A stretch of 64,000 nt of DNA from an uncultured Thermoprotei archaeon (GCA_965367815.1 CBDUKN010000009.1:21085-85084), one strand, 5' to 3'. Counted from the stretch's first letter, positions 1 to 64,000 are shown. Translations and numbers: made by a program. Notes: generated from the letters alone by a model not told the origin.

Positions 1-1451
<1,451 letters not shown>

Positions 1452-1580
1452 TAGAAGGCGGATTGCTAGAATATATGTTTTATATTTAACAGATATAAAA
1501 TACCCGATAAGCTACTTATTTTGTGCCATTGTGAGAAAAACCTTAAATAGAGAAACTCCATGAATGTATTCTGAAGGTAT

Positions 1581-1871
1581 ATGCCAAAGAAGAGAAAAAA
1601 CAGAGGACGGAGTAAAGGAGATAAAGGCAAAGAAGGCATGGTTCAATGTGACAGTTGCGGCGCTCTTGTTCCACGTTCTAAGGCAAAGAAAGTAACGAGA
1701 GTAATTTCTTTTATAGACCCTCAACTTGAAAAAGAACTTAAGGCTAAGGGCGCAATTATACCCAAATATACCGTCACTAAGTATCTATGCATAAACTGCG
1801 CCATTTTCCAAGGAGTAGTTAAAGTAAGGGCTAGAGATGAAAGAAAGAAGAAAGGACCTCTAGGAAGGTAA
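1581..1871 (+). CDS. rps26e: 30S ribosomal protein S26e
   Basis: MPKKRKNRGRSKG, CDSCG..VPRSKA, C..CAI...VVKVR. Confidence 0.97.
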   Translation: MPKKRKNRGRSKGDKGKEGMVQCDSCGALVPRSKAKKVTRVISFIDPQLEKELKAKGAIIPKYTVTKYLCINCAIFQGVVKVRARDERKKKGPLGR

Positions 1872-1898
1872 TTACCGTCTCATTACCTATAGTTCTTT

Positions 1899-2501
1899 GT
1901 GTCGATCTTTAGAATGATTTACCTTTTAGAATCTTCTACTGCGGTCACTGCTCCAATATTCAATATAAACAATCCGGCATCAACAGGTGGGAGAATCGAT
2001 GTAGTATTTAGAAGTCTCATGGCAAGTATGCCTGAAGAACTCAATAAGAGAAAAAACATTGATTTTTATGTTCTCCTCAACGGCCCTCCTTCACCTCCAC
2101 TTCTACTAAAATTTATTGGGAAAAAGTTTTACATGCACTTTATAAGTGAGAGAAAAGTAGGTCTCCTTTTTAAAGAGATTCTTTCTGGGAAGAAAGTTGA
2201 AGGCGTTATTGTAGAAAAGAAAAGTTTCTCTAAGATAATAGACGAATTAAGAAAAGATAAATACACAATATTTCTTTTAGATGAAAAAGGTACAGATATT
2301 CTGAAATTAAAAAATAAAATTATTCAAGCCTTCCCTCGAGCAGTATTCATTTTAGGAGACCATGATGGCTTAAGCTTAGATGCTCTTAGATTCATTGAGA
2401 AAATAGGCGCAGTTAAGGTGAGTATAGGTCCTAAAGTATATCTCACGTCACATTGTATTCTTTTCATGAATTTTATACTCAGCAAGTGGAGGCTTCTATA
2501 A
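1899..2501 (+). CDS. trmY: SPOUT methyltransferase, tRNA m1-pseudouridine54 methyltransferase-like
   Basis: GGRIDVVFR, LNGPP, SER, FILGDHDG, SIGPKVYLTSHCI. Confidence 0.8.
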   Translation: MSIFRMIYLLESSTAVTAPIFNINNPASTGGRIDVVFRSLMASMPEELNKRKNIDFYVLLNGPPSPPLLLKFIGKKFYMHFISERKVGLLFKEILSGKKVEGVIVEKKSFSKIIDELRKDKYTIFLLDEKGTDILKLKNKIIQAFPRAVFILGDHDGLSLDALRFIEKIGAVKVSIGPKVYLTSHCILFMNFILSKWRLL

Positions 2502-2562
2502 GTCTTCGCAATTTCCTATATAAGGCAAAATAAAATAAATATAGGAGGCAATATCATGTAAA

Positions 2563-2751
2563 GTGATGCCAGAACGAATAGTATGCTCTAAATGTAACTT
2601 CGTATTGTATAAGGGCAACGACCCTGTATCTCCTGAAGAAGTAATCAAAAAGTACGGCGGAAGATGCCCTCGCTGCCTTTCGAGGCTTTCGCTTTCTCCA
2701 AGAACCCTTGAAATTACGATTTTCAAGCGTAAACTAAGGTATTTACTATAA
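2563..2751 (+). CDS. Small zinc-ribbon protein
   Basis: CSKC and CPRC pairs; co-oriented upstream of aglB. Confidence 0.7.
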   Translation: MMPERIVCSKCNFVLYKGNDPVSPEEVIKKYGGRCPRCLSRLSLSPRTLEITIFKRKLRYLL

Positions 2752-2764
2752 AAGGTGCTATATC

Positions 2765-4927
2765 ATGAAAATTAAAGCCAGCTTTTTTAAGAAAGTATCT
2801 AAAAAGGCAGCTGGGGGCTTAGTTAGATTTCTCGAAATAGTAGGTTCAGAAAAAGCAGTCATAGTTACAGTACTAGTCTTAACTTATGCAACGGGAGTAA
2901 TGTTCAGAATACTGCCAGCCAGATGGGGTATATACCTCAACGAATTCGATCCTTTCTACGAATACTACTTGGCCAAAAAGATAGCAGAGAAGGGCTGGGG
3001 CGGAATACTTTGGTGGTTCTCCTGGTGGTTTGACCGCGGACAACCAGACAAACTATTCTGGTATCCCTACGGAAGAGATTTGAGAGCTAGCAGTGAAGTG
3101 GGAATATCAATGATCTCCGCGATTATATATTTAATACTTAAGTCTCTGGACCTCGAAGTATCTCTCTACGTTATCCACGCACTAGTTCCAGTGTTCTTTG
3201 CATCACTCATTCCACTAACACTTTATCTACTTGCTTCAGAAATTAACAATAAGCCAGCCGGCCTCTTTGCGGCCTCTCTTTCAGCAGTTAGCACAGCACT
3301 CCTGACAAGAACTCCTCTAGGAGGAAAACACGAGAGCGTAGCTATGCCCTTCATGATTCTATCAATGTATTTCTTCATTAAAGCAATTAAAGACAAAAAG
3401 CCTCTCTGGGGAGCTATCTCAGGAATATTCTTGGGGTTCATGGCATGGAGCTGGGGTGCGTACCTCTATGCCTGGAACATGATTGCACTCTACACACTGA
3501 CAATATGGATTCTAGGAAGATCTAATAGAAGTTATGCATTATCCTATGTAAGTTTCTACGCAACTTCAGCGTTCATGTTAACAATTTTCCCGAGAATAGG
3601 CTATCGTGTAACATTTCTATCGCTTTCAGGAGTTCTTCCCTTGATCGCTTTAGTCATATCAATTACAGAAATCTTCGCTATAGGAGCCGCTGAGAAAAAA
3701 GCTGTCGGAGAACTCTTCAAACAGCGCAAAGTACAGGTACTAGCTCTGCTATGCATTATCGCCATTGTGGCCGCTGCATGGTATGCGGGAATTCTAAAAG
3801 GACTAAGCGGAAGAATTATGGCTATTATATTCCCGTCGCACAGAGGTGCTCTAGTAGAGAGCGTCCAAGAACATAGAATACCTACATGGAGCATGCTTTA
3901 CAGCGACTATGGTTTCTTAACAGTAATCGCTGTCGCTGGAGCCGCTTTAGCTATCAGAAAGTGGCGCGAAGAAGACATGTTTCTAGTACTCTTCTTCATA
4001 ACATCACTCTACGCAGCAGCGTCTATGGCGCGTTTAACGCTGCTACTCGCCCCGGCAATATACATATGCGCGGCACTTGGAATATGGGAGATTCTGGAGG
4101 CTGCCCTGCGTCAACCAAGAATACATAAGAAAGAAAAAGCTAATCTAACGTCACAGGCAACTATCATAGCTGCGGCAGTGCTGATTCTAGCACTAGTAGC
4201 CTCTTCCTTCACTATATTTAACACACTGTACTTAGCTGAACAACCACCCTTAATAGCCACGTCCAGCCTCGGCCATAGTCCACTAGCAGGAGACTACAAT
4301 TTCGATAAAATGGACTGGATCGCGGCCTTAGAGTGGATGAAAACAAATCTCCCTAAGAACTCTGTAATAGCATGTTGGTGGGACTACGGCTACTGGATAG
4401 CAGTTAATACAAACATGTCGACTATATGCGACAATGCTACGCTCAATAGTACACAGATAGAACTCATGGCAAGAGCATTCCTCTCAAATGAAAGTGAAGC
4501 ACTCAAAATATTCCGGAGACTAGGAGCAGACTATGTAGTAGTATTCCAACCTTTCGTTTCAGCAAAAGTAGGATACATTACTCTATGGTACCCAGCAGGA
4601 GGCGGCGACTTCGAAAAATCATACACAGCTATGGTTAAAATAGCCGGTCTCAATGAATCTAAATACTTTGCATGGATTAGAGTCGGCGGAACAACAATTT
4701 TAGCTCCTGCAAATACACCCGAAGCAAGAAATGCAACATTATTCCGCCTAGTATTCATAAGAACTCCTCAGAGAGTAGCATATGTCTTCAACTCAATAGT
4801 AAAAATGATGGGAATACCTGTAGAAGGAAACACTGTAGATATTCCGCCGCCAGAACACTTTAAGCTAGTGTACATGAGTCCAAGAGGCTGGGTTCTAGTG
4901 TACAAAGTAGAATACCCAAAGTCTTAA
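2765..4927 (+). CDS. aglB: Oligosaccharyltransferase (STT3 family)
   Basis: EFDPFY, many TM helices, SVQEH, WWDYG, DNAT motifs. Confidence 0.95.
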   Translation: MKIKASFFKKVSKKAAGGLVRFLEIVGSEKAVIVTVLVLTYATGVMFRILPARWGIYLNEFDPFYEYYLAKKIAEKGWGGILWWFSWWFDRGQPDKLFWYPYGRDLRASSEVGISMISAIIYLILKSLDLEVSLYVIHALVPVFFASLIPLTLYLLASEINNKPAGLFAASLSAVSTALLTRTPLGGKHESVAMPFMILSMYFFIKAIKDKKPLWGAISGIFLGFMAWSWGAYLYAWNMIALYTLTIWILGRSNRSYALSYVSFYATSAFMLTIFPRIGYRVTFLSLSGVLPLIALVISITEIFAIGAAEKKAVGELFKQRKVQVLALLCIIAIVAAAWYAGILKGLSGRIMAIIFPSHRGALVESVQEHRIPTWSMLYSDYGFLTVIAVAGAALAIRKWREEDMFLVLFFITSLYAAASMARLTLLLAPAIYICAALGIWEILEAALRQPRIHKKEKANLTSQATIIAAAVLILALVASSFTIFNTLYLAEQPPLIATSSLGHSPLAGDYNFDKMDWIAALEWMKTNLPKNSVIACWWDYGYWIAVNTNMSTICDNATLNSTQIELMARAFLSNESEALKIFRRLGADYVVVFQPFVSAKVGYITLWYPAGGGDFEKSYTAMVKIAGLNESKYFAWIRVGGTTILAPANTPEARNATLFRLVFIRTPQRVAYVFNSIVKMMGIPVEGNTVDIPPPEHFKLVYMSPRGWVLVYKVEYPKS

Positions 4928-5109
4928 GAATAGTATTTCTCTCCAAAAGCAAGTTTTTTCATAAGTCTCCTATATTTACCATATCTGTCTTCAGGCGAAA
5001 ACTTAGGTGGATGAGGTACTTTAGTTTTCTCTCCACACAGTGGACAATACTCTTCTAGTGTATATATTTTACAGCGAGGACACTTTTTAAGTAAACTTTT
5101 AGGGCTCAT
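4924..5109 (-). CDS. nop10: H/ACA RNP protein Nop10
   Basis: CPRC..YTL..CPLCG, PHPPKFSPEDRYGKYRR. Confidence 0.96.
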   Translation of the reverse strand: MSPKSLLKKCPRCKIYTLEEYCPLCGEKTKVPHPPKFSPEDRYGKYRRLMKKLAFGEKYYS

Positions 5110-5912
5110 TTCTTCAACTCAATTCTACTGAATGATGCCTTACAACCTAGTTTCTGAGCGTAGGAGAGCACCTCGTCGACTATTTCCTTTAAACACTTCT
5201 CAGCTATCTTGTAGTTAGGCGCTGTTAGGTCCATACGGTATCTAGGAGCCCCCATAGTATACAGCCTTGTCTTAGTCTTTGGATACTTCTCTGCAACTTT
5301 AAGCGGTATCTCTAAGATTTTCTTTATGTCTTCTACGCCCTTAGGACTATACGACTGAATAACAAAGATTCCACTTATTTTAGCTTCAGGAATTTTTATT
5401 CTCTCTTTGGCGAGTGCCAGTGCTACTTTTGCCCAGTCTTCTGAAACTCCTGCCTCTAGAGCGGCTTGAATTCCTCTTTTAGCTATTTCCTCAAATCCCG
5501 CATATATCTCTCCGTAGTAGTCTTCTAGCTTCCAGCCTAATTCTCTATAAGCATCGTCAATGGTTTTTCCCATTTTTTCAGCTATTATTTCTAGTAACTT
5601 ATGCGCTGATACAGCCCGCTTCCACTCCCTCATTTTTCTAGCTCTTTCCTGATCAGTAACTCTCTTCAGTGATACATCAACATGTCCTCTTCTTCTATTA
5701 ACTCTAATAACTTTGAATACTTTTTTCTGTCCTTCACGCATTACATCTCTTATACTCTTAAACCACGAGTGGGATGCTTCGCCTACTGGACAGTAAGCTT
5801 CTATTCCACCATACTCATCCAGAGTCACGAATGCTCCATGCTCAAATATTCTTTTTACAGTACCTACTACTAACTCGTTTACTCGAGGCAGTTTCTCGCG
5901 TTTCTTTATCAT
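5106..5912 (-). CDS. eif2a: Translation initiation factor 2 alpha subunit
   Basis: N-terminal S1 domain (GAFVTLDEY, HVDVSLKRV), GAPRYR; conserved gene context. Confidence 0.96.
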   Translation of the reverse strand: MIKKREKLPRVNELVVGTVKRIFEHGAFVTLDEYGGIEAYCPVGEASHSWFKSIRDVMREGQKKVFKVIRVNRRRGHVDVSLKRVTDQERARKMREWKRAVSAHKLLEIIAEKMGKTIDDAYRELGWKLEDYYGEIYAGFEEIAKRGIQAALEAGVSEDWAKVALALAKERIKIPEAKISGIFVIQSYSPKGVEDIKKILEIPLKVAEKYPKTKTRLYTMGAPRYRMDLTAPNYKIAEKCLKEIVDEVLSYAQKLGCKASFSRIELKK

Positions 5913-5936
5913 ATTGACAGCACCTAATTAATGACG

Positions 5937-6134
5937 TTATTCAAGTATTTTAATTATTTTGGCTTCAATCTTACACTTTCCGCCAGTGGGTCTAGCTAAA
6001 ACACGGTTACACACAAGACATCTTACAACAATTGACGCATGGTCGAAAATAATCTGTTCTGTACCGCAGTCAGGGCACCTGACTTTAACAAACCTACTTT
6101 TCGGCTCAGGTATCAATATTTTACGTTTTTTCAT
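5937..6134 (-). CDS. rps27e: 30S ribosomal protein S27e
   Basis: [13 protein letters not shown]...[10 protein letters not shown]. Confidence 0.97.
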
Positions 6135-6143
6135 AATCTCACC

Positions 6144-6428
6144 TTAGACTATTTCTATTCTCTTGAGCCTAATACCTTTCTTATGATAAGTGTACCCGCA
6201 GACTCTACATGTCAGTTTGAGAGTCTGCTTCTTTGTAACTTTGGCGAATCTCTTTTGTTCAGGTTTTCTCTTCGAACCATAACCTTTCTTCTTTGCAGCA
6301 TATCTTCTCTCTCCCTGAGCTAAACTTCGTCTCTTACCATGCTTATAGAGACTTACAGTATGCTCTGTGTGTTTCCTGCATCTCGGACAATATGTTCTGA
6401 TAACTCTTGGTACCTTCATTGTCTCCAC
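6144..6428 (-). CDS. rpl44e: 50S ribosomal protein L44e
   Basis: [31 protein letters not shown]. Confidence 0.97.
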
Positions 6429-6508
6429 ATAGCTATTTTACACAACTTATTAAATATTACTCTACTACACGCATTTCAGCTTAATTAGAGACCCCTTCGA
6501 CCTTAAGC

Positions 6509-7033
6509 TCATTTAAGAACTTCGACTAACGTTATTTTATCAGATGGAATTACTCTGAGAGCTTTCAAAGGAAGAACAACTACATCACCTTTAGAAAAAG
6601 GTCCTAGAATTAAGTTCTCTAAATAAACTTTATGTAAAGGTTCTTTAAAGACCACTAAAGCCAGTTTTGTCTCCTCTTCTTTTTCTACCGTTTCAACAAC
6701 TTTTTCTCTACTAATATATTTTGAATAAATTTTCTTTAGATGCTTCAATACTTCAACTTCTTCTACAGATAACTTATCTTCATCTATCTCTACTCCCAAG
6801 AAAAATTTTCCTAATATTTTGACAAGCCTTATGTACTGCAAAAGATTTAGTAATTTAATTAAGTTACCGCTTTCCTTAATGTTTCCTATCTTATTTGTTA
6901 TTTTCGAATAAAAGTCTTTATTAATTGAAGCTATATCATCACTTTTTATTTCATTTGCTATTATCTCCTCTATTTGCTGGATAAGAGATATATCATTTGA
7001 TAAAGAATCTTTTTTCTCTGATATATTTTTCAA
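6509..7033 (-). CDS. Probable GINS subunit (Gins15-like)
   Basis: Position between priS and rpl44e as in the conserved archaeal cluster; helical N-domain and C-terminal GPFSKGDVVVLP B-domain motif. Confidence 0.7.
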   Translation of the reverse strand: MKNISEKKDSLSNDISLIQQIEEIIANEIKSDDIASINKDFYSKITNKIGNIKESGNLIKLLNLLQYIRLVKILGKFFLGVEIDEDKLSVEEVEVLKHLKKIYSKYISREKVVETVEKEEETKLALVVFKEPLHKVYLENLILGPFSKGDVVVLPLKALRVIPSDKITLVEVLK

Positions 7034-8151
7034 TACTCATCCCCTACCACTTCGGCAGCTCCTCTTAGAATAAGATACAGCCCCACATTTATAGGTAATT
7101 TAACTACTCCGTTTCTTTTATCCAAAGTGTAATTCAATATTTTTTCAGGAGCATCCTTCAATTTAACCTTAATGTATTCGTTAGAAGATAAAGGAGAAGC
7201 CTTTTCTAGGGGATCAAATAGATCTAAGTCATCTATTATGGAGACAATCATTCCTGTTTTTCCGTGAAGCGAGAGAGGAAGCCTAATTAAACGCTTTATG
7301 TCGACTGTAACTCTTTCATCTATCTGGCACCCATAACGCTCTATACACTCATTTACTAATATATCGACTAATTTTTTCTTCCGAGCTAGTTTTTTGTACA
7401 CTGATTCAGGCGTTCTCACACTGAGCTTTTCGTATGCTGTAAACATGAGTCTATTAATCCATCCATAATTTTCCCAGAGCTTAGCTTTTACAAGCGAAGG
7501 AAAACTTAAGCCTAAACCTCTAACATAGTTTACTACTTCTCTTCTAGCATCTTGGTCTAGCGAATATACTTTTTCAGATAAAACATGTATGTGGAAACCT
7601 CTGTGCCCGGAGAAACATACTAGTAGCTCGCTTCGCGAAAAACCGAAGTCTATTAAGAGAAAATCGAGAAGCTTATTTGTCTCCTCTTTAGCTACTTCTA
7701 GGCATTCATCACAGACCCAGGACACTGTTCTTAAAGCTTCACTTCCACAGACAGGACATGCGGGAGGAGGAGCACCATTACCGCTGTTTCCACAATTAGC
7801 GCAGAACCACTTGTCATGTTTTTTCTTACATTCTGTAGGAATGTGGTCCACGTCTATGTCGAAAACTAGTTCAGCACCTTTCCACCCTTTCTCCTCCATT
7901 GTTGGAGCATCTGGTCTTTCATAGAAAGCTGTCGAGTAATATACATGAGCTGGAACATGCTTCCTGAGATATAGTGAAAGCTCATTTACGGACTTAAAGG
8001 CAGTGTGTCTGACCATGCCTTCTTTATTGAAAAACATGAAGCCGAATTCTCTTTGCTCTATTTTTTCTACACTGAAGGGCGATAAGTTCTTGTAGTATCT
8101 CCTAAATATTTTCATCACAAAATTTAACGATTTATTTTTCTCTTTTTCCAT
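7030..8151 (-). CDS. priS: DNA primase small (catalytic) subunit
   Basis: REFGF, ELVFDIDVDH, FSGHRGFHI, IDERVTVDIKRLIRLPLSLHGKTG; Cys-rich Zn insertion. Confidence 0.96.
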   Translation of the reverse strand: MEKEKNKSLNFVMKIFRRYYKNLSPFSVEKIEQREFGFMFFNKEGMVRHTAFKSVNELSLYLRKHVPAHVYYSTAFYERPDAPTMEEKGWKGAELVFDIDVDHIPTECKKKHDKWFCANCGNSGNGAPPPACPVCGSEALRTVSWVCDECLEVAKEETNKLLDFLLIDFGFSRSELLVCFSGHRGFHIHVLSEKVYSLDQDARREVVNYVRGLGLSFPSLVKAKLWENYGWINRLMFTAYEKLSVRTPESVYKKLARKKKLVDILVNECIERYGCQIDERVTVDIKRLIRLPLSLHGKTGMIVSIIDDLDLFDPLEKASPLSSNEYIKVKLKDAPEKILNYTLDKRNGVVKLPINVGLYLILRGAAEVVGDEY

Positions 8152-9178
8152 ACTTCATCAACCTCAATGCCAGCCTATAGTATTGTAGTGGGTGCTTCAC
8201 TCTCTTACACAATTTATTAGGATAACAGAAACCTAAAGCTTTCATATTCTCACACTTAAACGTAGTATACCGAATACCAGATCCCCTCAATCCAGCTATA
8301 TGTTCAACTTGATAACGTGTCTTGCGCTCATCAAAATCAGGAGCACTGCTGAACAACTCTACTACTTCATCAACAGTTTTCCCTATATTTAGCAAGAAAG
8401 CTGTTATAGCAAATCTGGCTGCATGCGGTACATTCACTCCTCTTTTAATATCATTCATAATTTTAACCATACATGGTGGAATAACTGTAATATTCTCGTC
8501 AGATATTTTAACTGCAGCATGTTCGTCTATTTCTACAGGCTTTAAATATTTTTCGCATAAATTAATTAAATATTGGACCTCCTCGGGAAAAATTTCTCTA
8601 ATAAGTTCTTTATTCGATAAGGGTTGGTCAACCATATTTAATATTTTAATTCTTACTGCCTCCTGTAAAATTCTGTTTAATTGGTTTCTAGTAATTAAAA
8701 CATAACCATTCTTTATTACCTGATTTATAAGACTCCAAGGTCCACTCAATTTTGCCGCGTACTTCAAGTAGTCTACGAAGTGTAGCGAATAAAATTTTGC
8801 TCCATAGACTTCCTCTTCTCTTATACCGATGTTGAACTCTTCTTTAGCAAAACTAAGTATAAAATCTTCTGGTTCTTTACTAAGTAAAGCGTAGTACTTT
8901 TTAGCTTCGTGTACAGCAAACTTACTATTGAGTAATGTATTTGAAACAGTTCTTAGGAATAAAACCGATAAATAAAAAACTAGTAGATTTCTTAGAGGAT
9001 CATGTATTTCTATAAGATAGTTTCTATGGTTTTTTCTCATAAAAACTGATTCTATCTCTCTAATAGTTTCCTCTACTAGACTTTTGTCTCTTCTAATTAC
9101 ATCTAAATCTACCTTAATGTTCTTCAAGTAGTCTATAGCCTTTTTTGTAAAAGGATACTTTAGCCATAATTCTTCCAT
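8132..9178 (-). CDS. priL: DNA primase large subunit
   Basis: KYPF, PPCM, H.ARF, PDFDERKTRYQVEHI, C-terminal Fe-S cysteines, HPLQYY. Confidence 0.95.
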   Translation of the reverse strand: MEELWLKYPFTKKAIDYLKNIKVDLDVIRRDKSLVEETIREIESVFMRKNHRNYLIEIHDPLRNLLVFYLSVLFLRTVSNTLLNSKFAVHEAKKYYALLSKEPEDFILSFAKEEFNIGIREEEVYGAKFYSLHFVDYLKYAAKLSGPWSLINQVIKNGYVLITRNQLNRILQEAVRIKILNMVDQPLSNKELIREIFPEEVQYLINLCEKYLKPVEIDEHAAVKISDENITVIPPCMVKIMNDIKRGVNVPHAARFAITAFLLNIGKTVDEVVELFSSAPDFDERKTRYQVEHIAGLRGSGIRYTTFKCENMKALGFCYPNKLCKRVKHPLQYYRLALRLMKYGKREK

Positions 9179-9263
9179 TTCCGTAGACTAGTAGACTTAG
9201 TCTCTATAATTTTAAATTAATGAGAGATAAGAGAAAATATTATTTACGTAATACGTAGGTTAT

Positions 9264-9596
9264 CTAGTCGTATTCTCGCCAAGTGTAGCCGCACTTAGTG
9301 CATCTAAAGAACCTTGTAGGCGCTTCGTCAGCTCTTCTAGTTTGCACCATCCACCAGTAAGCCTCATTGTGTCCGCACTTCGGGCATTCAGCCTTAGTTT
9401 TCGGTAAAATTTTTAGCTCAACAGGAGTTTCGACAATTATTGTCTTGTCTTTAACAGTATGTTCTATTCTTTTCTCTTCTCTAAGCGAAACTCCTTTAGG
9501 TAGTTCCTTATAGCCGCATTTTCTACACACTAAAAACGTTTGATTTCCTTCTCTCTTAGGAATCATTAATGAACCACACTTAGGACAGAAATTCAT
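9264..9596 (-). CDS. tfs: Transcription factor S (TFS)
   Basis: Two Zn ribbons; QTRRADEAPTRFFRC. Confidence 0.96.
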   Translation of the reverse strand: MNFCPKCGSLMIPKREGNQTFLVCRKCGYKELPKGVSLREEKRIEHTVKDKTIIVETPVELKILPKTKAECPKCGHNEAYWWMVQTRRADEAPTRFFRCTKCGYTWREYD

Positions 9597-9612
9597 TATC
9601 TCACCCCCTTAG

Positions 9613-10125
9613 CTACTTAATCATTCTAACCGAAGACCTAGCTCCACATGCCTGACACTGTAAATAAAGCATTCTCTTCTCTCTTATTAAAATAGTATCT
9701 GGCTCACCGCACACTGGGCATAGAACATAATTTTTAACATACCTTTCTATTATCGCGTCTATAGTTCTTTTTCTGTGTTCACCGTGTATTATAGCCATAC
9801 GTCCTTCAAGATATCCTGGCGCACCCAGTTCTCTTAACAGATATTTCAATAAGTGCTTAGGATCTCTATTTAGGATATTACATATTTCCATGAAATTCTG
9901 TATGACTATTTTTCTGCCTATAACGAGAACTTCAGCCTTCGGTATTTCAAATCTCTCGCGATAAGTTCTTTTTTCAGGTAGCTGCTTAAATGCCCGATCT
10001 AGCAGTGCATTATAATTATATATAATGCTACCTTTGCTCATCATGACCGCTTGTGTAGTTAAGCTACTCTGCTTCATAAACTTTCCGCTATTGATAAAAT
10101 ACTCAGCCGACTGTTTAGTCTTCAC
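9613..10125 (-). CDS. eif2b: Translation initiation factor 2 beta subunit (true start probably downstream)
   Basis: ERFEIP, NRDPKHLLKYLLRELG, YVLCPVCGEPDT...CQACGA. Confidence 0.93.
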   Translation of the reverse strand: MKTKQSAEYFINSGKFMKQSSLTTQAVMMSKGSIIYNYNALLDRAFKQLPEKRTYRERFEIPKAEVLVIGRKIVIQNFMEICNILNRDPKHLLKYLLRELGAPGYLEGRMAIIHGEHRKRTIDAIIERYVKNYVLCPVCGEPDTILIREKRMLYLQCQACGARSSVRMIK

Positions 10126-10156
10126 TAATCGGATACGGGGGCTTTCATCATTGTGT

Positions 10157-11206
10157 TTATTCTGTGCGACTACTTTGACTCCACTTAATAATATTTACGA
10201 GACATTCTCTCAGCTCTTTTACTCCTATACCTTTCAATGCCGATATTAAAAAACATTTAGTGTAGCCTTTTTCTTTCAAATATTTAAGAGAATTAATTAC
10301 CGATTTAATATCAGCTGCATCTATTTTATTCAAAACTATAACTATTTCTTTTCCTTCAAAGTATTTAGATATATCCTCTAAGACTTTAAACTGATAGCTA
10401 AGAGGGAAGCCGCATGATTCACTTGGATCGACCATGTATACTATTACTCCCTTCAAGTGTTTAAGTGCTAATATAGCTTGGCGCTCCATTTTATTTCTTT
10501 CTGAAAGAGGTCTATCAAGAAGGCCGGGAGTATCTATTACTTGTATCAGTAAATCCTCTGGGTTTAGCCTAATGTGTCCTATGGACAGTTTCTTAGTAGT
10601 GAAAGGGTAGCTAGCTACCTCCGATTTAGCAGTTGAAATAGAGTTGACTAGAGTAGACTTTCCAACGTTAGGTGCTCCAGCTATGACTATTGTAGGCAAA
10701 GATGGGTCAATTGAAGGAAACTTTTTGAGTATCCTTTGATATTCTCTAATTCTAGCAAGCTCTTCATCCATGCTTTTAACAACAGAGTATACTCTCCCTG
10801 TGTACTCTCTTCTGAGTTTTCGAGCCTCCTTTACGTCTGCTATGTATCTTGCTCTATCGAGATACTCTCTTCTTAATTTATATAAAATCTTTATGCACGC
10901 CATAACTTTACCCATGCGTTTTCTAAAGTCATCCATGTCTACTACTGTGTAAGCTAACTCTCTGTAGAAATCGTCAAGTTCATCTATTCTCGGTATCGAG
11001 TATAGCCCCTCCTTAATTCTCCTCACTATATTTTCATGAAGTACTTTAATGTAGTTTTGAGTAAGAGTTTTACTTCTTTTAACTGATGCCCAGCGGATAG
11101 GACTTTTAACTTCTAGACGCTTCGCTCTGTTAAGAGCTATTCTAAAGACCTCCTCCCCATTTTTAGGGACTAATTTTATTTTCGAGAAAGGATTAGTAAA
11201 CACCAT
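10157..11206 (-). CDS. NOG1-family GTP-binding protein
   Basis: GAPNVGKS, YPFTTK, DTPGLLDRP, NKID, SA motifs. Confidence 0.92.
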   Translation of the reverse strand: MVFTNPFSKIKLVPKNGEEVFRIALNRAKRLEVKSPIRWASVKRSKTLTQNYIKVLHENIVRRIKEGLYSIPRIDELDDFYRELAYTVVDMDDFRKRMGKVMACIKILYKLRREYLDRARYIADVKEARKLRREYTGRVYSVVKSMDEELARIREYQRILKKFPSIDPSLPTIVIAGAPNVGKSTLVNSISTAKSEVASYPFTTKKLSIGHIRLNPEDLLIQVIDTPGLLDRPLSERNKMERQAILALKHLKGVIVYMVDPSESCGFPLSYQFKVLEDISKYFEGKEIVIVLNKIDAADIKSVINSLKYLKEKGYTKCFLISALKGIGVKELRECLVNIIKWSQSSRTE

Positions 11207-11222
11207 TACTATACTGTATATT

Positions 11223-11861
11223 TCACGTTAGAGGAACAAATATTTCTTCGGCTCCTTTGCCTGAAATTACTAAGAGATCTATGCCGTCTCCGCTAACAGC
11301 ATCTCTTGAAATAGCTGTCTTAATAGCCTTGATAGCAATACTTTTAGCTTTTTCCGCAGTAATATTTTCGCTATACTCTGTTTCTAAGATACCAATAGCT
11401 ATTTTGGCTCCAGTTCCTAATGCAGCGTACTTATCTTCTATCAGCGATCCTAAAGGATCTAAGACAAAAATATGTGGACCTGTGTCGTCTATTCCTCCAA
11501 CAACTGTTTCAGCAAAGTAAGGCATTAGTCTTCTATTGAATAATATTACGGATAGAAGCTTAGCTACTCCTCTGATGCTAAGTATTTTCTTTGTTTCTAG
11601 CTCATATAGATTCACTTCCGCTGCGAGAGTTTTAGCAATCATCTGCATGTCAGCAATAAGTCCTGCACAAGCTATTCCGACTCGATCGTTTATTTTATAG
11701 ACTTTCTTTCCAGCTTTACTCATAAGACTAAAACCATAAGTAACTCTTTTTTCGGCTGCAAGAACGATACCTTTATCGAAAACTAGTCCTACAACTGTTG
11801 CGCCGGGAGCATAATGATATTCATCATAAGACATCTCTCTCACACATTGAAGAAAATACAC
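11223..11861 (-). CDS. psmB: Proteasome beta subunit (non-catalytic type, GAT instead of GTT)
   Basis: GATVVGL, AAEKR, GLIADMQ, LGTGA, RDAVSGDGID. Confidence 0.93.
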   Translation of the reverse strand: MYFLQCVREMSYDEYHYAPGATVVGLVFDKGIVLAAEKRVTYGFSLMSKAGKKVYKINDRVGIACAGLIADMQMIAKTLAAEVNLYELETKKILSIRGVAKLLSVILFNRRLMPYFAETVVGGIDDTGPHIFVLDPLGSLIEDKYAALGTGAKIAIGILETEYSENITAEKAKSIAIKAIKTAISRDAVSGDGIDLLVISGKGAEEIFVPLT

Positions 11862-11931
11862 TTGTTTAAAAAGTTACTGTAAGTATATAATAAGCTAGAT
11901 TTAATAGAGTCTTCTGTAAGAATAACATGTA

Positions 11932-12900
11932 ATGGAATCATTTGAAAAATATCTTAGTTTAATGCGTGACGCTTATAAAAAGCAGGGTTATCACTTTGTG
12001 GGTGTTCAAGCAGTAGTTAAGCCCTGCCACTGGATGAAAAGATCTCTACTAACTAGAGGCGAAAAATTCTGCTACAAGCAGAAGTTCTATGGCATACCGT
12101 CTCATAGATGCCTGCAGCTTTCACCAATTATTCAGTGTAGTCAAAGATGCCTTTACTGTTGGAGAGCTCAGCCCCAAGACCTTGGGATAGACTACAACGA
12201 GCTCGACGTAAAGGTATACGACGATCCCTATACAATAGTAGAGAATAGTGTAAAAGAATGGCAGAAAATACTTAGCGGGTACCTTGGAAACCCAAAGGTT
12301 GACCCTGTAATGCTCCAAGAAGCTATGAGACCAACGCACGCAGCTATAAGCCTAGTAGGAGAACCAACCATGTATCCTAAAATAGGCGAATTAGTAGAAG
12401 CTTTCTTCGAGTACGGATTTAGAACAACGTTTATTGTAACTAACGGAAACTTTCCTGAAGTTATAAGTAATCTAGAAAAAGAGCCTTCACAGCTGTATGT
12501 GAGTCTCTCGGCGCCCGACGAAGAGACTTTCAGAAAAGTATGTAGACCTATGTTAAAAGATGCTTGGAAAAGAGTTCTCAAGACACTAGAACTACTAAAA
12601 TCTCTTTCATGTCCATCGGTTGTCAGAATAACACTTGTTAGAGGATTAAACATGAAAGGAATAGATAAGTATGCCAAAATACTGTCTCGCGCAGAGCCAA
12701 CCTATATAGAGCCTAAGGCAGCGATGAGCCTTGGCTACTTTAGGTACAGGCTAGGTGTAGAGCCTATGCCAAGACACGAAGAAATTAGAGCTTTTGCTGA
12801 GAAGCTAGCAGAGTACACTGGATACAATATTATCGACGAGGCTATGGATTCTCGCATAGTTCTACTTTCTAGATTAAATAAGCCTTTAAAACTCATGTAG
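11932..12900 (+). CDS. taw1: tRNA 4-demethylwyosine synthase (radical SAM)
   Basis: VKPCHW, CYKQKFYGIPSHRC, CxxxCxxC (CSQRCLYCWR), SLVGEPT. Confidence 0.95.
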   Translation: MESFEKYLSLMRDAYKKQGYHFVGVQAVVKPCHWMKRSLLTRGEKFCYKQKFYGIPSHRCLQLSPIIQCSQRCLYCWRAQPQDLGIDYNELDVKVYDDPYTIVENSVKEWQKILSGYLGNPKVDPVMLQEAMRPTHAAISLVGEPTMYPKIGELVEAFFEYGFRTTFIVTNGNFPEVISNLEKEPSQLYVSLSAPDEETFRKVCRPMLKDAWKRVLKTLELLKSLSCPSVVRITLVRGLNMKGIDKYAKILSRAEPTYIEPKAAMSLGYFRYRLGVEPMPRHEEIRAFAEKLAEYTGYNIIDEAMDSRIVLLSRLNKPLKLM

Positions 12901-12910
12901 GTGATATCTC

Positions 12911-15286
12911 ATGAAAATAAAGCTATGGATACTTGACGTGAACTACGAAATAGTAGCCGATGAACCTGAAATAAAGCTATGGGGCATAACTAGCGAAGGT
13001 AAACGAGCACTAGTTAAAATTAGAGGCTTTAGACCCTACTTCTACGCAGTTCCAAAAGAAGGAGTACCCATAGAGGACGCAATAAGATCTATTAAAGTAC
13101 TTGCTACTCAATATAAGATTTTATCTGTAGAAAAAGTGAAGAGAAAATACTATGGCAGGCCCTTGGATGTGATAAAAATTACTTGCAAGCTTCCTCCTTC
13201 GGTTCCGAAACTTAGAGAAGCTGTCGCGAAATTAAAGGCTATAGAAGATGTACTGGAAGCAGATATAAGATTCTATATGCGCTACTTGATAGATAAAGAT
13301 GTATATCCATGTGCATGGCATGAAATAGAAGTAGAAAAAGACTATGATAAAAATGCTCATGTCGATGAAGTATATAGAGCAGTCTCGGACCCAGTATATT
13401 TACCTGAAGAGACACGTATACCCGACTTGCGTGTTCTGGCTTTTGACATAGAGTGCTACAACCCTAGAGGTACTCCTAAGCCCGAAAGAGACCCCGTGAT
13501 AATAATCTCCGTCAAAACAAGTGATGATGGAGAAAAAATTTTTACCGCAAATGACCATGATGATAGACTTCTTCTTAAAGAATTTATTGAATATGTAAGA
13601 AAATATGACCCCGATGTAATAGTAGGCTACAACAATAATGGATTTGATTGGCCCTACCTTTTAGACCGCTGCAAAAAACTTCACATAAAGTTAGCCGTTA
13701 CAAGAGCTGATGGCCAACCTGCACAAAGTGTTTATGGACACTTCTCTGTAGTTGGTAGAGCTAATGTAGACCTCTACGACTTCGCAAAAGACATGCCTGA
13801 AGTGAAAGTAAAAACCCTAGAAAACGTAGCTGACTACCTTGGAGTAATGAGGAAGAGCGAACGAGTCCTTATTGAAGGAAGCGAGCTGTACAAATACTGG
13901 GACGATCCCTCTAAAAGAAAAACGCTAATCGAGTATGCCCGCGACGACGTAGAGAGCATATATGGTTTAAGCGAAAAAATACTTCCTTTTGCAGTACAGT
14001 TATCAAACATCGTAGGACTTCCACTAGATCAAGTAGGAGCGGCCTCAGTAGGTTTTCGAGTAGAATGGTACCTAATGAGACAAGCATATAAACTAGGAGA
14101 ACTCATACCAAATAGAGTCGAGAGACCATACTCCTCGTACAAAGGAGCAATAGTACTCAAACCAAAGCCAGGATTACATAAAAACATAGTTGTATTAGAC
14201 TTCTCTGCAATGTACCCAAGCATAATGATTTCTAAGAACATCTCGCCTGATACTTATGTCCCGCCCTACGAAGAAGTTTCTCCTGACGAAGTTTACGTAG
14301 CTCCTGAAGTTGGGCACAGATTTAGAAAACATCCACCAGGCTTCTATAAAGTAGTTTTAGAGCGCCTACTCAAAGTAAGGAAAGAGATACGAGAAGCAAT
14401 GAAAAAACTAGATCCATCTAGCTACGAGTACCGTGTTTTATATGAGAGACAGAGAGCAATTAAAGTCATAGCTAACGCTACTTACGGATATTGTGGCTGG
14501 GTTGGAGCAAGATGGTATAAACGGGAAGTCGCTGAAGCAACTACTGCCTGGGGAAGAGAACTCATAAAGAAAACAATAGAGCTTGCGAAAAGCCTAGGGC
14601 TTGACGTAATATACGGCGACACAGACAGCATTTTCGTACAGTATGATAAAGATAAAGTTGAAAAACTGTGCAGATTAATTCAAGAAAAGTTTGGACTTGA
14701 AGTAAAACCAGATAAAATTTATATAAAAGTATTCTTTACAGAAGCAAAGAAGAGATACTGTGGTTTACTACCTGACGGTAGAATAGATGTAGTCGGTCTA
14801 GAAGCTATTAGAGGAGACTGGTCTGAATTAGCAAAGGAGGTTCAAGAAAAAGTAATAGAAATAATACTCAAAGAAGGAGACCCCTATAAGGCTGTAAAGT
14901 ATGTTTCAAATGTAATTTCAGATTTAAGAAACGGTAAAATACCATTATCGAAACTAATTATCTGGAAGAGTGTCACTAAAGATTTAGATAAGTACGAAGT
15001 CAGAGCTGCTCATGTAGCAGCAGCTAAAAGACTTCTAGAGGCAGGCTATAGGCTTGAAATAGGAGACAAAATAGGATACGTAATAGTCAAGAAACCCGGA
15101 GACAAACTGGCAGATAAAGCAATGCCCTACATACTTGTAAAAGATATCAGCGAAATAGATACAGAATACTATGTTAGAAAACAGGTAATTCCTGCAGCTT
15201 TAAGAATACTAGAATATTTCGGTATTAAAGAAGCACAGCTTGAAGGAGCAACCTATCAAAAAAGCCTATTAGACTTTTTCGCCTAA
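12911..15286 (+). CDS. polB: Family B DNA polymerase (PolB3-type), no intein
   Basis: Exo I FDIE, FDWPY, DFSAMYPS, K..ANATYGY, YGDTDS, KKRY. Confidence 0.97.
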   Translation: MKIKLWILDVNYEIVADEPEIKLWGITSEGKRALVKIRGFRPYFYAVPKEGVPIEDAIRSIKVLATQYKILSVEKVKRKYYGRPLDVIKITCKLPPSVPKLREAVAKLKAIEDVLEADIRFYMRYLIDKDVYPCAWHEIEVEKDYDKNAHVDEVYRAVSDPVYLPEETRIPDLRVLAFDIECYNPRGTPKPERDPVIIISVKTSDDGEKIFTANDHDDRLLLKEFIEYVRKYDPDVIVGYNNNGFDWPYLLDRCKKLHIKLAVTRADGQPAQSVYGHFSVVGRANVDLYDFAKDMPEVKVKTLENVADYLGVMRKSERVLIEGSELYKYWDDPSKRKTLIEYARDDVESIYGLSEKILPFAVQLSNIVGLPLDQVGAASVGFRVEWYLMRQAYKLGELIPNRVERPYSSYKGAIVLKPKPGLHKNIVVLDFSAMYPSIMISKNISPDTYVPPYEEVSPDEVYVAPEVGHRFRKHPPGFYKVVLERLLKVRKEIREAMKKLDPSSYEYRVLYERQRAIKVIANATYGYCGWVGARWYKREVAEATTAWGRELIKKTIELAKSLGLDVIYGDTDSIFVQYDKDKVEKLCRLIQEKFGLEVKPDKIYIKVFFTEAKKRYCGLLPDGRIDVVGLEAIRGDWSELAKEVQEKVIEIILKEGDPYKAVKYVSNVISDLRNGKIPLSKLIIWKSVTKDLDKYEVRAAHVAAAKRLLEAGYRLEIGDKIGYVIVKKPGDKLADKAMPYILVKDISEIDTEYYVRKQVIPAALRILEYFGIKEAQLEGATYQKSLLDFFA

Positions 15287-16480
15287 TTCACTAAATGTAC
15301 TTATTACTAAGTCTACGGGTTTACGAACGACATTACCTACTCTAGCTCCAATAATTATTTTAATACCCTTCTCTTGAGCAATATCTACTACTCTCTGAGT
15401 TACAATACCATCAAAGACCACTGCATATACGTTGTCTACGCTCTGAAGAGTTGTAACCAGGTCTCTCACAGCTACTCTCTGTATTTCTTGCCAGTTTTTA
15501 TCAAACAGTATTCCCTCAAGAGTACCAAGAAGTTCTTCGACAAGACTTTTTACTTTATCTGGAATAACTACCTCTGGTCTAGGAGACGGAGGAGCTTCTT
15601 TGACAATTCTTTCAGGACCTTTCCCTTCTTTACTTCTTCTAGTTTTTTCAATAGTTTCCATGTACTCCTCTACGGTCATTTTATTTTTTAGACACTTAGC
15701 TATCTCTTTAGCTGTTAACTCTTCTACCTCTTTTCCAGGAGGAGCTCTGGCAATGTAGTCTACGTCAACCTGACTTAGGAGAGCTTTGAGTATCAGGTCG
15801 CCTCCTCTATCTCCGTCAACAAACGCTATTACTGTCTTCTTTTTACTTAGATCTACTATAGTTTTAGGTATTGTGGCTCCCTCGAGCGCAATAACGTTGC
15901 GGTAACCGTGTCTAACTAAGTTGACTACATCAGCTCTTCCTTCTACAACTATAATCGTATCAGATTTATCGACATCAGGTCCTGCTGGAAGATTCTCTGG
16001 ACCATACTTTATTACCTCAGAACTTCTGACCGCTTTAATTACTTCCTCGGCTATTTCTCTGCTCTCAGGTATACTCTCTTCCCACTTCCTTAGAATCTCT
16101 ATGGCTCTTTCAATAATCTTCTTTCTCTTCTCTTCTCTGAGATCAACTATTCTCGAAAGCTTTATTCGAGCATTATAGGGTCCTATTTTATCAACACTCT
16201 CTATCATCGCCGCAATAATAGCTGTTTCAACGCGGTCCAAATTCGATGGAATTGTTATTTTGCCGCGAGTTTTTCCGTCGACAGTCTCAAGTGATACTTC
16301 AATACGCCCTAGTCTGCCTAATCTCTGCAGTTCGCGTAGATTAAAGCCATTCCCTAAGAGTCCCTCTGTCTGGCCGAAAATGGCACCTATGACGTCGGGT
16401 TTTTCTACAACGCCATCTATCTCAAACTCAGCTTCTATAACGTATTTAGCAGTAACAGCCAGTCCACCCATCAGCATCAC
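15269..16480 (-). CDS. dnaG: Archaeal DnaG (TOPRIM, exosome-associated)
   Basis: GVVEKPDVIGAIFGQTEGL, VVEGRADV, FVDGDRGG, FDGIVTQR. Confidence 0.96.
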   Translation of the reverse strand: MMLMGGLAVTAKYVIEAEFEIDGVVEKPDVIGAIFGQTEGLLGNGFNLRELQRLGRLGRIEVSLETVDGKTRGKITIPSNLDRVETAIIAAMIESVDKIGPYNARIKLSRIVDLREEKRKKIIERAIEILRKWEESIPESREIAEEVIKAVRSSEVIKYGPENLPAGPDVDKSDTIIVVEGRADVVNLVRHGYRNVIALEGATIPKTIVDLSKKKTVIAFVDGDRGGDLILKALLSQVDVDYIARAPPGKEVEELTAKEIAKCLKNKMTVEEYMETIEKTRRSKEGKGPERIVKEAPPSPRPEVVIPDKVKSLVEELLGTLEGILFDKNWQEIQRVAVRDLVTTLQSVDNVYAVVFDGIVTQRVVDIAQEKGIKIIIGARVGNVVRKPVDLVISTFSELGEKV

Positions 16481-16581
16481 CTGTTACTGAGATATTTCAA
16501 GCCTAGCTCCTCTTAAATATTTTATCTACGATGCATAGCTTCATATAACCCTCCATTACGCGCGAAAATAAAGGTAAGCCG

Positions 16582-16680
16582 GCGGGGGATGTATTCCCAC
16601 CGTTACACCCGTCTTCATCACTAGGCGGTACAACGCCTTTAGCTCAACGGGCTCTCTTGCGGTGGGAAATAATCCCCCGC
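16582..16680 (-). ncRNA. H/ACA-like, K-turn-containing RNA enclosed by an extra terminal stem
   Basis: Minus strand: outer stem GCGGGGGAT/ATCCCCCGC, lower stem TTCCCACCG/CGGTGGGAA, internal pocket, upper stem CCCGT/ACGGG, TGA...GTGATGA K-turn, ACA 14-15 nt below the pocket; TTTAAATA box about 25 nt upstream. Confidence 0.7.
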
Positions 16681-16687
16681 TACATTC

Positions 16688-16741
16688 ATAAACATAGCGA
16701 AAGGAATATTTAAACTATTCATATTAAATAAACATAGCGAA
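16688..16741. repeat. 14-bp direct repeat ATAAACATAGCGAA (two copies, 40 bp apart)
   Basis: Copies at 16688-16701 and 16728-16741. Confidence 0.85.
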
Positions 16742-16830
16742 CCCTCTTCCTGCTCGGGCGCAAAACGCTCCTTCATCGCGACCTAAGAGTCAGGTGGATT
16801 ACCCTTATGGGGCTAGTGAAATGTCTCCCT
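16742..16830 (-). ncRNA. Possible K-turn/K-loop small RNA
   Basis: GC-rich island in AT-rich spacer; minus strand CCTGA...GCGATGAAGG can form a K-turn-type pairing; small hairpins. Confidence 0.35.
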
Positions 16831-16931
16831 ATCGGATAAAAATTTTATTTTAGTTTATTTAAAGACTTTTTCTCAACCATTTCTGCTCTTTAATTAAGTA
16901 CATGTATGTCTTAGGATAATTAAGCAATCTT

Positions 16932-17081
16932 TCAATATTGCCCGTCCAAAGAAACACTACCGCTAACCTTCATTATATTATACGCTGCTGCCAGACCAAT
17001 GTTAAACTGTCCCATTTCTCACACTACCAGTCCCCTATAAGGACGCTGAATCCGCCGACCACACAGTGGACAATAAGAAGA
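16932..17081 (-). pseudogene. Degenerate 3' end of a TnpB (IS200/IS605) gene
   Basis: Single frame reads SSYCPLCGRRIQRPYRGLVV*EMGQFNIGLAAAYNIMK, matching the TnpB Zn-ribbon plus D.xAA.NI RuvC-III pattern; in-frame TGA at 17019-17021 where a Cys is expected. Confidence 0.6.
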
Positions 17082-17099
17082 ACCACACAGGATGCTCGA

Positions 17100-17163
17100 A
17101 GCCCTATTGTCTCCGAACCAAACCCCCTCAAGAGGGATGTTAGCCTCGGAGACAATAGAGCCC
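17100..17163 (-). other. Long imperfect hairpin (about 64 nt)
   Basis: GGCTCTATTGTCTCCGAG / TTCGGAGACAATAGGGCT arms, apical CCCT-CTTG-AGGG; mismatches are G-U compatible on the minus strand. Confidence 0.75.
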
Positions 17164-17403
17164 TTCTCCACTTCTCCTTATGTGTAACCAATATACTTTT
17201 GAAGAGTATTTTGCCTCTATGTAATGACTTTTCTCATTAAATTAAAACCATTCGCTAGACACCATTTTAGACAAGCATTAGATGTCTATTTAATCAAGTA
17301 ATAACTTATTAACTGAGAAACAGATACTTTAGAAAAACATGTCTATAGATAGAAAGAAGACAAACATAGAAAAATATTTTTGCCCTAACAAAACTATCAA
17401 TTA

Positions 17404-17476
17404 TGGCGGAGGGAGGTCGCCGCCCGAGTGGCCGTAGGCTACAATGACCGGCGGTATACCCGCCTCCGCTACACAT
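17404..17476 (+). ncRNA. H/ACA-like pseudouridylation guide RNA
   Basis: GGCGGAGG/CCTCCGCT lower stem followed directly by ACA (17471-17473); upper stem GTCGCCG/CGGCGGT; CCGA...ATGA K-turn; AT box about 25 nt upstream. Confidence 0.75.
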
Positions 17477-17607
17477 CAAGTTATAGGCTCGCGACCTCTA
17501 CAACAATATCCGCCGCAGACCTTCTTCATAAAAGCACTGTTCATATCTAGCGAATCGCCGCAGTGGTTACATGGTATTACATTCATCTCTGTGAACTAAA
17601 TATTTAC

Positions 17608-18078
17608 TTAGAAATCTGTCCGTAAAAACATTACATAGCATCCTTCGCCATCCTGATAGTAATTTGGCCTGAAAAAGCTATATCGAAAACCGAGACTCCT
17701 ATATAGCCTTATAGCAGGAACATTGCTTGCTCTAACTTCAAGTCTAAATACCTTAATTTCTTTCTCCCTCTTTATTCTCTCAATAGCCTCTTTTAATAAT
17801 AATCTGCCTAAGCCACGTCCTCTGTACTTTGGGTCAATAGCCAAAGACAGTATGTGACCCAGATTTCCCCACCTAATAAGAACTATTATGTACCCTACTA
17901 CTCTTCCATTAACTTCAATAACAAAAGATGTGTCACCAGCTAGAAATAAGTAATATGACAAAAGGCTCTTAGGATAAGCATCTCTTGGAAAACACTTTAA
18001 CTCAATTTCATATATTCTGTCTAGATCTTTTTTATCAACTTTACGAATACAGTAATTCACGAAGTACATGTGCGGCAA
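17608..18078 (-). CDS. rimI: RimI/Ard1-family N-acetyltransferase
   Basis: HILSLAIDPKYRGRGLG, LEVRASN..AIRLY, NYYQDGE. Confidence 0.9.
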   Translation of the reverse strand: MPHMYFVNYCIRKVDKKDLDRIYEIELKCFPRDAYPKSLLSYYLFLAGDTSFVIEVNGRVVGYIIVLIRWGNLGHILSLAIDPKYRGRGLGRLLLKEAIERIKREKEIKVFRLEVRASNVPAIRLYRSLGFRYSFFRPNYYQDGEGCYVMFLRTDF

Positions 18079-18133
18079 TACCTTTAAATATATTCACTTC
18101 ATTCAACACGGTAGAAAGTAAAAAGGTGATAGT

Positions 18134-18391
18134 ATGGCCTACGAGAATATTTTTGCTCAAGTAACATTAATTCTAAAAAGAGTAAGCGAAGATCCTGGAG
18201 TTCCAAGAAACATTAGAAGAGCCGCAAACGAAGCTGCAAAAACAATTCAAAGAAAAGACCTAACTCCTGGACTAAAGGCGGCAAACGCAATAAGTATTTT
18301 AGAAGAAGCTGCACAGGACCCCAACATACCACTATTTGCTAGAACAGCCCTGTGGCAAGCAATTTCTTTACTAGAACAAGTCAAAGACTAA
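18134..18391 (+). CDS. UPF0147 family protein
   Basis: D.GVPRNIRRAA, AANAISILEE...DPNIP..ART. Confidence 0.9.
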   Translation: MAYENIFAQVTLILKRVSEDPGVPRNIRRAANEAAKTIQRKDLTPGLKAANAISILEEAAQDPNIPLFARTALWQAISLLEQVKD

Positions 18392-18508
18392 GCCAAAATA
18401 AACTTGGTAAATAGGTTATTTTAAATACTATTTTTATCTAAATCTAATCCTAGGTTAAAATAAACTAATAAAGAAAATTTATATACGAGACCATAAATGT
18501 GTTTTCTT

Positions 18509-18596
18509 GCGGGGGTGCCCGAGCCAGGTCAAAGGGGCAGGGCTTAGGACCCTGTGGCGTAGGCCTGCGTGGGTTCAAATCCCACCCCCCGCACCA
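18509..18596 (+). tRNA. tRNA-Leu(TAG), CCA encoded
   Basis: GCGGGGG/CCCCCGC acceptor; CAGGG-CT TAG GA-CCCTG; long variable arm; GGTTCAAATCC. Confidence 0.97.
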
Positions 18597-18962
18597 CTCC
18601 TTTTAACTTATAGAACACTATACACCTTCTTGTCCAATTTACACAGCTACATATCATGGAACAATCATTCAATAGCATATACATAAAATAAAATATTAGA
18701 CTGCAAGAAAGATAAATTAAATGGAGCCCTTCTCTATTCACTTCATTAAAGCTCGATATTTCTCAAAGAACTTTTAAACTAAAATCTCTCTCCATGCCAG
18801 TTTCCTAGATGCTTATAAAACTTAGATACCTTAGTCTCGAAGAACATGTTTTAAAGCTTCTTAAAGTAAAGCTAAGCCTAAGATTATGTTTTTCTAAATC
18901 TGCTACAAGCTTTATAGGCACAAAATATTTTAGTCTAAATTAAATGCCCTCAAGAAAAATAG

Positions 18963-19059
18963 CGCCCCGGCCGGGATTTGAACCCGGGTTCTGGCGGGAT
19001 CTACGAGGCCACAGCCTCTTGACAGCCGCCCATACTAGACCGGGCTATACGACCGGGGC
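18963..19059 (-). tRNA. tRNA-Asp(GTC) with 21-nt intron at 37/38 (18999-19019)
   Basis: Cloverleaf; BHB with central helix CTGT/GTAG and bulges CAA, ATC. Confidence 0.93.
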
Positions 19060-19198
19060 GAGAATATTCTAAGAGCCTCCCTTAATTAAATTTTTCTCTG
19101 TGAGCCATGTTCACTGCTGTAGCGTTTACTATAGATCTATTGTCCTAATATTCTCAGAGAAAGCTGTTTCGTAGGTTTAAAGATTTAAAACATCAAAG

Positions 19199-19271
19199 TG
19201 GGCCCGCCGGGACTCGAACCCGGGACCTCCCGCGCGTCAGGCGGGCGTCATAGCCGCTAGACCACGGGCCC
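19199..19271 (-). tRNA. tRNA-Val(GAC)
   Basis: GGGCCCG/CGGGCCC; CCCGC-CT GAC GC-GCGGG; TTCGAGT loop. Confidence 0.96.
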
Positions 19272-19470
19272 ATTTAGTAGTTTACAGGGCAGAAAATATT
19301 TTTTTCTACACTGAGACCCTCTCCCAGACCTATGCAGACACTAAGCTCGCTACAAAAGAGTGTGAACAAGTGTCACTTCGCCTTATATATCCCTTGTCTA
19401 CTGCTACTCCAGGTGCTATCAGCTAGCGATTTTTCGATAAAAATTTATCTACGCTAAGTACTATTTATGT

Positions 19471-19588
19471 GGGCCCGTAGCTCAGCCAGGACTAGAGCGT
19501 CGGCCTTCGGTTCTGTGTAGAAGACAGCCGATGGTCCCGGGTTCAAAACCCGAGGCTAAGATCCCGGGTGAAAGTCCCGGCGGGCCCG
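19471..19588 (+). tRNA. tRNA-Arg(TCG) with two introns: 15 nt at 37/38 (19511-19525) and 27 nt at 59/60 (19548-19574)
   Basis: Removing both restores TCGGC-CT TCG GA-GCCGA and CCGGG-TTCAAAT-CCCGG; BHB central helices CTTC/GAAG and TTCA/TGAA. Confidence 0.92.
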
Positions 19589-19636
19589 CTTCAAATAGTA
19601 AAGTTTTTAAGTACATTTTGGTAAGGGGTTCTGCTT

Positions 19637-19831
19637 ATGCCGAGAGAGATTTTCGATAAGGAGAAGTTTTTAGAGCTAGCCAAATATGCGAGAGAGTGCA
19701 GAGTAAAGAAGCTTGGCGACGTAGTCAAACTAAAGCTACGTTTAAAGAGATACTTGTACACTTACAAAACTACTTCTGAGGAGGCAGAAGAGCTCCTTAA
19801 GCAAATTCAGTGCCCTATTAGAGAAGTTTAG
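19637..19831 (+). CDS. rpl38e: 50S ribosomal protein L38e
   Basis: MPREI...FLELA...RVKK....KLKLR.KRYLYT. Confidence 0.92.
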   Translation: MPREIFDKEKFLELAKYARECRVKKLGDVVKLKLRLKRYLYTYKTTSEEAEELLKQIQCPIREV

Positions 19832-19863
19832 CTCTTCGCAATATAGATGTAGTTACGATGTAA

Positions 19864-21135
19864 TTACCCTAGCGCTATTGTTTCACCATTTCTCGGGATT
19901 TTTGCATCAAAGGAATATCTGTCGAGTATTTGAGGAAGCGACTCTTTTACTGCTCTATAGTCTCCGTGGACAAATATACATGTTTCCTTAGGTTTAATTC
20001 TATCTAATAGCTCAAATAACTGTTTTCTTCCTGCATGTGAAGAGAAATCGAGCCACTCGATTCTAGCTTTTACTTTACTGTTTACTTCAGGTAGTAGCCC
20101 TGTTTCAAGTAGAGCTCTTCCAGGAGTGTAGGGTGCTTGAAAACTCACAAAGACTATCGCACTTCTAGGATCTTTTGCTATTTTCTTTGCGTAGTAGAGC
20201 GAAGGACCTCCTTTAAGCATTCCAGCGGGAGAAACTATTATTGAGGGTACTTCTAAGGCTTTCTTTCTGTCACTCCAATCTCTCACTATAAATACTTTCT
20301 CTAGTGCTCTTTCTAGCAGATAAGGGTCTCTTAAATAACCTGAATACTTGAGCAGTATTTCTATTACTGCTCTCGCCATACCGTCAATAAATATTGGATA
20401 GTCTATTCCGTGCTTTTCTAAGACTAAAAGCACTTCCTGAGACCTTCCTACGGAAAACGAAGGTATTAGTACTTTTCCTCCATTCTCCAACACTTCTTCA
20501 AGTATTTCTATGAGCATTTTTTCGCAGTAATCTCTTTCCGGGTGTTCATAAGATATGTACGTCGACTCTGTGATCAGTACATCTATGTCGCCTACGCCGC
20601 TTAAATCTGCTCCTTTAAGGAGAGCCGTAGTTGAAGGATTTATGTCTCCTGTATAAAGGATTTTTGTCCCAGATATGTTTAATATGAAGAAACTGCTTCC
20701 GGGTATGTGTCCAGCATCTTTAATTTCTATTACATGGTCCTTGTCTAAGCTGACTATATCTCCGTAATCTAAAGGATTAAAGCATCTAAGCATTGCTTGA
20801 AGTTCTTGGTGCTCGTAGGGAACATAGTAGCCGGAAATTTTCAGAAAGTCCCTTATGAGCAGTTCACTTAGCTCTAGAGTTAGGCTTGTCGTGTATAGAG
20901 GTATTTTAGCATTTATGTATAGTAGAGGAAGAGCTCCAGAATGGTCTAAGTGGGCGTGCGAGAGAAATACTGCGTTTAAGTCCTTTGGACGTACATGAAG
21001 AGGAAAGAGAGGCTTATCCTCTTCGAATATTACGCCGTAGTCTAAGAGTATTTTCTTTTCACCGCTATCGATTAGTATAGCGCTTCTCCCTACTTCTCTA
21101 CCTCCTCCTAATATTGTTACAGATATTTTGCTCAT
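19864..21135 (-). CDS. Beta-CASP metallo-beta-lactamase ribonuclease (aCPSF2-like)
   Basis: LGGGREVGRS, SHAHLDHSG, AGHIPGS, YTGD, ESTY, FSSHA, VHGD. Confidence 0.92.
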   Translation of the reverse strand: MSKISVTILGGGREVGRSAILIDSGEKKILLDYGVIFEEDKPLFPLHVRPKDLNAVFLSHAHLDHSGALPLLYINAKIPLYTTSLTLELSELLIRDFLKISGYYVPYEHQELQAMLRCFNPLDYGDIVSLDKDHVIEIKDAGHIPGSSFFILNISGTKILYTGDINPSTTALLKGADLSGVGDIDVLITESTYISYEHPERDYCEKMLIEILEEVLENGGKVLIPSFSVGRSQEVLLVLEKHGIDYPIFIDGMARAVIEILLKYSGYLRDPYLLERALEKVFIVRDWSDRKKALEVPSIIVSPAGMLKGGPSLYYAKKIAKDPRSAIVFVSFQAPYTPGRALLETGLLPEVNSKVKARIEWLDFSSHAGRKQLFELLDRIKPKETCIFVHGDYRAVKESLPQILDRYSFDAKIPRNGETIALG

Positions 21136-21203
21136 CTCAGCTCCCTTCCCTGTCCCTTGTTAAAGGCTACTTGCTTAAAACTCTTTTTTTACTTCAGTTA
21201 AGT

Positions 21204-22514
21204 TCAAGGATAATGCCACTCTTCAATTAACTCACACTGCTTCTCAAAATACTCTAGTCCTTCCCTCTCTTTCGGCTTTGTCAAGTGCCTATAGGCAGCT
21301 GGTGCTTGCTTAAATGGAATAAGTTGTTCTCTTAGAATCTCTTTGAATGAAGGCTGCTTAACGATGTATTTGCAACGTGGGCACTTGTATCCTACAGCCC
21401 TTCCTTTAGATTTCATTTTCTCTCTGCAGAATGGACATAATGGAGGCACTCTGGTAAGTACTTCAGCCAACTCTATTCTTTGTATTTTTTCTACATTGAG
21501 CGTTAGTTTACCTTTTCTCACTTTCACTCCTCCAGAAAGTTCAACGTAATCATGTTTTCTGAGCTTTAACACCAATACATTTAATCGAGTCTTTCTGTAA
21601 AAAATACAGTCAATAGACCCAGTACCATCACTTACTTCGATAACAACATGCCCACCTTTAATTACTACTGGCTCGCTTACTACTACGCCACTTATAGTTA
21701 CAGAGTCGTAAGGCCTAACTTGAGAAATAGTCTTTCGCATGAAGAGGTGTATTTCTGTACACTGATTTGTTTTAAAAATCAGCCAGCGGTCAATTTTCTC
21801 TTCCACTTTAATTTCTTTCATAGCCTCTACTAGGAGCTGGGGAAAGTCACCTCTTATACCAAAGAGTACAGGATCAGGGCCGTGAGACAGTACTAGAGGT
21901 CTTTTTTTCCTATAGTCTATGTTAGCGTAAATATATGGCCTAAAAGCTCTATCTACTTTAAGTAAACTCTCATACTCCATTTTTCTAACCTTACCCCACA
22001 TTGACCTCTCTCTGTAGGCTAGTAGCTCAAATGTATAGTCACTGAAATCTGCTTCATAAAAGCCTACAGCTGCCAATGCTCCTACAAGTCCTCTGCCTCG
22101 TCCAATATATCTGCATTGGATATTATTTTTAGCGATAACTCGCTTAACGTAGTCTAGAGAAAGCACTTCATGCAGCGCTCTCATAGAAATAATTTTCACA
22201 ATGCTAGGGATAGTCTCCTTAATGGCAACAAGTGCAGGTTCCGCCTTACCTAGTCCACTATAATTATCCATAATAGTGTTCCACACTAAGTCTACTACAT
22301 CTTCTGGATCTTCACATAATATTTTAATTGATACAGCAGCATTTCCTCTAGTTTTAAATGGAATATTAGGGTTTAATCTAATTAAATGAGGATAATCAAC
22401 AAATGTCACTTTTTTAGACAATTTCTCAACTATGAGCGAACATATGTACGTTGTACAGCCTCCCTTGTAGTGGTCAGTGTCGTCAAATCCTATGTGTAGT
22501 AACACGCTACTCAA
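21204..22514 (-). CDS. tiaS: tRNA(Ile2) agmatinylcytidine synthase
   Basis: IGFDDTD..GGCTT, RLNPNIPFKTRGN, HGPDPVLFGIRG, TNQ.T, OB fold, Zn ribbon, YRHLTKP. Confidence 0.95.
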   Translation of the reverse strand: MSSVLLHIGFDDTDHYKGGCTTYICSLIVEKLSKKVTFVDYPHLIRLNPNIPFKTRGNAAVSIKILCEDPEDVVDLVWNTIMDNYSGLGKAEPALVAIKETIPSIVKIISMRALHEVLSLDYVKRVIAKNNIQCRYIGRGRGLVGALAAVGFYEADFSDYTFELLAYRERSMWGKVRKMEYESLLKVDRAFRPYIYANIDYRKKRPLVLSHGPDPVLFGIRGDFPQLLVEAMKEIKVEEKIDRWLIFKTNQCTEIHLFMRKTISQVRPYDSVTISGVVVSEPVVIKGGHVVIEVSDGTGSIDCIFYRKTRLNVLVLKLRKHDYVELSGGVKVRKGKLTLNVEKIQRIELAEVLTRVPPLCPFCREKMKSKGRAVGYKCPRCKYIVKQPSFKEILREQLIPFKQAPAAYRHLTKPKEREGLEYFEKQCELIEEWHYP

Positions 22515-22547
22515 AATATTCTTAAGCTATACTGTATTAGTTTTTCG

Positions 22548-23402
22548 ATGTTGTACTTTGTAGGGCTAGGACTTTATAATTGCGAAGATCTATCAATAAG
22601 AGCCCTTAGAGTACTTAAAAAGTGTTCCAAAATATACGTTGACTTATATACGAGTATAGTACCTCAATTTACTTTATCTGAATTCGCCAATATTTTAGAA
22701 AAATCCTTAGGTAGCGAAATAGTCGGTGTTACAAGGAGAGAACTTGAAAACGATATCTTTGTTGAAAAAATACTCGAAGAGTCTTCTGAGAAAGATGTAG
22801 CAATAGTCGTTCCAGGAGACCCCTTTATAGCTACAACGCATCTATGGATTAGACTTGAAGCAGAAAAACGGAAAATTCCGACCGCTGTTATTCACTCTAC
22901 ATCTATTTTAACTGCAGCTATAAGTGAGACAGGGCTACATCCGTATAAATTCGGTAAGTGTGTTACAATAGTATATCCAGATCTGGAGAAAAACTTCATA
23001 CCCTACTCTGTTTATGAAACCCTAGTGGATAATATTGGGCGAGGTTTACACACATTAATGCTTCTCGATTTAAGACTTGAAGAAAAAATAGCTATGACTA
23101 TAGCCGACGCTATAAATGTTTTAGAGTTACTCGAAGAAAAAATAGGTAAAGGAATAATATCATCAGAAACATTAGGTGTAGCACTCTCACGTATAGGTTC
23201 TCCTGATTCAAAAATAGTGGCAGGACCTTTATACAGCTTAAGGAAAATAAATTTAGGTCCTCCTCCTCACTCTCTTATTATACCTGGAGAACTGCATTTT
23301 ACAGAAGAAGAAGCTTTAATAGTATTGGCTAAAGCTTCAATAGAGGCTGTGAGAACATGGAAAAAGAAAGTCAGAGACTTGAGAAATATATTAAATCATT
23401 AG
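22548..23402 (+). CDS. dph5: Diphthine synthase
   Basis: LYFVGLGL, YTS, GDPFIATTH, GLHPYKFG, GLHTLMLLD, GPPPHSLIIPG.LH. Confidence 0.96.
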   Translation: MLYFVGLGLYNCEDLSIRALRVLKKCSKIYVDLYTSIVPQFTLSEFANILEKSLGSEIVGVTRRELENDIFVEKILEESSEKDVAIVVPGDPFIATTHLWIRLEAEKRKIPTAVIHSTSILTAAISETGLHPYKFGKCVTIVYPDLEKNFIPYSVYETLVDNIGRGLHTLMLLDLRLEEKIAMTIADAINVLELLEEKIGKGIISSETLGVALSRIGSPDSKIVAGPLYSLRKINLGPPPHSLIIPGELHFTEEEALIVLAKASIEAVRTWKKKVRDLRNILNH

Positions 23403-24037
23403 AAAAGGTATTGAAAGATATTAAATACGATTCATCTGTAAGCGAAATAGTTCATTTAGCTAAGTGCTATACTGAAGACTCTAAGTATTATTATAGGCTA
23501 GGAGACTACTTCACCGCACTCTCCTGTATAGCTTATGCCGAAGGTCTTTTAGACGCTATTAGATTCTTGAAAAAAGCTGAATTCACTTGGCCTAAAGAAA
23601 AACCTTCAAAAGGAAATAAAGTCCTAGTAGGAGGCGTTTTCGAAATACTACATCCTGGACACATATTCTTACTGAAGAATGCTAGCAAATATGGAAAGGT
23701 CATCGTCATAGTCGCCCGGGATAAAACAGTGCTTAAATTTAAAAAACGAAAGCCCGTAATTTCTGAAAACCAGAGATTAGAAGTAGTTAGCAACATTAAG
23801 TATGTATATAAGGCTAGACTAGGCGAAGAAGAATTTAATTTAAAGAAAATACTTTTAGAAGAAAAGCCAGACTACGTCATACTAGGCCCCGATCAAGAAT
23901 TCTTAGAAGATAAACTCTTAGAAGAAATAAAAAGACTTAACCTTAACACAAAAGTAATAAGAATAAAAGATTTCTATAAGAAATACTCTCTCTGTAGCAC
24001 AAGTAAAATAATAGAAAAAATTAAAAAAGAGCTTTAG
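23357..24037 (+). CDS. ribL: DUF357 domain fused to FAD synthetase (cytidylyltransferase family)
   Basis: N-term Y..DSKYY...GD..TAL....YAEGLLDA (DUF357); C-term GGVFEILHPGH, VIVARD, LGPDQ, STSKI. Confidence 0.8.
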   Translation: MEKESQRLEKYIKSLEKVLKDIKYDSSVSEIVHLAKCYTEDSKYYYRLGDYFTALSCIAYAEGLLDAIRFLKKAEFTWPKEKPSKGNKVLVGGVFEILHPGHIFLLKNASKYGKVIVIVARDKTVLKFKKRKPVISENQRLEVVSNIKYVYKARLGEEEFNLKKILLEEKPDYVILGPDQEFLEDKLLEEIKRLNLNTKVIRIKDFYKKYSLCSTSKIIEKIKKEL

Positions 24038-24719
24038 TGCCTATAGCTTTCGAAGCTTTAGTAGCTTCTTCGTGCGCTTTCTGTAGAGGCACAGGCAGCC
24101 TGTACCTGTTAGTAAGACACATTGAGGTTAGTTTGTAGGCTGTATCCAAGGATATTTTATGCCCTACACTGACAAAAATTCTTTTAGATTTAACATAAGC
24201 TCCTATGATCTTCCCCTTGTAGACTACTACAGGATACTCTTTATCGCTATTCTCCACTATTTCTCCACATAGAAGTTTTTTAGCTACGCCAATAGTAGGC
24301 TTATCTATTAGCACTCCTAGATGACATGCTATCCCGCAGAAATAAGGATGTATTCTACCCTGACCGTTTACAAAAACTACATCGGGCTCTAAGCTTAAAG
24401 AAAGATAGGCTTTATGCATAGGAAGAAGTTCTCTAAATGCAAGTAGCGTAGGCACATAAGGTACCTTTATCTCGAGTACAGCACACTTTACTTCAAGGAC
24501 TTCTAGCGAAGGAAAACTTAGAACACATGCTGCCGCAACTCCCCATTCAACTCCGTTGATTTTCTTATAGGCAACGTCGAGCCCACATATCTTCTTTATG
24601 TTTAATATTTCTATGAAGTCTTCCTCTACTACTCTCTCTGCAAAAAGCCTCTGTACAGCTCGCGCCTTAGGGACACTAAATGGAAGTTTTCCCGAGTTTT
24701 TCGAGGAGCTTTTTCGCAT
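24021..24719 (-). CDS. nfi: Endonuclease V homolog (NGQG in place of DGxG)
   Basis: GLDVAY, PYVPTLLAFRE, G.IHP..CGIACHLG, PTIGVAK, FVSVGH, RLPVPL..AH. Confidence 0.9.
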   Translation of the reverse strand: MRKSSSKNSGKLPFSVPKARAVQRLFAERVVEEDFIEILNIKKICGLDVAYKKINGVEWGVAAACVLSFPSLEVLEVKCAVLEIKVPYVPTLLAFRELLPMHKAYLSLSLEPDVVFVNGQGRIHPYFCGIACHLGVLIDKPTIGVAKKLLCGEIVENSDKEYPVVVYKGKIIGAYVKSKRIFVSVGHKISLDTAYKLTSMCLTNRYRLPVPLQKAHEEATKASKAIGTKALF

Positions 24720-25320
24720 AGTCCTCTATTCTTTTTCTTTCGAGCGCTCTTAAATAATCGGCTATTGTTTCCTCGAGTATTCTACGCCCAATATCGCATT
24801 TTCTTCTAAGACCAGGTACAAGCGCGTCAGGAAAATGTATTTGACTTAATGCCGCGACTATATCGTTCATTACTTTAAGTAGTTTTTCAGCCCTCTCCAG
24901 GTCATCCTTTATCAGTGACGAAAGAACAGCTCTTCTAAGCTCTCCTACAACGTCTCCTAATCCACATAAGTAGGACTGAATAGGTACTTTAAGCTCTCTA
25001 TATCCTTTGATGTCTTCTTTTCCTTGAAGAATTTTGTAAAATACAACAGCTTCAACATATTCTGCTAAGCAGTCAGAGACATAGCCTGCTTGAAAGAACT
25101 CGGGAAAGTTCTCACATAACCTATTAAGTTCGTCGACTAAGTTCTTTAATTTTTCTATATTTTCTTTAGCTTCGCTAAAATTACCTATTTGCAGTGCATG
25201 TATAGCATTACTAGCATTTCTTGTAATTTCTCTAGAGATTTTTATCAAGTTCTCTCTTATTTGGTCCTTAAAAGAAAGCTCTTTAATGCATTCCTCTACA
25301 AGCACTCTAAAAACCGACAT
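24676..25320 (-). CDS. Translin/Trax family protein
   Basis: RE..IK.SREI, EYVEA, YL.GLGDVVGELRR, LRRK.D..R. Confidence 0.88.
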   Translation of the reverse strand: MSVFRVLVEECIKELSFKDQIRENLIKISREITRNASNAIHALQIGNFSEAKENIEKLKNLVDELNRLCENFPEFFQAGYVSDCLAEYVEAVVFYKILQGKEDIKGYRELKVPIQSYLCGLGDVVGELRRAVLSSLIKDDLERAEKLLKVMNDIVAALSQIHFPDALVPGLRRKCDIGRRILEETIADYLRALERKRIEDYAKKLLEKLGKTSI

Positions 25321-25403
25321 ATGCGTGAAACTACACGTCTCTTAAAAATTTTACCGCACAGTATCAAGGAAAAGCACTTAACCCTCTTTCATAACATTTA
25401 CTC

Positions 25404-26324
25404 GTGTTGTCAGAGGAAGAAAAGCTTTACAGACGTGCAGGCGAAATAGCACACAAGGCGCTTGAATACGGAATTAAGTTGACTAAACCTGGTACTAAAA
25501 TTCTTGAACTATGTGAAAAAATAGAGAAAAAGATAATAGAATTAGGAGGAAAACCTGCTTTTCCTGTAAATGTGTCAGTGAATAGTGTTGCTGCTCATTA
25601 TACTTCACCACCTAATGATAAGTCTGTAATACCAGATGACTCTCTCGTGAAGATAGACGTCGGAGTACATATAGATGGATGCATAGCAGACACTGCAATT
25701 ACAGTAGCTCTAGGGAAAGCAGATGAAAACTTAATAATAGCTGCTGCTGAGGCCCTTCGTGCCGCCGAAGAAGCTATATCCCCTGAAGTTAACACTAAAG
25801 AACTAGGAGCAATAATTGAAGAAACTATTAAAAAATACGGGTATAGACCTATAGCCAATTTATGTGGCCACCAAATCGAAAAATACAATCTCCACGCAGG
25901 TAAAGTCATCCCAAATATTAAAACACAAATAGGTTCTAAAATAGGTAAAAACACAGTATATGCTATAGAACCTTTCTCAACAAATGGTGCAGGATATGTA
26001 GTTGAATCGAACGAAGCACATATATTTAGATTAAATAGAGTAAGAAAAATAAGAAAAATAAAGCTACATAGAAAAACTTTCATACACGATATATACTCCA
26101 CATGCCGTACATTACCATTTGCTTTGAGGTGGTTTACTAATCTTTACTCTACGTTAGATCTTCTAGAAGAAGATATAAAAATGTTAATCGATAGAAAAAT
26201 AGTGAGTAAGTATCCCGTATTAATTGAAGTAAAACAAGGCTTGGTAGCGCAAGCTGAAGATACAATAATGGTGTTGGAAAAGGATGTAATTAACTTAACT
26301 AATGCTTTAGACCTCTTAATGTAG
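25404..26324 (+). CDS. map: Methionine aminopeptidase type II
   Basis: AFPVN.S.N..AAHY, KIDVGVHIDG.IADTA, NLCGH, AIEPF, AQAEDT. Confidence 0.95.
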   Translation: MLSEEEKLYRRAGEIAHKALEYGIKLTKPGTKILELCEKIEKKIIELGGKPAFPVNVSVNSVAAHYTSPPNDKSVIPDDSLVKIDVGVHIDGCIADTAITVALGKADENLIIAAAEALRAAEEAISPEVNTKELGAIIEETIKKYGYRPIANLCGHQIEKYNLHAGKVIPNIKTQIGSKIGKNTVYAIEPFSTNGAGYVVESNEAHIFRLNRVRKIRKIKLHRKTFIHDIYSTCRTLPFALRWFTNLYSTLDLLEEDIKMLIDRKIVSKYPVLIEVKQGLVAQAEDTIMVLEKDVINLTNALDLLM

Positions 26325-26381
26325 CTAAGAAAAGAAAATGTTAGTAGATAAAAATAAATTCGCTGAAGCGACGAGAGACAC

Positions 26382-26564
26382 ATGAGCGAAGAAGAAGTAA
26401 ATAAAGACCTTCAAAGAGCTCTTGACAACATAGATGAAGCGATATACTTGCTTAGAGAAGTAGCTAAAATAGGAGAAAGTTATGCCGAAATGCTAGAAGA
26501 TATTCTTTATCACCTAGAAGAAGCTGCCGAACAACTAGATACATTAATTTCCCGCAAAAGATAA
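26382..26564 (+). CDS. Small acidic helical hypothetical protein
   Basis: 60-aa ORF filling the gap, heptad-like pattern. Confidence 0.6.
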   Translation: MSEEEVNKDLQRALDNIDEAIYLLREVAKIGESYAEMLEDILYHLEEAAEQLDTLISRKR

Positions 26565-26567
26565 TAA

Positions 26568-27296
26568 CTATCTTCTTTCTTCATACAGTTTCTTTAATAT
26601 GGGAATGTTTTTAATTTGCTCATCTTTAACTTCATCCCAGTATATACCTTCAGGTTTAGAGTACTTACCCTCTGTTTTAATTCGTTTGGTAGGAGTGAAT
26701 ACATAGTCTACTGGAACATCGTGCCTAGTTACCGGAATATATTCAACTATTTGGATATCATGGACCGTAGTTACTATAGGAGTCTTCTCGTCTACAAGAT
26801 TTAGTTCTCTCAGAATAGCATATTCTAGGTCGCTATATCCTCCGCCTTTACCTAGCCGCGCCCCCTCTGTTGTAACAGCAACACTACCCGTGACTTTTAC
26901 GTCGATATGATAAGGAGGAATCATAAACAATTTTCCATAAATAAAGGCCCCCCTTATAGTGGACGCTTCACGTTCACGACCAAGAGGAACATATTTGCGC
27001 TTAATTACCAAAAATCCTTTGCGCAGTCTAGGAGTTGCCATCACTAATACTTTACCAGCCCTTATTACAGCTTCCCTTATAGGTCTTTGAGGACTATCTG
27101 GACAGCAGAAAATAACTTCAGCTTTTCTAAACAACTCACTCTCAATAAATCTTCTAGCAGCTAATTCATGTCCCTTAAAGTTAGGAATTCTACCATAAAC
27201 CGGCCTAGGGAAAATAGCTATTCCTTTTTCTTCCATAAGCCTCCATATTCTCTTCCTTATCTCCTGCTTTATCTCAGAAATTTCCTCTACACTCAT
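26568..27296 (-). CDS. 5-formyltetrahydrofolate cyclo-ligase-like protein (COG0212/MTHFSD type)
   Basis: FPRPVYGRIPNF.G, PDSPQ, TPRL, GSVAV..G.RLGKGGGYSDLEY, HDVPVD. Confidence 0.9.
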   Translation of the reverse strand: MSVEEISEIKQEIRKRIWRLMEEKGIAIFPRPVYGRIPNFKGHELAARRFIESELFRKAEVIFCCPDSPQRPIREAVIRAGKVLVMATPRLRKGFLVIKRKYVPLGREREASTIRGAFIYGKLFMIPPYHIDVKVTGSVAVTTEGARLGKGGGYSDLEYAILRELNLVDEKTPIVTTVHDIQIVEYIPVTRHDVPVDYVFTPTKRIKTEGKYSKPEGIYWDEVKDEQIKNIPILKKLYEERR

Positions 27297-27394
27297 CTAA
27301 ACCACTCAACTAGACTAAATTCTAGTAAATAAAATCATTCACTAAAATTAACCTCGTCCACAAAGCTTATATCGAACCCAAGCAAAATACTCTC

Positions 27395-27479
27395 GCCGGG
27401 GTCGCCTAGCCTGGTTAGGGCGGAGGGTTGCTAACCCTCTGGCCGAAAGGCCGCGTGGGTTCAAATCCCACCCCCGGCG
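27395..27479 (+). tRNA. tRNA-Ser(GCT)
   Basis: GCCGGGG/CCCCGGC; GAGGG-TT GCT AA-CCCTC; long variable arm. Confidence 0.96.
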
Positions 27480-27577
27480 CCTATTCTAGTAGACCTTTTA
27501 CCTCACGAAAACATATACATTAACTTAAGAGATAAAATAGAGAAATGCTTATATACAGTTTCATGATAAGAGTTGAC

Positions 27578-27671
<94 letters not shown>

Positions 27672-27708
27672 TTTAAGAAAAAGAGATTTTTCTCCGATGT
27701 AAGTTTCC

Positions 27709-27753
27709 GGGTGTTGCCAAGTTAATGTGCCTGCAGGCAACGCCCTTTATATA
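27709..27753 (+). promoter_or_regulatory. Inverted repeat GGGTGTTGCC/GGCAACGCCC abutting a TTTATATA box
   Basis: Seen directly, about 25 nt upstream of the integrase-remnant ATG. Confidence 0.55.
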
Positions 27754-27776
27754 TGACTCTCTGATAATATCCCTGG

Positions 27777-27968
27777 ATGAAGGATTCTTGGAGAGACAGA
27801 GTAGACTTAGCTAAAATAGACGACGAGACACGGTACCGGATACTCGACTACGTTTTAGCGAAAATAGGGTCGTACAGGGAGCTGGGCTGCGATTGAACCT
27901 ACATCTACAGGCTGAAGACACGGAAGCCCAGAGTACCGGACAGCTTTCTGAAGAGGCTTCCCGAATAA
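27777..27968 (+). pseudogene. Truncated N-terminal HTH region of a crenarchaeal-type integrase
   Basis: MKDSWRDRVDLAKIDDETRYRILDYVLAKIGSYRELGCD*TYIYRLKTRKPRVPDSFLKRL; internal TGA at 27894; located immediately 3' of a tRNA. Confidence 0.6.
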
Positions 27969-28019
27969 GACCTCTGAGGCCACTTCACTGTGAGGGCTGG
28001 GAAAAAACACGGAGAAGCC

Positions 28020-28400
28020 TCAGGGCTCTCTGCTAGGCTTTACTCTGAGCACGTCTAAGAAGCCTTTATCGTGCAGTCGAGAGAGCAGCGCGTCAGCCTC
28101 CCTCCACTCGATCTTCATCTCTCTTGAAAGAGAATTCACAGTGCAGAAACCCATTAAGGTGAGCTTAAGGTGCCTCTACTTCCTCTTCGCTCAGCTTCCT
28201 AAGCTGGGCGTTGATTCTCTGTGTGTCGGGAGTCTCCTGTAAAGTACCTGTAGAGGCTCCTGGAGATACTCTTCTCTCCTCCTTCTCCGTGAGCCTCCGC
28301 CTCCAAGAATCAAGTCCCTCTACCAGCAGCCTTATGGTTTAGTTCCTCGTTTTCTTTTCTCAGCTTGCTGAGTATTTTCTTGTACTGTACTATGAGAGCC
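28020..28400 (-). pseudogene. Frameshifted coiled-coil / winged-helix gene fragments
   Basis: Fragment LTLMGFCTVNSLSREMKIEWREADALLSRLHDKGFLDV resembles a wHTH; upstream frames are interrupted. Confidence 0.4.
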
Positions 28401-28697
28401 CTATACTTTTCTTCCTGAGACCTCTTCTTGAGCCAGATCACCTGCCGCCACCTTTCTCCCGAGTATCTCTAGCCACGGGTTGTCCTGCACCCACGAAGGC
28501 AACTTGGGCTCCGAAGAGACCCCCGCTGCGGCGCCTTCTCTGCCGCGGAGGAAGTCCCTTATCTCGGCTAGGAGCCTGTTCTGCTCCTCTAGGAGCTGGT
28601 TCACTGCGGCTGCGAGCGAAAGCCCCCGTGTCCTCGCGTAGGCCTCGAGCCTCTCCTTAATGCTCCTAGAGACCTTGATAGTAGTATACTCAACCAC
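28401..28697 (-). CDS. Ribbon-helix-helix (CopG-like) protein
   Basis: YTTIKVSRSIKERLEAYARTRGLSLAAAVNQLLE. Confidence 0.75.
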   Translation of the reverse strand: MVEYTTIKVSRSIKERLEAYARTRGLSLAAAVNQLLEEQNRLLAEIRDFLRGREGAAAGVSSEPKLPSWVQDNPWLEILGRKVAAGDLAQEEVSGRKV

Positions 28698-29028
28698 GGT
28701 AAAGGCTGTTGTTACTTAAAAGGTATATCGGAAGCATACCTGCTCTAGGAAGAAGAGTATGCCGTAAGTATACTGCTCAAAGTACTCTTCTAGGGTTCCG
28801 GGTCGGGGAGATAATTAAGGAGAGAGAGCCTGAGGCCCTCCTCCACTCTAGGAGGAGAGCGGTTCCCAGCAGGAGCACTGTACTATATGTAATGCTGACC
28901 TAGTGACACTAGGCTTCTTCGCACTCCACTGGGTTTACATGCTCACGAAACGAGCACTTCAAACAGCACAAACAACGATAGATATGCTTATATAGTGCTG
29001 GACATAGTGTTAGCGCAGGGAGCCCGGC

Positions 29029-29424
29029 ATGGACCCTACAACTGTTCCTCTACACATGTACTTCCTTCAGCGTTTGGTAATTTCAATCGCGTTCCTAATT
29101 CCCCTTATAGTAACTTGGTGGCTCAAGAGCACCCGTTTAAAGGACACTCCCCGCCCTCTTACCTACATTCTAATAGGTTTCGCTATAGGCTTCCTAGCTA
29201 ATATTATCATAGGCCTTCTGGGGGCCTATGTTTTTAAACTACCATTACTTCCACTGCTACTATATCAAAAAGACCTACCTATGCAGTACCTCAGCCACAT
29301 AGTATTTATTTACAATACTATATTTAATGTTGCATACGTGGCTTCGCTATTCGCATCACTCCTACTAGTAACATACGGAATGTATAAGTTAGCGCTATGG
29401 AGCTCAGATAAGAGAACTCCGTAG
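29029..29424 (+). CDS. Small membrane protein (3 predicted TM helices)
   Basis: Three hydrophobic segments; TTATATA box upstream. Confidence 0.7.
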   Translation: MDPTTVPLHMYFLQRLVISIAFLIPLIVTWWLKSTRLKDTPRPLTYILIGFAIGFLANIIIGLLGAYVFKLPLLPLLLYQKDLPMQYLSHIVFIYNTIFNVAYVASLFASLLLVTYGMYKLALWSSDKRTP

Positions 29425-29859
29425 ATAGTTTCTTATTTAGCTCATTTAAAGAGACTAAGCCTACATCCTAGTTACAGGTATCCTCTTTACCTTACCAAGA
29501 TCCTTGTTGTCTGAAAACATGAAACCTTATATCTAACTTCTTAACAACTTACAATTAGGGATTTCAACAGGAACCTTTAACTATACTGTCACAGCGATAA
29601 CATTATGATTTACATTCCACTTAGTGCTGCAGTGATTCAGAAAGTGCTCGCGATGGCTCTTAGTGAAGCCATAGAGCGTACTGTCACATTTTTTAACTTC
29701 TATGTAAGTTAGTATAAGCAAAACTAGCAAAGAATTTATAGAGAAGGGTGAGAGCAATGCCCAGAAACATCAACAAATAATCTATTTTCTCAAAACAATT
29801 CCTTTCTCTCAATATCTTTGCTCCCAGCTAACTTTCTGGTCTTTTAATTTCATACAGTG

Positions 29860-30006
29860 TTATCCCCTTTTTATACCCCAGTACCTTATTCTAGGATTTA
29901 TTTTGCTCTCTTCAACAGCTTGTATATCTTCGTCTTGCTTATACCACTCTTTATTGCTCCACCATGGATTAAGATCATTTAAGATTATCTCGAGACTGTT
30001 TTCTCG
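29860..30006 (-). pseudogene. N-terminal remnant of a COG1373-type (AAA_14/DUF4143) ATPase
   Basis: LEIILNDLNPWWSNKEWYKQDEDIQAVEESKINPR has the NPWW signature; in frame with, and directly after, the stop of 30007..30285. Confidence 0.6.
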
Positions 30007-30285
30007 TCACTTTTTACTTCTGAGTCTGCGTTCAAGCAATACCACCCTTCTGGAGTTAATGTCTACTTTTGCTCTAAGTTCATCTATAGCTAGCTCTAAT
30101 TTCCTAACTTTCTTATCTAGCTCTTCTAAGCTCGGGCGCCTTTTTCTACTATGAACATACTCTTTAAGAGCACAGAGTATTACGGCGTGAACAGTTAATC
30201 CCTCCTCCTCAGCTATTTTTTGAAGACTCTTGTACAGTTCTTTAGGCATATTTACGGGATACCTTACTCTGCTCACACTAAACAT
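30007..30285 (-). CDS. Ribbon-helix-helix protein with C-terminal coiled coil
   Basis: RYPVNMPKELYKSLQKIAEEEGLTVHAVILCALKEYV, then LEELDKKVRKLE heptads. Confidence 0.8.
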   Translation of the reverse strand: MFSVSRVRYPVNMPKELYKSLQKIAEEEGLTVHAVILCALKEYVHSRKRRPSLEELDKKVRKLELAIDELRAKVDINSRRVVLLERRLRSKK

Positions 30286-30359
30286 TTTATACTTAAAGTA
30301 TAAAAATTTTATACTAAGAGACTAAAAAGATCTTGCTAAACAAGGAAATTCATTTTACC

Positions 30360-30670
30360 ATAATTAGCTTCAGACAGAACGATCGCCTTTGCTTAGCTAA
30401 GCTCAGTTGCTTTAACCAGAACAGGAAATTGTAGTGGTGTTCTGCAATGTGTCATTGCAGATTCAATGCAGATCCCACTCCCTACATAATTTTTCTCATT
30501 AAGTTGATGTAGTGGGATCTACATTGATCGCTGACCCGAGGACACACAAACTCTCCTTCAGTTTTTTAGTTTCTATACCACTAGTCCCACTTTAGGTCTC
30601 ACATCAATTATCTCTAGATTCTTGGACAGAGACCGCGCGCTATATGCTGAAACGCTGCGGCGCCAGCTCG
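30360..30670. repeat. Cluster of palindromes and inverted repeats in non-coding DNA
   Basis: GCTTAGCTAAGC (30391-30402); TCTGCAATG/CATTGCAGA (30441-30461); CAATGCAGATCCCACT/AGTGGGATCTACATTG (30464-30479 / 30511-30526). Confidence 0.75.
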
Positions 30671-30891
30671 GCTAGATTTACTGCTCGTATTATTTAAATC
30701 TTCTTATAAATATTTGATGACATTAAGTTAAGTTTTGCTGTATATCTGTAGAACAGACTTTGCAAAATCTTAAACTTAACAGCGCCGAACAACCGCAAGG
30801 AAATGCGCCGCACGCTACATAAATTTTTACAAAATACCGAAAAAGAGAAAAATAGCAGAAATTTTATAAAATATGATGTCCTTTACTTTCT

Positions 30892-31371
30892 GTGCTCCTG
30901 CTAGTGCTCGACGTCTCTAAGGGCCCAGGCGGCACTGTTTTCGCAGTCATAGTCGTCGAGGAAGGAAGCTATAGAAAACTAAGGTCAATAATCAGTAGCT
31001 GGATCAAACACTATAAGGACTTGCCCAGTAGACGAAGAAGAAAATATTTGCTTGTTTTTGAAAGAAAATTTAATAAAATTAAAGACATGTTGTATTGCTA
31101 TGGATGTTTTACTAGATTTGATAGTGTTTTAAGGATTATTGATTTATTTGCTGGTAAGTCAAAGTTAATTATTGTCGACGATAAGTTTTACACGCTTATC
31201 AAAAGCAAATATGGCGGTAAAGTCGTGGCAGAGGGGAAAGCAAAGCCCTATTATTCAGCATTTATTTTACTCGCCGATAATTTAGCTAACTTAGTGAGAA
31301 TTAAACTAAGTAAAGCGAAGTCTACTCTAAACAAATATAAGATACTCGAAGAATACAGGAAGAAGAAATGA
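30892..31371 (+). CDS. DUF3800-like (RNase H-fold) putative nuclease
   Basis: N-term LVLDVS..G..VFAVIVV, HYKDL, LIIVDD, C-term ILLADNLANLVR resemble the DUF3800 DESG / H / IQLAD pattern. Confidence 0.55.
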   Translation: MLLLVLDVSKGPGGTVFAVIVVEEGSYRKLRSIISSWIKHYKDLPSRRRRKYLLVFERKFNKIKDMLYCYGCFTRFDSVLRIIDLFAGKSKLIIVDDKFYTLIKSKYGGKVVAEGKAKPYYSAFILLADNLANLVRIKLSKAKSTLNKYKILEEYRKKK

Positions 31372-31473
31372 CCCCTCACTCAGCGGGCCCATCGGACCCC
31401 CAGCTCATCTACACATCGCCAGGGTCGCCTCCGCCCGCATCATGCCCCGGGGCCCATCGGGCACAAAGCCCTC
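31367..31473 (-). ncRNA. Candidate structured RNA convergent with the DUF3800-like gene
   Basis: GC-rich ~105 nt; stems GGGC/GCCC, GCGGGC/GCCCGC, GACCC/GGGTC; 11-nt direct repeat GGGCCCATCGG (31385, 31450); TTTTTATA box at 31497-31504 on minus strand; T-rich end. Confidence 0.6.
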
Positions 31474-31706
31474 AAACACTATCTCGCCGCAAACGATATA
31501 AAAATTACGTTTTAAGCAAAAAGTATTGTTTCTCACGAAGCCTCTCCTTTATCTTTAATTGTTTGCTAGCCGTCAGCACACATGCAGCATATGAGGCTAT
31601 TTTCTTACTGCGGGAACGTCCGCTCTTGTGCCAGGTTTTCGCTTATGTTCGGGTTTATAAGTCTCAGCTGAAGCCGCTGTGAGGAAAGTAGACGGCGGGT
31701 GAGACT

Positions 31707-31976
31707 TTGAGGTGTTTCCGCCTAGACAGGCCCTGCGCCTTTAGAGACCAGAAAGGCTTCTGCCAGTTCAGCTCTCAGGTGATCACCGAGGACTGTCCTG
31801 AAGACTGCCCATATCTCTGGAGACAGTTCTTCGGGAAGAAAAGTAGCAGCAGACTGCACAGTTCTCTGCGTATACGAGCTCCCAGACGAGTGCCCGAAGA
31901 AACGCCGCCTCCTAGAAAAGGCTCTGAGAAAATGAAAAATACCCTTTTATTCAAAGTTTTCAGTATTTTGCTATAA
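31707..31976 (+). CDS. Small Cys-rich hypothetical protein
   Basis: Five Cys in the first 34 aa; GGTGA SD-like and TTTATAA upstream; C-terminal half low-quality. Confidence 0.4.
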   Translation: MRCFRLDRPCAFRDQKGFCQFSSQVITEDCPEDCPYLWRQFFGKKSSSRLHSSLRIRAPRRVPEETPPPRKGSEKMKNTLLFKVFSILL

Positions 31977-32027
31977 ATCTCTATATTCTTGACTAAAGTA
32001 TTATACTAACTTTTACTCTTATTCCTT

Positions 32028-32912
32028 TTAAATATCTCTGATGATCTTTTGCAATACTCTGCATGTAAGATCCCGCGTCTGAATTAGTTCGTCTAACACT
32101 TCGGCTTTAGAATCCAAATTTTTCATCATGCCGAGAAGAATACGTTTAACTCTCAACCCATGTGCCCCTATTACGGATCTACGCTTATAAATTCTCTTGA
32201 TTAGCTCTTTATCCTGTGTCGAGAGCTCGAAGCCGTGCTTAGTAAGGACATTAATTATGCTCCCAGCAGAATCTACCTTAAGTTTAGAAATATTATTTCC
32301 CCTAACGTAAGCATAAATATAGCTTAGTGACTCCAAGATTCTGCACAACTGAACTAGCTTTTCTTCCATTGATAAAATTTCGTGCTCACGGGCTAAATCA
32401 GCGAGAACAATCTTTAAGACTTCTATTAGCCTCTTATCGCTCAGCTTTGACAGTTTATTAAGCTTTTTAAAGGACTCCTTCACGCAGTTCCATGACTTCG
32501 TCCTCTTCTTCCCCGCTGGAAGGAAAAACAGCGTATACTCTGAATTCACTATAGTGCCTGAAGGTTTTAGTGAGCCAGTGTCACCTAAGGGATTCAGCCC
32601 AGAGCTCATGCGGGTTACCATCCTTAATGCTGTGGACGAGTCTGGCCATATAGCATCCACGTGATATACTGCATTGATAATGACCATATCTGGGTCATAT
32701 ACCTTTAATAGTCCTACAGCTTTTCGGAGTTTTTTCAGAGCTTCACTATGAAGTATACAATGTGCTTCGTATATACTCCACCTTCTCGGATCCGGCTGTA
32801 AATCAACAGCAAAAACCGTCTCTATACATAAATCTTCAAGTGGAGATAACAAAGCTACATCCGAAATCGTCGATGAAGCTGGTGTGTGACCATTAGTCGC
32901 CAATATGGCCAT
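32028..32912 (-). CDS. HEPN-domain protein (ApeA/MAE_28990-like), possibly 5'-frameshifted
   Basis: C-terminal helical domain with L..ILESL and IYKRRSVIGAHG (Rx4-6H); a 42-codon ORF (32855..32983) in another frame may be the true N-terminus. Confidence 0.65.
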   Translation of the reverse strand: MAILATNGHTPASSTISDVALLSPLEDLCIETVFAVDLQPDPRRWSIYEAHCILHSEALKKLRKAVGLLKVYDPDMVIINAVYHVDAIWPDSSTALRMVTRMSSGLNPLGDTGSLKPSGTIVNSEYTLFFLPAGKKRTKSWNCVKESFKKLNKLSKLSDKRLIEVLKIVLADLAREHEILSMEEKLVQLCRILESLSYIYAYVRGNNISKLKVDSAGSIINVLTKHGFELSTQDKELIKRIYKRRSVIGAHGLRVKRILLGMMKNLDSKAEVLDELIQTRDLTCRVLQKIIRDI

Positions 32913-32993
32913 AGCGATAGTTCTTGAAGAATCTCTTCCTTAAAGCCTGAACTATTTAATTTAATGCAGACAAAGTGTATCATCAGTATTCTT

Positions 32994-34589
32994 TTATTCT
33001 TCTATAGGAAATCTCATAGGAATACCTTGTTTCTTAGATAATTCACGTGCAACAGTTTTTCTTTCATCATCATTAGTGAGTGTAGGTAGGAGTAGTAGCA
33101 TTTTCAATTCTTCGGTATCGGGTTTGAAGTCTAACAATAGGTATTTGCGGCTAATTGATCTTAGATGCTCCTCTACTTCTTCTTTCATTAGAGCCGGTGT
33201 TCCCGCTAGAACTACCAATACGTTCTCTCCTATTATCTCACTTAGTTTCTCTTTTAGCTGATCTTTAGTTAAAGGCTCATTGCTTGCAAGTATTTTAACA
33301 GAATATATACCATCTTCAATATTGACAATAAGTTCTTCGCTTCCTGATAGCGATAGTTCATAAGCAGGTTCTAGTCCTAATAGATTCAAGAACTCAAATA
33401 CCGCTTCTTCTGTTTTTCTGTAAAACTCTTCACTTGACAATTTACTTATATCAATAGGTTTAGAGAGAACTCTTCTTCTAATTACTTCTAGGGGCGCCTT
33501 GCTTTCATACCATTTTATTATCTCATTAGTTACTATCTGCACTACTTCTCCTCTACGCCCTCCTGTTTCCTCATATATCTTCTGATACCATTCTTCTGGA
33601 AAAATAGGTATTATATCAGTTTTATATACTATTGAAGCTACTTTAGATATTTTTTCTACTAACTTTTTAATATCTTCTATTGTAAAATCTTTGATAGCCA
33701 GCTCAAACAGCTTGAATCTATTTAAACTATCATACTCTACTAGGATATCATTTAGTCTCTTTTTCTCGCATGCTAGAACTAGAAGAAGGCTTGGTATATC
33801 TCTTTCATAAAGCGACATAAGTAGTGAAAGGAATCGCTGTCTTTTAGAAAAGTCCTCTATTCCTAGTACTTCTAGCTCGTCTATTAATAATATGGATATT
33901 CCTGCCTGACTCAAAGTTTTTAGCATAAAAGCTAACTGCGCTAGAGCGTCATGTTCAGAGAGATTAGGAAGAATTATCGTATGTAGATACTCTTTCTTCT
34001 CGAACAGTTTTTTAAGTCGATCCTCGGCGTCAACATCTCCTTTAGCAGCTTTAATCAAGAGCTTGGATATTTCTTTGCCGAAAATTCTACTCATGCTTTT
34101 CAGAGTTCTTTCTTCGAAGTTTTCTGGACTTATAGTAGATTCGATTTTCATTATCTGTGATGCTAGTCCTATCCAAGGAGCCGGGCCTCCCTCTATTATA
34201 ATACCTTTAATAATGTTTATCCACGAAATGCCCTGTTCTCTCAGCGAAATATATGGACAAAGAGCCACTCTAACTTTATCAAAAGGCGGCACTTTTTCTT
34301 CAGCATATTCTTTAATAAGCTGCAAGGCGAAAGTTTTTCCTCCTCTAAAGGGAGCTGTTATTACCACTACTTCAGGTCTTCCAGACTCTTTTACACAGTC
34401 TACTTTTTCTGATATAGCCTCGATAATGTCGTCAACTGCTACAGCTATTGTTGAAGGAGAAGGAGGCACAACACCATTTTTACAATGGTTTAGTATTTTT
34501 GCTGCATCTATCTTTTCGGCCATTTTCTGCTCGAATGCCACTTTTATCTGAGAAATTTTCTGCAGAATTTTTACAATATCTCTAGACAA
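32994..34589 (-). CDS. P-loop ATPase, BrxD/DUF2791-like, with possible degenerate restriction-endonuclease-fold C-terminus
   Basis: Walker A APFRGGKT, large helical insert, Walker B ILLIDELE, SLNRF, GGRRG sensor region; C-term EEAVFEFLNLLG alpha/beta domain. Confidence 0.65.
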   Translation of the reverse strand: MSRDIVKILQKISQIKVAFEQKMAEKIDAAKILNHCKNGVVPPSPSTIAVAVDDIIEAISEKVDCVKESGRPEVVVITAPFRGGKTFALQLIKEYAEEKVPPFDKVRVALCPYISLREQGISWINIIKGIIIEGGPAPWIGLASQIMKIESTISPENFEERTLKSMSRIFGKEISKLLIKAAKGDVDAEDRLKKLFEKKEYLHTIILPNLSEHDALAQLAFMLKTLSQAGISILLIDELEVLGIEDFSKRQRFLSLLMSLYERDIPSLLLVLACEKKRLNDILVEYDSLNRFKLFELAIKDFTIEDIKKLVEKISKVASIVYKTDIIPIFPEEWYQKIYEETGGRRGEVVQIVTNEIIKWYESKAPLEVIRRRVLSKPIDISKLSSEEFYRKTEEAVFEFLNLLGLEPAYELSLSGSEELIVNIEDGIYSVKILASNEPLTKDQLKEKLSEIIGENVLVVLAGTPALMKEEVEEHLRSISRKYLLLDFKPDTEELKMLLLLPTLTNDDERKTVARELSKKQGIPMRFPIEE

Positions 34590-35107
34590 ACTACATCACC
34601 TCTAGCTCTATACACTCGAATACGAGGATCTATTTTTCTTAATTCAAACAAGGCAATTTTAAATCTCAAGGGGTCTATTTTGATGCCCATTTCTTCTTCA
34701 ACTAGAGTTCTTAGAATATTATCCTCTGCTACACTATAGCCTGCAGCTTTAAGCTTCTCGTATGACTTCAAAACAGCCTCGTGTAGCTTATTTAAATCTA
34801 TTTTTTCTGCGTAAATCAATCTCTTTTCTAGACGCTCAAGCTTCAAATTAATGTCTCTAAATAGCTCCCTCACAGAATCTTCCACTATTTTATAAGTCAA
34901 GTATACTTTATAACCTCTACCAACTCTAATTTCCATTATATATCCTTTTTCCTTGAGACTCTCGTAAGCTTTAGCGTACTCCTCTCCTAAATTGGTTATC
35001 TTTGACTTACTTATTCCGCTAAAATAGTGTTTCTTCAGAAGCTCTAACAACTTTCTTTCATAAACTGACAACTCCTCCATAGCCTGTTCACTTGTACTCC
35101 TTTTCAA
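34571..35107 (-). CDS. wHTH - coiled coil - probable wHTH protein
   Basis: LSVYERKLLELLK...SLKEKGYI....GRGYKVYLT, then INLKLERLEKRL, then a second helix-rich domain. Confidence 0.7.
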   Translation of the reverse strand: MKRSTSEQAMEELSVYERKLLELLKKHYFSGISKSKITNLGEEYAKAYESLKEKGYIMEIRVGRGYKVYLTYKIVEDSVRELFRDINLKLERLEKRLIYAEKIDLNKLHEAVLKSYEKLKAAGYSVAEDNILRTLVEEEMGIKIDPLRFKIALFELRKIDPRIRVYRARGDVVCLEIL

Positions 35108-35411
35108 CTACTATCAATAATGTACGTGTTTTTAGGACCGCTTTTACTTGTTTACGCTTTAATTCAAAAGGCAAAATAAATTCTTTATAAAAATCTCTCC
35201 CCTCAATATCAGTAGCGGTTACATGTATGCGATTTCCGTGGACTTTGACCTTAACATCCTCTTTTCTCACAGGAGGCAACTCTATAATAATTTTAACACA
35301 CTTCCCGTCATCGTAAATCTCGCTGTAGGGCTCCTCTATTAACCAGTAACCACTTCTTCGTACTCCAAAGTCATCAAACCAGTCATAATCCTCCTCGAAC
35401 CCTGAACTCAC
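35088..35411 (-). CDS. Small heat-shock (Hsp20/alpha-crystallin) domain protein
   Basis: EPYSEIYD...KIIIELPPVRKEDVKVKV...FYKEFILP...KA.L....L.I..EK. Confidence 0.8.
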   Translation of the reverse strand: MSSGFEEDYDWFDDFGVRRSGYWLIEEPYSEIYDDGKCVKIIIELPPVRKEDVKVKVHGNRIHVTATDIEGRDFYKEFILPFELKRKQVKAVLKTRTLLIVVEKEYK

Positions 35412-35570
35412 GATAAAACTATTGCGCAGTCTCTTAGAAAAACATTTCCTCTAATGTCTGCACCTAATTAGGCCCACATATTAGCAGTATATTTATTTTG
35501 AAAATCTCCCGATATTCGCTTCAAATACTTCGCAGACATCATTATTTAAATACTTAACGAAAAGAATACG

Positions 35571-35924
35571 ATGTCTTACTTTGTTGCAGACTCCTCGGGA
35601 CTTGAATGCATCTACAGAATCATCAAAAAGAATAAAACTCCTTTAGCTAGATACAATATAATTCATGTCTCTTCTGAGACCGCTTCTTCCTCAAGAATCA
35701 GCGGCAAATTCGCCAAAAAGCACCTAGTAGTGCATAAAGTACCAGCACTTAAAATAATGAAAACTATGAACTTACTCAAAGTGAGCTATGAAACAGCCTC
35801 GGCCCTATCATTAGCTAAAAGACTAAATGCAATATATCTAACTGCAAGCAAAGAAGCATACATTAAAGCCCGTAAATATGGACTAAAAGCTCTTTTAGTT
35901 GAGTATTCACTAAATACTGTTTAG
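35571..35924 (+). CDS. Degenerate PIN-domain-like protein
   Basis: FVADSS N-terminus; SALSLAKRLNAIYLTASKEAYIKARKYGLK matches the PIN C-terminus but with LTAS instead of LTxD. Confidence 0.55.
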   Translation: MSYFVADSSGLECIYRIIKKNKTPLARYNIIHVSSETASSSRISGKFAKKHLVVHKVPALKIMKTMNLLKVSYETASALSLAKRLNAIYLTASKEAYIKARKYGLKALLVEYSLNTV

Positions 35925-35975
35925 CTCCTTGAGAACAAAATATTAATTTCCTGAGACTAAAATGTATGCTTAGCA

Positions 35976-36746
35976 ATGAGCGAAGACGTAATTAAGGAAG
36001 GCGACCACATTCTGCTTTATTACAATAGAAGGAAAAAATTCTTAGTTAAAGTAATTGCTGACAAAAAAATTCATACACATAAGGGCATAGTAAACTGTAG
36101 CGACATAATAGGCAAAAAATACGGCGAAATCATTAAAACACATGTAGGCGAAGAATTCATTTTATCGAAACCTATCTTTCCAGATTATTTAGCTAAGTTC
36201 AAAAGAGCTACTCAAGTAATACATCCTAAGGACCTGTCTCTTATTGTATTTTTAAGCGGAATAGGACCTGGATCTATCGTAGTCGAAGCAGGAACAGGAT
36301 CGGGATTCCTTACAGCAACGCTAGCCTACTATGTAAGACCGGAAGGAAAAGTTTACAGCTACGAAGTAAGGAGAGACTTTCTCGAAGTAGCTAAGAGAAA
36401 CTTAAAGCTATGCGGCCTCTTAGACTACGTCATCTTAAAACATAAGAATATAGCAGAAGGAATAGACGAGAAAAATGTAGATGCAGTAATACTAGATATG
36501 CCCAATCCTTGGGACGTAGTAGCCCATGCCAAAAGTGCGCTTAGACACGGTGGCGTCTTCGCTTCATTTTCACCAACTATAAATCAAGTTGAAAAAGTTG
36601 TTGAAACTTTACGTGAAGAAAACTTTATGGAAATAACTTCGCTAGAGGTCTTTCTAAGGAAAATAAAGGTCGAGAAAGGAGAGACTAGGCCAGAAACCTT
36701 TATGATAGCTCACACAGGCTATCTTGTTTTCGCAAGAAAACCTTAA
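35976..36746 (+). CDS. trmI: tRNA (adenine-N1)-methyltransferase (m1A57/58)
   Basis: HTHKG, TQVIHPKD, VEAGTGSG, LDMPNPW, FSPTINQV, HTGYL. Confidence 0.95.
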   Translation: MSEDVIKEGDHILLYYNRRKKFLVKVIADKKIHTHKGIVNCSDIIGKKYGEIIKTHVGEEFILSKPIFPDYLAKFKRATQVIHPKDLSLIVFLSGIGPGSIVVEAGTGSGFLTATLAYYVRPEGKVYSYEVRRDFLEVAKRNLKLCGLLDYVILKHKNIAEGIDEKNVDAVILDMPNPWDVVAHAKSALRHGGVFASFSPTINQVEKVVETLREENFMEITSLEVFLRKIKVEKGETRPETFMIAHTGYLVFARKP

Positions 36747-36747
36747 G

Positions 36748-38700
36748 CTACATTCTTGCAATAGGCTTTATTCCAATGATATTGAGCGTATTGCGCATTA
36801 TTATTGCAGTGGATGCTACTAGAACAAGCCTGGCTTTCTTCAATTCTTCATTTTCCGCAGACAGCACAGGATAGTTGTCATAGAACAGATTAAACTGTTT
36901 AGCAAGATCATTTGCGTAATCAACTATATAGTCTGGCCTAAGGTCATCTGCAGCTTTAGCTACAATAGCAGGGAATTTTCCAAGATGCTTAATCAACTGT
37001 CTTTCTTCTTTTGAAGATAGTAGAGAGAAATCGGCATCTAGAAACAGTGCCTTTTCACCTAGACCACTTTTCGCTATAATATTATGCGCTCTTACGTAAG
37101 CGTACTGCAGAAACGGCCCGCTATTCTGAGAGAAATCTAAAACTCTTTTCCAGTCAAAAGATATAGTCTTAGTTGGAGAAACACACAGCATAGCATACTT
37201 TAAAGCTCCCACACCCACCGCTTCTGCAATAGCCTCTTTTTCTTCCTCAGGTAAAGCTCTAGACCTCTTCTCTATTTCTGCTCTAGCTCTAGTTACTGCT
37301 TCATCCAACAGCTCATCTATAGTAATTATCTCTCCTCTTCTACTAGACATTCTTCTGGCTCCTGCTAGTTTTACGTGCTCATACGCATAGTGTACCAGAT
37401 TTATTGCCTCCTCTTTATAGCCTAAAACACATAGTGCTACCTTAAGATGAAGTTGCGCAAGTTTCTGTTCAACACCAATGACATTTATAACTCTTCTTGC
37501 TTTTTCAAACTTCATGATAGTATAGGCAATGTCTCTGGTAGTATACAGAGTAGAACCATCAGACCTTACAAGAACCATAGATGGTATTTCGTATCTAGGC
37601 GATAATCCCAGTAAGCTCTTAAGTTCAAGCAATTCAGCAGCTCTATTGGCGTCGAATACAAGAGCACCCTCTTTTCTGAAAACAAAACCAGAAGACCTCA
37701 ATCCCTCTATTACTCTATCTACGAGCCCGCTCCACACAACATTACTCTCCCAGTCCCAAGAATCAAAAAATATACCTAGCCTGCTTAAAGTTTCTTTGAA
37801 TCCCTCCAAACACAATTTTACGGTTTTTCTTACAATATCTACTACATCAGGGTCCTTCTGTTCATAGAGTCTATTTATCATAGATACCTTTTCTTCCGGA
37901 TCTGAGTCAGAGGATATAGAAGTGAGAAGCTTTCTAAATACTTCAGGGTTTCTTTCTTCAAGTTTTGAAAGAATACCTAAAGTCTCATCCAGCTCCGACA
38001 ACTTCTGCTTGTATTCATCGAACAGCCCCTCACTTTTAAGTCTCTCAATCTCCTTCTTAAGCGAAATAGTTTCAACAATATTATACGTACACGCATAAAT
38101 GTACCCTATAAAATGATCAGGCTTTGTAGGTGGACCCGGCATACCTAGCTTACTGTAACCGTAAGCAGCGTAAGCAACCTGAAGCCCTACATCATCAATA
38201 TAGAAGTGTCTTGACACTCTGTGTCCTCTTAGCTCTAGTATTCTGGCAAGAGAATCTCCTAAACAACAGTTTCTGAGATGCCCTATATGAAGAGGATGTA
38301 TGGGATTTGCACTCGTATGCTCAACAATAATACTGGTCGGAGACTCAACAGGATTAAAACCATATTTAGCCCCGAGCTCCTTAATAGAGGAAAAAACTAC
38401 TTTAGCCAATTCAGCAGAACTTAAAGTAAAATTCACATAACCTCCAGCACACTCAATTTTATCGAGAAAAGATAGCCCCTGTCCACTAAACTTACTTTTA
38501 ATTCTCTTTGCTACAGCGTCAGGTCTCTCACCAACTCTTTTAGCTATACTAAAGCACTTAAAGGAAAAATCACCAAACTTTTTCTCCTCTTCTACAACAA
38601 CATCAACGTCTAGACCGTACTCTTCACGTATAATTCTCTTTACTTCTTTCTCAATAACACTCACAATAAACTCTACAGGACTGTAAATCATTCCACACAT
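36748..38700 (-). CDS. argS: Arginyl-tRNA synthetase
   Basis: EHTSANPIHPLHIGHLRN (HIGH), RSDG.TLYTTRD, MSSRRG, LQYAYVR. Confidence 0.97.
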   Translation of the reverse strand: MCGMIYSPVEFIVSVIEKEVKRIIREEYGLDVDVVVEEEKKFGDFSFKCFSIAKRVGERPDAVAKRIKSKFSGQGLSFLDKIECAGGYVNFTLSSAELAKVVFSSIKELGAKYGFNPVESPTSIIVEHTSANPIHPLHIGHLRNCCLGDSLARILELRGHRVSRHFYIDDVGLQVAYAAYGYSKLGMPGPPTKPDHFIGYIYACTYNIVETISLKKEIERLKSEGLFDEYKQKLSELDETLGILSKLEERNPEVFRKLLTSISSDSDPEEKVSMINRLYEQKDPDVVDIVRKTVKLCLEGFKETLSRLGIFFDSWDWESNVVWSGLVDRVIEGLRSSGFVFRKEGALVFDANRAAELLELKSLLGLSPRYEIPSMVLVRSDGSTLYTTRDIAYTIMKFEKARRVINVIGVEQKLAQLHLKVALCVLGYKEEAINLVHYAYEHVKLAGARRMSSRRGEIITIDELLDEAVTRARAEIEKRSRALPEEEKEAIAEAVGVGALKYAMLCVSPTKTISFDWKRVLDFSQNSGPFLQYAYVRAHNIIAKSGLGEKALFLDADFSLLSSKEERQLIKHLGKFPAIVAKAADDLRPDYIVDYANDLAKQFNLFYDNYPVLSAENEELKKARLVLVASTAIIMRNTLNIIGIKPIARM

Positions 38701-38776
38701 ATCATTAAAGTCACCTTTATAAAACCTACCTCTAACACCCGAATAAGATTTAAATGAGAGTTACAATAATCTAAAA

Positions 38777-38854
38777 GGGCCCGTAGCTCAGCCAGGAAAG
38801 AGCGGCGGCCTGCGGAGCCGTAGGCCCCGGGTTCAAGTCCCGGCGGGCCCGCCA
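38777..38854 (+). tRNA. tRNA-Arg(GCG), CCA encoded
   Basis: GCGGC-CT GCG GA-GCCGT; GGGCCCG/CGGGCCC. Confidence 0.96.
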
Positions 38855-39117
38855 TTAAGAAAAAGAGAATAATTTTCAAGCAATTTTATTTAGTGATGAA
38901 TCAGAGAACACCACAACAAGTATTCCTTGATCACTTAGAAAAACTTCTACAAAGTACTTTTAAACTAAAGTTAAGTCTATAATTAAACAATAAACACTGC
39001 AATATCATATCAGACTCCACATAATAGCATACTAGGAAATATAACTTCACTTCGCAGCCGCAAAATCACCTTGAACAAAATAGCAGTAACATAGTGGCGA
39101 GAATTCGCTGAAGGAAG

Positions 39118-39191
39118 TGGGGCCGCCGGGATTTGAACCCGGGACCACCAGGGCCCAAGCCTGGCATCCTACCAAGCTAGACTACGGCCCC
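39118..39191 (-). tRNA. tRNA-Pro(TGG)
   Basis: CCAGG-CT TGG GC-CCTGG; GGGGCCG/CGGCCCC. Confidence 0.96.
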
Positions 39192-39231
39192 GATTACTCG
39201 GTGCTAGACAGATAAATAAACTTTACTAGTT

Positions 39232-40623
39232 CTACCAACTTCTCAAGTGCTCCTTACTTAAAATAGACCTAGCTGCAATAATTCCGGAAATAGATGCTTG
39301 AACTAATCCTCTTGTTAACCCAGACCCGTCTCCTATGCAGTACAGGTTTTTGATAGTAGTTGTTTCTAATTCGCTGTTAACGTCGACTCTGAGTGAATAG
39401 AATTTTACTTCAACACCGTATAAGAGCGTGTGATCTGAATATACTCCTGGAGCCACTTTGTTTAATGCTTTTAGCATTTCCTTTATGTTCACTAAGTACC
39501 TGTACGGTAGTACAAAACTAAGATCTCCTGGAGTAGCTGTTTTTAAAGTAGGCTCGACTATTGACCTTTTTATTCTGTCTTTAGTAGATCTGCGTCCTCG
39601 GAAAAGATCTCCCAGTCTCTGGACGATTACTCCGCCTCCTATTATGTTGGCTAGTCTTGCGATATATTTTCCGTAAGCTATAGGGTCTTCAAAAGGTTCA
39701 GTGAACTTTGTGCTTACAAGTATAGCGAAATTCGTATTATCTGTTTTCTTATCTTCGTAGCTATGTCCATTCACGGTAATTATGTCTTCGTATACTTCTG
39801 CTATAACCTCTCCATGAGGATTCACGCAGAAAGTTCTTACTTTGTCATCAAATGTCTTAGAGTAGTATATAAACTTTGGTTCGTAAAGCCTGCTTGTAAG
39901 CTCCTCCATTACTTCAGCTGGAACTTCTATTCGAACTCCTAAGTCTACTGGATTTACTTTCATTTTCACTCCGATTTTCGTTAAGTTATTTTTAAGCCAT
40001 TCTGCTCCTCCTCTGCCGGGAGCTAAAATAACATATTTTGCTTCAACTATATCGCCAGTTTTAAGCTTAATTCCTTTTACACAGTTATTTTTGACTATGA
40101 CTTCCGATACCTCTGTATTTAATATAATATCTACTTTTCTCTCAAGATCTTTTTTCATGTTCGATAAAACTTTTTTGCAGCCATCAGAACCCATGTGTCT
40201 TATTCGAGTATAAACGAGTTTTAAGCCAACTTGTCTAGCCTTCCACTTCAAGTAGTCAAAGAAATCGGGATCAGGTTCGTATATTTTTGAAGAAGCCCCA
40301 TAATTTAAATAGATTTTATCAACATAGTCCATTAGCTGAGCAAGTTCCTCTTTTGATATGAGCTCAAGAAGCCAGCCGCCGCTTTCAAAAGAGTAGTTTA
40401 ATTTACCGTCGCTAAACGCTCCAGCCCCGCCCCACCCGCTTATCATATTGCAAGGTTTACACTTTAGGCATTTTCCTTTAATAAGTATATTACATACTCT
40501 TTTGTCTATATCTCTCCCTTTATCTATCAATGCTATCTTCAAGTCTGATTTTTTTGAAAGCTCCATAGCCGCAAATATTCCTGAAGGCCCTGCACCAACT
40601 ATAACTACGTCATAGCGCAGCAA
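39232..40623 (-). CDS. FAD-dependent oxidoreductase (COG2509 type)
   Basis: GAGPSG, GWGGAGAFSDGK, RTFCVNP.G, VNGHS, GDGSG.TRG. Confidence 0.9.
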   Translation of the reverse strand: MLRYDVVIVGAGPSGIFAAMELSKKSDLKIALIDKGRDIDKRVCNILIKGKCLKCKPCNMISGWGGAGAFSDGKLNYSFESGGWLLELISKEELAQLMDYVDKIYLNYGASSKIYEPDPDFFDYLKWKARQVGLKLVYTRIRHMGSDGCKKVLSNMKKDLERKVDIILNTEVSEVIVKNNCVKGIKLKTGDIVEAKYVILAPGRGGAEWLKNNLTKIGVKMKVNPVDLGVRIEVPAEVMEELTSRLYEPKFIYYSKTFDDKVRTFCVNPHGEVIAEVYEDIITVNGHSYEDKKTDNTNFAILVSTKFTEPFEDPIAYGKYIARLANIIGGGVIVQRLGDLFRGRRSTKDRIKRSIVEPTLKTATPGDLSFVLPYRYLVNIKEMLKALNKVAPGVYSDHTLLYGVEVKFYSLRVDVNSELETTTIKNLYCIGDGSGLTRGLVQASISGIIAARSILSKEHLRSW

Positions 40624-40670
40624 CTATTCACCAGAGTACATTTAGGTGCATAAGGAGTTATTAAATCTTT

Positions 40671-41507
40671 TCAGACAATATACCTTAGTTCTCCTAAGTA
40701 AGTACCGTCAGTTAAGTATATTTCTGCTGTATCCAAGTCAACTACTTGGTTTAAAAGAAATACACCAATTAATTCTTGAGGCCCCATATCTCTTCTATTA
40801 ACCTTAATTCCTCCCATCAATGGATTATATGCGGGAATAATAACCAGATATTTTGTCTTAGGTTCAAAACCGTACATTTCTTTAAAGAGCTTAATAGGAT
40901 GCTCTATCTCTTTAAGTCCCTTATACCTTAGGTAGCTTTCAGCCAGTTTTTCAATTAAAACTCTGGCTTTTATCCATACAGGTTCTACTACTCTATACCC
41001 TGTAGGATCCCTCAATTCTATTGTCGGATGACTGTGAGCAACAATTATTACTTCTGATGAAAACAGTTTAGGCGAAGGCCACGCATGGCCATGTATAAGC
41101 GATAACGGATTTCCCTTAGAATCTACAACTATTCTGCCTCTAGGAGAAACTAGCTCTATTTCTTCAGGTAATGCCTCTTCTATACCGCCATCGTGGTTTC
41201 CTGGAACAATACTTACTCTAGCTCTATTTTTCAGAAGCGACAACATGTAATGCACCATTTTCGCTTCATAATGTCGAAAACCCACAACCGAGTGTTTAAC
41301 ATCGCCCAGCAAGACTAGTTCATCTATACCATTTTCTATAACATCTTTCGCGAGACTTTCAGTTATTTTTTTATATTGAAAAACTATCTTTATACCTTTA
41401 TCAGCATATTCATATTCTACTCCAATATGTATATCTGCAACAATTCCTATTCTTCTGCTTTCTCCCTCTACTATCAGCATTTTATCGTTAAAAGAAATAT
41501 CGTACAT
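40671..41507 (-). CDS. Metallophosphoesterase (COG1407-like)
   Basis: ADIHIG, LGDVKH, GNHD, HGH, AHSHP, PAYN. Confidence 0.88.
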   Translation of the reverse strand: MYDISFNDKMLIVEGESRRIGIVADIHIGVEYEYADKGIKIVFQYKKITESLAKDVIENGIDELVLLGDVKHSVVGFRHYEAKMVHYMLSLLKNRARVSIVPGNHDGGIEEALPEEIELVSPRGRIVVDSKGNPLSLIHGHAWPSPKLFSSEVIIVAHSHPTIELRDPTGYRVVEPVWIKARVLIEKLAESYLRYKGLKEIEHPIKLFKEMYGFEPKTKYLVIIPAYNPLMGGIKVNRRDMGPQELIGVFLLNQVVDLDTAEIYLTDGTYLGELRYIV

Positions 41508-41593
41508 TCTCTAGTGATATAGCCTACCGTTATATCTATATTTTGCCTACTAAGACAAGTACGCTGATATATATTTTTAGAATTCTCTAACTA

Positions 41594-41956
41594 GTGTCCA
41601 GTCTAGATTTAATGAAAGCTAAAAGAGCTGTAGCTAGTAGAAGAGTATGGAAGATTGTAGTCGAAGACTCTCCTGAGTATTCACTATGGGTAGTTTATGG
41701 CCCTAAACTAAAAACAAGTCATATAGTTTTACCAGGTGTTCACTGTGACTGCTATGACTTTCTATTTAATGTAATCATACGAGGTAGAAAAAGTAAGTGT
41801 TACCATATTCTTGCACAAGAAATAGCTGAATCACAAGGAAAATATCAAGTAGTTACTATGGATATAGCTACTTTAGCTAAATTTATTCTACTCCAAAAAC
41901 TTAAAGGAAATATTAGCGTATGGGCTTTTAGAGCTCAACAGCAACTTCAGCTCTAG
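41594..41956 (+). CDS. SWIM zinc-finger protein
   Basis: CDCYDF...CYHILA. Confidence 0.8.
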   Translation: MSSLDLMKAKRAVASRRVWKIVVEDSPEYSLWVVYGPKLKTSHIVLPGVHCDCYDFLFNVIIRGRKSKCYHILAQEIAESQGKYQVVTMDIATLAKFILLQKLKGNISVWAFRAQQQLQL

Positions 41957-42650
41957 TTTCGATTCTCTCTATCTTTCCGTCTCTGATGTATACTATTCTG
42001 TCGCTTACGTCGATCATTTTTAAGTCGTGTGTAGCAGTAATGATAGTGACTCCCTTCTCTTTGTTGAGTGTCCTCATCAAGTTAATTATTTCAAGACCTG
42101 TGTTTAGGTCTAGGTTTCCTGTGGGCTCGTCTGCGAGAACAATAGCGGGGTCGTTTGCTAGAGCTCTAGCAATAGCAACTCTCTGCTGCTGACCACCAGA
42201 AAGCTCGCCCGGCTTGTGGTGAAGCCTATCACCTAGACCTACTGCTGTCAGTAGCTCTATAGCCTTCTTAATTCTCTGTTCTCTGGGTACGCCAGCGAAT
42301 ATCATGGGAAGCATTACATTTTCCAGAGCTGTGAGTACTGGAATTAAGTTGAATGTTTGAAAGACATAGCCTATTTTTCTGCAGCGCAGCCATGCAAGCT
42401 CGTATGCGTCAAGCTTAGATATATCGACTTCATCTATGTAGACTTTTCCTCTCGTAGGCCTATCTAGACCTCCAATCATGTTAAATAGTGTTGTTTTCCC
42501 TGAGCCACTAGGCCCCATTATTGACAAGTATTCTCCCCTTCTTACTCTGAGATTTATTCCGTCTAGCGCTTTGACAACATACTTACCCATATAGTAGTAC
42601 TTCGCGAGATCTTCCGTTTCTACAGTATATTCATACCTCATGTACACCAC
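41928..42650 (-). CDS. ABC transporter ATP-binding protein (LolD/MacB-type)
   Basis: GPSGSGKT, LSGGQQQRVAIARAL, LADEPTGNLD, THD. Confidence 0.95.
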   Translation of the reverse strand: MVYMRYEYTVETEDLAKYYYMGKYVVKALDGINLRVRRGEYLSIMGPSGSGKTTLFNMIGGLDRPTRGKVYIDEVDISKLDAYELAWLRCRKIGYVFQTFNLIPVLTALENVMLPMIFAGVPREQRIKKAIELLTAVGLGDRLHHKPGELSGGQQQRVAIARALANDPAIVLADEPTGNLDLNTGLEIINLMRTLNKEKGVTIITATHDLKMIDVSDRIVYIRDGKIERIETRAEVAVEL

Positions 42651-42652
42651 CT

Positions 42653-43291
42653 TTAGACTTCAAATCTGAATGCTACAGCTGGCTCTAATTTAGCTCCCTT
42701 GTAAGCTGGATATAAAGATGCCGCTAGGCTTATACCGACTGCCACTACTAGCGATAGTATAAGTAAGGCTGGTGCAGTAGGCAGAGGCATAGGCAGAGTA
42801 CGTAACGCAAAGAGCGCTGCTGAAATCGCTGCCATGCTTGCTCCCTGGAAAGCAACGCCATAGACTATTGCCGCTACTAATCCGGCTATATAGCCCACTA
42901 GGCCTCCGATAAGCCCTATAAGTGAAGCTTCGATTAAGAACAACTCTAGTACATGTTTGTCTAAAGCTCCAAGTGTTTTCCAAGTACCTATCTCCTTATA
43001 CCTTTCAGTGACTGCGATGAGCATAGAGTTTGTTATACCGACTGCACATACGAGAAGAGAAATGAATAGAAGCCAGTACTGGTAAAGCTCTATTCCGCCC
43101 ATACCGCTTACTTGCTGGTTTATAGCAGCCATCATCATTAGAGAATTCATGAACGCTATACCGAGCACAACGGACGCTGCCGTTATGGCAGCTCTGGTAA
43201 ACCTCTTTTTAATGTTTTCTAAGCTGAATCTGAAAGCCTCAGAGAACGGAAATTTTATCTCACCTATTTCCCATGTTCCGGTGCTACTCAC
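42653..43291 (-). CDS. FtsX/MacB-type ABC permease without a large extracellular domain
   Basis: GITNSMLIAVTERYKEIGT.K.LGA, FLIEA, YPA.K.AKL.P. Confidence 0.88.
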   Translation of the reverse strand: MSSTGTWEIGEIKFPFSEAFRFSLENIKKRFTRAAITAASVVLGIAFMNSLMMMAAINQQVSGMGGIELYQYWLLFISLLVCAVGITNSMLIAVTERYKEIGTWKTLGALDKHVLELFLIEASLIGLIGGLVGYIAGLVAAIVYGVAFQGASMAAISAALFALRTLPMPLPTAPALLILSLVVAVGISLAASLYPAYKGAKLEPAVAFRFEV

Positions 43292-43467
43292 AGGAAGACT
43301 TAACCTCCTATCCTTATATAACTTTTACGTCCAGTTAATGTACCAGCAACTAAACGCTAAGCAAGCCTTTTACTAAGCATCACTAGCCATTAACTAGAAT
43401 CAAATCAGCTTGACCTCAAAACACTCATAGAAAAACTATTATCTAGCGTTTAACTTAAAACAGTTGT

Positions 43468-43776
43468 ATGGGGAGAAGGCGCAAGCGGCGTAAGATTATT
43501 AGACGCCCTAAAAAGAAAATACCAAAAATATTCACATGTCCGAATTGCGGAGAAAAATCGGTAAGCGTCCATATAGATAAAGAAAACGGGCAAGTAAGCG
43601 TAAGGTGCGGTATATGCGGTCTAGAAGCGTCCTTTGAGTACACACCAGTACTTCAGCCCGTAGACTATTACGGAAAATTCGTAGACAAATTCCATACAGG
43701 CGAAATATCTGTATCGAGTGAAGTGGGCGAGATCCATGAAAGTACAGGAGTACTTGAGACAGGAAATAGAGAGTAA
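43468..43776 (+). CDS. elf1: Transcription elongation factor Elf1
   Basis: MGRRRK, F.CPNCG, C..CG, PVDYYGKFVD. Confidence 0.9.
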   Translation: MGRRRKRRKIIRRPKKKIPKIFTCPNCGEKSVSVHIDKENGQVSVRCGICGLEASFEYTPVLQPVDYYGKFVDKFHTGEISVSSEVGEIHESTGVLETGNRE

Positions 43777-44500
43777 AAAAGCAATACACATGACTCTAAT
43801 AGACCCAGACAAATCAACTCCCAGCGAGAGTGCAAAAATAGCTTCAGCTGCAGAAAAAGCCGGAAGCTCAGCGATAATGATAGGCGGCAGTCTAGGCGTA
43901 ACCGAGAAGCTAGTATCAGAGATCATAGATGCTATTAAAGAAAAATCAAGTCTGCCAGCAATACTATTCCCAGGAAGCTTGAGTGGACTGAGTCCTAAAG
44001 CTGACGCAGTATGGTTCCTATCAGTCTTCAATTCAACTAATCCTTACTACATTGTCGGCGCTCAAGCGGCTGGCGCGGTAATAATAAGAAAGTATAATTT
44101 AGAGGCAATATCTCTAGCATACATCATAGTAGGTGAAGGAGGAGCCGCGGGCTATGTGAGCTACGCCCGCCCTATACCTTACAGTAAGCCAGAAATAGCA
44201 GCAGCTTATGCTCTCGCAGCACAATACATGGGCTTCAAATACGTTTACTTAGAAGCAGGCTCCGGTATGCCGCCTGCACCTCCTTACTTCATCAAAGTAG
44301 TCAGAAAAACAATAGACATTCCGCTTATAGTAGGTGGAGGGATAAAGAACAAAGAACTTGCATTTAAAGCAGCGAGCTCAGGAGCTGATATAGTCGTTAC
44401 AGGCACTATCGTAGAGGAAGTAGAGGTCAATAAACTGAAGAAAGTACTCTCGAGTATAGTAGAAGGAGTTCGTGAAGGAGGTAAGGCTAGAGAACATTAG
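43718..44500 (+). CDS. Geranylgeranylglyceryl phosphate synthase
   Basis: HMTLIDPDK, IMIGGS, ILFPG, YLEAGSG, IVGGGI, VVTGT. Confidence 0.93.
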   Translation: MKWARSMKVQEYLRQEIESKKAIHMTLIDPDKSTPSESAKIASAAEKAGSSAIMIGGSLGVTEKLVSEIIDAIKEKSSLPAILFPGSLSGLSPKADAVWFLSVFNSTNPYYIVGAQAAGAVIIRKYNLEAISLAYIIVGEGGAAGYVSYARPIPYSKPEIAAAYALAAQYMGFKYVYLEAGSGMPPAPPYFIKVVRKTIDIPLIVGGGIKNKELAFKAASSGADIVVTGTIVEEVEVNKLKKVLSSIVEGVREGGKAREH

Positions 44501-45332
44501 CTATAGCTGATACAAGGTCTTTATCTTCTATTACTCCGACTAACTTTCCTCCAGCATTCAAGACAGGTAGCTGGTCAATATTATAGCGGGCCATCCTTCT
44601 AGCACACTCTTTCAGGCTTGTGTATTCATTAACAGTTATCACGCGTTTGACCATAACGTCCTCTACTTTAACATCAGAGGGGATAGTCAGCTCCTTTTTA
44701 AAAATGTAAACTATTGTTATGGCATCCCAACCCCATTCGGTTCCCTCCGAAGGAGCGCTACTAGACTTCTTTTCCATAGACTTTATTTCAGCACTTCTCA
44801 CAATATCTTCTTCCGTTATTATTCCTGACAGCTTCGCTTCATCATTTAGAGCCACTAAATACTTGTACCCTGATAACCGCATTATTTCATATGCTACATT
44901 AAGAGGCGTCTTGTCCCATACTAGAGGAATACGCTTACTGTAAAAGTTCTTTACAGGTTCGTTAAAATTTAAGCGATGAATGACTTTAGTTACTATATCT
45001 GCAACAGACACTATACCTACTATTTCTCCAGCTTCATCAACTACAGGTAGACGCCTGATACCGTGTCTGACAAACAGTTCAACAGCCTTCTTTACATCAT
45101 CCTCTGCTTTCACCGATATGGGATCCCGTGTCATCAATAGAGCTAGTTGCTCTTCATCGGGGTTTTTCAGTAAGTCACTTTTTGTGACTATTCCAACGAG
45201 CTTCCTAGTACCCTTCTTTACTACTGGCAACCCGCTCTTGCCGCTTTTAGCCATAATTTCTATTACTTCACTGCGAGACCCTGGTACCTCCACATATATT
45301 ACATCCTTGGTCATTATGTCAGCTACCTTCAT
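44487..45332 (-). CDS. CBS-domain protein (4 CBS repeats)
   Basis: Repeated LPVV...LVGIVT..D motifs. Confidence 0.92.
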   Translation of the reverse strand: MKVADIMTKDVIYVEVPGSRSEVIEIMAKSGKSGLPVVKKGTRKLVGIVTKSDLLKNPDEEQLALLMTRDPISVKAEDDVKKAVELFVRHGIRRLPVVDEAGEIVGIVSVADIVTKVIHRLNFNEPVKNFYSKRIPLVWDKTPLNVAYEIMRLSGYKYLVALNDEAKLSGIITEEDIVRSAEIKSMEKKSSSAPSEGTEWGWDAITIVYIFKKELTIPSDVKVEDVMVKRVITVNEYTSLKECARRMARYNIDQLPVLNAGGKLVGVIEDKDLVSAIANVL

Positions 45333-45347
45333 ACTCGTCCCAAAAGT

Positions 45348-45524
45348 CTATGGAGGAAATAACAAATGAGCAAGAACTACGGTGAAGATTAAGACTACTG
45401 TAAAGCCTATTACTGCCGAAGGAGGCACTTTAAAGCCTTTTGTTTCTTCCTCAAAGAATCTAAGCAAACCGGCTCCTGAAAGTAAAGGAGGAGACTCAAC
45501 ATCGCGTCGTTTTCTGCGCGCCAT
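45348..45524 (-). CDS. secG: Preprotein translocase Sec61-beta subunit
   Basis: Manual translation MARRKRRDVESPPLLSGAGLLRFFEEETKGLKVPPSAVIGFTVVLIFTVVLAHLLFPP (58 aa, not in ORF track). Confidence 0.9.
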   Translation of the reverse strand: MARRKRRDVESPPLLSGAGLLRFFEEETKGFKVPPSAVIGFTVVLIFTVVLAHLLFPP

Positions 45525-45636
45525 ATTCTCAATAATTCACGCATAATATACCTTAATTAATTTTACTACTTTACTCTAATAGAGCACGAAAGATTAAAGC
45601 CTAGAAGAATCTGTTCTTTAAATACACTTAGATAAA

Positions 45637-46206
45637 TTAACGCGAAGATTCTTCTTCAGAAAGCAGAGCCACTCTTAACTTAGACTTCATTTCGGGCGGA
45701 GGAATTATAGCGCTGTTTCCAGTAGGGTCCTCAATTATCAATGTAATCTTGTATTCGCCTCTCTTAACTTTATTTACTAGGTCAAGAACTTCTCTAGCCC
45801 TCTTTTTTACTTCCTCGTCTTCCTCCCATAATAAAAAGTCCTCAACTATATAGGTTATTCTCTCCAGCACGCCTTCTATGTTTGACACAAACGCTTCAGC
45901 AAGAGGCCCCGGTGTTATTTCCACGCCTAGCTCAGGTATTCGTATAACACCATACCTAGACCTAACTACTCTGACGCTCATGTCTTCTGGCGAAGAAACT
46001 TCATACTCGTAGCGCCTAGGCTCTTTAACTTCTAAACAGTAAACATCGTTATGGAAATATCCGCATTTTTCGCATCTCTCTGAAATAATAGCTACTTTGC
46101 CGAAGTAGGGTATCTCGTGCTCAGCAACTCTTATCGTAAGACTTTCATAGCCGCAAATAGGACATTTTTCTTTTCTCTCAGTACACACAACCCTTTTAAT
46201 ACACAA
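45637..46206 (-). CDS. ZPR1 zinc-finger protein
   Basis: CPICG, IPYFG, CEKCGY, IPELG.EI.PG, SNIEGVL, IEDPTGNS. Confidence 0.93.
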   Translation of the reverse strand: MCIKRVVCTERKEKCPICGYESLTIRVAEHEIPYFGKVAIISERCEKCGYFHNDVYCLEVKEPRRYEYEVSSPEDMSVRVVRSRYGVIRIPELGVEITPGPLAEAFVSNIEGVLERITYIVEDFLLWEEDEEVKKRAREVLDLVNKVKRGEYKITLIIEDPTGNSAIIPPPEMKSKLRVALLSEEESSR

Positions 46207-46259
46207 GCTTATTTAATATTGTCTTCAGCCGCGTTAGCAGTAAGGCATAAATACACTAA

Positions 46260-46484
46260 ATGTGTATTGTGCGTGTGAACAACAACGCAAAGAAGATTTT
46301 AGGAATAGCGGTCTTAATAGCATACATAGTCTTAGCCTTTGTCGCATACAGAGTCTACCAGCATGTAACACGCGAAACATATGTGCCTTTTCAAGAACTC
46401 CAGACATACTTTACAGCTATTCTCCTAATATCAGTGACACTCTCAGCTCTCTACGCAGCAGCATTCATTAGGAAAAAGAGCTAA
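46260..46484 (+). CDS. Small two-TM membrane protein
   Basis: Two hydrophobic helices. Confidence 0.6.
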   Translation: MCIVRVNNNAKKILGIAVLIAYIVLAFVAYRVYQHVTRETYVPFQELQTYFTAILLISVTLSALYAAAFIRKKS

Positions 46485-46804
46485 CTAGGAACTATCTCGA
46501 GCTTGTCTATTATCTTTAACTCGAAGACCTCAATTTCGGCTTTTATAGGAGTGAATATTCCGTTGTCGTCCTTGTAGTATATCACTATTCTGGCAGCCTT
46601 ATCAGAGTACCCTGCTTCATTGGATTTCTCGACAAGCATTCTAGCTAACTTCACCCAATTCTCCTTCGATTTCTCCTTCTTTGTCTCATCGGACTCTTTG
46701 CTATAGAAAGTAGCATAAAACCACCTCTTAGCTCTGAAAATTGCCCCCCTGCACGTTGGAGCTATCTTGCTTCTCCAAACCTTCGCCTCTGTTTCCTCTG
46801 ACAT
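46481..46804 (-). CDS. Hypothetical protein, possibly DUF2258/ThermoDBP-related
   Basis: GAGGTGA SD; beta-helix-helix-beta-beta pattern (ARIVIYYKDDNG...AEIEVFE) reminiscent of DUF2258. Confidence 0.4.
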   Translation of the reverse strand: MSEETEAKVWRSKIAPTCRGAIFRAKRWFYATFYSKESDETKKEKSKENWVKLARMLVEKSNEAGYSDKAARIVIYYKDDNGIFTPIKAEIEVFELKIIDKLEIVPS

Positions 46805-46867
46805 ATATATCTCACCTCTACACTATTACCCTAAAACGATATAAATACCTTATTTTAAAGAAAATCA

Positions 46868-47161
46868 ATGACTCCAGAAGAAGCTATATATAAGACACTC
46901 GTAAATTACATTAAAGTTCACGGCAAAAGAATAATATCAATATCATCTGTATTTAATCAAAAAGAAATATCAATAGAAATAAGATCTCTTTTCAGATACT
47001 ACGAACCAACTCCAGAATATCCAAAACTCGAAAACGCCATCAACAACTGCAACCCAGATACCCTCCTCAAGAAATATAGCATAAAGTTAGCAGAAAGAAA
47101 TAATCAAAAAGTACTGATAGTTGATATTAATTTACTCAAAAATATTGTTAAAAACAATTAA
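46868..47161 (+). CDS. Hypothetical protein
   Basis: 97-aa ORF in a gap, ATG start. Confidence 0.6.
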   Translation: MTPEEAIYKTLVNYIKVHGKRIISISSVFNQKEISIEIRSLFRYYEPTPEYPKLENAINNCNPDTLLKKYSIKLAERNNQKVLIVDINLLKNIVKNN

Positions 47162-47259
47162 AATCAGGTAAACAGGTTTCAGCCCAAAATCATTTACTTC
47201 ATCATTGTTCTGTCAGCTTACAGCAGTACTTTATTAGAATTATCTCTTTTCGGGAATAG

Positions 47260-47333
47260 AGCCCCGGCCGGGATTTGAACCCGGGTCCAACGGCTTACGA
47301 GGCCGCCGCTCTACCGTGCTGAGCTACCGGGGC
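47260..47333 (-). tRNA. tRNA-Thr(CGT)
   Basis: GCGGC-CT CGT AA-GCCGT; GCCCCGG/CCGGGGC; discriminator T. Confidence 0.96.
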
Positions 47334-47415
47334 ATATTATTTTATCCGAACAAATCTAAAAATGTTTCTTTAAGCCAAGATACCCGCATCAAATGCCTAT
47401 TTTTATCAGAAATAG

Positions 47416-47521
47416 TGCGGGGGGTGGGATTCGAACCCACGCAGGCCTACGCCACGGGATATCCTACAGCCCATGGGCGGACTTAAGTCCCGCCCCTTTG
47501 TCCTGGCTCGGGCACCCCCGC
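47416..47521 (-). tRNA. tRNA-Leu(TAA) with 21-nt intron at 37/38 (47461-47481)
   Basis: BHB helix CTTA/TAGG, bulges AGT and ATA; long variable arm. Confidence 0.93.
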
Positions 47522-47568
47522 AAGAGAAAATGAATACGAGGGAGTATATAAACTTTAGACTCAGCATG

Positions 47569-47654
47569 CGCCGGGGGTGGGACTTGAACCCACGCGGCCT
47601 CATGGCCACCAGGTCTCGAGCCTGGCCCCTTAGACCTAGCTCGGGCACCCCGGC
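47569..47654 (-). tRNA. tRNA-Ser(CGA)
   Basis: CCAGG-CT CGA GA-CCTGG; long variable arm. Confidence 0.96.
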
Positions 47655-47797
47655 GTTTCTTTTTTACTTTAAATGAGATATATTTCTTCCCCTCATCACA
47701 GCCATGACCGCGGACAGCTGATGCTAAAAGCTATTCTACAAATACCTGCGTAACACTCACTTATTTTAAGTGATAGCTTAAGAAACCAATTTTTCCT

Positions 47798-49015
47798 ATG
47801 CATCAACTGGAGAACATGGGCACTCCTCAGTCTCTTGAAGAAATTTTTGAAAAATTCACTAAGCCGAGAATCTTCAAGGCCAGAGAACTACTTCTCCCAG
47901 ATTACGTGCCAGAAGACCTTCCACATAGAGAAAAACAGATACTCAAACTAGGATCCATCTTAGCGCCAGCTATCGCTGGATCGAAACCCTCCAACGTCTT
48001 CATTTACGGGCTACCTGGAACAGGAAAAACGGCTGTCACAAAGTATGTTTTAAGAAAAATGCTCGAAAAAACAGGCGAGAAAATAAGAGTAGCATACGTT
48101 AACTGCAGACAAAACAACACAAACTACAGCGTCCTCTTCGAAATATGCACCCAGCTCGGAGAAAAAGTCCCCTTCACAGGACTCTCACTAGCAGAACTAT
48201 TTAAAAGGCTACGCAGAAGAGTAGACTCTGATAAACGTCTCGTAATAGCAGTACTAGACGAAGTCGACCACCTAGTCAAGAAAAACGGCGACGACCTGCT
48301 ATACTACCTCACAAGAATAAACTCTGATCTATCTCGGTCAAAAGTATCCCTAGTGGGAATAACAAACGACTTAAAGTTCATGGAATACCTCGATGCTAGA
48401 GTAAAAAGCAGCCTGTGCGAAGAAGAAATAGTCTTCCCGCCATACACCTACGAAGAACTAGAAGATATCTTAAAAAAGCGCGCTGAACAAGCACTCAACG
48501 AAGGAGCATACACAGAAGAAGCAATCAAACTCTGCGCAGCAATAGCAGCTAGACAAAAAGGAGACTGCCGCCTAGCCCTAGACATACTCCTCAAAGCAGC
48601 AGACCTAGCAGAACTCGAAGGAGCTCCAAGAATAGAAGAAGACCACGTTAGAAGAGCATACAGGGAACTAGAAAAAGACGTAGTAGTAGACCTAGTCAGA
48701 ACAATGCCTCTTCACGCAAAACTAGTATTACTCTCAATACTGTATCTATCAAAAGAAAAACCAAAACTAATAATCACAGGCGATGTTTACAGAAGATACA
48801 AAGACCTATGCCGCAAAATAGGACTAGACGCACTAACACAACGCAGAGTAAGCGACATTCTCTCAGACCTAGATACCGTAGGACTAATCTCTACTAAAAT
48901 AGTAAGCTTAGGCAGATATGGGCGTACCAAACAAATAAAAGTAGCCGCATCTGAAAAAGCAATTATAGAAGGAATGAAAAAAGACCCCCTAGTATCCTCA
49001 CTCATATTCCAATAG
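47798..49015 (+). CDS. cdc6: Orc1/Cdc6 replication initiator
   Basis: LPHRE, GLPGTGKT, VLDEVD, FPPY, GDCR.A, C-terminal wHTH with GRYGRT. Confidence 0.97.
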   Translation: MHQLENMGTPQSLEEIFEKFTKPRIFKARELLLPDYVPEDLPHREKQILKLGSILAPAIAGSKPSNVFIYGLPGTGKTAVTKYVLRKMLEKTGEKIRVAYVNCRQNNTNYSVLFEICTQLGEKVPFTGLSLAELFKRLRRRVDSDKRLVIAVLDEVDHLVKKNGDDLLYYLTRINSDLSRSKVSLVGITNDLKFMEYLDARVKSSLCEEEIVFPPYTYEELEDILKKRAEQALNEGAYTEEAIKLCAAIAARQKGDCRLALDILLKAADLAELEGAPRIEEDHVRRAYRELEKDVVVDLVRTMPLHAKLVLLSILYLSKEKPKLIITGDVYRRYKDLCRKIGLDALTQRRVSDILSDLDTVGLISTKIVSLGRYGRTKQIKVAASEKAIIEGMKKDPLVSSLIFQ

Positions 49016-49350
49016 CTACTCGTTTACTCCACCGGCCCTTAAACCATAGTTACACTTAATCTAACCGAATCAATTCAAAAGATCAACAGTATTTTAATCA
49101 AACTCATTTAATACTAATCTAAGTAAAATATCTACATAAAATAAACTTGTATAGACTAATTGCAAAAATACTGAATGAAAAATATCATAAATTTAAACTA
49201 GAGATATTAAATAATACTTATTTACTCAAACTAATAACAGTATATAAAAATACTTAATCACGTATACTTAGCTAAAAAAGTTGCCCAAAAAAATAACAGC
49301 ATAAGGTGCTAAGAACTCAAGACAGAAAAATATATCTTTAACCCCCCACA
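49016..49350. other. Very AT-rich non-coding tract next to cdc6 (candidate origin unwinding element)
   Basis: Long AT-rich spacer between cdc6 and tRNA-Ala; no canonical ORB seen. Confidence 0.3.
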
Positions 49351-49360
49351 AAATCCCATT

Positions 49361-49436
49361 GGGCCGGTAGCTCAGCTGGAAGAGCGCCCGCTTGGCGTGC
49401 GGGAGGCCCCGGGTTCGAATCCCGGCCGGTCCACCA
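49361..49436 (+). tRNA. tRNA-Ala(GGC), CCA encoded
   Basis: GGGCCGG/CCGGTCC with G3:U70; CCCGC-TT GGC GT-GCGGG. Confidence 0.97.
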
Positions 49437-49529
49437 TTTTGCTACTTCTTCTATCATATGATCGTCAATTACCTGAAGGGTCTCGAGAAATTCATAAAAA
49501 ATGTAAAAATGTTTAATATTGAGAAAAGA

Positions 49530-49718
49530 CTATATGGCAAATTCTATGATTTCTCTTTCGTCTACTGCTTTTCTACCGCATTTAGGGCAGCGGGCAGTAA
49601 GCCTTATACTAACCATAAGTGTTTTTCCTAGAAATTCGTCAATACCTGCCGAGACTTCAAAGTCTCTTTTATCGATGTCTACTTCTTCTCCACACGACTT
49701 ACATTTTACTTTTACCAA
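49530..49718 (-). CDS. Small zinc-ribbon protein
   Basis: CKSCG and CPKCG; GAGGTG SD. Confidence 0.75.
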   Translation of the reverse strand: MVKVKCKSCGEEVDIDKRDFEVSAGIDEFLGKTLMVSIRLTARCPKCGRKAVDEREIIEFAI

Positions 49719-49749
49719 AGCTCACACCTCTCGAGGACTACTCCATTAA

Positions 49750-50019
49750 TTATACACTAGAGACACATTTATTTACTCTTTTATTTATTAGTAACTCTTC
49801 ATTTATTCTGACAAATACTCTACCCCTTTTCCTGTACATATTTATTAATCCTACTCTTAGCAAAATTGCTAAGTGATTGTAGAGCGTTCCAGCACTCATA
49901 TTTAGTTCTCTTGCCAGTTTGCTGAACGGTACTTCTAGTCTCTCTATTAAGTAACTTACTATGAGTCTTCTACGAGGATTACGAAGTGCTTCAGTTACTG
50001 AAAGTATTTTCTCAGGCAT
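49750..50019 (-). CDS. ArsR-family wHTH regulator
   Basis: ALRNPRRRLIV, FSKLARELNMSAGTLYNHLAIL. Confidence 0.85.
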   Translation of the reverse strand: MPEKILSVTEALRNPRRRLIVSYLIERLEVPFSKLARELNMSAGTLYNHLAILLRVGLINMYRKRGRVFVRINEELLINKRVNKCVSSV

Positions 50020-50169
50020 TTAGTGCACCTCTGTTGTTTGTGGATAATGTAGTTCAAGGTATATAAGTCTGTTGCGATTCTGTGTAAAACTGTTGTCTCT
50101 TTACGGCTAATTAGTAAAAACAGAGCTCCCAGAGTATTTTTCCTGTACCTGTGAAGATAATGAGAGAAA

Positions 50170-50226
50170 GTGTCAGTGGCTGCCCGCTTAGATCACAGAT
50201 CACTTAACGCTCGTGCCTCATCACTC
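50170..50226 (-). ncRNA. C/D box methylation guide sRNA
   Basis: GTGATGA (C) - guide - GTGA (D') - TGATCT (C') - AAGCGGGCAGCCA - CTGA (D); TTTATATA box about 24 nt upstream. Confidence 0.85.
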
Positions 50227-50385
50227 GACCTTCATAAATGCTACTTAATTATATAAAGTTTTCTTTAAGTCACTGTCTATTTATTTCTATAAACAATATT
50301 ATCTTCTTTAGACTACTACGATTTACTATTTCAATTAAATGATTATAAAAGAAACTAGTTAAGCCTCTTCTTTAAGTTTAGCGTG

Positions 50386-51672
50386 TTACTCGTAGAGGTA
50401 GATGTGGGGAGTTAAACCCAGTTTAGTTAAATCGAACGTGTAGTGGATTTCTTGGTATTGTTTTCTAAACTCTATTACTTCTTTCTTTACTTCTACTGGA
50501 TTCTTTTTATCTATCAATATTTTCTTGAAGAACTCTGCTATAACATCCATTTCACTTTCCTTCATTCCTACTCTAGTCATTTCTTGTACTCCTATTCTTA
50601 TTCCTGAAGGATTCTTTATTTTGTCTGGTGTATCGTAGGGGAGCATGTTTTTGTTGAGAATAATGTTTGCTTTTTCTAGTGTTTCTGCGACTGGTGCTCC
50701 TCCTCCGAATTCTGTTACGTCGACTGCTACTTGATGCGTTTGCGTGAAACCGACTTTTTCTCCCAATACCTTGAATCCGTATTCGTATAGTTTTTCAGCG
50801 AGGCGCTTAGCGTTTCGTACTACTTGTTTAGCGTATTCTTCTCCGAAGTACTTCATTTCTAAAGCCGCTATACCCGTTGCAGCTAGTCTATGTAAATGGT
50901 GATTTGATACGAATACTGGGAAGACTACTTTCTTTATTTTCTTGTAGAGCTTCTCGTTGTTAGTCATTATGACTCCTCCCTGGGGTCCTGGGAATGTCTT
51001 ATGTGTAGATGATGTTAGGATATCTGCTCCTCTTTCAAGGGGATTGGGGAAGACTTTGCCTGCAATTAGTCCTAGGACGTGAGCTACGTCGTGTACTAGG
51101 ACAGCTCCTACTTCTTCACATGCCTCCTTTATTTCTTTGTCTGGGTGGGGGAATAGGTAAAGCGATGCTCCTAAGACAACGAACTTCGGCTTCACTTCTT
51201 TAATCATTTTCACTGCTCCGTCGACATCTATGTTCATTGTTTCTACGTCGAACGGCAGTTCGTGCGGCGTTATTTTAAGCGCCCCCATTATGCCATACTG
51301 GGAGTGGCTTACATGGCCGCCTCCGCTGAGTTTAACTATGCAGGATTCTCCTCCTTCTGGCGCTAGCGCGTAGAAGACTGCTCCGTTGGCTGTAGTTCCG
51401 CTTATAGGCCTCAGGTCTACGTACTTTGCGTTAAATAGCTCTCCCATAATGCTCGCCGCATATGTTTCTACTTCGTCTACGTAGCGCGTGCCTTGGTAGA
51501 ATCGCTTAAAGGGCATTCCTTCCGCGTATCGGTGCATAAAGTCAGATAAGTACACTAAGTCTACGAGAGGAGAGGTAACGTTCTCCGACGCAATTAAATT
51601 AATACAGTTTTTCCTCCAAGTATTGTGTTTCTTCGTGAGCTCCACTAGCTTAGAAACCTCTTCCAAGCTCAC
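50386..51672 (-). CDS. glyA: Serine hydroxymethyltransferase
   Basis: [38 protein letters not shown]. Confidence 0.97.
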
Positions 51673-51722
51673 ATCTAACTTTACGCGACGAAGCTTTAAA
51701 TACTCTTACGAATAGGCATGTT

Positions 51723-52439
51723 GTGCCCGCATTAAAGGCTGCCGCCGTAGATATAGATAAGACTATTACCATGCACGGAGTTATTCCAGCACCCGTAGTC
51801 GCAGCGTTGCGAAAACTAGAAGAAAACGGCATAAAAGTCATCTTAGCTTCAGGCAACGCGCTTCCAGTTATTTCAGGGCTCAGAAAATACCTGGGAGTCA
51901 GCGGAGCAGTGATCGCCGAAAACGGGGGCCAGGTATATTACAAGAGAAAAATAGTGAAAATAGGAAGCAGAGAAAAGGTGCTTAAAGCTCGAGAACTCAT
52001 ATTAAAGCATCTAAAAGAATACGTTGAGGAGAGCTGGCAGAATCCCTACAGGTACTCTGACTTGGCTTTTAAAGCAAAAATTGACATAGAAACTGCTGCT
52101 AAAAAAGTTAGAGAGCTCGTTTGTTCTGCTATGGAGGATATGAGAGTTTACAGCAGCGGCGTCGCTATACACGTAGGCGAGAAAATTGTTAACAAGGGAA
52201 CAGGGCTCAAAGAAGCCCTTAAGCTCATGGGGCTTGATCCCACTGAAGTAGTGGCAATAGGCGACAGCGAAGTAGACTTAGAGATGTTTAAGGTAGCTGG
52301 ACTCTCCATTGCTGTAGCTAATGCTGTAAGCGAGCTAAAGAAGCTGACTGACATAGTGACTTCGTGCAGCGAAGCCGAGGGGTTTCTTGAGGCAGTAGAC
52401 TATATTCTGAGAAAAAGATACATGCATACTTTAGTCTAG
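51723..52439 (+). CDS. HAD hydrolase, phosphoglycolate phosphatase-like
   Basis: DIDKT, ASGN, AENGG, NKG, IGDSEVD, AVANA. Confidence 0.9.
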   Translation: MPALKAAAVDIDKTITMHGVIPAPVVAALRKLEENGIKVILASGNALPVISGLRKYLGVSGAVIAENGGQVYYKRKIVKIGSREKVLKARELILKHLKEYVEESWQNPYRYSDLAFKAKIDIETAAKKVRELVCSAMEDMRVYSSGVAIHVGEKIVNKGTGLKEALKLMGLDPTEVVAIGDSEVDLEMFKVAGLSIAVANAVSELKKLTDIVTSCSEAEGFLEAVDYILRKRYMHTLV

Positions 52440-52531
52440 TACATGCCTCTAAGTATTATCTTGGTGTCACCAGAGTATTATGCGAGTTTTCCGGAAATAA
52501 CCCTAACAAAATTCATGAACTTGTCTTTCAT

Positions 52532-54430
52532 GTGAAGACAGTAAGCTTAGCCGACGTAGCTAGATCACTAGCAGTTACTGCCGCTGTTCTATGCTTTATG
52601 CTGATATTCAAAGATAGCTTAAGCTTCGCAGACCTGCTCTTAGCCGTGCCGCTGGCTCTCATTGCTTTGAAAAAGCCTTCAGCGTCACTAGCACTCGGCC
52701 TACTCTTAGTATTTCCTGAAATTTCTTCAAGCATGCAGTACTTTCTAGCTATATACGCAATAATGCTTCTCTTCCTCCTCCCTCAAAGCATGTACTGGCG
52801 CTCTATGACTATACTTCTAATAGCGCTGTTTCTTACTCTTCGGAGCAATGTGCCTATGCTTGGCTTAGCTCTCGTTCTCTCTTCGTTTATTATACTCGAC
52901 CCGCTCCAAGTAGCTAGGCTCTCGATATTCTACTCCACGATATCTACTTTAATAGCACTAGTAGAGCCTTCCACTAACACAGTTAAGCCTCTGGGCATGC
53001 TCCTCGTTCCCTGCGAGACAAATATAGCTGCTTCTCTCACTCAAAATCCCTTAAAAGACGCCATTCACATAGTCACAAGCTACGTGCAGGCACTAACATC
53101 ACACGACATGGTACTGCTGTACCAAGTACTCACACTACCTCTCGCAGTCACAGCCGCGTCACTAACATATGCGGGTAGAAGCAAGAAGGACCTCGCAACG
53201 TCTTCACTAATACCGCTCACAGCTATTAGTGCGAGCTACACAGTATCGTGCTTAAAACTCCTAGGGAAAACCCCTATTCTTGAAACCTACCTCCTTTTCG
53301 CGGCACTCTACTTCTCTCTAGTAGTAATAATGGAGTCAACGGCAAAACTCTGGAAAAACAGTGTTCCCGCGCAAAAAGTACTACCCAAAACGAGTATTCA
53401 CATAGTTTTAGCAGACAACTCCGCTTCTCTACACGCTATCGCCAGTAAGCTTCATTTAGAGAAGACAGCGGTCGTCGACTTGAGTGAAAAAAGAAAACTT
53501 CCACGCATAGGTAGAAGAAAACACTTAAGCAAGCTAGTCCTAGCCCCACCATCAGAAAACATAGACTCCGTTCTCAAAGTAATCAACGCTTTGGGAGCTA
53601 ATGCTGAGGAAATATACCTAGTGCTCAAAGATGAGAAGACTGCTGCCGAAATTTCACAAAGGCTTAAAATAAAAACAGTAGTAGACCTACGCGACCATAA
53701 GTACTGGAAGCAGATAATAGGCTTAAGCAACCTCAAAACAGAGCTCGTTAAATCTATTATAATTCCCGCTAAACTCAAATCAGACTCAGTCAAACCGAAG
53801 AATATTCTCCTAGTAGGTCCTCCGGGCTCCGGAAAAACTCTTCTAGTTGACGCTATACACGAAAAGCTAGGACCTTTAGGCATCAAATACTACTCGCTAA
53901 ACCTACCGGACAAAAACAGGACTTTAAAAACCCTAGCCTCGCTGGGCGCAAAAGTGGTGCTAATAGACGACCTAGACCTAGCCTTCTATAACAAAGAAAA
54001 AAGTGCCGAACTATCAAGCCTCCTCAAAGACTTAGCTAAAAAATACTCTATAGTAGCTACAGCTTACGACCTTCAAGCAATACCTCCCGCAGCCTTAAGT
54101 GTATTCGACCACATAGTCAAAATACCTCCTCCTACACTCGAAGACATAGAGCTATTTCTCTCTAAACACAGCTTCTTCAAGACCCTAAACATAGACCCGA
54201 AAGCAGCCGCCAAGAAGTTCCAAGGACTTTACTTCGGGAAAATAATCAAGGTACTCGAAGAAGCCAAGAGAACATCTATATACAGGAAAATCCACGGAGG
54301 CCCTCCTCTAACACTAGAAGAACTAGAGAAAATAGCCTCAAAGTATTCTCATCAAAGAATACTGCCTACGCAGGCTCTACAACTAGATAATATAGAGCCT
54401 AGGATAATTACAGATTTAAGGAAAAAGTAA
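52532..54430 (+). CDS. Polytopic membrane protein fused to a divergent AAA+ domain
   Basis: About 270 aa hydrophobic N-terminus; W..IIGL..LK.EL, GPPGSGKT, VLIDDLD. Confidence 0.75.
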   Translation: MKTVSLADVARSLAVTAAVLCFMLIFKDSLSFADLLLAVPLALIALKKPSASLALGLLLVFPEISSSMQYFLAIYAIMLLFLLPQSMYWRSMTILLIALFLTLRSNVPMLGLALVLSSFIILDPLQVARLSIFYSTISTLIALVEPSTNTVKPLGMLLVPCETNIAASLTQNPLKDAIHIVTSYVQALTSHDMVLLYQVLTLPLAVTAASLTYAGRSKKDLATSSLIPLTAISASYTVSCLKLLGKTPILETYLLFAALYFSLVVIMESTAKLWKNSVPAQKVLPKTSIHIVLADNSASLHAIASKLHLEKTAVVDLSEKRKLPRIGRRKHLSKLVLAPPSENIDSVLKVINALGANAEEIYLVLKDEKTAAEISQRLKIKTVVDLRDHKYWKQIIGLSNLKTELVKSIIIPAKLKSDSVKPKNILLVGPPGSGKTLLVDAIHEKLGPLGIKYYSLNLPDKNRTLKTLASLGAKVVLIDDLDLAFYNKEKSAELSSLLKDLAKKYSIVATAYDLQAIPPAALSVFDHIVKIPPPTLEDIELFLSKHSFFKTLNIDPKAAAKKFQGLYFGKIIKVLEEAKRTSIYRKIHGGPPLTLEELEKIASKYSHQRILPTQALQLDNIEPRIITDLRKK

Positions 54431-54454
54431 TTAGGTAGTATAACTATACAATAG

Positions 54455-54826
54455 TTGATGAAACCCTTTTTAGCAGACGGTAGCTTGATCGAAAACTACG
54501 ATATTTTAGTAAAGTACTGGGAAAAAGAGAAAGACAAGTACGGCGAGAACAAAGCAATACCTTCAGGCAGAGACTTAACCTACGTAGAGAAAGTAATCGA
54601 AGAACAGAGAACAAGTCTCCTGGAGCTAATAAACACGCTTAAGCAGCGGTTCGTGCCGCTGATTGACGGTAAAATAGCCAAAGAAGTTCTCGAAGAAAAG
54701 GGCTTTAAAGTAGACGAAAACTACGCGCGCCTCAAAATAGCGGAGTTTTTAGCCAAATACTGCATCGAAGTCTGCAAGTCACTGGGCATAATAAAGCTTA
54801 AAGAGCCTTGGAGAACTAACGCCTAG
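54455..54826 (+). CDS. Hypothetical protein
   Basis: 123-aa ORF with native-looking composition. Confidence 0.7.
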   Translation: MMKPFLADGSLIENYDILVKYWEKEKDKYGENKAIPSGRDLTYVEKVIEEQRTSLLELINTLKQRFVPLIDGKIAKEVLEEKGFKVDENYARLKIAEFLAKYCIEVCKSLGIIKLKEPWRTNA

Positions 54827-55367
54827 ATATTTTAGCTACAACCTTCTCGTAGCACGACTCACAGTACTGAGGAGGCTTGTAGTCCGTATCGAGGATACTA
54901 TTGCTAAACATCATGACACAGTAGTTCCGGCAGTGCGTCAGGCCATAAGTATGCCCAAGCTCGTGTAGAACCTCCTTGTACACTCTCTCTAAAAACAAGT
55001 CCTCGTCGAATTCCTCTCCATAGAACTCAGGGTTAAGGCGCGCTAAGTAGACTACAGCTGCGGGCCCGTTTAATAGAGCCTCGCCGAAAACAAAGTTCAG
55101 TGCATCAGAGTAAGCGTCTACGTCTGCTAGCCCTACGACTCTATCTACGCCTCTCAGGCTAAAAGCGAGTCTTATGAGAACGTCTAAGACCATTGGAGAA
55201 AAGTACTGTCCCCTACGCCTGTCAAAGCAGTTCTTTATTCTCTTGAGGTCTAGGTGCTGGAAAGAAACTTTGACCGGCAAGTAGTCTTCCAGTTTTTCTC
55301 TCAAGTAGTAGAGGATTTCCTCGTCTGCTTGACCTATCTCGACTAAAACTATGTGGTGCATACTCAC
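54816..55367 (-). CDS. Archaemetzincin zinc metalloprotease
   Basis: RRGQY, LNFVFGEA, HELGHTYGLTHC..CVM.FS, C..C. Confidence 0.94.
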   Translation of the reverse strand: MSMHHIVLVEIGQADEEILYYLREKLEDYLPVKVSFQHLDLKRIKNCFDRRRGQYFSPMVLDVLIRLAFSLRGVDRVVGLADVDAYSDALNFVFGEALLNGPAAVVYLARLNPEFYGEEFDEDLFLERVYKEVLHELGHTYGLTHCRNYCVMMFSNSILDTDYKPPQYCESCYEKVVAKISRR

Positions 55368-56587
55368 GCTCTCCTAGCTTTAACAGCCACTATTTTAATT
55401 ATATCGCCGTCCTGCAGCACGTAGTCTTCTCCCACTTTCTGCTTATCTCTAACTCTCACTGCATAAAGAAAGCTTTCGCCCAAGTCCGTGTGAATGAGAT
55501 AAGCGAACTGCCTCGCAGTAGTACCTTTCGGCACTAGAAACGCGTCGGGAAGAACTCTCCCCTCGTGGTCCGTAAGCTTAGATGCGTCTTCCACAGGGTA
55601 CACTACAATCATGTCGAGCAAGTCGAAGAACGCCCTGTTGATTACTTCCTGGACTCCAGTGCTCCCCCACTTCTTCAAGACCCTATCTTCAATATACTCC
55701 AGTGCCTTAAGCTGACTCGAAGTCATCTTAGACTCATCTAGTATCTTAAAGCTGCTGTCGCCAGGTAAGTACTCTATGAGCCCCTGCTTAGCAGCCTTCC
55801 TCAAAGCCAGCTCTGCTGCAGCAGAAGTAGGAACCACGACCCTATCTTTGAGCTCCTGCTGCATCCTCTTAATATTGTCTTCTGCCTCAAGCAAATCAGC
55901 TTTATTAGCGGCTATAATCGTAGGCTTAGCTATCTTCCTAAGAGCCTTCACGAAATCCATTAACTCTTCGTCACGCCACGAAGACAGCTTCGCAGACTCC
56001 AGCTTAGCTTCCCGCATAGCCTCAACAACATGACTCCTCGTAACCGATAAACCAGAAAGCCTCCGAGCCAGCGCCTGAACGGGATCCTCCGAAGTATAGT
56101 CAACAGTCCTAGCAAACTTCTCCCAATCCTTCTTCAGTATACCGAAAAGCCACAAATCAACCTCCCTCTCTATAAACAGCACGTCTTCGATAGGATCATG
56201 AGTCCCGGGCGGAACAGGTTGCCCCTCTTCATCAGTACTGCCCGCCGCATCAACAACATGTATCAGCGCATCAGCCTGCCTCAAATCGTCCAAAAACCTG
56301 TTGCCAAGTCCCCTCCCCTTATGAGCATCTCTAATAAGCCCGGCAACATCCATCAACTTCACGGGAATAAACCTGTAGCCCTTAATACACAGAGAATTAC
56401 GCGGATTATCCTTAACACCGAGCTCTCCGCAAACACACTTCACTCGAACATAGCCCACACCAACATTAGGCTTAATCGTCTTAAACGGCCTATTACCTAT
56501 CTCAACAGGAATAAGCGTCGCAGCACTGAAAAACGTAGACTTACCCACATTAGTCTTACCAATAACACCGACAAGCCTAGACCGCAC
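55364..56587 (-). CDS. ychF: Obg-family YchF-type ATPase/GTPase with TGS domain
   Basis: GKTNVGKST, DVAGL, GLGNRFLDDLR, ANKAD, C-terminal TGS (IHTDL). Confidence 0.92.
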   Translation of the reverse strand: MRSRLVGVIGKTNVGKSTFFSAATLIPVEIGNRPFKTIKPNVGVGYVRVKCVCGELGVKDNPRNSLCIKGYRFIPVKLMDVAGLIRDAHKGRGLGNRFLDDLRQADALIHVVDAAGSTDEEGQPVPPGTHDPIEDVLFIEREVDLWLFGILKKDWEKFARTVDYTSEDPVQALARRLSGLSVTRSHVVEAMREAKLESAKLSSWRDEELMDFVKALRKIAKPTIIAANKADLLEAEDNIKRMQQELKDRVVVPTSAAAELALRKAAKQGLIEYLPGDSSFKILDESKMTSSQLKALEYIEDRVLKKWGSTGVQEVINRAFFDLLDMIVVYPVEDASKLTDHEGRVLPDAFLVPKGTTARQFAYLIHTDLGESFLYAVRVRDKQKVGEDYVLQDGDIIKIVAVKARRA

Positions 56588-56664
56588 ACCAAAAACACAG
56601 CAAATAAACTTAAATCTCTTCCCGAAACACCAAGATTTTTATACAAGACAAAAACTAGAGAAAT

Positions 56665-56871
56665 GTGGCAAAAACCTGCTCAATAGAAGGATGCGATAAA
56701 CCAGCAGTAAAAACAATATCACGCATAGACTACGAGGCAGCAAACCTACCCTACAGCCTCAAACCAGAAGCTAAAACAAAAGTCCACCTATGCAAAGACC
56801 ACTACAAAGAATACAAAAAGAAAACCAAAAAAGAAAAACAGCTCAAAAAATGGCGCCTATACATGAGATAA
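56665..56871 (+). CDS. Small basic Zn-binding protein
   Basis: CSIEGC...LCKDHYKEYKK. Confidence 0.75.
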   Translation: MAKTCSIEGCDKPAVKTISRIDYEAANLPYSLKPEAKTKVHLCKDHYKEYKKKTKKEKQLKKWRLYMR

Positions 56872-57033
56872 GCACACAGACCCGCCAGACAAGCCATAAT
56901 ACTTCTCTCACGAGACCACCCCTCTCTAAAACCACATCCCACAAACCTTCCACAAACACACAACACCTACCACTAAAATAAACAGCTAGCCAAATACCAA
57001 AACACAAAGCAGCAACACAACTGTTCCAAGCCA

Positions 57034-57989
57034 CTAGAGAAAATCCCTCAATTCATCAAGCAAATCTTTCGCATAACCCTTGATATCATCATCAATATTC
57101 TCAGAAAGAATCTCATATAGCTTCCTTCCGGTAAACTTAATTTCTTCTTTATTCAAAGCTCCTTTCCTAGCCAACTCAACTAAATACCGAGCAGCCTCAA
57201 CCCTCACCTCAGGATGTTCGTCGCAAACCAGCCTCAACAAAACATCCTTAGCTTTTTCGCCGAAGTAAAGCCAGTAAGCACGAAGCCTATAAGACGCAAA
57301 CAAAGATATCTGTCTTCAATAAGCTTAAGTAAATATCTACAAAAACTCTCGTCAAGTTCTTCACAAAGCCTATAAAGCCTCTAGGCTGCTTCCTGTCTAA
57401 AATAAGGTTCGTCGGAGTCAAGAAACTCAACTAAGCCTCTGATATTTTCCTCAGAGTAAAATTTACTAATTAGTGCTAGAACTCTCTCGACTTTTTCACA
57501 GCCATATTTAATAACAGCAGTATATGCTAAAGCATGTACTCTCACATAGCGATAATCGTCTTCTAGAGCAACTTTGTCTAGAATCTCTAGAACCCTTTTC
57601 CTATACTCAGGACTCCTTAAGTTAATACAATATAAACCATTTACAGTAGCCTCGCGAACCTCGCTCCAGGTATTTTTCAGAGCCTCCACAAACCATGTAA
57701 AAATTTTATCTGCATACCTCTTTAAATCCCCATCACCACATGTTTCAATAAAACAGACTAGTCCTCCAACAACGCTAAGAGGACAATCTCTGTAAAAGCT
57801 CCATAAAACATCAGGACCCCGAGGATCACCATTCTCGCACAGAAAATGAGCTACTAACAATTTCTCACGACCTTCTACAGTTTTAAGCAACTCAGCTAAC
57901 TCATCTAGCGATAAACCACTATATTTTCTGAAAACATGCCTATCTGTAATCTCGTAATCTTTACCAATGTCTTCAGCTCCTCCGCCCAT
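57034..57989 (-). pseudogene. HEAT-repeat protein gene broken by a nonsense codon and a frameshift
   Basis: Frame continues past TAG (57381): FRQEAA*RLYRLCEELDESFCRYLLKLIEDRYLCLR, then a 1-nt shift in a T run into YFGEKAKDVLLRLVCDEHPEVRVEAA. Confidence 0.75.
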
Positions 57990-57999
57990 ACACTAGCCC

Positions 58000-58560
58000 C
58001 CACTATCTAAATATGGTTTTTAAGACCCAACTTCACATTCACCGAAAAGATACACTACTTTTTCTTTTCACATACACAAATAGTCGCCTGACCTGCCCCT
58101 CCGGAATATTAATGTGCGAAACTAAACATCTCTACAGTGCCTCTTATATATTACATACTCATCTAGCCAAACTCAGTAAGCTTCTCTTCTCCGACCACCG
58201 AACATATACTTAAAGCCTTAACACCTCCAGAAAATAGAAACACTCAAAAGCACCAATAATGTACAAAGCAATATCATGAACTCAAACACTTAACAAAATC
58301 TCCAGCCCTTACTAAAGAAAACCATAAGCTCCTAAAACATTCTCCCTAACACACAAGCCACTCTTCTCTCCTTAAGACAAAACACCCCCTCATTAAGCCT
58401 ATCAAGCCCTTGTACAAAATAAACTAACATTAGTTCTGCTCCCTTATCATCTATTTCATTAATAGAACATGACCCCAGAGCACAAAAGAGCTTCATCCCC
58501 ACTTTCATAACTCCAAGAAACAGCATCTAAGCCGAATACTCTCACAAACTCCTTTAGACA
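58000..58560 (-). pseudogene. Heavily decayed gene remnant (possibly a paralog of the HEAT gene)
   Basis: Coding-like fragments (LVYFVQGL, GVKALSIC) interrupted by multiple stops. Confidence 0.3.
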
Positions 58561-58674
58561 AAACTCCTAGACAGACAGTAACCAAGACGCCCCTACAATA
58601 AGACTCAAGCACACCAAAATAAAGTAACTAAAGCCAACAAGAAATAATGTTCCAAATTCCTCTCAGGAAAATAG

Positions 58675-58794
58675 TAGCGGGGGGAGGATTTGAACCTCCG
58701 ACCTCGGGGTTATGAGCCCCGCGGGATCGGCCCCCACCCGCCCTTTCACATCCAACAGGGCGGGTGAAAGACTACCTGGCTGCCCCACCCCGCT
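58675..58794 (-). tRNA. Initiator tRNA-Met(CAT) with 46-nt intron at 22/23 (58726-58771)
   Basis: A1:U72, GGG/CCC anticodon stem, CT CAT AA; intron removal restores D stem GGGC/GCCC; intron folds as a long hairpin. Confidence 0.92.
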
Positions 58795-58976
58795 ATGGTA
58801 TCTGTCGCTTTGGCTGTATTTATTTTTTTCTGTGATTGTTAAAGAGTGTTTAAGAGTATTTTGTGCAGGGGGTCTATTTGGGCTGTGAAGAATGGATATT
58901 TTACGAAAGTGGGCTTACTTGTTGAGAATAGGGAAGTATTTCCCTATGGAGTGAAGAGTCCTCTTTATGCTTATGT

Positions 58977-59471
58977 TTATCTCCAGTCGTAGGCCTGTTC
59001 TATTAGTCCTGTGTTGAAGAAGAGTCTCCACATTATTTTCTTGAAAGTATTCGGTGCTCTGCGAGGACGGGGGAACACCTCTATTACCGTGCCTGTTGGT
59101 ACAGCTACTCCTCTTACTTTGTAGCCGACGTGTCTCCATTTCCTTATAGTGATTGTTGCTTTGAAAGGGCTTAGTACAGTGAATTTTATTTCTGTTTTGA
59201 AGGGGCTTTGTGTTACTCGGTATTTGGCCTGTATTTCGTCTAGTGTTTTCTTTAGCTCTTGTGTGATTTCGCTGGTTAAGTCTTTTTCGTAGATTGTGGT
59301 CTGCCATGTTTTTTGAGATAGTTGGAGGTATAGTCCGTAGCTCAGTGCTGCGGTAAATGTTATTGCCCAAACTAATCCTCCGGCGATTTCTGTTATTTTT
59401 GATGGATTTTTTAGCAGTACTGCGAGACTAGCTATTAGCGCTGCTATACATATTGCCAGGGCTATAGCCAT
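58977..59471 (-). CDS. Membrane-anchored hypothetical protein (2 N-terminal TM helices)
   Basis: Two hydrophobic helices then a soluble alpha/beta domain. Confidence 0.65.
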   Translation of the reverse strand: MAIALAICIAALIASLAVLLKNPSKITEIAGGLVWAITFTAALSYGLYLQLSQKTWQTTIYEKDLTSEITQELKKTLDEIQAKYRVTQSPFKTEIKFTVLSPFKATITIRKWRHVGYKVRGVAVPTGTVIEVFPRPRRAPNTFKKIMWRLFFNTGLIEQAYDWR

Positions 59472-59604
59472 CAGTCTGTCTGACCCACCACCACATTTAC
59501 TTCAGCTAAATTGTTTATATGTTGTATAGTGTGTTAGTTTGCCTAACTGAGAATATGAAGGAGAAAATTGTATAAAATTTAGAAACAGAAAAACTGCTAC
59601 TAGT

Positions 59605-61185
59605 TTACTGCTTCTTGCTGATTATTTGAACTAGATTGTCTACTAGTTTTTTGTTGTCTGCTATACTTAAGTAGGGGTCGAGTAGTATTGATGAGTCGCC
59701 TACTACTATAACGTTTTTCGCTGCAACAACTACCGTGTATTTCCCTGGAGTTTCTAGTAAATTGTGTACTGAAGCATTGTAAGTCTGAACTAGCGGAGTC
59801 GCGTTAAAATATATGTGCGCAGCAGTGAAGAACACTAAAGTAGTTATATTCGCTAATAGTGGATGACTTTTATCAACTGGATAAGCTTCAATATTCCTAT
59901 ATATTCCGTAGTGGTGGTACATGTCATAGATATATCCTGCTGCGAAGAATATGCCAAATTCAGTAGACAGTATATTCATATCGGTTGGCAGCGCGTAAGC
60001 CGGATCATAGAGTAATACAAGGAGCCCTCCTCTCTTGACGTATTCTTTAATACAGTCTATTTCTCTTTCCGAATACGGCTTAGTTGGTGTAAAAACTATT
60101 AGTGCCCGCGGATTCTCTTTAAGCGCACTACAAAGGTCTTTTTCAATAAAGGATACTTTCATTCCTTTTTCAGTGATCTTTCCGAAGAAATAGGTCATGA
60201 GCGGCGGTACGAAGAGATTTCCGTGCGACACATCAATAGCCACTGTGCTTGAGTAAGATTCTTTAGCGTAAGTGTACCTGGACACCATTTTTTCTAAAAG
60301 TTTCGCAGAGTCATCGACTACATAGAAGGGAGACAAGTACAGCAGCGAGAGAGGCTCTCTATTCACTTCCACTAAAGTAGACAAGTTCAGCAGAGTCCTG
60401 TTTTTCCAGAGCTTAGCCCCATAGCCGACCACTCCATACCGCTTCTCAACAAGCGCAGTAACATCTACGAGAACATATTTCCTCAAATACACTTTCTCAG
60501 ATATCTTAGCTATCGCCTGAGGAATCCCTCCCACATCATCTACAAGCCCCAACTCCTTCGCAGTAGTACCCGGATAAAGCTTCCCCAGTAGCAGCTCTTC
60601 TTTAGTCACTTTAAGTCTCCCTTCCCTTCTCTCAAGAACCCTGTTCACGAAGTTATCTGCAGCTCTTTCCACTACTTTAGGGAAATCTTTGTAAGAAAAC
60701 CCCGCATACTTGTAGGGCCCCGACTCGTAGACAACCTCAGAAGGCACTATAATCGACGGCGCGAGAGCTATTACACCAATATTACCTACAAAAGACGTCG
60801 GAGACGCTACAATATAGTCAGAGGAAAGCGAAACATAGTAGCCCCCCGACGCAGCAATACCATCTATAACTACGACAAGAGGCTTCTTCTCCGAAATCTT
60901 CCTCAAAAGAAAGTATATCTCCTCAACAATAGAAGCATAGCCACCAGGAGAATTCACTAAAACAATCACAGCCACATAGCTATCATTCCTCTCAATCTCA
61001 TTGAACACACGCAAATACAGCTCACGGTCACTATCACTTATAATATACCCGTAAACCTTAACAACCGCTATAACCTGAGGCTTAGTCAGCACCGGTATAA
61101 CGAAGAAGTATACAGAGAACACCGAGAGAACAATCAGAGCAACGCCCACAGCCCCTAAAACAACCTTCTTCCTACTATACAGCAT
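59605..61185 (-). CDS. sppA: S49 (SppA-like) peptidase fused to a DUF4350/GldG-like domain
   Basis: N-terminal TM; VNSPGG, AASGGYY, VGNIGV, GPYK, AKELGLVD; C-term IDVSHGN, IKEYVKRGG.LVLL, VVGDS, DNKKLVDNLV. Confidence 0.85.
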   Translation of the reverse strand: MLYSRKKVVLGAVGVALIVLSVFSVYFFVIPVLTKPQVIAVVKVYGYIISDSDRELYLRVFNEIERNDSYVAVIVLVNSPGGYASIVEEIYFLLRKISEKKPLVVVIDGIAASGGYYVSLSSDYIVASPTSFVGNIGVIALAPSIIVPSEVVYESGPYKYAGFSYKDFPKVVERAADNFVNRVLERREGRLKVTKEELLLGKLYPGTTAKELGLVDDVGGIPQAIAKISEKVYLRKYVLVDVTALVEKRYGVVGYGAKLWKNRTLLNLSTLVEVNREPLSLLYLSPFYVVDDSAKLLEKMVSRYTYAKESYSSTVAIDVSHGNLFVPPLMTYFFGKITEKGMKVSFIEKDLCSALKENPRALIVFTPTKPYSEREIDCIKEYVKRGGLLVLLYDPAYALPTDMNILSTEFGIFFAAGYIYDMYHHYGIYRNIEAYPVDKSHPLLANITTLVFFTAAHIYFNATPLVQTYNASVHNLLETPGKYTVVVAAKNVIVVGDSSILLDPYLSIADNKKLVDNLVQIISKKQ

Positions 61186-61366
61186 ACGAAAACCACACCA
61201 AACAGAATATAAGGCTTCCGATTAAAACCACAAACACAAACACCATCAAGTTTCAACAACCACCAACACACCAGGCTAAAACACTATAAAAACCATCTAC
61301 AGCATCAAAAACACGACAAAACACACAGGAAAGAAAGCTTATATATTAGACCAAGATATCTCTCAC

Positions 61367-61442
61367 GCCGCCGTGGTGTAGGGGTCAACACGTCGGCCTG
61401 TGGAGCCGAAGAACCCGGGTTCGAGTCCCGGCGGCGGCCCCA
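61367..61442 (+). tRNA. tRNA-His(GTG), CCA encoded, no genomic G-1
   Basis: TCGGC-CT GTG GA-GCCGA; discriminator C; base before +1 is C. Confidence 0.95.
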
Positions 61443-61806
61443 CAACTCCTCACAAAAACTTCTACAACAAATAACAAAACACACAAAATAAACGCCGTAT
61501 CTTCTCCACTAAACATAACCACCACTCCTATACACCTTCACTAGAAAACACTCGATTCCCGTTTGAATGAAATTATTAAATATCTGGAATTTTTATGATT
61601 TGTTTAATAAATTTGTTGAGCAATAAGTGAAATTGAAGACGATTCTAGACTCTATTTACTTGACAGAATCTTAGTAGAAGGAAATTTAAGTTGCTTAAAT
61701 TAAGAAAATTTCTGGCGAGAACTATGTTCTAGTATTTTGTTTTGATCTGTCTTAGGGCTTAATGTAGTGAGTTTTATTTTTATGCAAGTATATAGTAGTT
61801 TGGAGA

Positions 61807-62433
61807 ATGGCTGAAGCTGTAGGTACTGTTGCTAAAGAAATAGCAAGAGAAGTAGCTATTAAAGCTGGAGAAAATGTACTTCGGAGTATATTTAGTCACC
61901 TTATTGATAAGTTAAGGAGAAGAAAAGTTCCAGCTATATTCTTCTTAGTCTACTGTTTTGATTCGCCGGTAGCGTTAGAGGAACTTGCTAGTGAAATAGT
62001 TTCTACATTAAAGTCTCTAGGTGTAGATGATAGAGGTTTTATTGGAGAAGACGTGCGTGTAAGCTATGATATGACTTTCCTGCTAGATGATGTTTTGTCT
62101 TCAATACCCGATGACCCAGGATACTTTGAGCTCAGTGAAGAGGAATTTGAGGAGTATAGTAATCAAGTAGTTAAGCTAGTAGTTTCTCTTGATGTTTTAA
62201 AGTGGAGTCGCAGAACCTTGAAGAATGCGTACTCGATATTGCATCGAATAATTGATGATATTAGAGGGAAATACAATGGTGGTTATAGAGCTTTTCTAAT
62301 TGTAAGAGGAAAAATCGATAAAAGTCTTCCAGTAATATATTCTACAAAGAAAGAAACAGTACTAGAAGCAGATCCTATTAAACTGGGACCAGATGGTGTA
62401 AACAAGTTAGTGAAACTGCCGCCGGTGATCTAG
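61807..62433 (+). CDS. Hypothetical protein
   Basis: 208-aa ORF with GGAG SD; abuts the next ORF. Confidence 0.75.
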   Translation: MAEAVGTVAKEIAREVAIKAGENVLRSIFSHLIDKLRRRKVPAIFFLVYCFDSPVALEELASEIVSTLKSLGVDDRGFIGEDVRVSYDMTFLLDDVLSSIPDDPGYFELSEEEFEEYSNQVVKLVVSLDVLKWSRRTLKNAYSILHRIIDDIRGKYNGGYRAFLIVRGKIDKSLPVIYSTKKETVLEADPIKLGPDGVNKLVKLPPVI

Positions 62434-63138
62434 TTGGTTTCCTGTAAATTCGTCGGAGTAGAGAATATAGATGCTGTCAAAGACCTTATTTTCAGCGGCA
62501 AAAACGAATTTGTTTATGATAAGACTAGGGAAGGAGAGGAATTGAAAATATACGTGGATTCAACTGAAAAGAACAAGTACGGTTTTCTCTCAAAATGTTA
62601 CATTGACTACATCGTTAACTTATACAACAGAACTAGAGGAAATTTCCAAGTAGTGGTTTCAGAATCTTTTGAAATCCAGCTCTACGTCAACGAGCAGCCT
62701 CCACTACTAGCTATTTTCGCTCCAAAAAATTTAGCTCAAAAAATACTTTACCCTATTAGAAGTAAAACACAGCTGATTACAATTATCTTCGATTTAAGCG
62801 GAAAATACGAGAAAATAAAGTCTCATCCAGCGTTCCAAGACGTAAAGCAACTTAAGTTAAGTAACATAGCGGACCCCTATTTAGAAAAAGCGGCTTTCTA
62901 CGGAAGAAAAATAACATACTCGCCTATAGTTGAAACCATTGCCGTAAGCATAGGAGCTAAATTCAACGCACTAGCCATAGTCTACAGAAACATCTGGGTG
63001 CTCGTCACAGCAGACGCACGAATGTTTACACCCATTCCAGCACGCAAGCTCCCAGGAACAAAACCCGGCTTCTTCCTAGACCTATACAAGGAACTCAAGA
63101 AAATAGACGCTGTAAAATACCAGCAACCCCTTTACTAG
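62434..63138 (+). CDS. Hypothetical beta-rich protein
   Basis: 234-aa ORF starting immediately after the upstream stop. Confidence 0.75.
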   Translation: MVSCKFVGVENIDAVKDLIFSGKNEFVYDKTREGEELKIYVDSTEKNKYGFLSKCYIDYIVNLYNRTRGNFQVVVSESFEIQLYVNEQPPLLAIFAPKNLAQKILYPIRSKTQLITIIFDLSGKYEKIKSHPAFQDVKQLKLSNIADPYLEKAAFYGRKITYSPIVETIAVSIGAKFNALAIVYRNIWVLVTADARMFTPIPARKLPGTKPGFFLDLYKELKKIDAVKYQQPLY

Positions 63139-63194
63139 CCCTAAAATCCACACCCCCTCCTCAAGCCCACAACTACCTGCCCCGCGCGAGATGA

Positions 63195-64000
63195 TTATTT
63201 GAGCCGCTGTTTTACTGGTGCGTGGATGATGTTTATTGCGGCCATGATGTCGCGGTCCCAGGTTCTGCCGCATTTGGGGCAGATAAGTGTTTTGTAGTTT
63301 CTGTGGTGAGCTTTGCCTCGACAGCAGGGTGTGAGTGTTGATGTGTAGGCTGGATCTACCTCATAGACCTTGACTCTGCGGGAAGTAGAGTGTAGGAGGA
63401 TCTTCTTTAGAGTGAAGTAGGCCCACCTCTTAGTCTTGTCGCAGTGCGAGGCCTTTCTGTTGATGGAGGATAGGTCCTCTATTTTGACTACGGTAGAGCC
63501 GATTCGAGAGAGTTTTGAGGCAATTCCAGCTACAAGAGAACAGGCGTTCCTAAGCCTAATCTTATACAGGCGAGTCCAAGTAGCGCTAGCTCGCCTAAGC
63601 AGGTAGCTGAGCTCAACCGAGAAAAGCCACGGAGCCTCGCGTAAACCTAGCTCAGTGAGCTTCGAGTAGACGAGCCGTCTGACGCTCCGGTATTCGGGGA
63701 GAGCTCCGGGGACTCTGAGGCGTCCGCAGAGAGGCTTTAAGCCCAGCGAAGAAAGAACCTCGAGTTCTTCAGCATATTTCCTGGCGAGAGAGTCGACGAG
63801 AGGCTCGATGTACTCGAGAAAAGGCTCCGCGACACGCACTCTGAAAACAGCGTAGAAGTAGCCGCGCACCTCGAGAACCTCGGCCCGCACCGAGGCATCA
63901 GCCAGGATCCTCAGAGCGTCGGCGCCGCAGCCGCGCACCAGAACAGCGACACCCAGCTCCCGAACATTATTGTCCACGCCCACAGCGAACACAATAATCC
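63195..64000 (-). CDS. tnpB: TnpB/Cas12f-like RuvC protein, 3' part (N-terminus beyond window)
   Basis: RuvC-I AVGVDNN, RuvC-II VKIEDL, VDPAYTS, Zn ribbon, RuvC-III DRDIMAAINI. Confidence 0.85.
   Translation of the reverse strand, partial: IIVFAVGVDNNVRELGVAVLVRGCGADALRILADASVRAEVLEVRGYFYAVFRVRVAEPFLEYIEPLVDSLARKYAEELEVLSSLGLKPLCGRLRVPGALPEYRSVRRLVYSKLTELGLREAPWLFSVELSYLLRRASATWTRLYKIRLRNACSLVAGIASKLSRIGSTVVKIEDLSSINRKASHCDKTKRWAYFTLKKILLHSTSRRVKVYEVDPAYTSTLTPCCRGKAHHRNYKTLICPKCGRTWDRDIMAAINIIHAPVKQRLK

Follow-up and report, generated by a model that had tools for sequence, protein, structure and literature searches.

A conserved three-gene operon with a predicted ORC/Cdc6-clade ATPase beside a decayed integrated element in an uncultured Thermoprotei archaeon

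The ATPase and its closest described relatives

In the passages of PMC12839542 that deal with it, the BREX protein BrxD is an ORC-Cdc6 AAA+ ATPase in which a helical insert follows strand 2; it is presented there as a stand-alone ATPase without extra domains and as tightly linked to the helicase BrxHI, and Type-2 BREX is reported not to be found in archaea (PMC12839542). The stretch of DNA analysed here (the window, 64,000 nt from an uncultured Thermoprotei archaeon) encodes an ATPase of 531 aa (gene 3 or ORF3, 34589..32994, minus strand) whose model has a helical insert at the point given for BrxD in those passages. It differs from BrxD as described there in having an additional C-terminal domain of ~145 residues and two small partners, the products of genes 1 and 2, with which it makes up what we call the trio. 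A likeness to BrxC and BrxD is also seen in a Pfam BrxC_BrxD match (PF10923; 39.2 bits, cut-off 22.2), which is confined to residues 28-99 and to positions 5-76 of the 414 in the profile, and in a fold match to BrxC (VIA-align Z 14.1 over 287 residues). In the AF2 model of the protein (pLDDT 84.5) the insert comprises ~110 residues, and an alpha/beta domain occupies about residues 386-520 at the C-terminus. The preliminary description of the locus had called the protein a BrxD-like P-loop ATPase, pointing to its large helical insert and its Walker B motif LLIDELE, and both Pfam and the AF2 model bear this out; Walker A (GGKT) and Walker B are kept in all seven aligned ATPase relatives, among which R291 is invariant.

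The fold comparisons with VIA-align span residues ~25-366 only, with the C-terminal domain outside. The top seven matches are Orc/Cdc6 and TnsC proteins (Z 14.8-17.2), headed by A. pernix ORC2 (1w5s; Z 17.2, rmsd 3.1, 255 residues aligned) and the archaeal Orc/Cdc6 protein 2qby_B (Z 16.6), which is also the top Foldseek match (E 5.7e-5). TnsC gives Z scores of 15.5 and 15.4, and the ATPase_2 proteins PAB2304 and SSO1545 score 14.8 and 14.6. Orc1/Cdc6, TnsC and these ATPase_2 proteins are thus the best structural matches to residues ~26-366, and Walker A and B are intact; however, sequence identity is 12-16%, the insert and the C-terminal domain of the window ATPase fall outside the matches, and the window ATPase was found in one genus only. 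From sequence and model, gene 3 is predicted to encode an ORC/Cdc6-clade AAA+ ATPase whose N-terminal signature is of the BrxC/BrxD type.

Among described defence systems, Shango provides the best PADLOC match to the ATPase, through SngB (PDLC03959, E 6.3e-6), but this match covers only residues 25-99, and SngA (TerB) and SngC (a helicase) are absent from the operon. The PADLOC match to BrxD (E 1.2e-4) lies on the same N-terminal stretch as the Pfam match. It had been anticipated that PADLOC would return no full match for a new system, and this was the outcome: the ATPase gave weak partial matches only and the other three proteins matched 0 families. The locus had also been held not to be BREX, and our searches agree. 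PglZ (PF08665) has 0 matches in the whole genome, which is 99.4% complete (the control search matched 2 of 14 known genomes), and no helicase, methyltransferase or PglW adjoins the ATPase, nor, judging by the neighbouring ORFs, is there a helicase-sized ORF next to the trio.

The C-terminal domain of the ATPase, with strands at 409-412, 418-424, 427-435, 456-462 and 482-488 in the AF2 model, had been likened to an inactivated restriction-endonuclease fold. In Orc1/Cdc6 proteins this end is taken up by a winged-helix domain that binds DNA. In the window ATPase the domain is indeed alpha/beta and lacks catalytic residues: no D, E or K aligns with the Mrr-type catalytic positions, and the nearby residues are SVK, with LVR in the orthologue from genome G001. 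As to the fold, the order of the secondary-structure elements and the position of the domain suggest that it may be a restriction-endonuclease-type module, and that part of the description stands to this extent only; the domain has no Pfam nuclease match, and hhalign found no signal between it and the C-terminal domain of Mrr-bearing relatives (probability 0.2%).

A conserved three-gene operon

The window was said to hold four co-oriented ORFs at this point, and all four do lie on the minus strand: ORF1 (gene 1; 35411..35088, 107 aa), ORF2 (gene 2), ORF3 and ORF4 (32912..32028, 294 aa). Overlaps of 19-20 nt had been ascribed to the first three. That of 19 nt, between ORF2 and ORF3, holds, whereas the longest ORF1 and ORF2 overlap by 20 nt only if ORF2 uses a TTG start (35107..34571, 178 aa); the database gene calls and the orthologue at the related locus L031 start at Met10 (35080..34571, 169 aa), which leaves a gap of 7 nt after ORF1. 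The neighbours of the trio are an ORF of 117 aa, TrmI and ArgRS on one side and an island and tRNAs on the other, and the same trio order is found between a tRNA pair and the TrmI/ArgRS genes at L031, L032 and L003, the last in G001. Relative to L031, dN/dS is 0.033 for gene 1, 0.021 for gene 2 and 0.033 for gene 3 (a second value for the ATPase is 0.086), as compared with 0.083 for the flanking TrmI. The genes for an alpha-crystallin domain (ACD) protein, a 169-aa helical protein and the ATPase therefore form a three-gene operon, which has been inherited vertically at one chromosomal site within one Thermoproteota genus; purifying selection on it is strong (dN/dS 0.02-0.03).

Detectable relatives of the trio are very few. 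The ATPase forms only 3 clusters in 5.8 billion proteins, has 5 matches among 1.84 billion representatives and was found in 2 of 61 related genomes searched, both from one genus. Gene 2 likewise forms only 3 clusters among the 5.8 billion proteins, and for two of them the longest contigs are equal in length (118235 and 39337) to those of the ATPase clusters P0002 and P0003. The trio may be a three-gene system not described before. The trio keeps a fixed site beside housekeeping genes and is very strongly constrained by purifying selection, which would suit a housekeeping function no less than defence.

Gene 1 had been assigned an alpha-crystallin domain, and its Pfam HSP20 match (PF00011; 27.9 bits, cut-off 20.8; residues 34-105) confirms the assignment. 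The protein consists of little else, apart from an acidic-aromatic N-terminal tail (FEEDYDWFDDF), and its orthologues at L031 and in G001 are 91% and 64% identical in amino acids. It shares the domain with small heat-shock proteins but has no equivalog-level match to archaeal Hsp20/Hsp14, remaining below both NCBIfam cut-offs (NF041800, 45.6 bits vs 140; NF041799, 24.4 bits vs 100). An I-x-I anchoring motif in a C-terminal extension is a feature of small heat-shock proteins; the gene 1 protein and its two orthologues stop 2 to 5 residues past the final ACD strand.

Cooperation between small heat-shock proteins and AAA+ disaggregases is known from bacteria and eukaryotes, and this counts in favour of a proteostasis module, in which the ACD protein would capture unfolding proteins for a lineage-specific AAA+ remodelling machine and the helical protein would control the operon as its heat-shock regulator. 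The ACD match above the Pfam cut-off, the tight packing of the three genes, the strong constraint on them and their housekeeping-type position would all suit such a module. Several observations argue against it, however, and we consider it decidedly unlikely. By its sequence, the gene 1 protein has a short N-terminal tail only and no C-terminal extension. Canonical Hsp20 genes are present at three other loci of the genome (44-58 bits on PF00011, in a search that gave 23.5 for gene 1). The ATPase groups with the DNA-bound switches of the ORC/Cdc6-TnsC-BrxC kind and not with ring unfoldases, although the ranges of Z touch, the first ring-type AAA+ match (NSF D2) having a Z of 13.6. Finally, distant relatives of the ATPase pair with nuclease and TGT genes.

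For gene 2, the proposed wHTH/coiled-coil architecture did not find significant support: there was no significant family match in Pfam, PADLOC or NCBIfam (best Pfam E 0.025-0.11), and a PDB profile search gave no match.

The island and its truncated HEPN-like gene

The island next to the trio (27699..32916, 5218 bp) has directly to its left a tRNA-like gene (27578..27672, plus strand; Rfam tRNA 31.5 bits at 27603-27669), which is kept in G001, L031 and L032; ARAGORN missed this gene in its default scan and gave an odd model when introns were allowed. At 105 nt from the tRNA-like gene lies an integrase N-terminal pseudogene (27777..27965, plus strand), whose reading frame is broken by stops at codons 40, 64 and 67 and whose translation shares 88% identity, across 77 residues, with the beginning of an intact integrase of 422 aa (Phage_integrase, PF00589) encoded beside tRNA-Thr on another contig of the same genome (G000:C8), where parts of the island recur as well. 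Two further island genes, both on the minus strand, are a CopG-type ribbon-helix-helix gene (30007..30285; Pfam RHH_1 27.4 bits, cut-off 20.5) and a gene with a weak, sub-threshold RHH-like match (28401..28697; 16.8 bits to RHH_1, E 0.0069).

Synteny with G001, L032 and L031 breaks at the island, which is absent from all three of these trio-bearing loci. In three of four metagenome runs (X1, X3 and X4) contigs join 27698 to 32917 across the island. This joint was accepted at 90% likeness, its shorter side spans 38-42 nt and the match leaves the letters between the two sides undefined, and it may not be as clean as it seems; X1 also has an island-bearing contig, with 0 differences. A direct repeat flanking the island was looked for and not found. 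Natural populations are polymorphic for the island, a decayed integrated element, and the integrase stub by the tRNA-like gene together with this presence/absence polymorphism identifies it as a tRNA-linked tyrosine-integrase element. The operon had been placed at the edge of a tRNA-linked island; the link to a tRNA is correct, but the edge is not where it was thought to be, as ORF4 lies inside the island, the edge of which is 4 nt upstream of its ATG.

ORF4 represents the C-terminal 294 residues (54%) of a family of ~548 aa, cut 4 nt from the right island edge, and its homologues P0004 and L005 reach ~254 residues further N-terminally. Its frame closes 9 codons upstream of the ATG, and the start Met is conserved in all three homologues. 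G021, a genome from another family, has a 70%-identical copy (dN/dS 0.18) next to a mini-MCM gene; the ATPase was not found in this genome, which is only 68% complete. ORF4 is a 5'-truncated gene carried by mobile elements and unrelated to the trio; it is not a component of the operon, because it is a cut-off mobile-element gene at the edge of an island that is missing from many members of the population.

This bears directly on the proposal that the four genes make up a single system for defence or stress: the ATPase would sense a signal and switch on a HEPN RNase, and the Hsp20-like protein would serve as a chaperone or sense stress. The four genes share a strand, the gap between ORF3 and ORF4 is only 81 nt, read-through transcription would be possible, and ORF4 keeps an open frame, its Rx5H motif, a HEPN-like fold and a dN/dS of 0.18. 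However, ORF4 is missing from 3 of 3 related trio loci and from the island-less contigs of 3 of 4 runs, it retains little more than half the length of its family, the island integrase is dead, and a relative of ORF4 occurs without the ATPase in G021. In the gene-neighbourhood survey that the preliminary description had called for, the four genes did not co-occur: the trio is the core and the HEPN-like ORF an unrelated insertion, the arrangement named beforehand as telling against a four-gene system, because ORF4 lies in an island that the relatives lack and is truncated at the island edge. We now regard such a system as very improbable.

Of the HEPN assignment itself, the motif is secure and the fold less so. 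The Rx5H motif is present in both sequences that extend over it, as RSVIGAH (R245-H251) in ORF4 and as RSVLGAH in G021; a HEPN-like fold appears only in a low-confidence model (pLDDT 47.9, below 50 for residues 1-137). In this model the last ~145 residues resemble HEPN domains, which are the top VIA-align matches at Z 8.1-9.9, values under ~13 being common among helical bundles and not decisive; the top rows are 8oz7 (Z 9.9), 8xdj (9.0), 1wwp (8.6), 2hsb (8.6) and 6tug (8.5). Residues ~150-294 are like the HEPN domains of AbiA (C-terminal), HEPN-MNT toxins and Csm6 (Z 9.9, 9.0 and 8.5) and share Rx5H with them, but ORF4 has no HEPN match in Pfam or NCBIfam and no MNT or other partner adjoining it, and the full-length family has a further N-terminal part of ~400 residues. 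The sole pointer to HEPN_Apea (PF18739) is an Atlas cluster at 0.92, of which 11% of the members carry this domain; ORF4 has no Pfam match to it at E up to 1, a family search of its own genome had 0 matches, and hhalign against the only HEPN_Apea member found (in G255) gave a probability of 0.1%.

Could the truncated ORF4 nevertheless be a working stand-alone HEPN toxin or RNase, kept by the host independently of the trio? The intact frame of 294 codons, the conserved start Met and the retained Rx5H would fit, as would the persistence of the island-bearing form in at least one natural population. We think it improbable, though, given that the protein is without the 254 N-terminal residues of its family, that the surrounding island is decaying, that no partner antitoxin was identified and that the N-terminal half of the model is of such low confidence.

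Distant ATPase relatives and possible roles of the operon

Distant relatives of the ATPase occur elsewhere in Thermoproteota (loci L026-L030; E 1e-12 to 1.6e-20 with a profile to which P0005 and P0006 contributed); the window ATPase itself matches P0005 with an E of only 7e-8 and 26% identity. In all five loci examined, the ATPase gene is directly downstream of a gene for a 210-232-aa protein with weak wHTH matches, and in both assessable long-form loci the first gene encodes a PRC-barrel/zinc-ribbon protein. The long form at L030 has a Pfam Mrr_cat match (E 8e-6) with D...EVK at its C-terminus and is the only distant relative to keep the nuclease catalytic residues, and two short forms lie between TGT (DpdA-like) genes. 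For L026-L030, we found no published description of PRC-barrel/wHTH/ATPase-Mrr_cat triads or of TGT-wHTH-ATPase-TGT clusters. The triads are like the trio in their homologous ATPase, in the small gene directly upstream of it and, in 2 of 2 assessable long-form loci, in beginning with a gene for a small beta-rich protein. They differ in that the first gene encodes a PRC-barrel there and an ACD in the window, with no ACD gene seen beside any distant ATPase relative, and in that the middle proteins have no detectable sequence similarity (hhalign probability 0.2%; shuffle z no higher than 4.0, a value from one of five comparisons).

Taken together, the locus consists of two unrelated things side by side, the trio operon and the remnant of an island; this overall account we hold to be more likely than not. 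For the mechanism of the trio, we tentatively suggest, as a serious possibility, that the trio is a DNA-directed ATPase switch of the ORC/TnsC/BrxC kind, possibly derived from defence. The ATPase would assemble on DNA when ATP-bound, and its C-terminal domain, as a catalytically dead restriction-endonuclease-type module, would read DNA and not cut it. Targeting to DNA would fall to the partner of the ATPase, the small helical protein, and the ACD protein would be an adaptor holding a client or partner protein. The trio looks as if it may derive from a wider family in the phylum, made up of a small beta-rich protein, a wHTH protein and an ATPase-Mrr nuclease, a build that would be that of a DNA-targeting defence system.

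A bolder version, which we consider doubtful, makes the trio the nuclease-dead, domesticated end of an undescribed Thermoproteota family of three-gene DNA-surveillance systems. The sensing of a signal would be left to a small beta-rich protein that can be exchanged (an ACD protein in the trio, a PRC-barrel protein in other loci), the small DNA-binding protein would target the complex, and the ORC-like ATPase with its Mrr-type module would read or cut DNA, while a sister branch would work with DpdA-like DNA-modifying enzymes.

The trio could instead serve replication, chromosome organisation or transcription as an accessory confined to one genus, made up of an Orc-like, DNA-binding ATPase and two small partners and with no part in defence. 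The best fold matches of the ATPase are archaeal Orc/Cdc6 proteins, three lineages have the trio at one fixed position, its dN/dS matches that of TrmI or lies below it, no recognisable effector is present and PADLOC finds only weak partial matches to the ATPase. But an ATPase found in only 2 of 61 related genomes, both from a single genus, would be unusual for core machinery, its sequence signature is that of BrxC/BrxD and SngB and not that of Orc, and its relatives sit with nuclease and DNA-modification genes; we judge a housekeeping DNA transaction of this sort to be unlikely.

Expression of the trio may be governed by a 27-nt motif upstream of gene 1 (35430..35456, minus strand), a candidate BRE/TATA promoter or operator. 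In the alignment of the window, L031 and G001 this motif is nearly invariant, with one mismatch each at a G/A and a G/T position, and the spacer outside it has diverged.

An insertion behind a three-gene operon

The preliminary description of this locus had presented four minus-strand ORFs (Hsp20, wHTH/coiled-coil protein, BrxD-like ATPase, HEPN protein) as one operon and a candidate defence or stress-triggered system. At the level of motifs that description was largely right: the four ORFs lie at 35411..35088 (ORF1, 107 aa), 35107..34571 (ORF2, 178 aa as the longest ORF), 34589..32994 (ORF3, 531 aa) and 32912..32028 (ORF4, 294 aa), with ORF1 and ORF3 scoring above the Pfam cut-offs for HSP20 (27.9 vs 20.8 bits) and BrxC_BrxD (39.2 vs 22.2 bits, residues 28-99 only), and with the wHTH assignment of ORF2 standing as a candidate. 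ORF1 also matches ArsA_HSP20, the Pfam CS domain falls just under its cut-off, and on the NCBIfam archaeal Hsp20 equivalog ORF1 scores just 45.6 bits against a cut-off of 140. With PADLOC, ORF3 matches SngB (E 6.3e-6) and BrxD (E 1.2e-4), both over the same stretch as the BrxC_BrxD match, and ORF1, ORF2 and ORF4 give zero matches; no significant family was found for ORF2 or ORF4 in Pfam, PADLOC or NCBIfam. Taken as longest ORFs, ORF1 to ORF3 overlap by 20 nt and 19 nt, with ORF4 set apart from ORF3 by 81 nt. The 20-nt overlap probably reflects a wrongly chosen start codon, since database gene calls give ORF2 169 aa and its orthologue in the metagenome locus L031 can start only at an ATG equivalent to Met10.

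The association of ORF4 with the other three genes is not conserved. In G001, a genome of the same genus, the alpha-crystallin domain (ACD) protein (ORF1), the helical protein (ORF2) and the ATPase (ORF3) are found at the same site, with 64%, 77% and 63% amino acid identity to their window counterparts, between a tRNA pair and the genes for a TrmI-type methyltransferase and ArgRS; the ATPase gene is followed by ~390 bp and then the tRNA genes. Two metagenome loci share this arrangement (ATPase identity 61% in L032 and 90% in L031), although L032 is not an independent lineage, because its tRNA-spacer sequence is identical to that of G001. About 5.3 kb of the window is absent from all three related loci (two lineages beyond the window). 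The trio is thus kept without ORF4 in three of three cases and, by the standard of co-occurrence in other genomes that the preliminary description had set for itself, the four-gene system is refuted. The model built on it, in which the ATPase would activate a HEPN RNase with the small heat-shock protein as chaperone or stress sensor, has the close spacing of the four frames in its favour and this synteny against it, and we regard it as highly improbable.

Metagenomic populations appear to include the same arrangement. When Logan contigs of four DNA runs were aligned to 27300-35500 at 90% likeness, contigs from three of the four (X1, X3 and X4) joined 27698 to 32917 without the 5218 nt in between, at joints whose shorter side is 38-42 letters and whose intervening sequence is recorded as not known; joints of less than 95% likeness can stem from other organisms. 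The spacer implied by the joint, 103 nt, agrees with the 118 nt of L031. Run X1 also contains a 912-nt contig that spans the right edge in its island-bearing form with 0 differences. Parts of the island have no contig cover in X4 and X7, a gap from which we infer nothing. We take the island to be 27699-32916, its right edge lying 4 nt upstream of the ORF4 ATG. The comparison with L031 had given a right edge at 33024, with the island replacing the last ATPase codons; the population joint at 32916/32917 assigns that difference to ordinary species divergence.

The trio and its ORC-clade ATPase

The remaining three genes form a strongly constrained operon. Relative to L031, the dN/dS ratio is 0.033 for the ACD protein, 0.021 for the helical protein and 0.033 for the ATPase; that of the neighbouring TrmI is 0.083, and all of these ratios are rough because dS is near saturation. 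Upstream of the first gene, a 27-nt block (35430-35456, minus strand) is nearly invariant in three lineages, and the remaining spacer has diverged. The T-rich core of this candidate promoter lies ~27-31 nt before the start codon, which we take to be where the TATA box of a crenarchaeal leaderless transcript would lie. Next to the trio and in divergent orientation is an ORF of 117 aa (35571-35924, plus strand), which has no Pfam family and is conserved in position in G001 and L031.

The operon is rare. The ATPase falls into three clusters among 5.8 billion proteins and has five matches among 1.84 billion representatives, just one of them below 1e-10; it is present in 2 of the 61 related genomes searched, both of one genus. 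The helical protein likewise falls into three clusters, two of which list longest contigs of the same size as two of the ATPase clusters. A PDB profile search with the helical protein returned chance-level rows only, and the best score in the Atlas search was 0.89, to unnamed clusters.

The ACD protein consists of a 25-residue acidic-aromatic tail plus the ACD itself, and in all three orthologues it ends 2-5 residues past the last strand. At three other places in its genome, open frames of 148-176 aa score better for HSP20 (44-58 bits); this, together with its short build, makes it an extra, stripped-down paralogue, whose architecture seems to resemble an adaptor domain more than an oligomeric chaperone. 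A lineage-specific proteostasis module, which the HSP20 match and the strong constraint on the trio would suit and the stripped-down build would not, is a quite improbable account of the trio. Prediction of a complex of the ATPase and the helical protein with the ACD protein as partner gave a score of 0.02 and a mark of 0.32, evidence neither way.

The AF2 model of the ATPase is good (pLDDT 84.5), and its residues ~26-366 best match Aeropyrum pernix ORC2 (Z 17.2, rmsd 3.1, 255 aligned), followed by Sulfolobus solfataricus Cdc6/Orc1 (16.6), TnsC (15.5 and 15.4), P. abyssi PAB2304 (14.8), SSO1545 (14.6) and Acinetobacter BrxC (14.1), in agreement with Foldseek. The second core strand and the Walker B strand are separated by a helical insert of ~110 residues; all seven aligned ATPase sequences share Walker A, Walker B and R291 without change. 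The ATPase is a member of a group of DNA-bound nucleotide switches, and its catalytic motifs are intact. The fold matches stop short of the C-terminal domain, in which the model (residues ~386-520) has a helix, three strands, a helix, a strand, a helix and a strand, presumably the order of the PD-(D/E)xK nuclease core. A housekeeping role on DNA, consistent with the strong constraint and the resemblance to replication-initiator ATPases and harder to square with presence in a single genus, is unlikely.

BrxD is likewise described as an ORC-Cdc6 AAA+ protein whose helical insert follows strand 2, and as standing alone in tight linkage with the BrxHI helicase, and Type-2 BREX is reported not to have been found in archaea (PMC12839542). 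The window ATPase differs in carrying an extra C-terminal domain; PglZ was not found in its genome, and no helicase gene adjoins it at the locus. It is thus a BrxC/BrxD relative by sequence and fold and not a BREX component, which bears out the earlier exclusion of BREX. The trio falls within the BrxC/BrxD-like ORC-clade ATPase modules, its unusual feature being the ACD partner.

Distant relatives and a possible role

An ATPase profile that included two database relatives, P0005 and P0006, was searched against 401 genomes of the phylum and matched in 60 of them, mostly weakly and at P-loop level; the five best non-self loci were examined. P0005 and P0006 resemble the long-form relatives among these, and the window ATPase matches P0005 directly (E 7e-8, 26% identity over the ATPase core). 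The long forms are ATPases of 594-614 aa in three genomes, encoded directly downstream of a 210-232-aa gene with weak or no wHTH matches (L028 1921-5290, L029 1392-4760 and L030 3325-5479); a PRC-barrel/zinc-ribbon gene comes first in both loci whose contig extends far enough (PRC 21.4 and 21.7 bits, cut-off 21.2). The L030 ATPase ends in a Pfam Mrr_cat match (E 8e-6) with D...EVK, residues absent from the other distant ATPases and from the window's clade.

In the other two genomes a short ATPase (310-316 aa, BrxC_BrxD/ATPase_2) follows a 217-aa wHTH-like gene, and the pair lies between two TGT-family genes, a TGT-DUF6884 fusion gene (615-627 aa) and a TGT-like gene (297-304 aa), at L026 (G085:C1) 2453-7035 and L027 (G444:C4) 5669-10275. 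This conserved four-gene cluster, near which L026 also has a PLD-like gene, has the look of a DNA-modification or defence locus of the DpdA type. None of the five loci has an ACD gene beside the ATPase. The window helical protein has no convincing similarity to the wHTH proteins of the distant loci by hhalign or by Smith-Waterman with 300 shuffles (best z 4.0, in one of five), and hhalign gave no signal between the C-terminal domains of the window ATPase and its relatives.

We tentatively favour a DNA-bound ATPase switch with helical and ACD partners. Like ORC, TnsC and BrxC, the ATPase would bind to DNA when it holds ATP; DNA specificity would come from its putative inactive nuclease-type domain and from the small helical protein, and the ACD protein would tether a client or partner. 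The Mrr nuclease of one relative and the DpdA-like TGT enzymes accompanying another may indicate a system that surveys foreign or modified DNA, the nuclease residues having been lost in the window's genus. If that proves right, the ACD would be a new type of adaptor for such machines. As a strongly constrained, genus-restricted partnership of an ACD protein with an ORC/BrxC-type ATPase, the trio deserves modest attention, and it links to uncharted wHTH plus ATPase(-Mrr) and TGT-associated clusters in Thermoproteota, a phylum in which a low prevalence of known defence systems is reported in a text (PMC12988326) whose main part does not mention Hsp20, BrxD, Shango, Mrr or PRC. No such trio appeared in the literature listed on the ACD or Hsp20 with defence islands or anti-phage ATPase operons, nor anything on such loci in that listed on DUF2791 in archaea and on DUF6884; a candidate named in supplements alone would have escaped.

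The decayed element and its HEPN-like gene

At its left end the island carries an ORF remnant (27777-27965) interrupted by stops at codons 40, 64 and 67. Over 77 residues the remnant shares 88% identity with the beginning of a Phage_integrase protein, intact and 422 aa long, encoded on contig C8 of the same genome. There the integrase gene adjoins tRNA-Thr(tgt), in an apparently intact element (C8 ~102.1-110.9 kb; L038 6100-14924) that reaches the contig end; the other products of this element are a primase-polymerase with PriCT_1, a wHTH/P-loop protein of 502 aa and a VWA-domain protein. The two elements match at the integrase start and in a 160-nt internal stretch. The window island adjoins a tRNA-like gene on the plus strand (27578-27672; Rfam tRNA 31.5 bits), possibly with a short intron, which the default ARAGORN scan missed and which received an implausible model with introns allowed. 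Among the island genes, one CopG-type ribbon-helix-helix protein is above the Pfam cut-off, a second is a weak sub-threshold match, and the other ORFs have no family. Searches for att-like direct or inverted repeats at the island ends gave only short chance-level matches, and neither the island DNA in a phage collection nor the family of P0004, an ORF4 homologue, in viral contigs found a match.

ORF4 is itself truncated. Two homologues, 66-70% identical to it, reach ~254 residues further N-terminally: P0004 (439 aa, ending inside the family alignment) and a 371-aa open-ended frame (L005 1-1116) in G021, a 68% complete genome from another family of the order, which has no ATPase match and in which the ORF4 relative lies beside a mini-MCM ATPase gene. 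Of a family of ~548 aa the window retains the last 294 only, its frame being closed 9 codons upstream of the ATG; no second copy was found in its genome. The N-terminal ~400 residues of the full-length family match no known family, and as a whole this seems to be a mobile-element protein, so far uncharacterised, whose C-terminal end is HEPN-like.

The description of ORF4 as a HEPN protein is partly upheld. The Rx5H motif is retained in both family sequences that cover the region, and in a Foldseek-independent search of 48,161 PDB chains HEPN domains came top for residues ~150-294 (AbiA C-terminal domain, Z 9.9; AMPylated HEPN toxin, 9.0; 1wwp, 8.6; AF_0298, 8.6; Csm6, 8.5), values that are not decisive for helical bundles and derive from a poor model (pLDDT 47.9, residues 1-137 below 50). 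At profile level the claim fails: there was no Pfam match, hhalign gave 0.1% probability against one Apea member, a PDB profile search with the ORF4 family returned chance-level rows only, and HEPN_Apea had no match in the genome. We call ORF4 HEPN-like, on the motif and the modelled fold. The idea that it is the C-terminal half of a split integrase was rejected: it has no Phage_integrase match, and its last 40 residues contain no tyrosine.

ORF4 is probably a pseudogene. That the fragment still works by itself, a question separate from that of the trio, is possible, the dN/dS against the G021 copy being 0.18, and with nearly half of the protein gone we consider it quite unlikely. In the island and its truncated gene we see the ordinary decay of a mobile element and, because the four-gene set is an accident of insertion, a four-gene "Hsp20-ATPase-HEPN defence system" should stay out of catalogues; the locus is a clean example of a decayed integrated element imitating an operon extension.

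Away from the island, gene order at 39.2-41.5 kb and 59.6-61.2 kb of the window differs from that of L031 and L032, in which a segment like that at 59.6-61.2 kb lies between segments like that at 39.2-41.5 kb and the ArgRS side; an ~18 kb rearrangement or insertion in the window is therefore implied.
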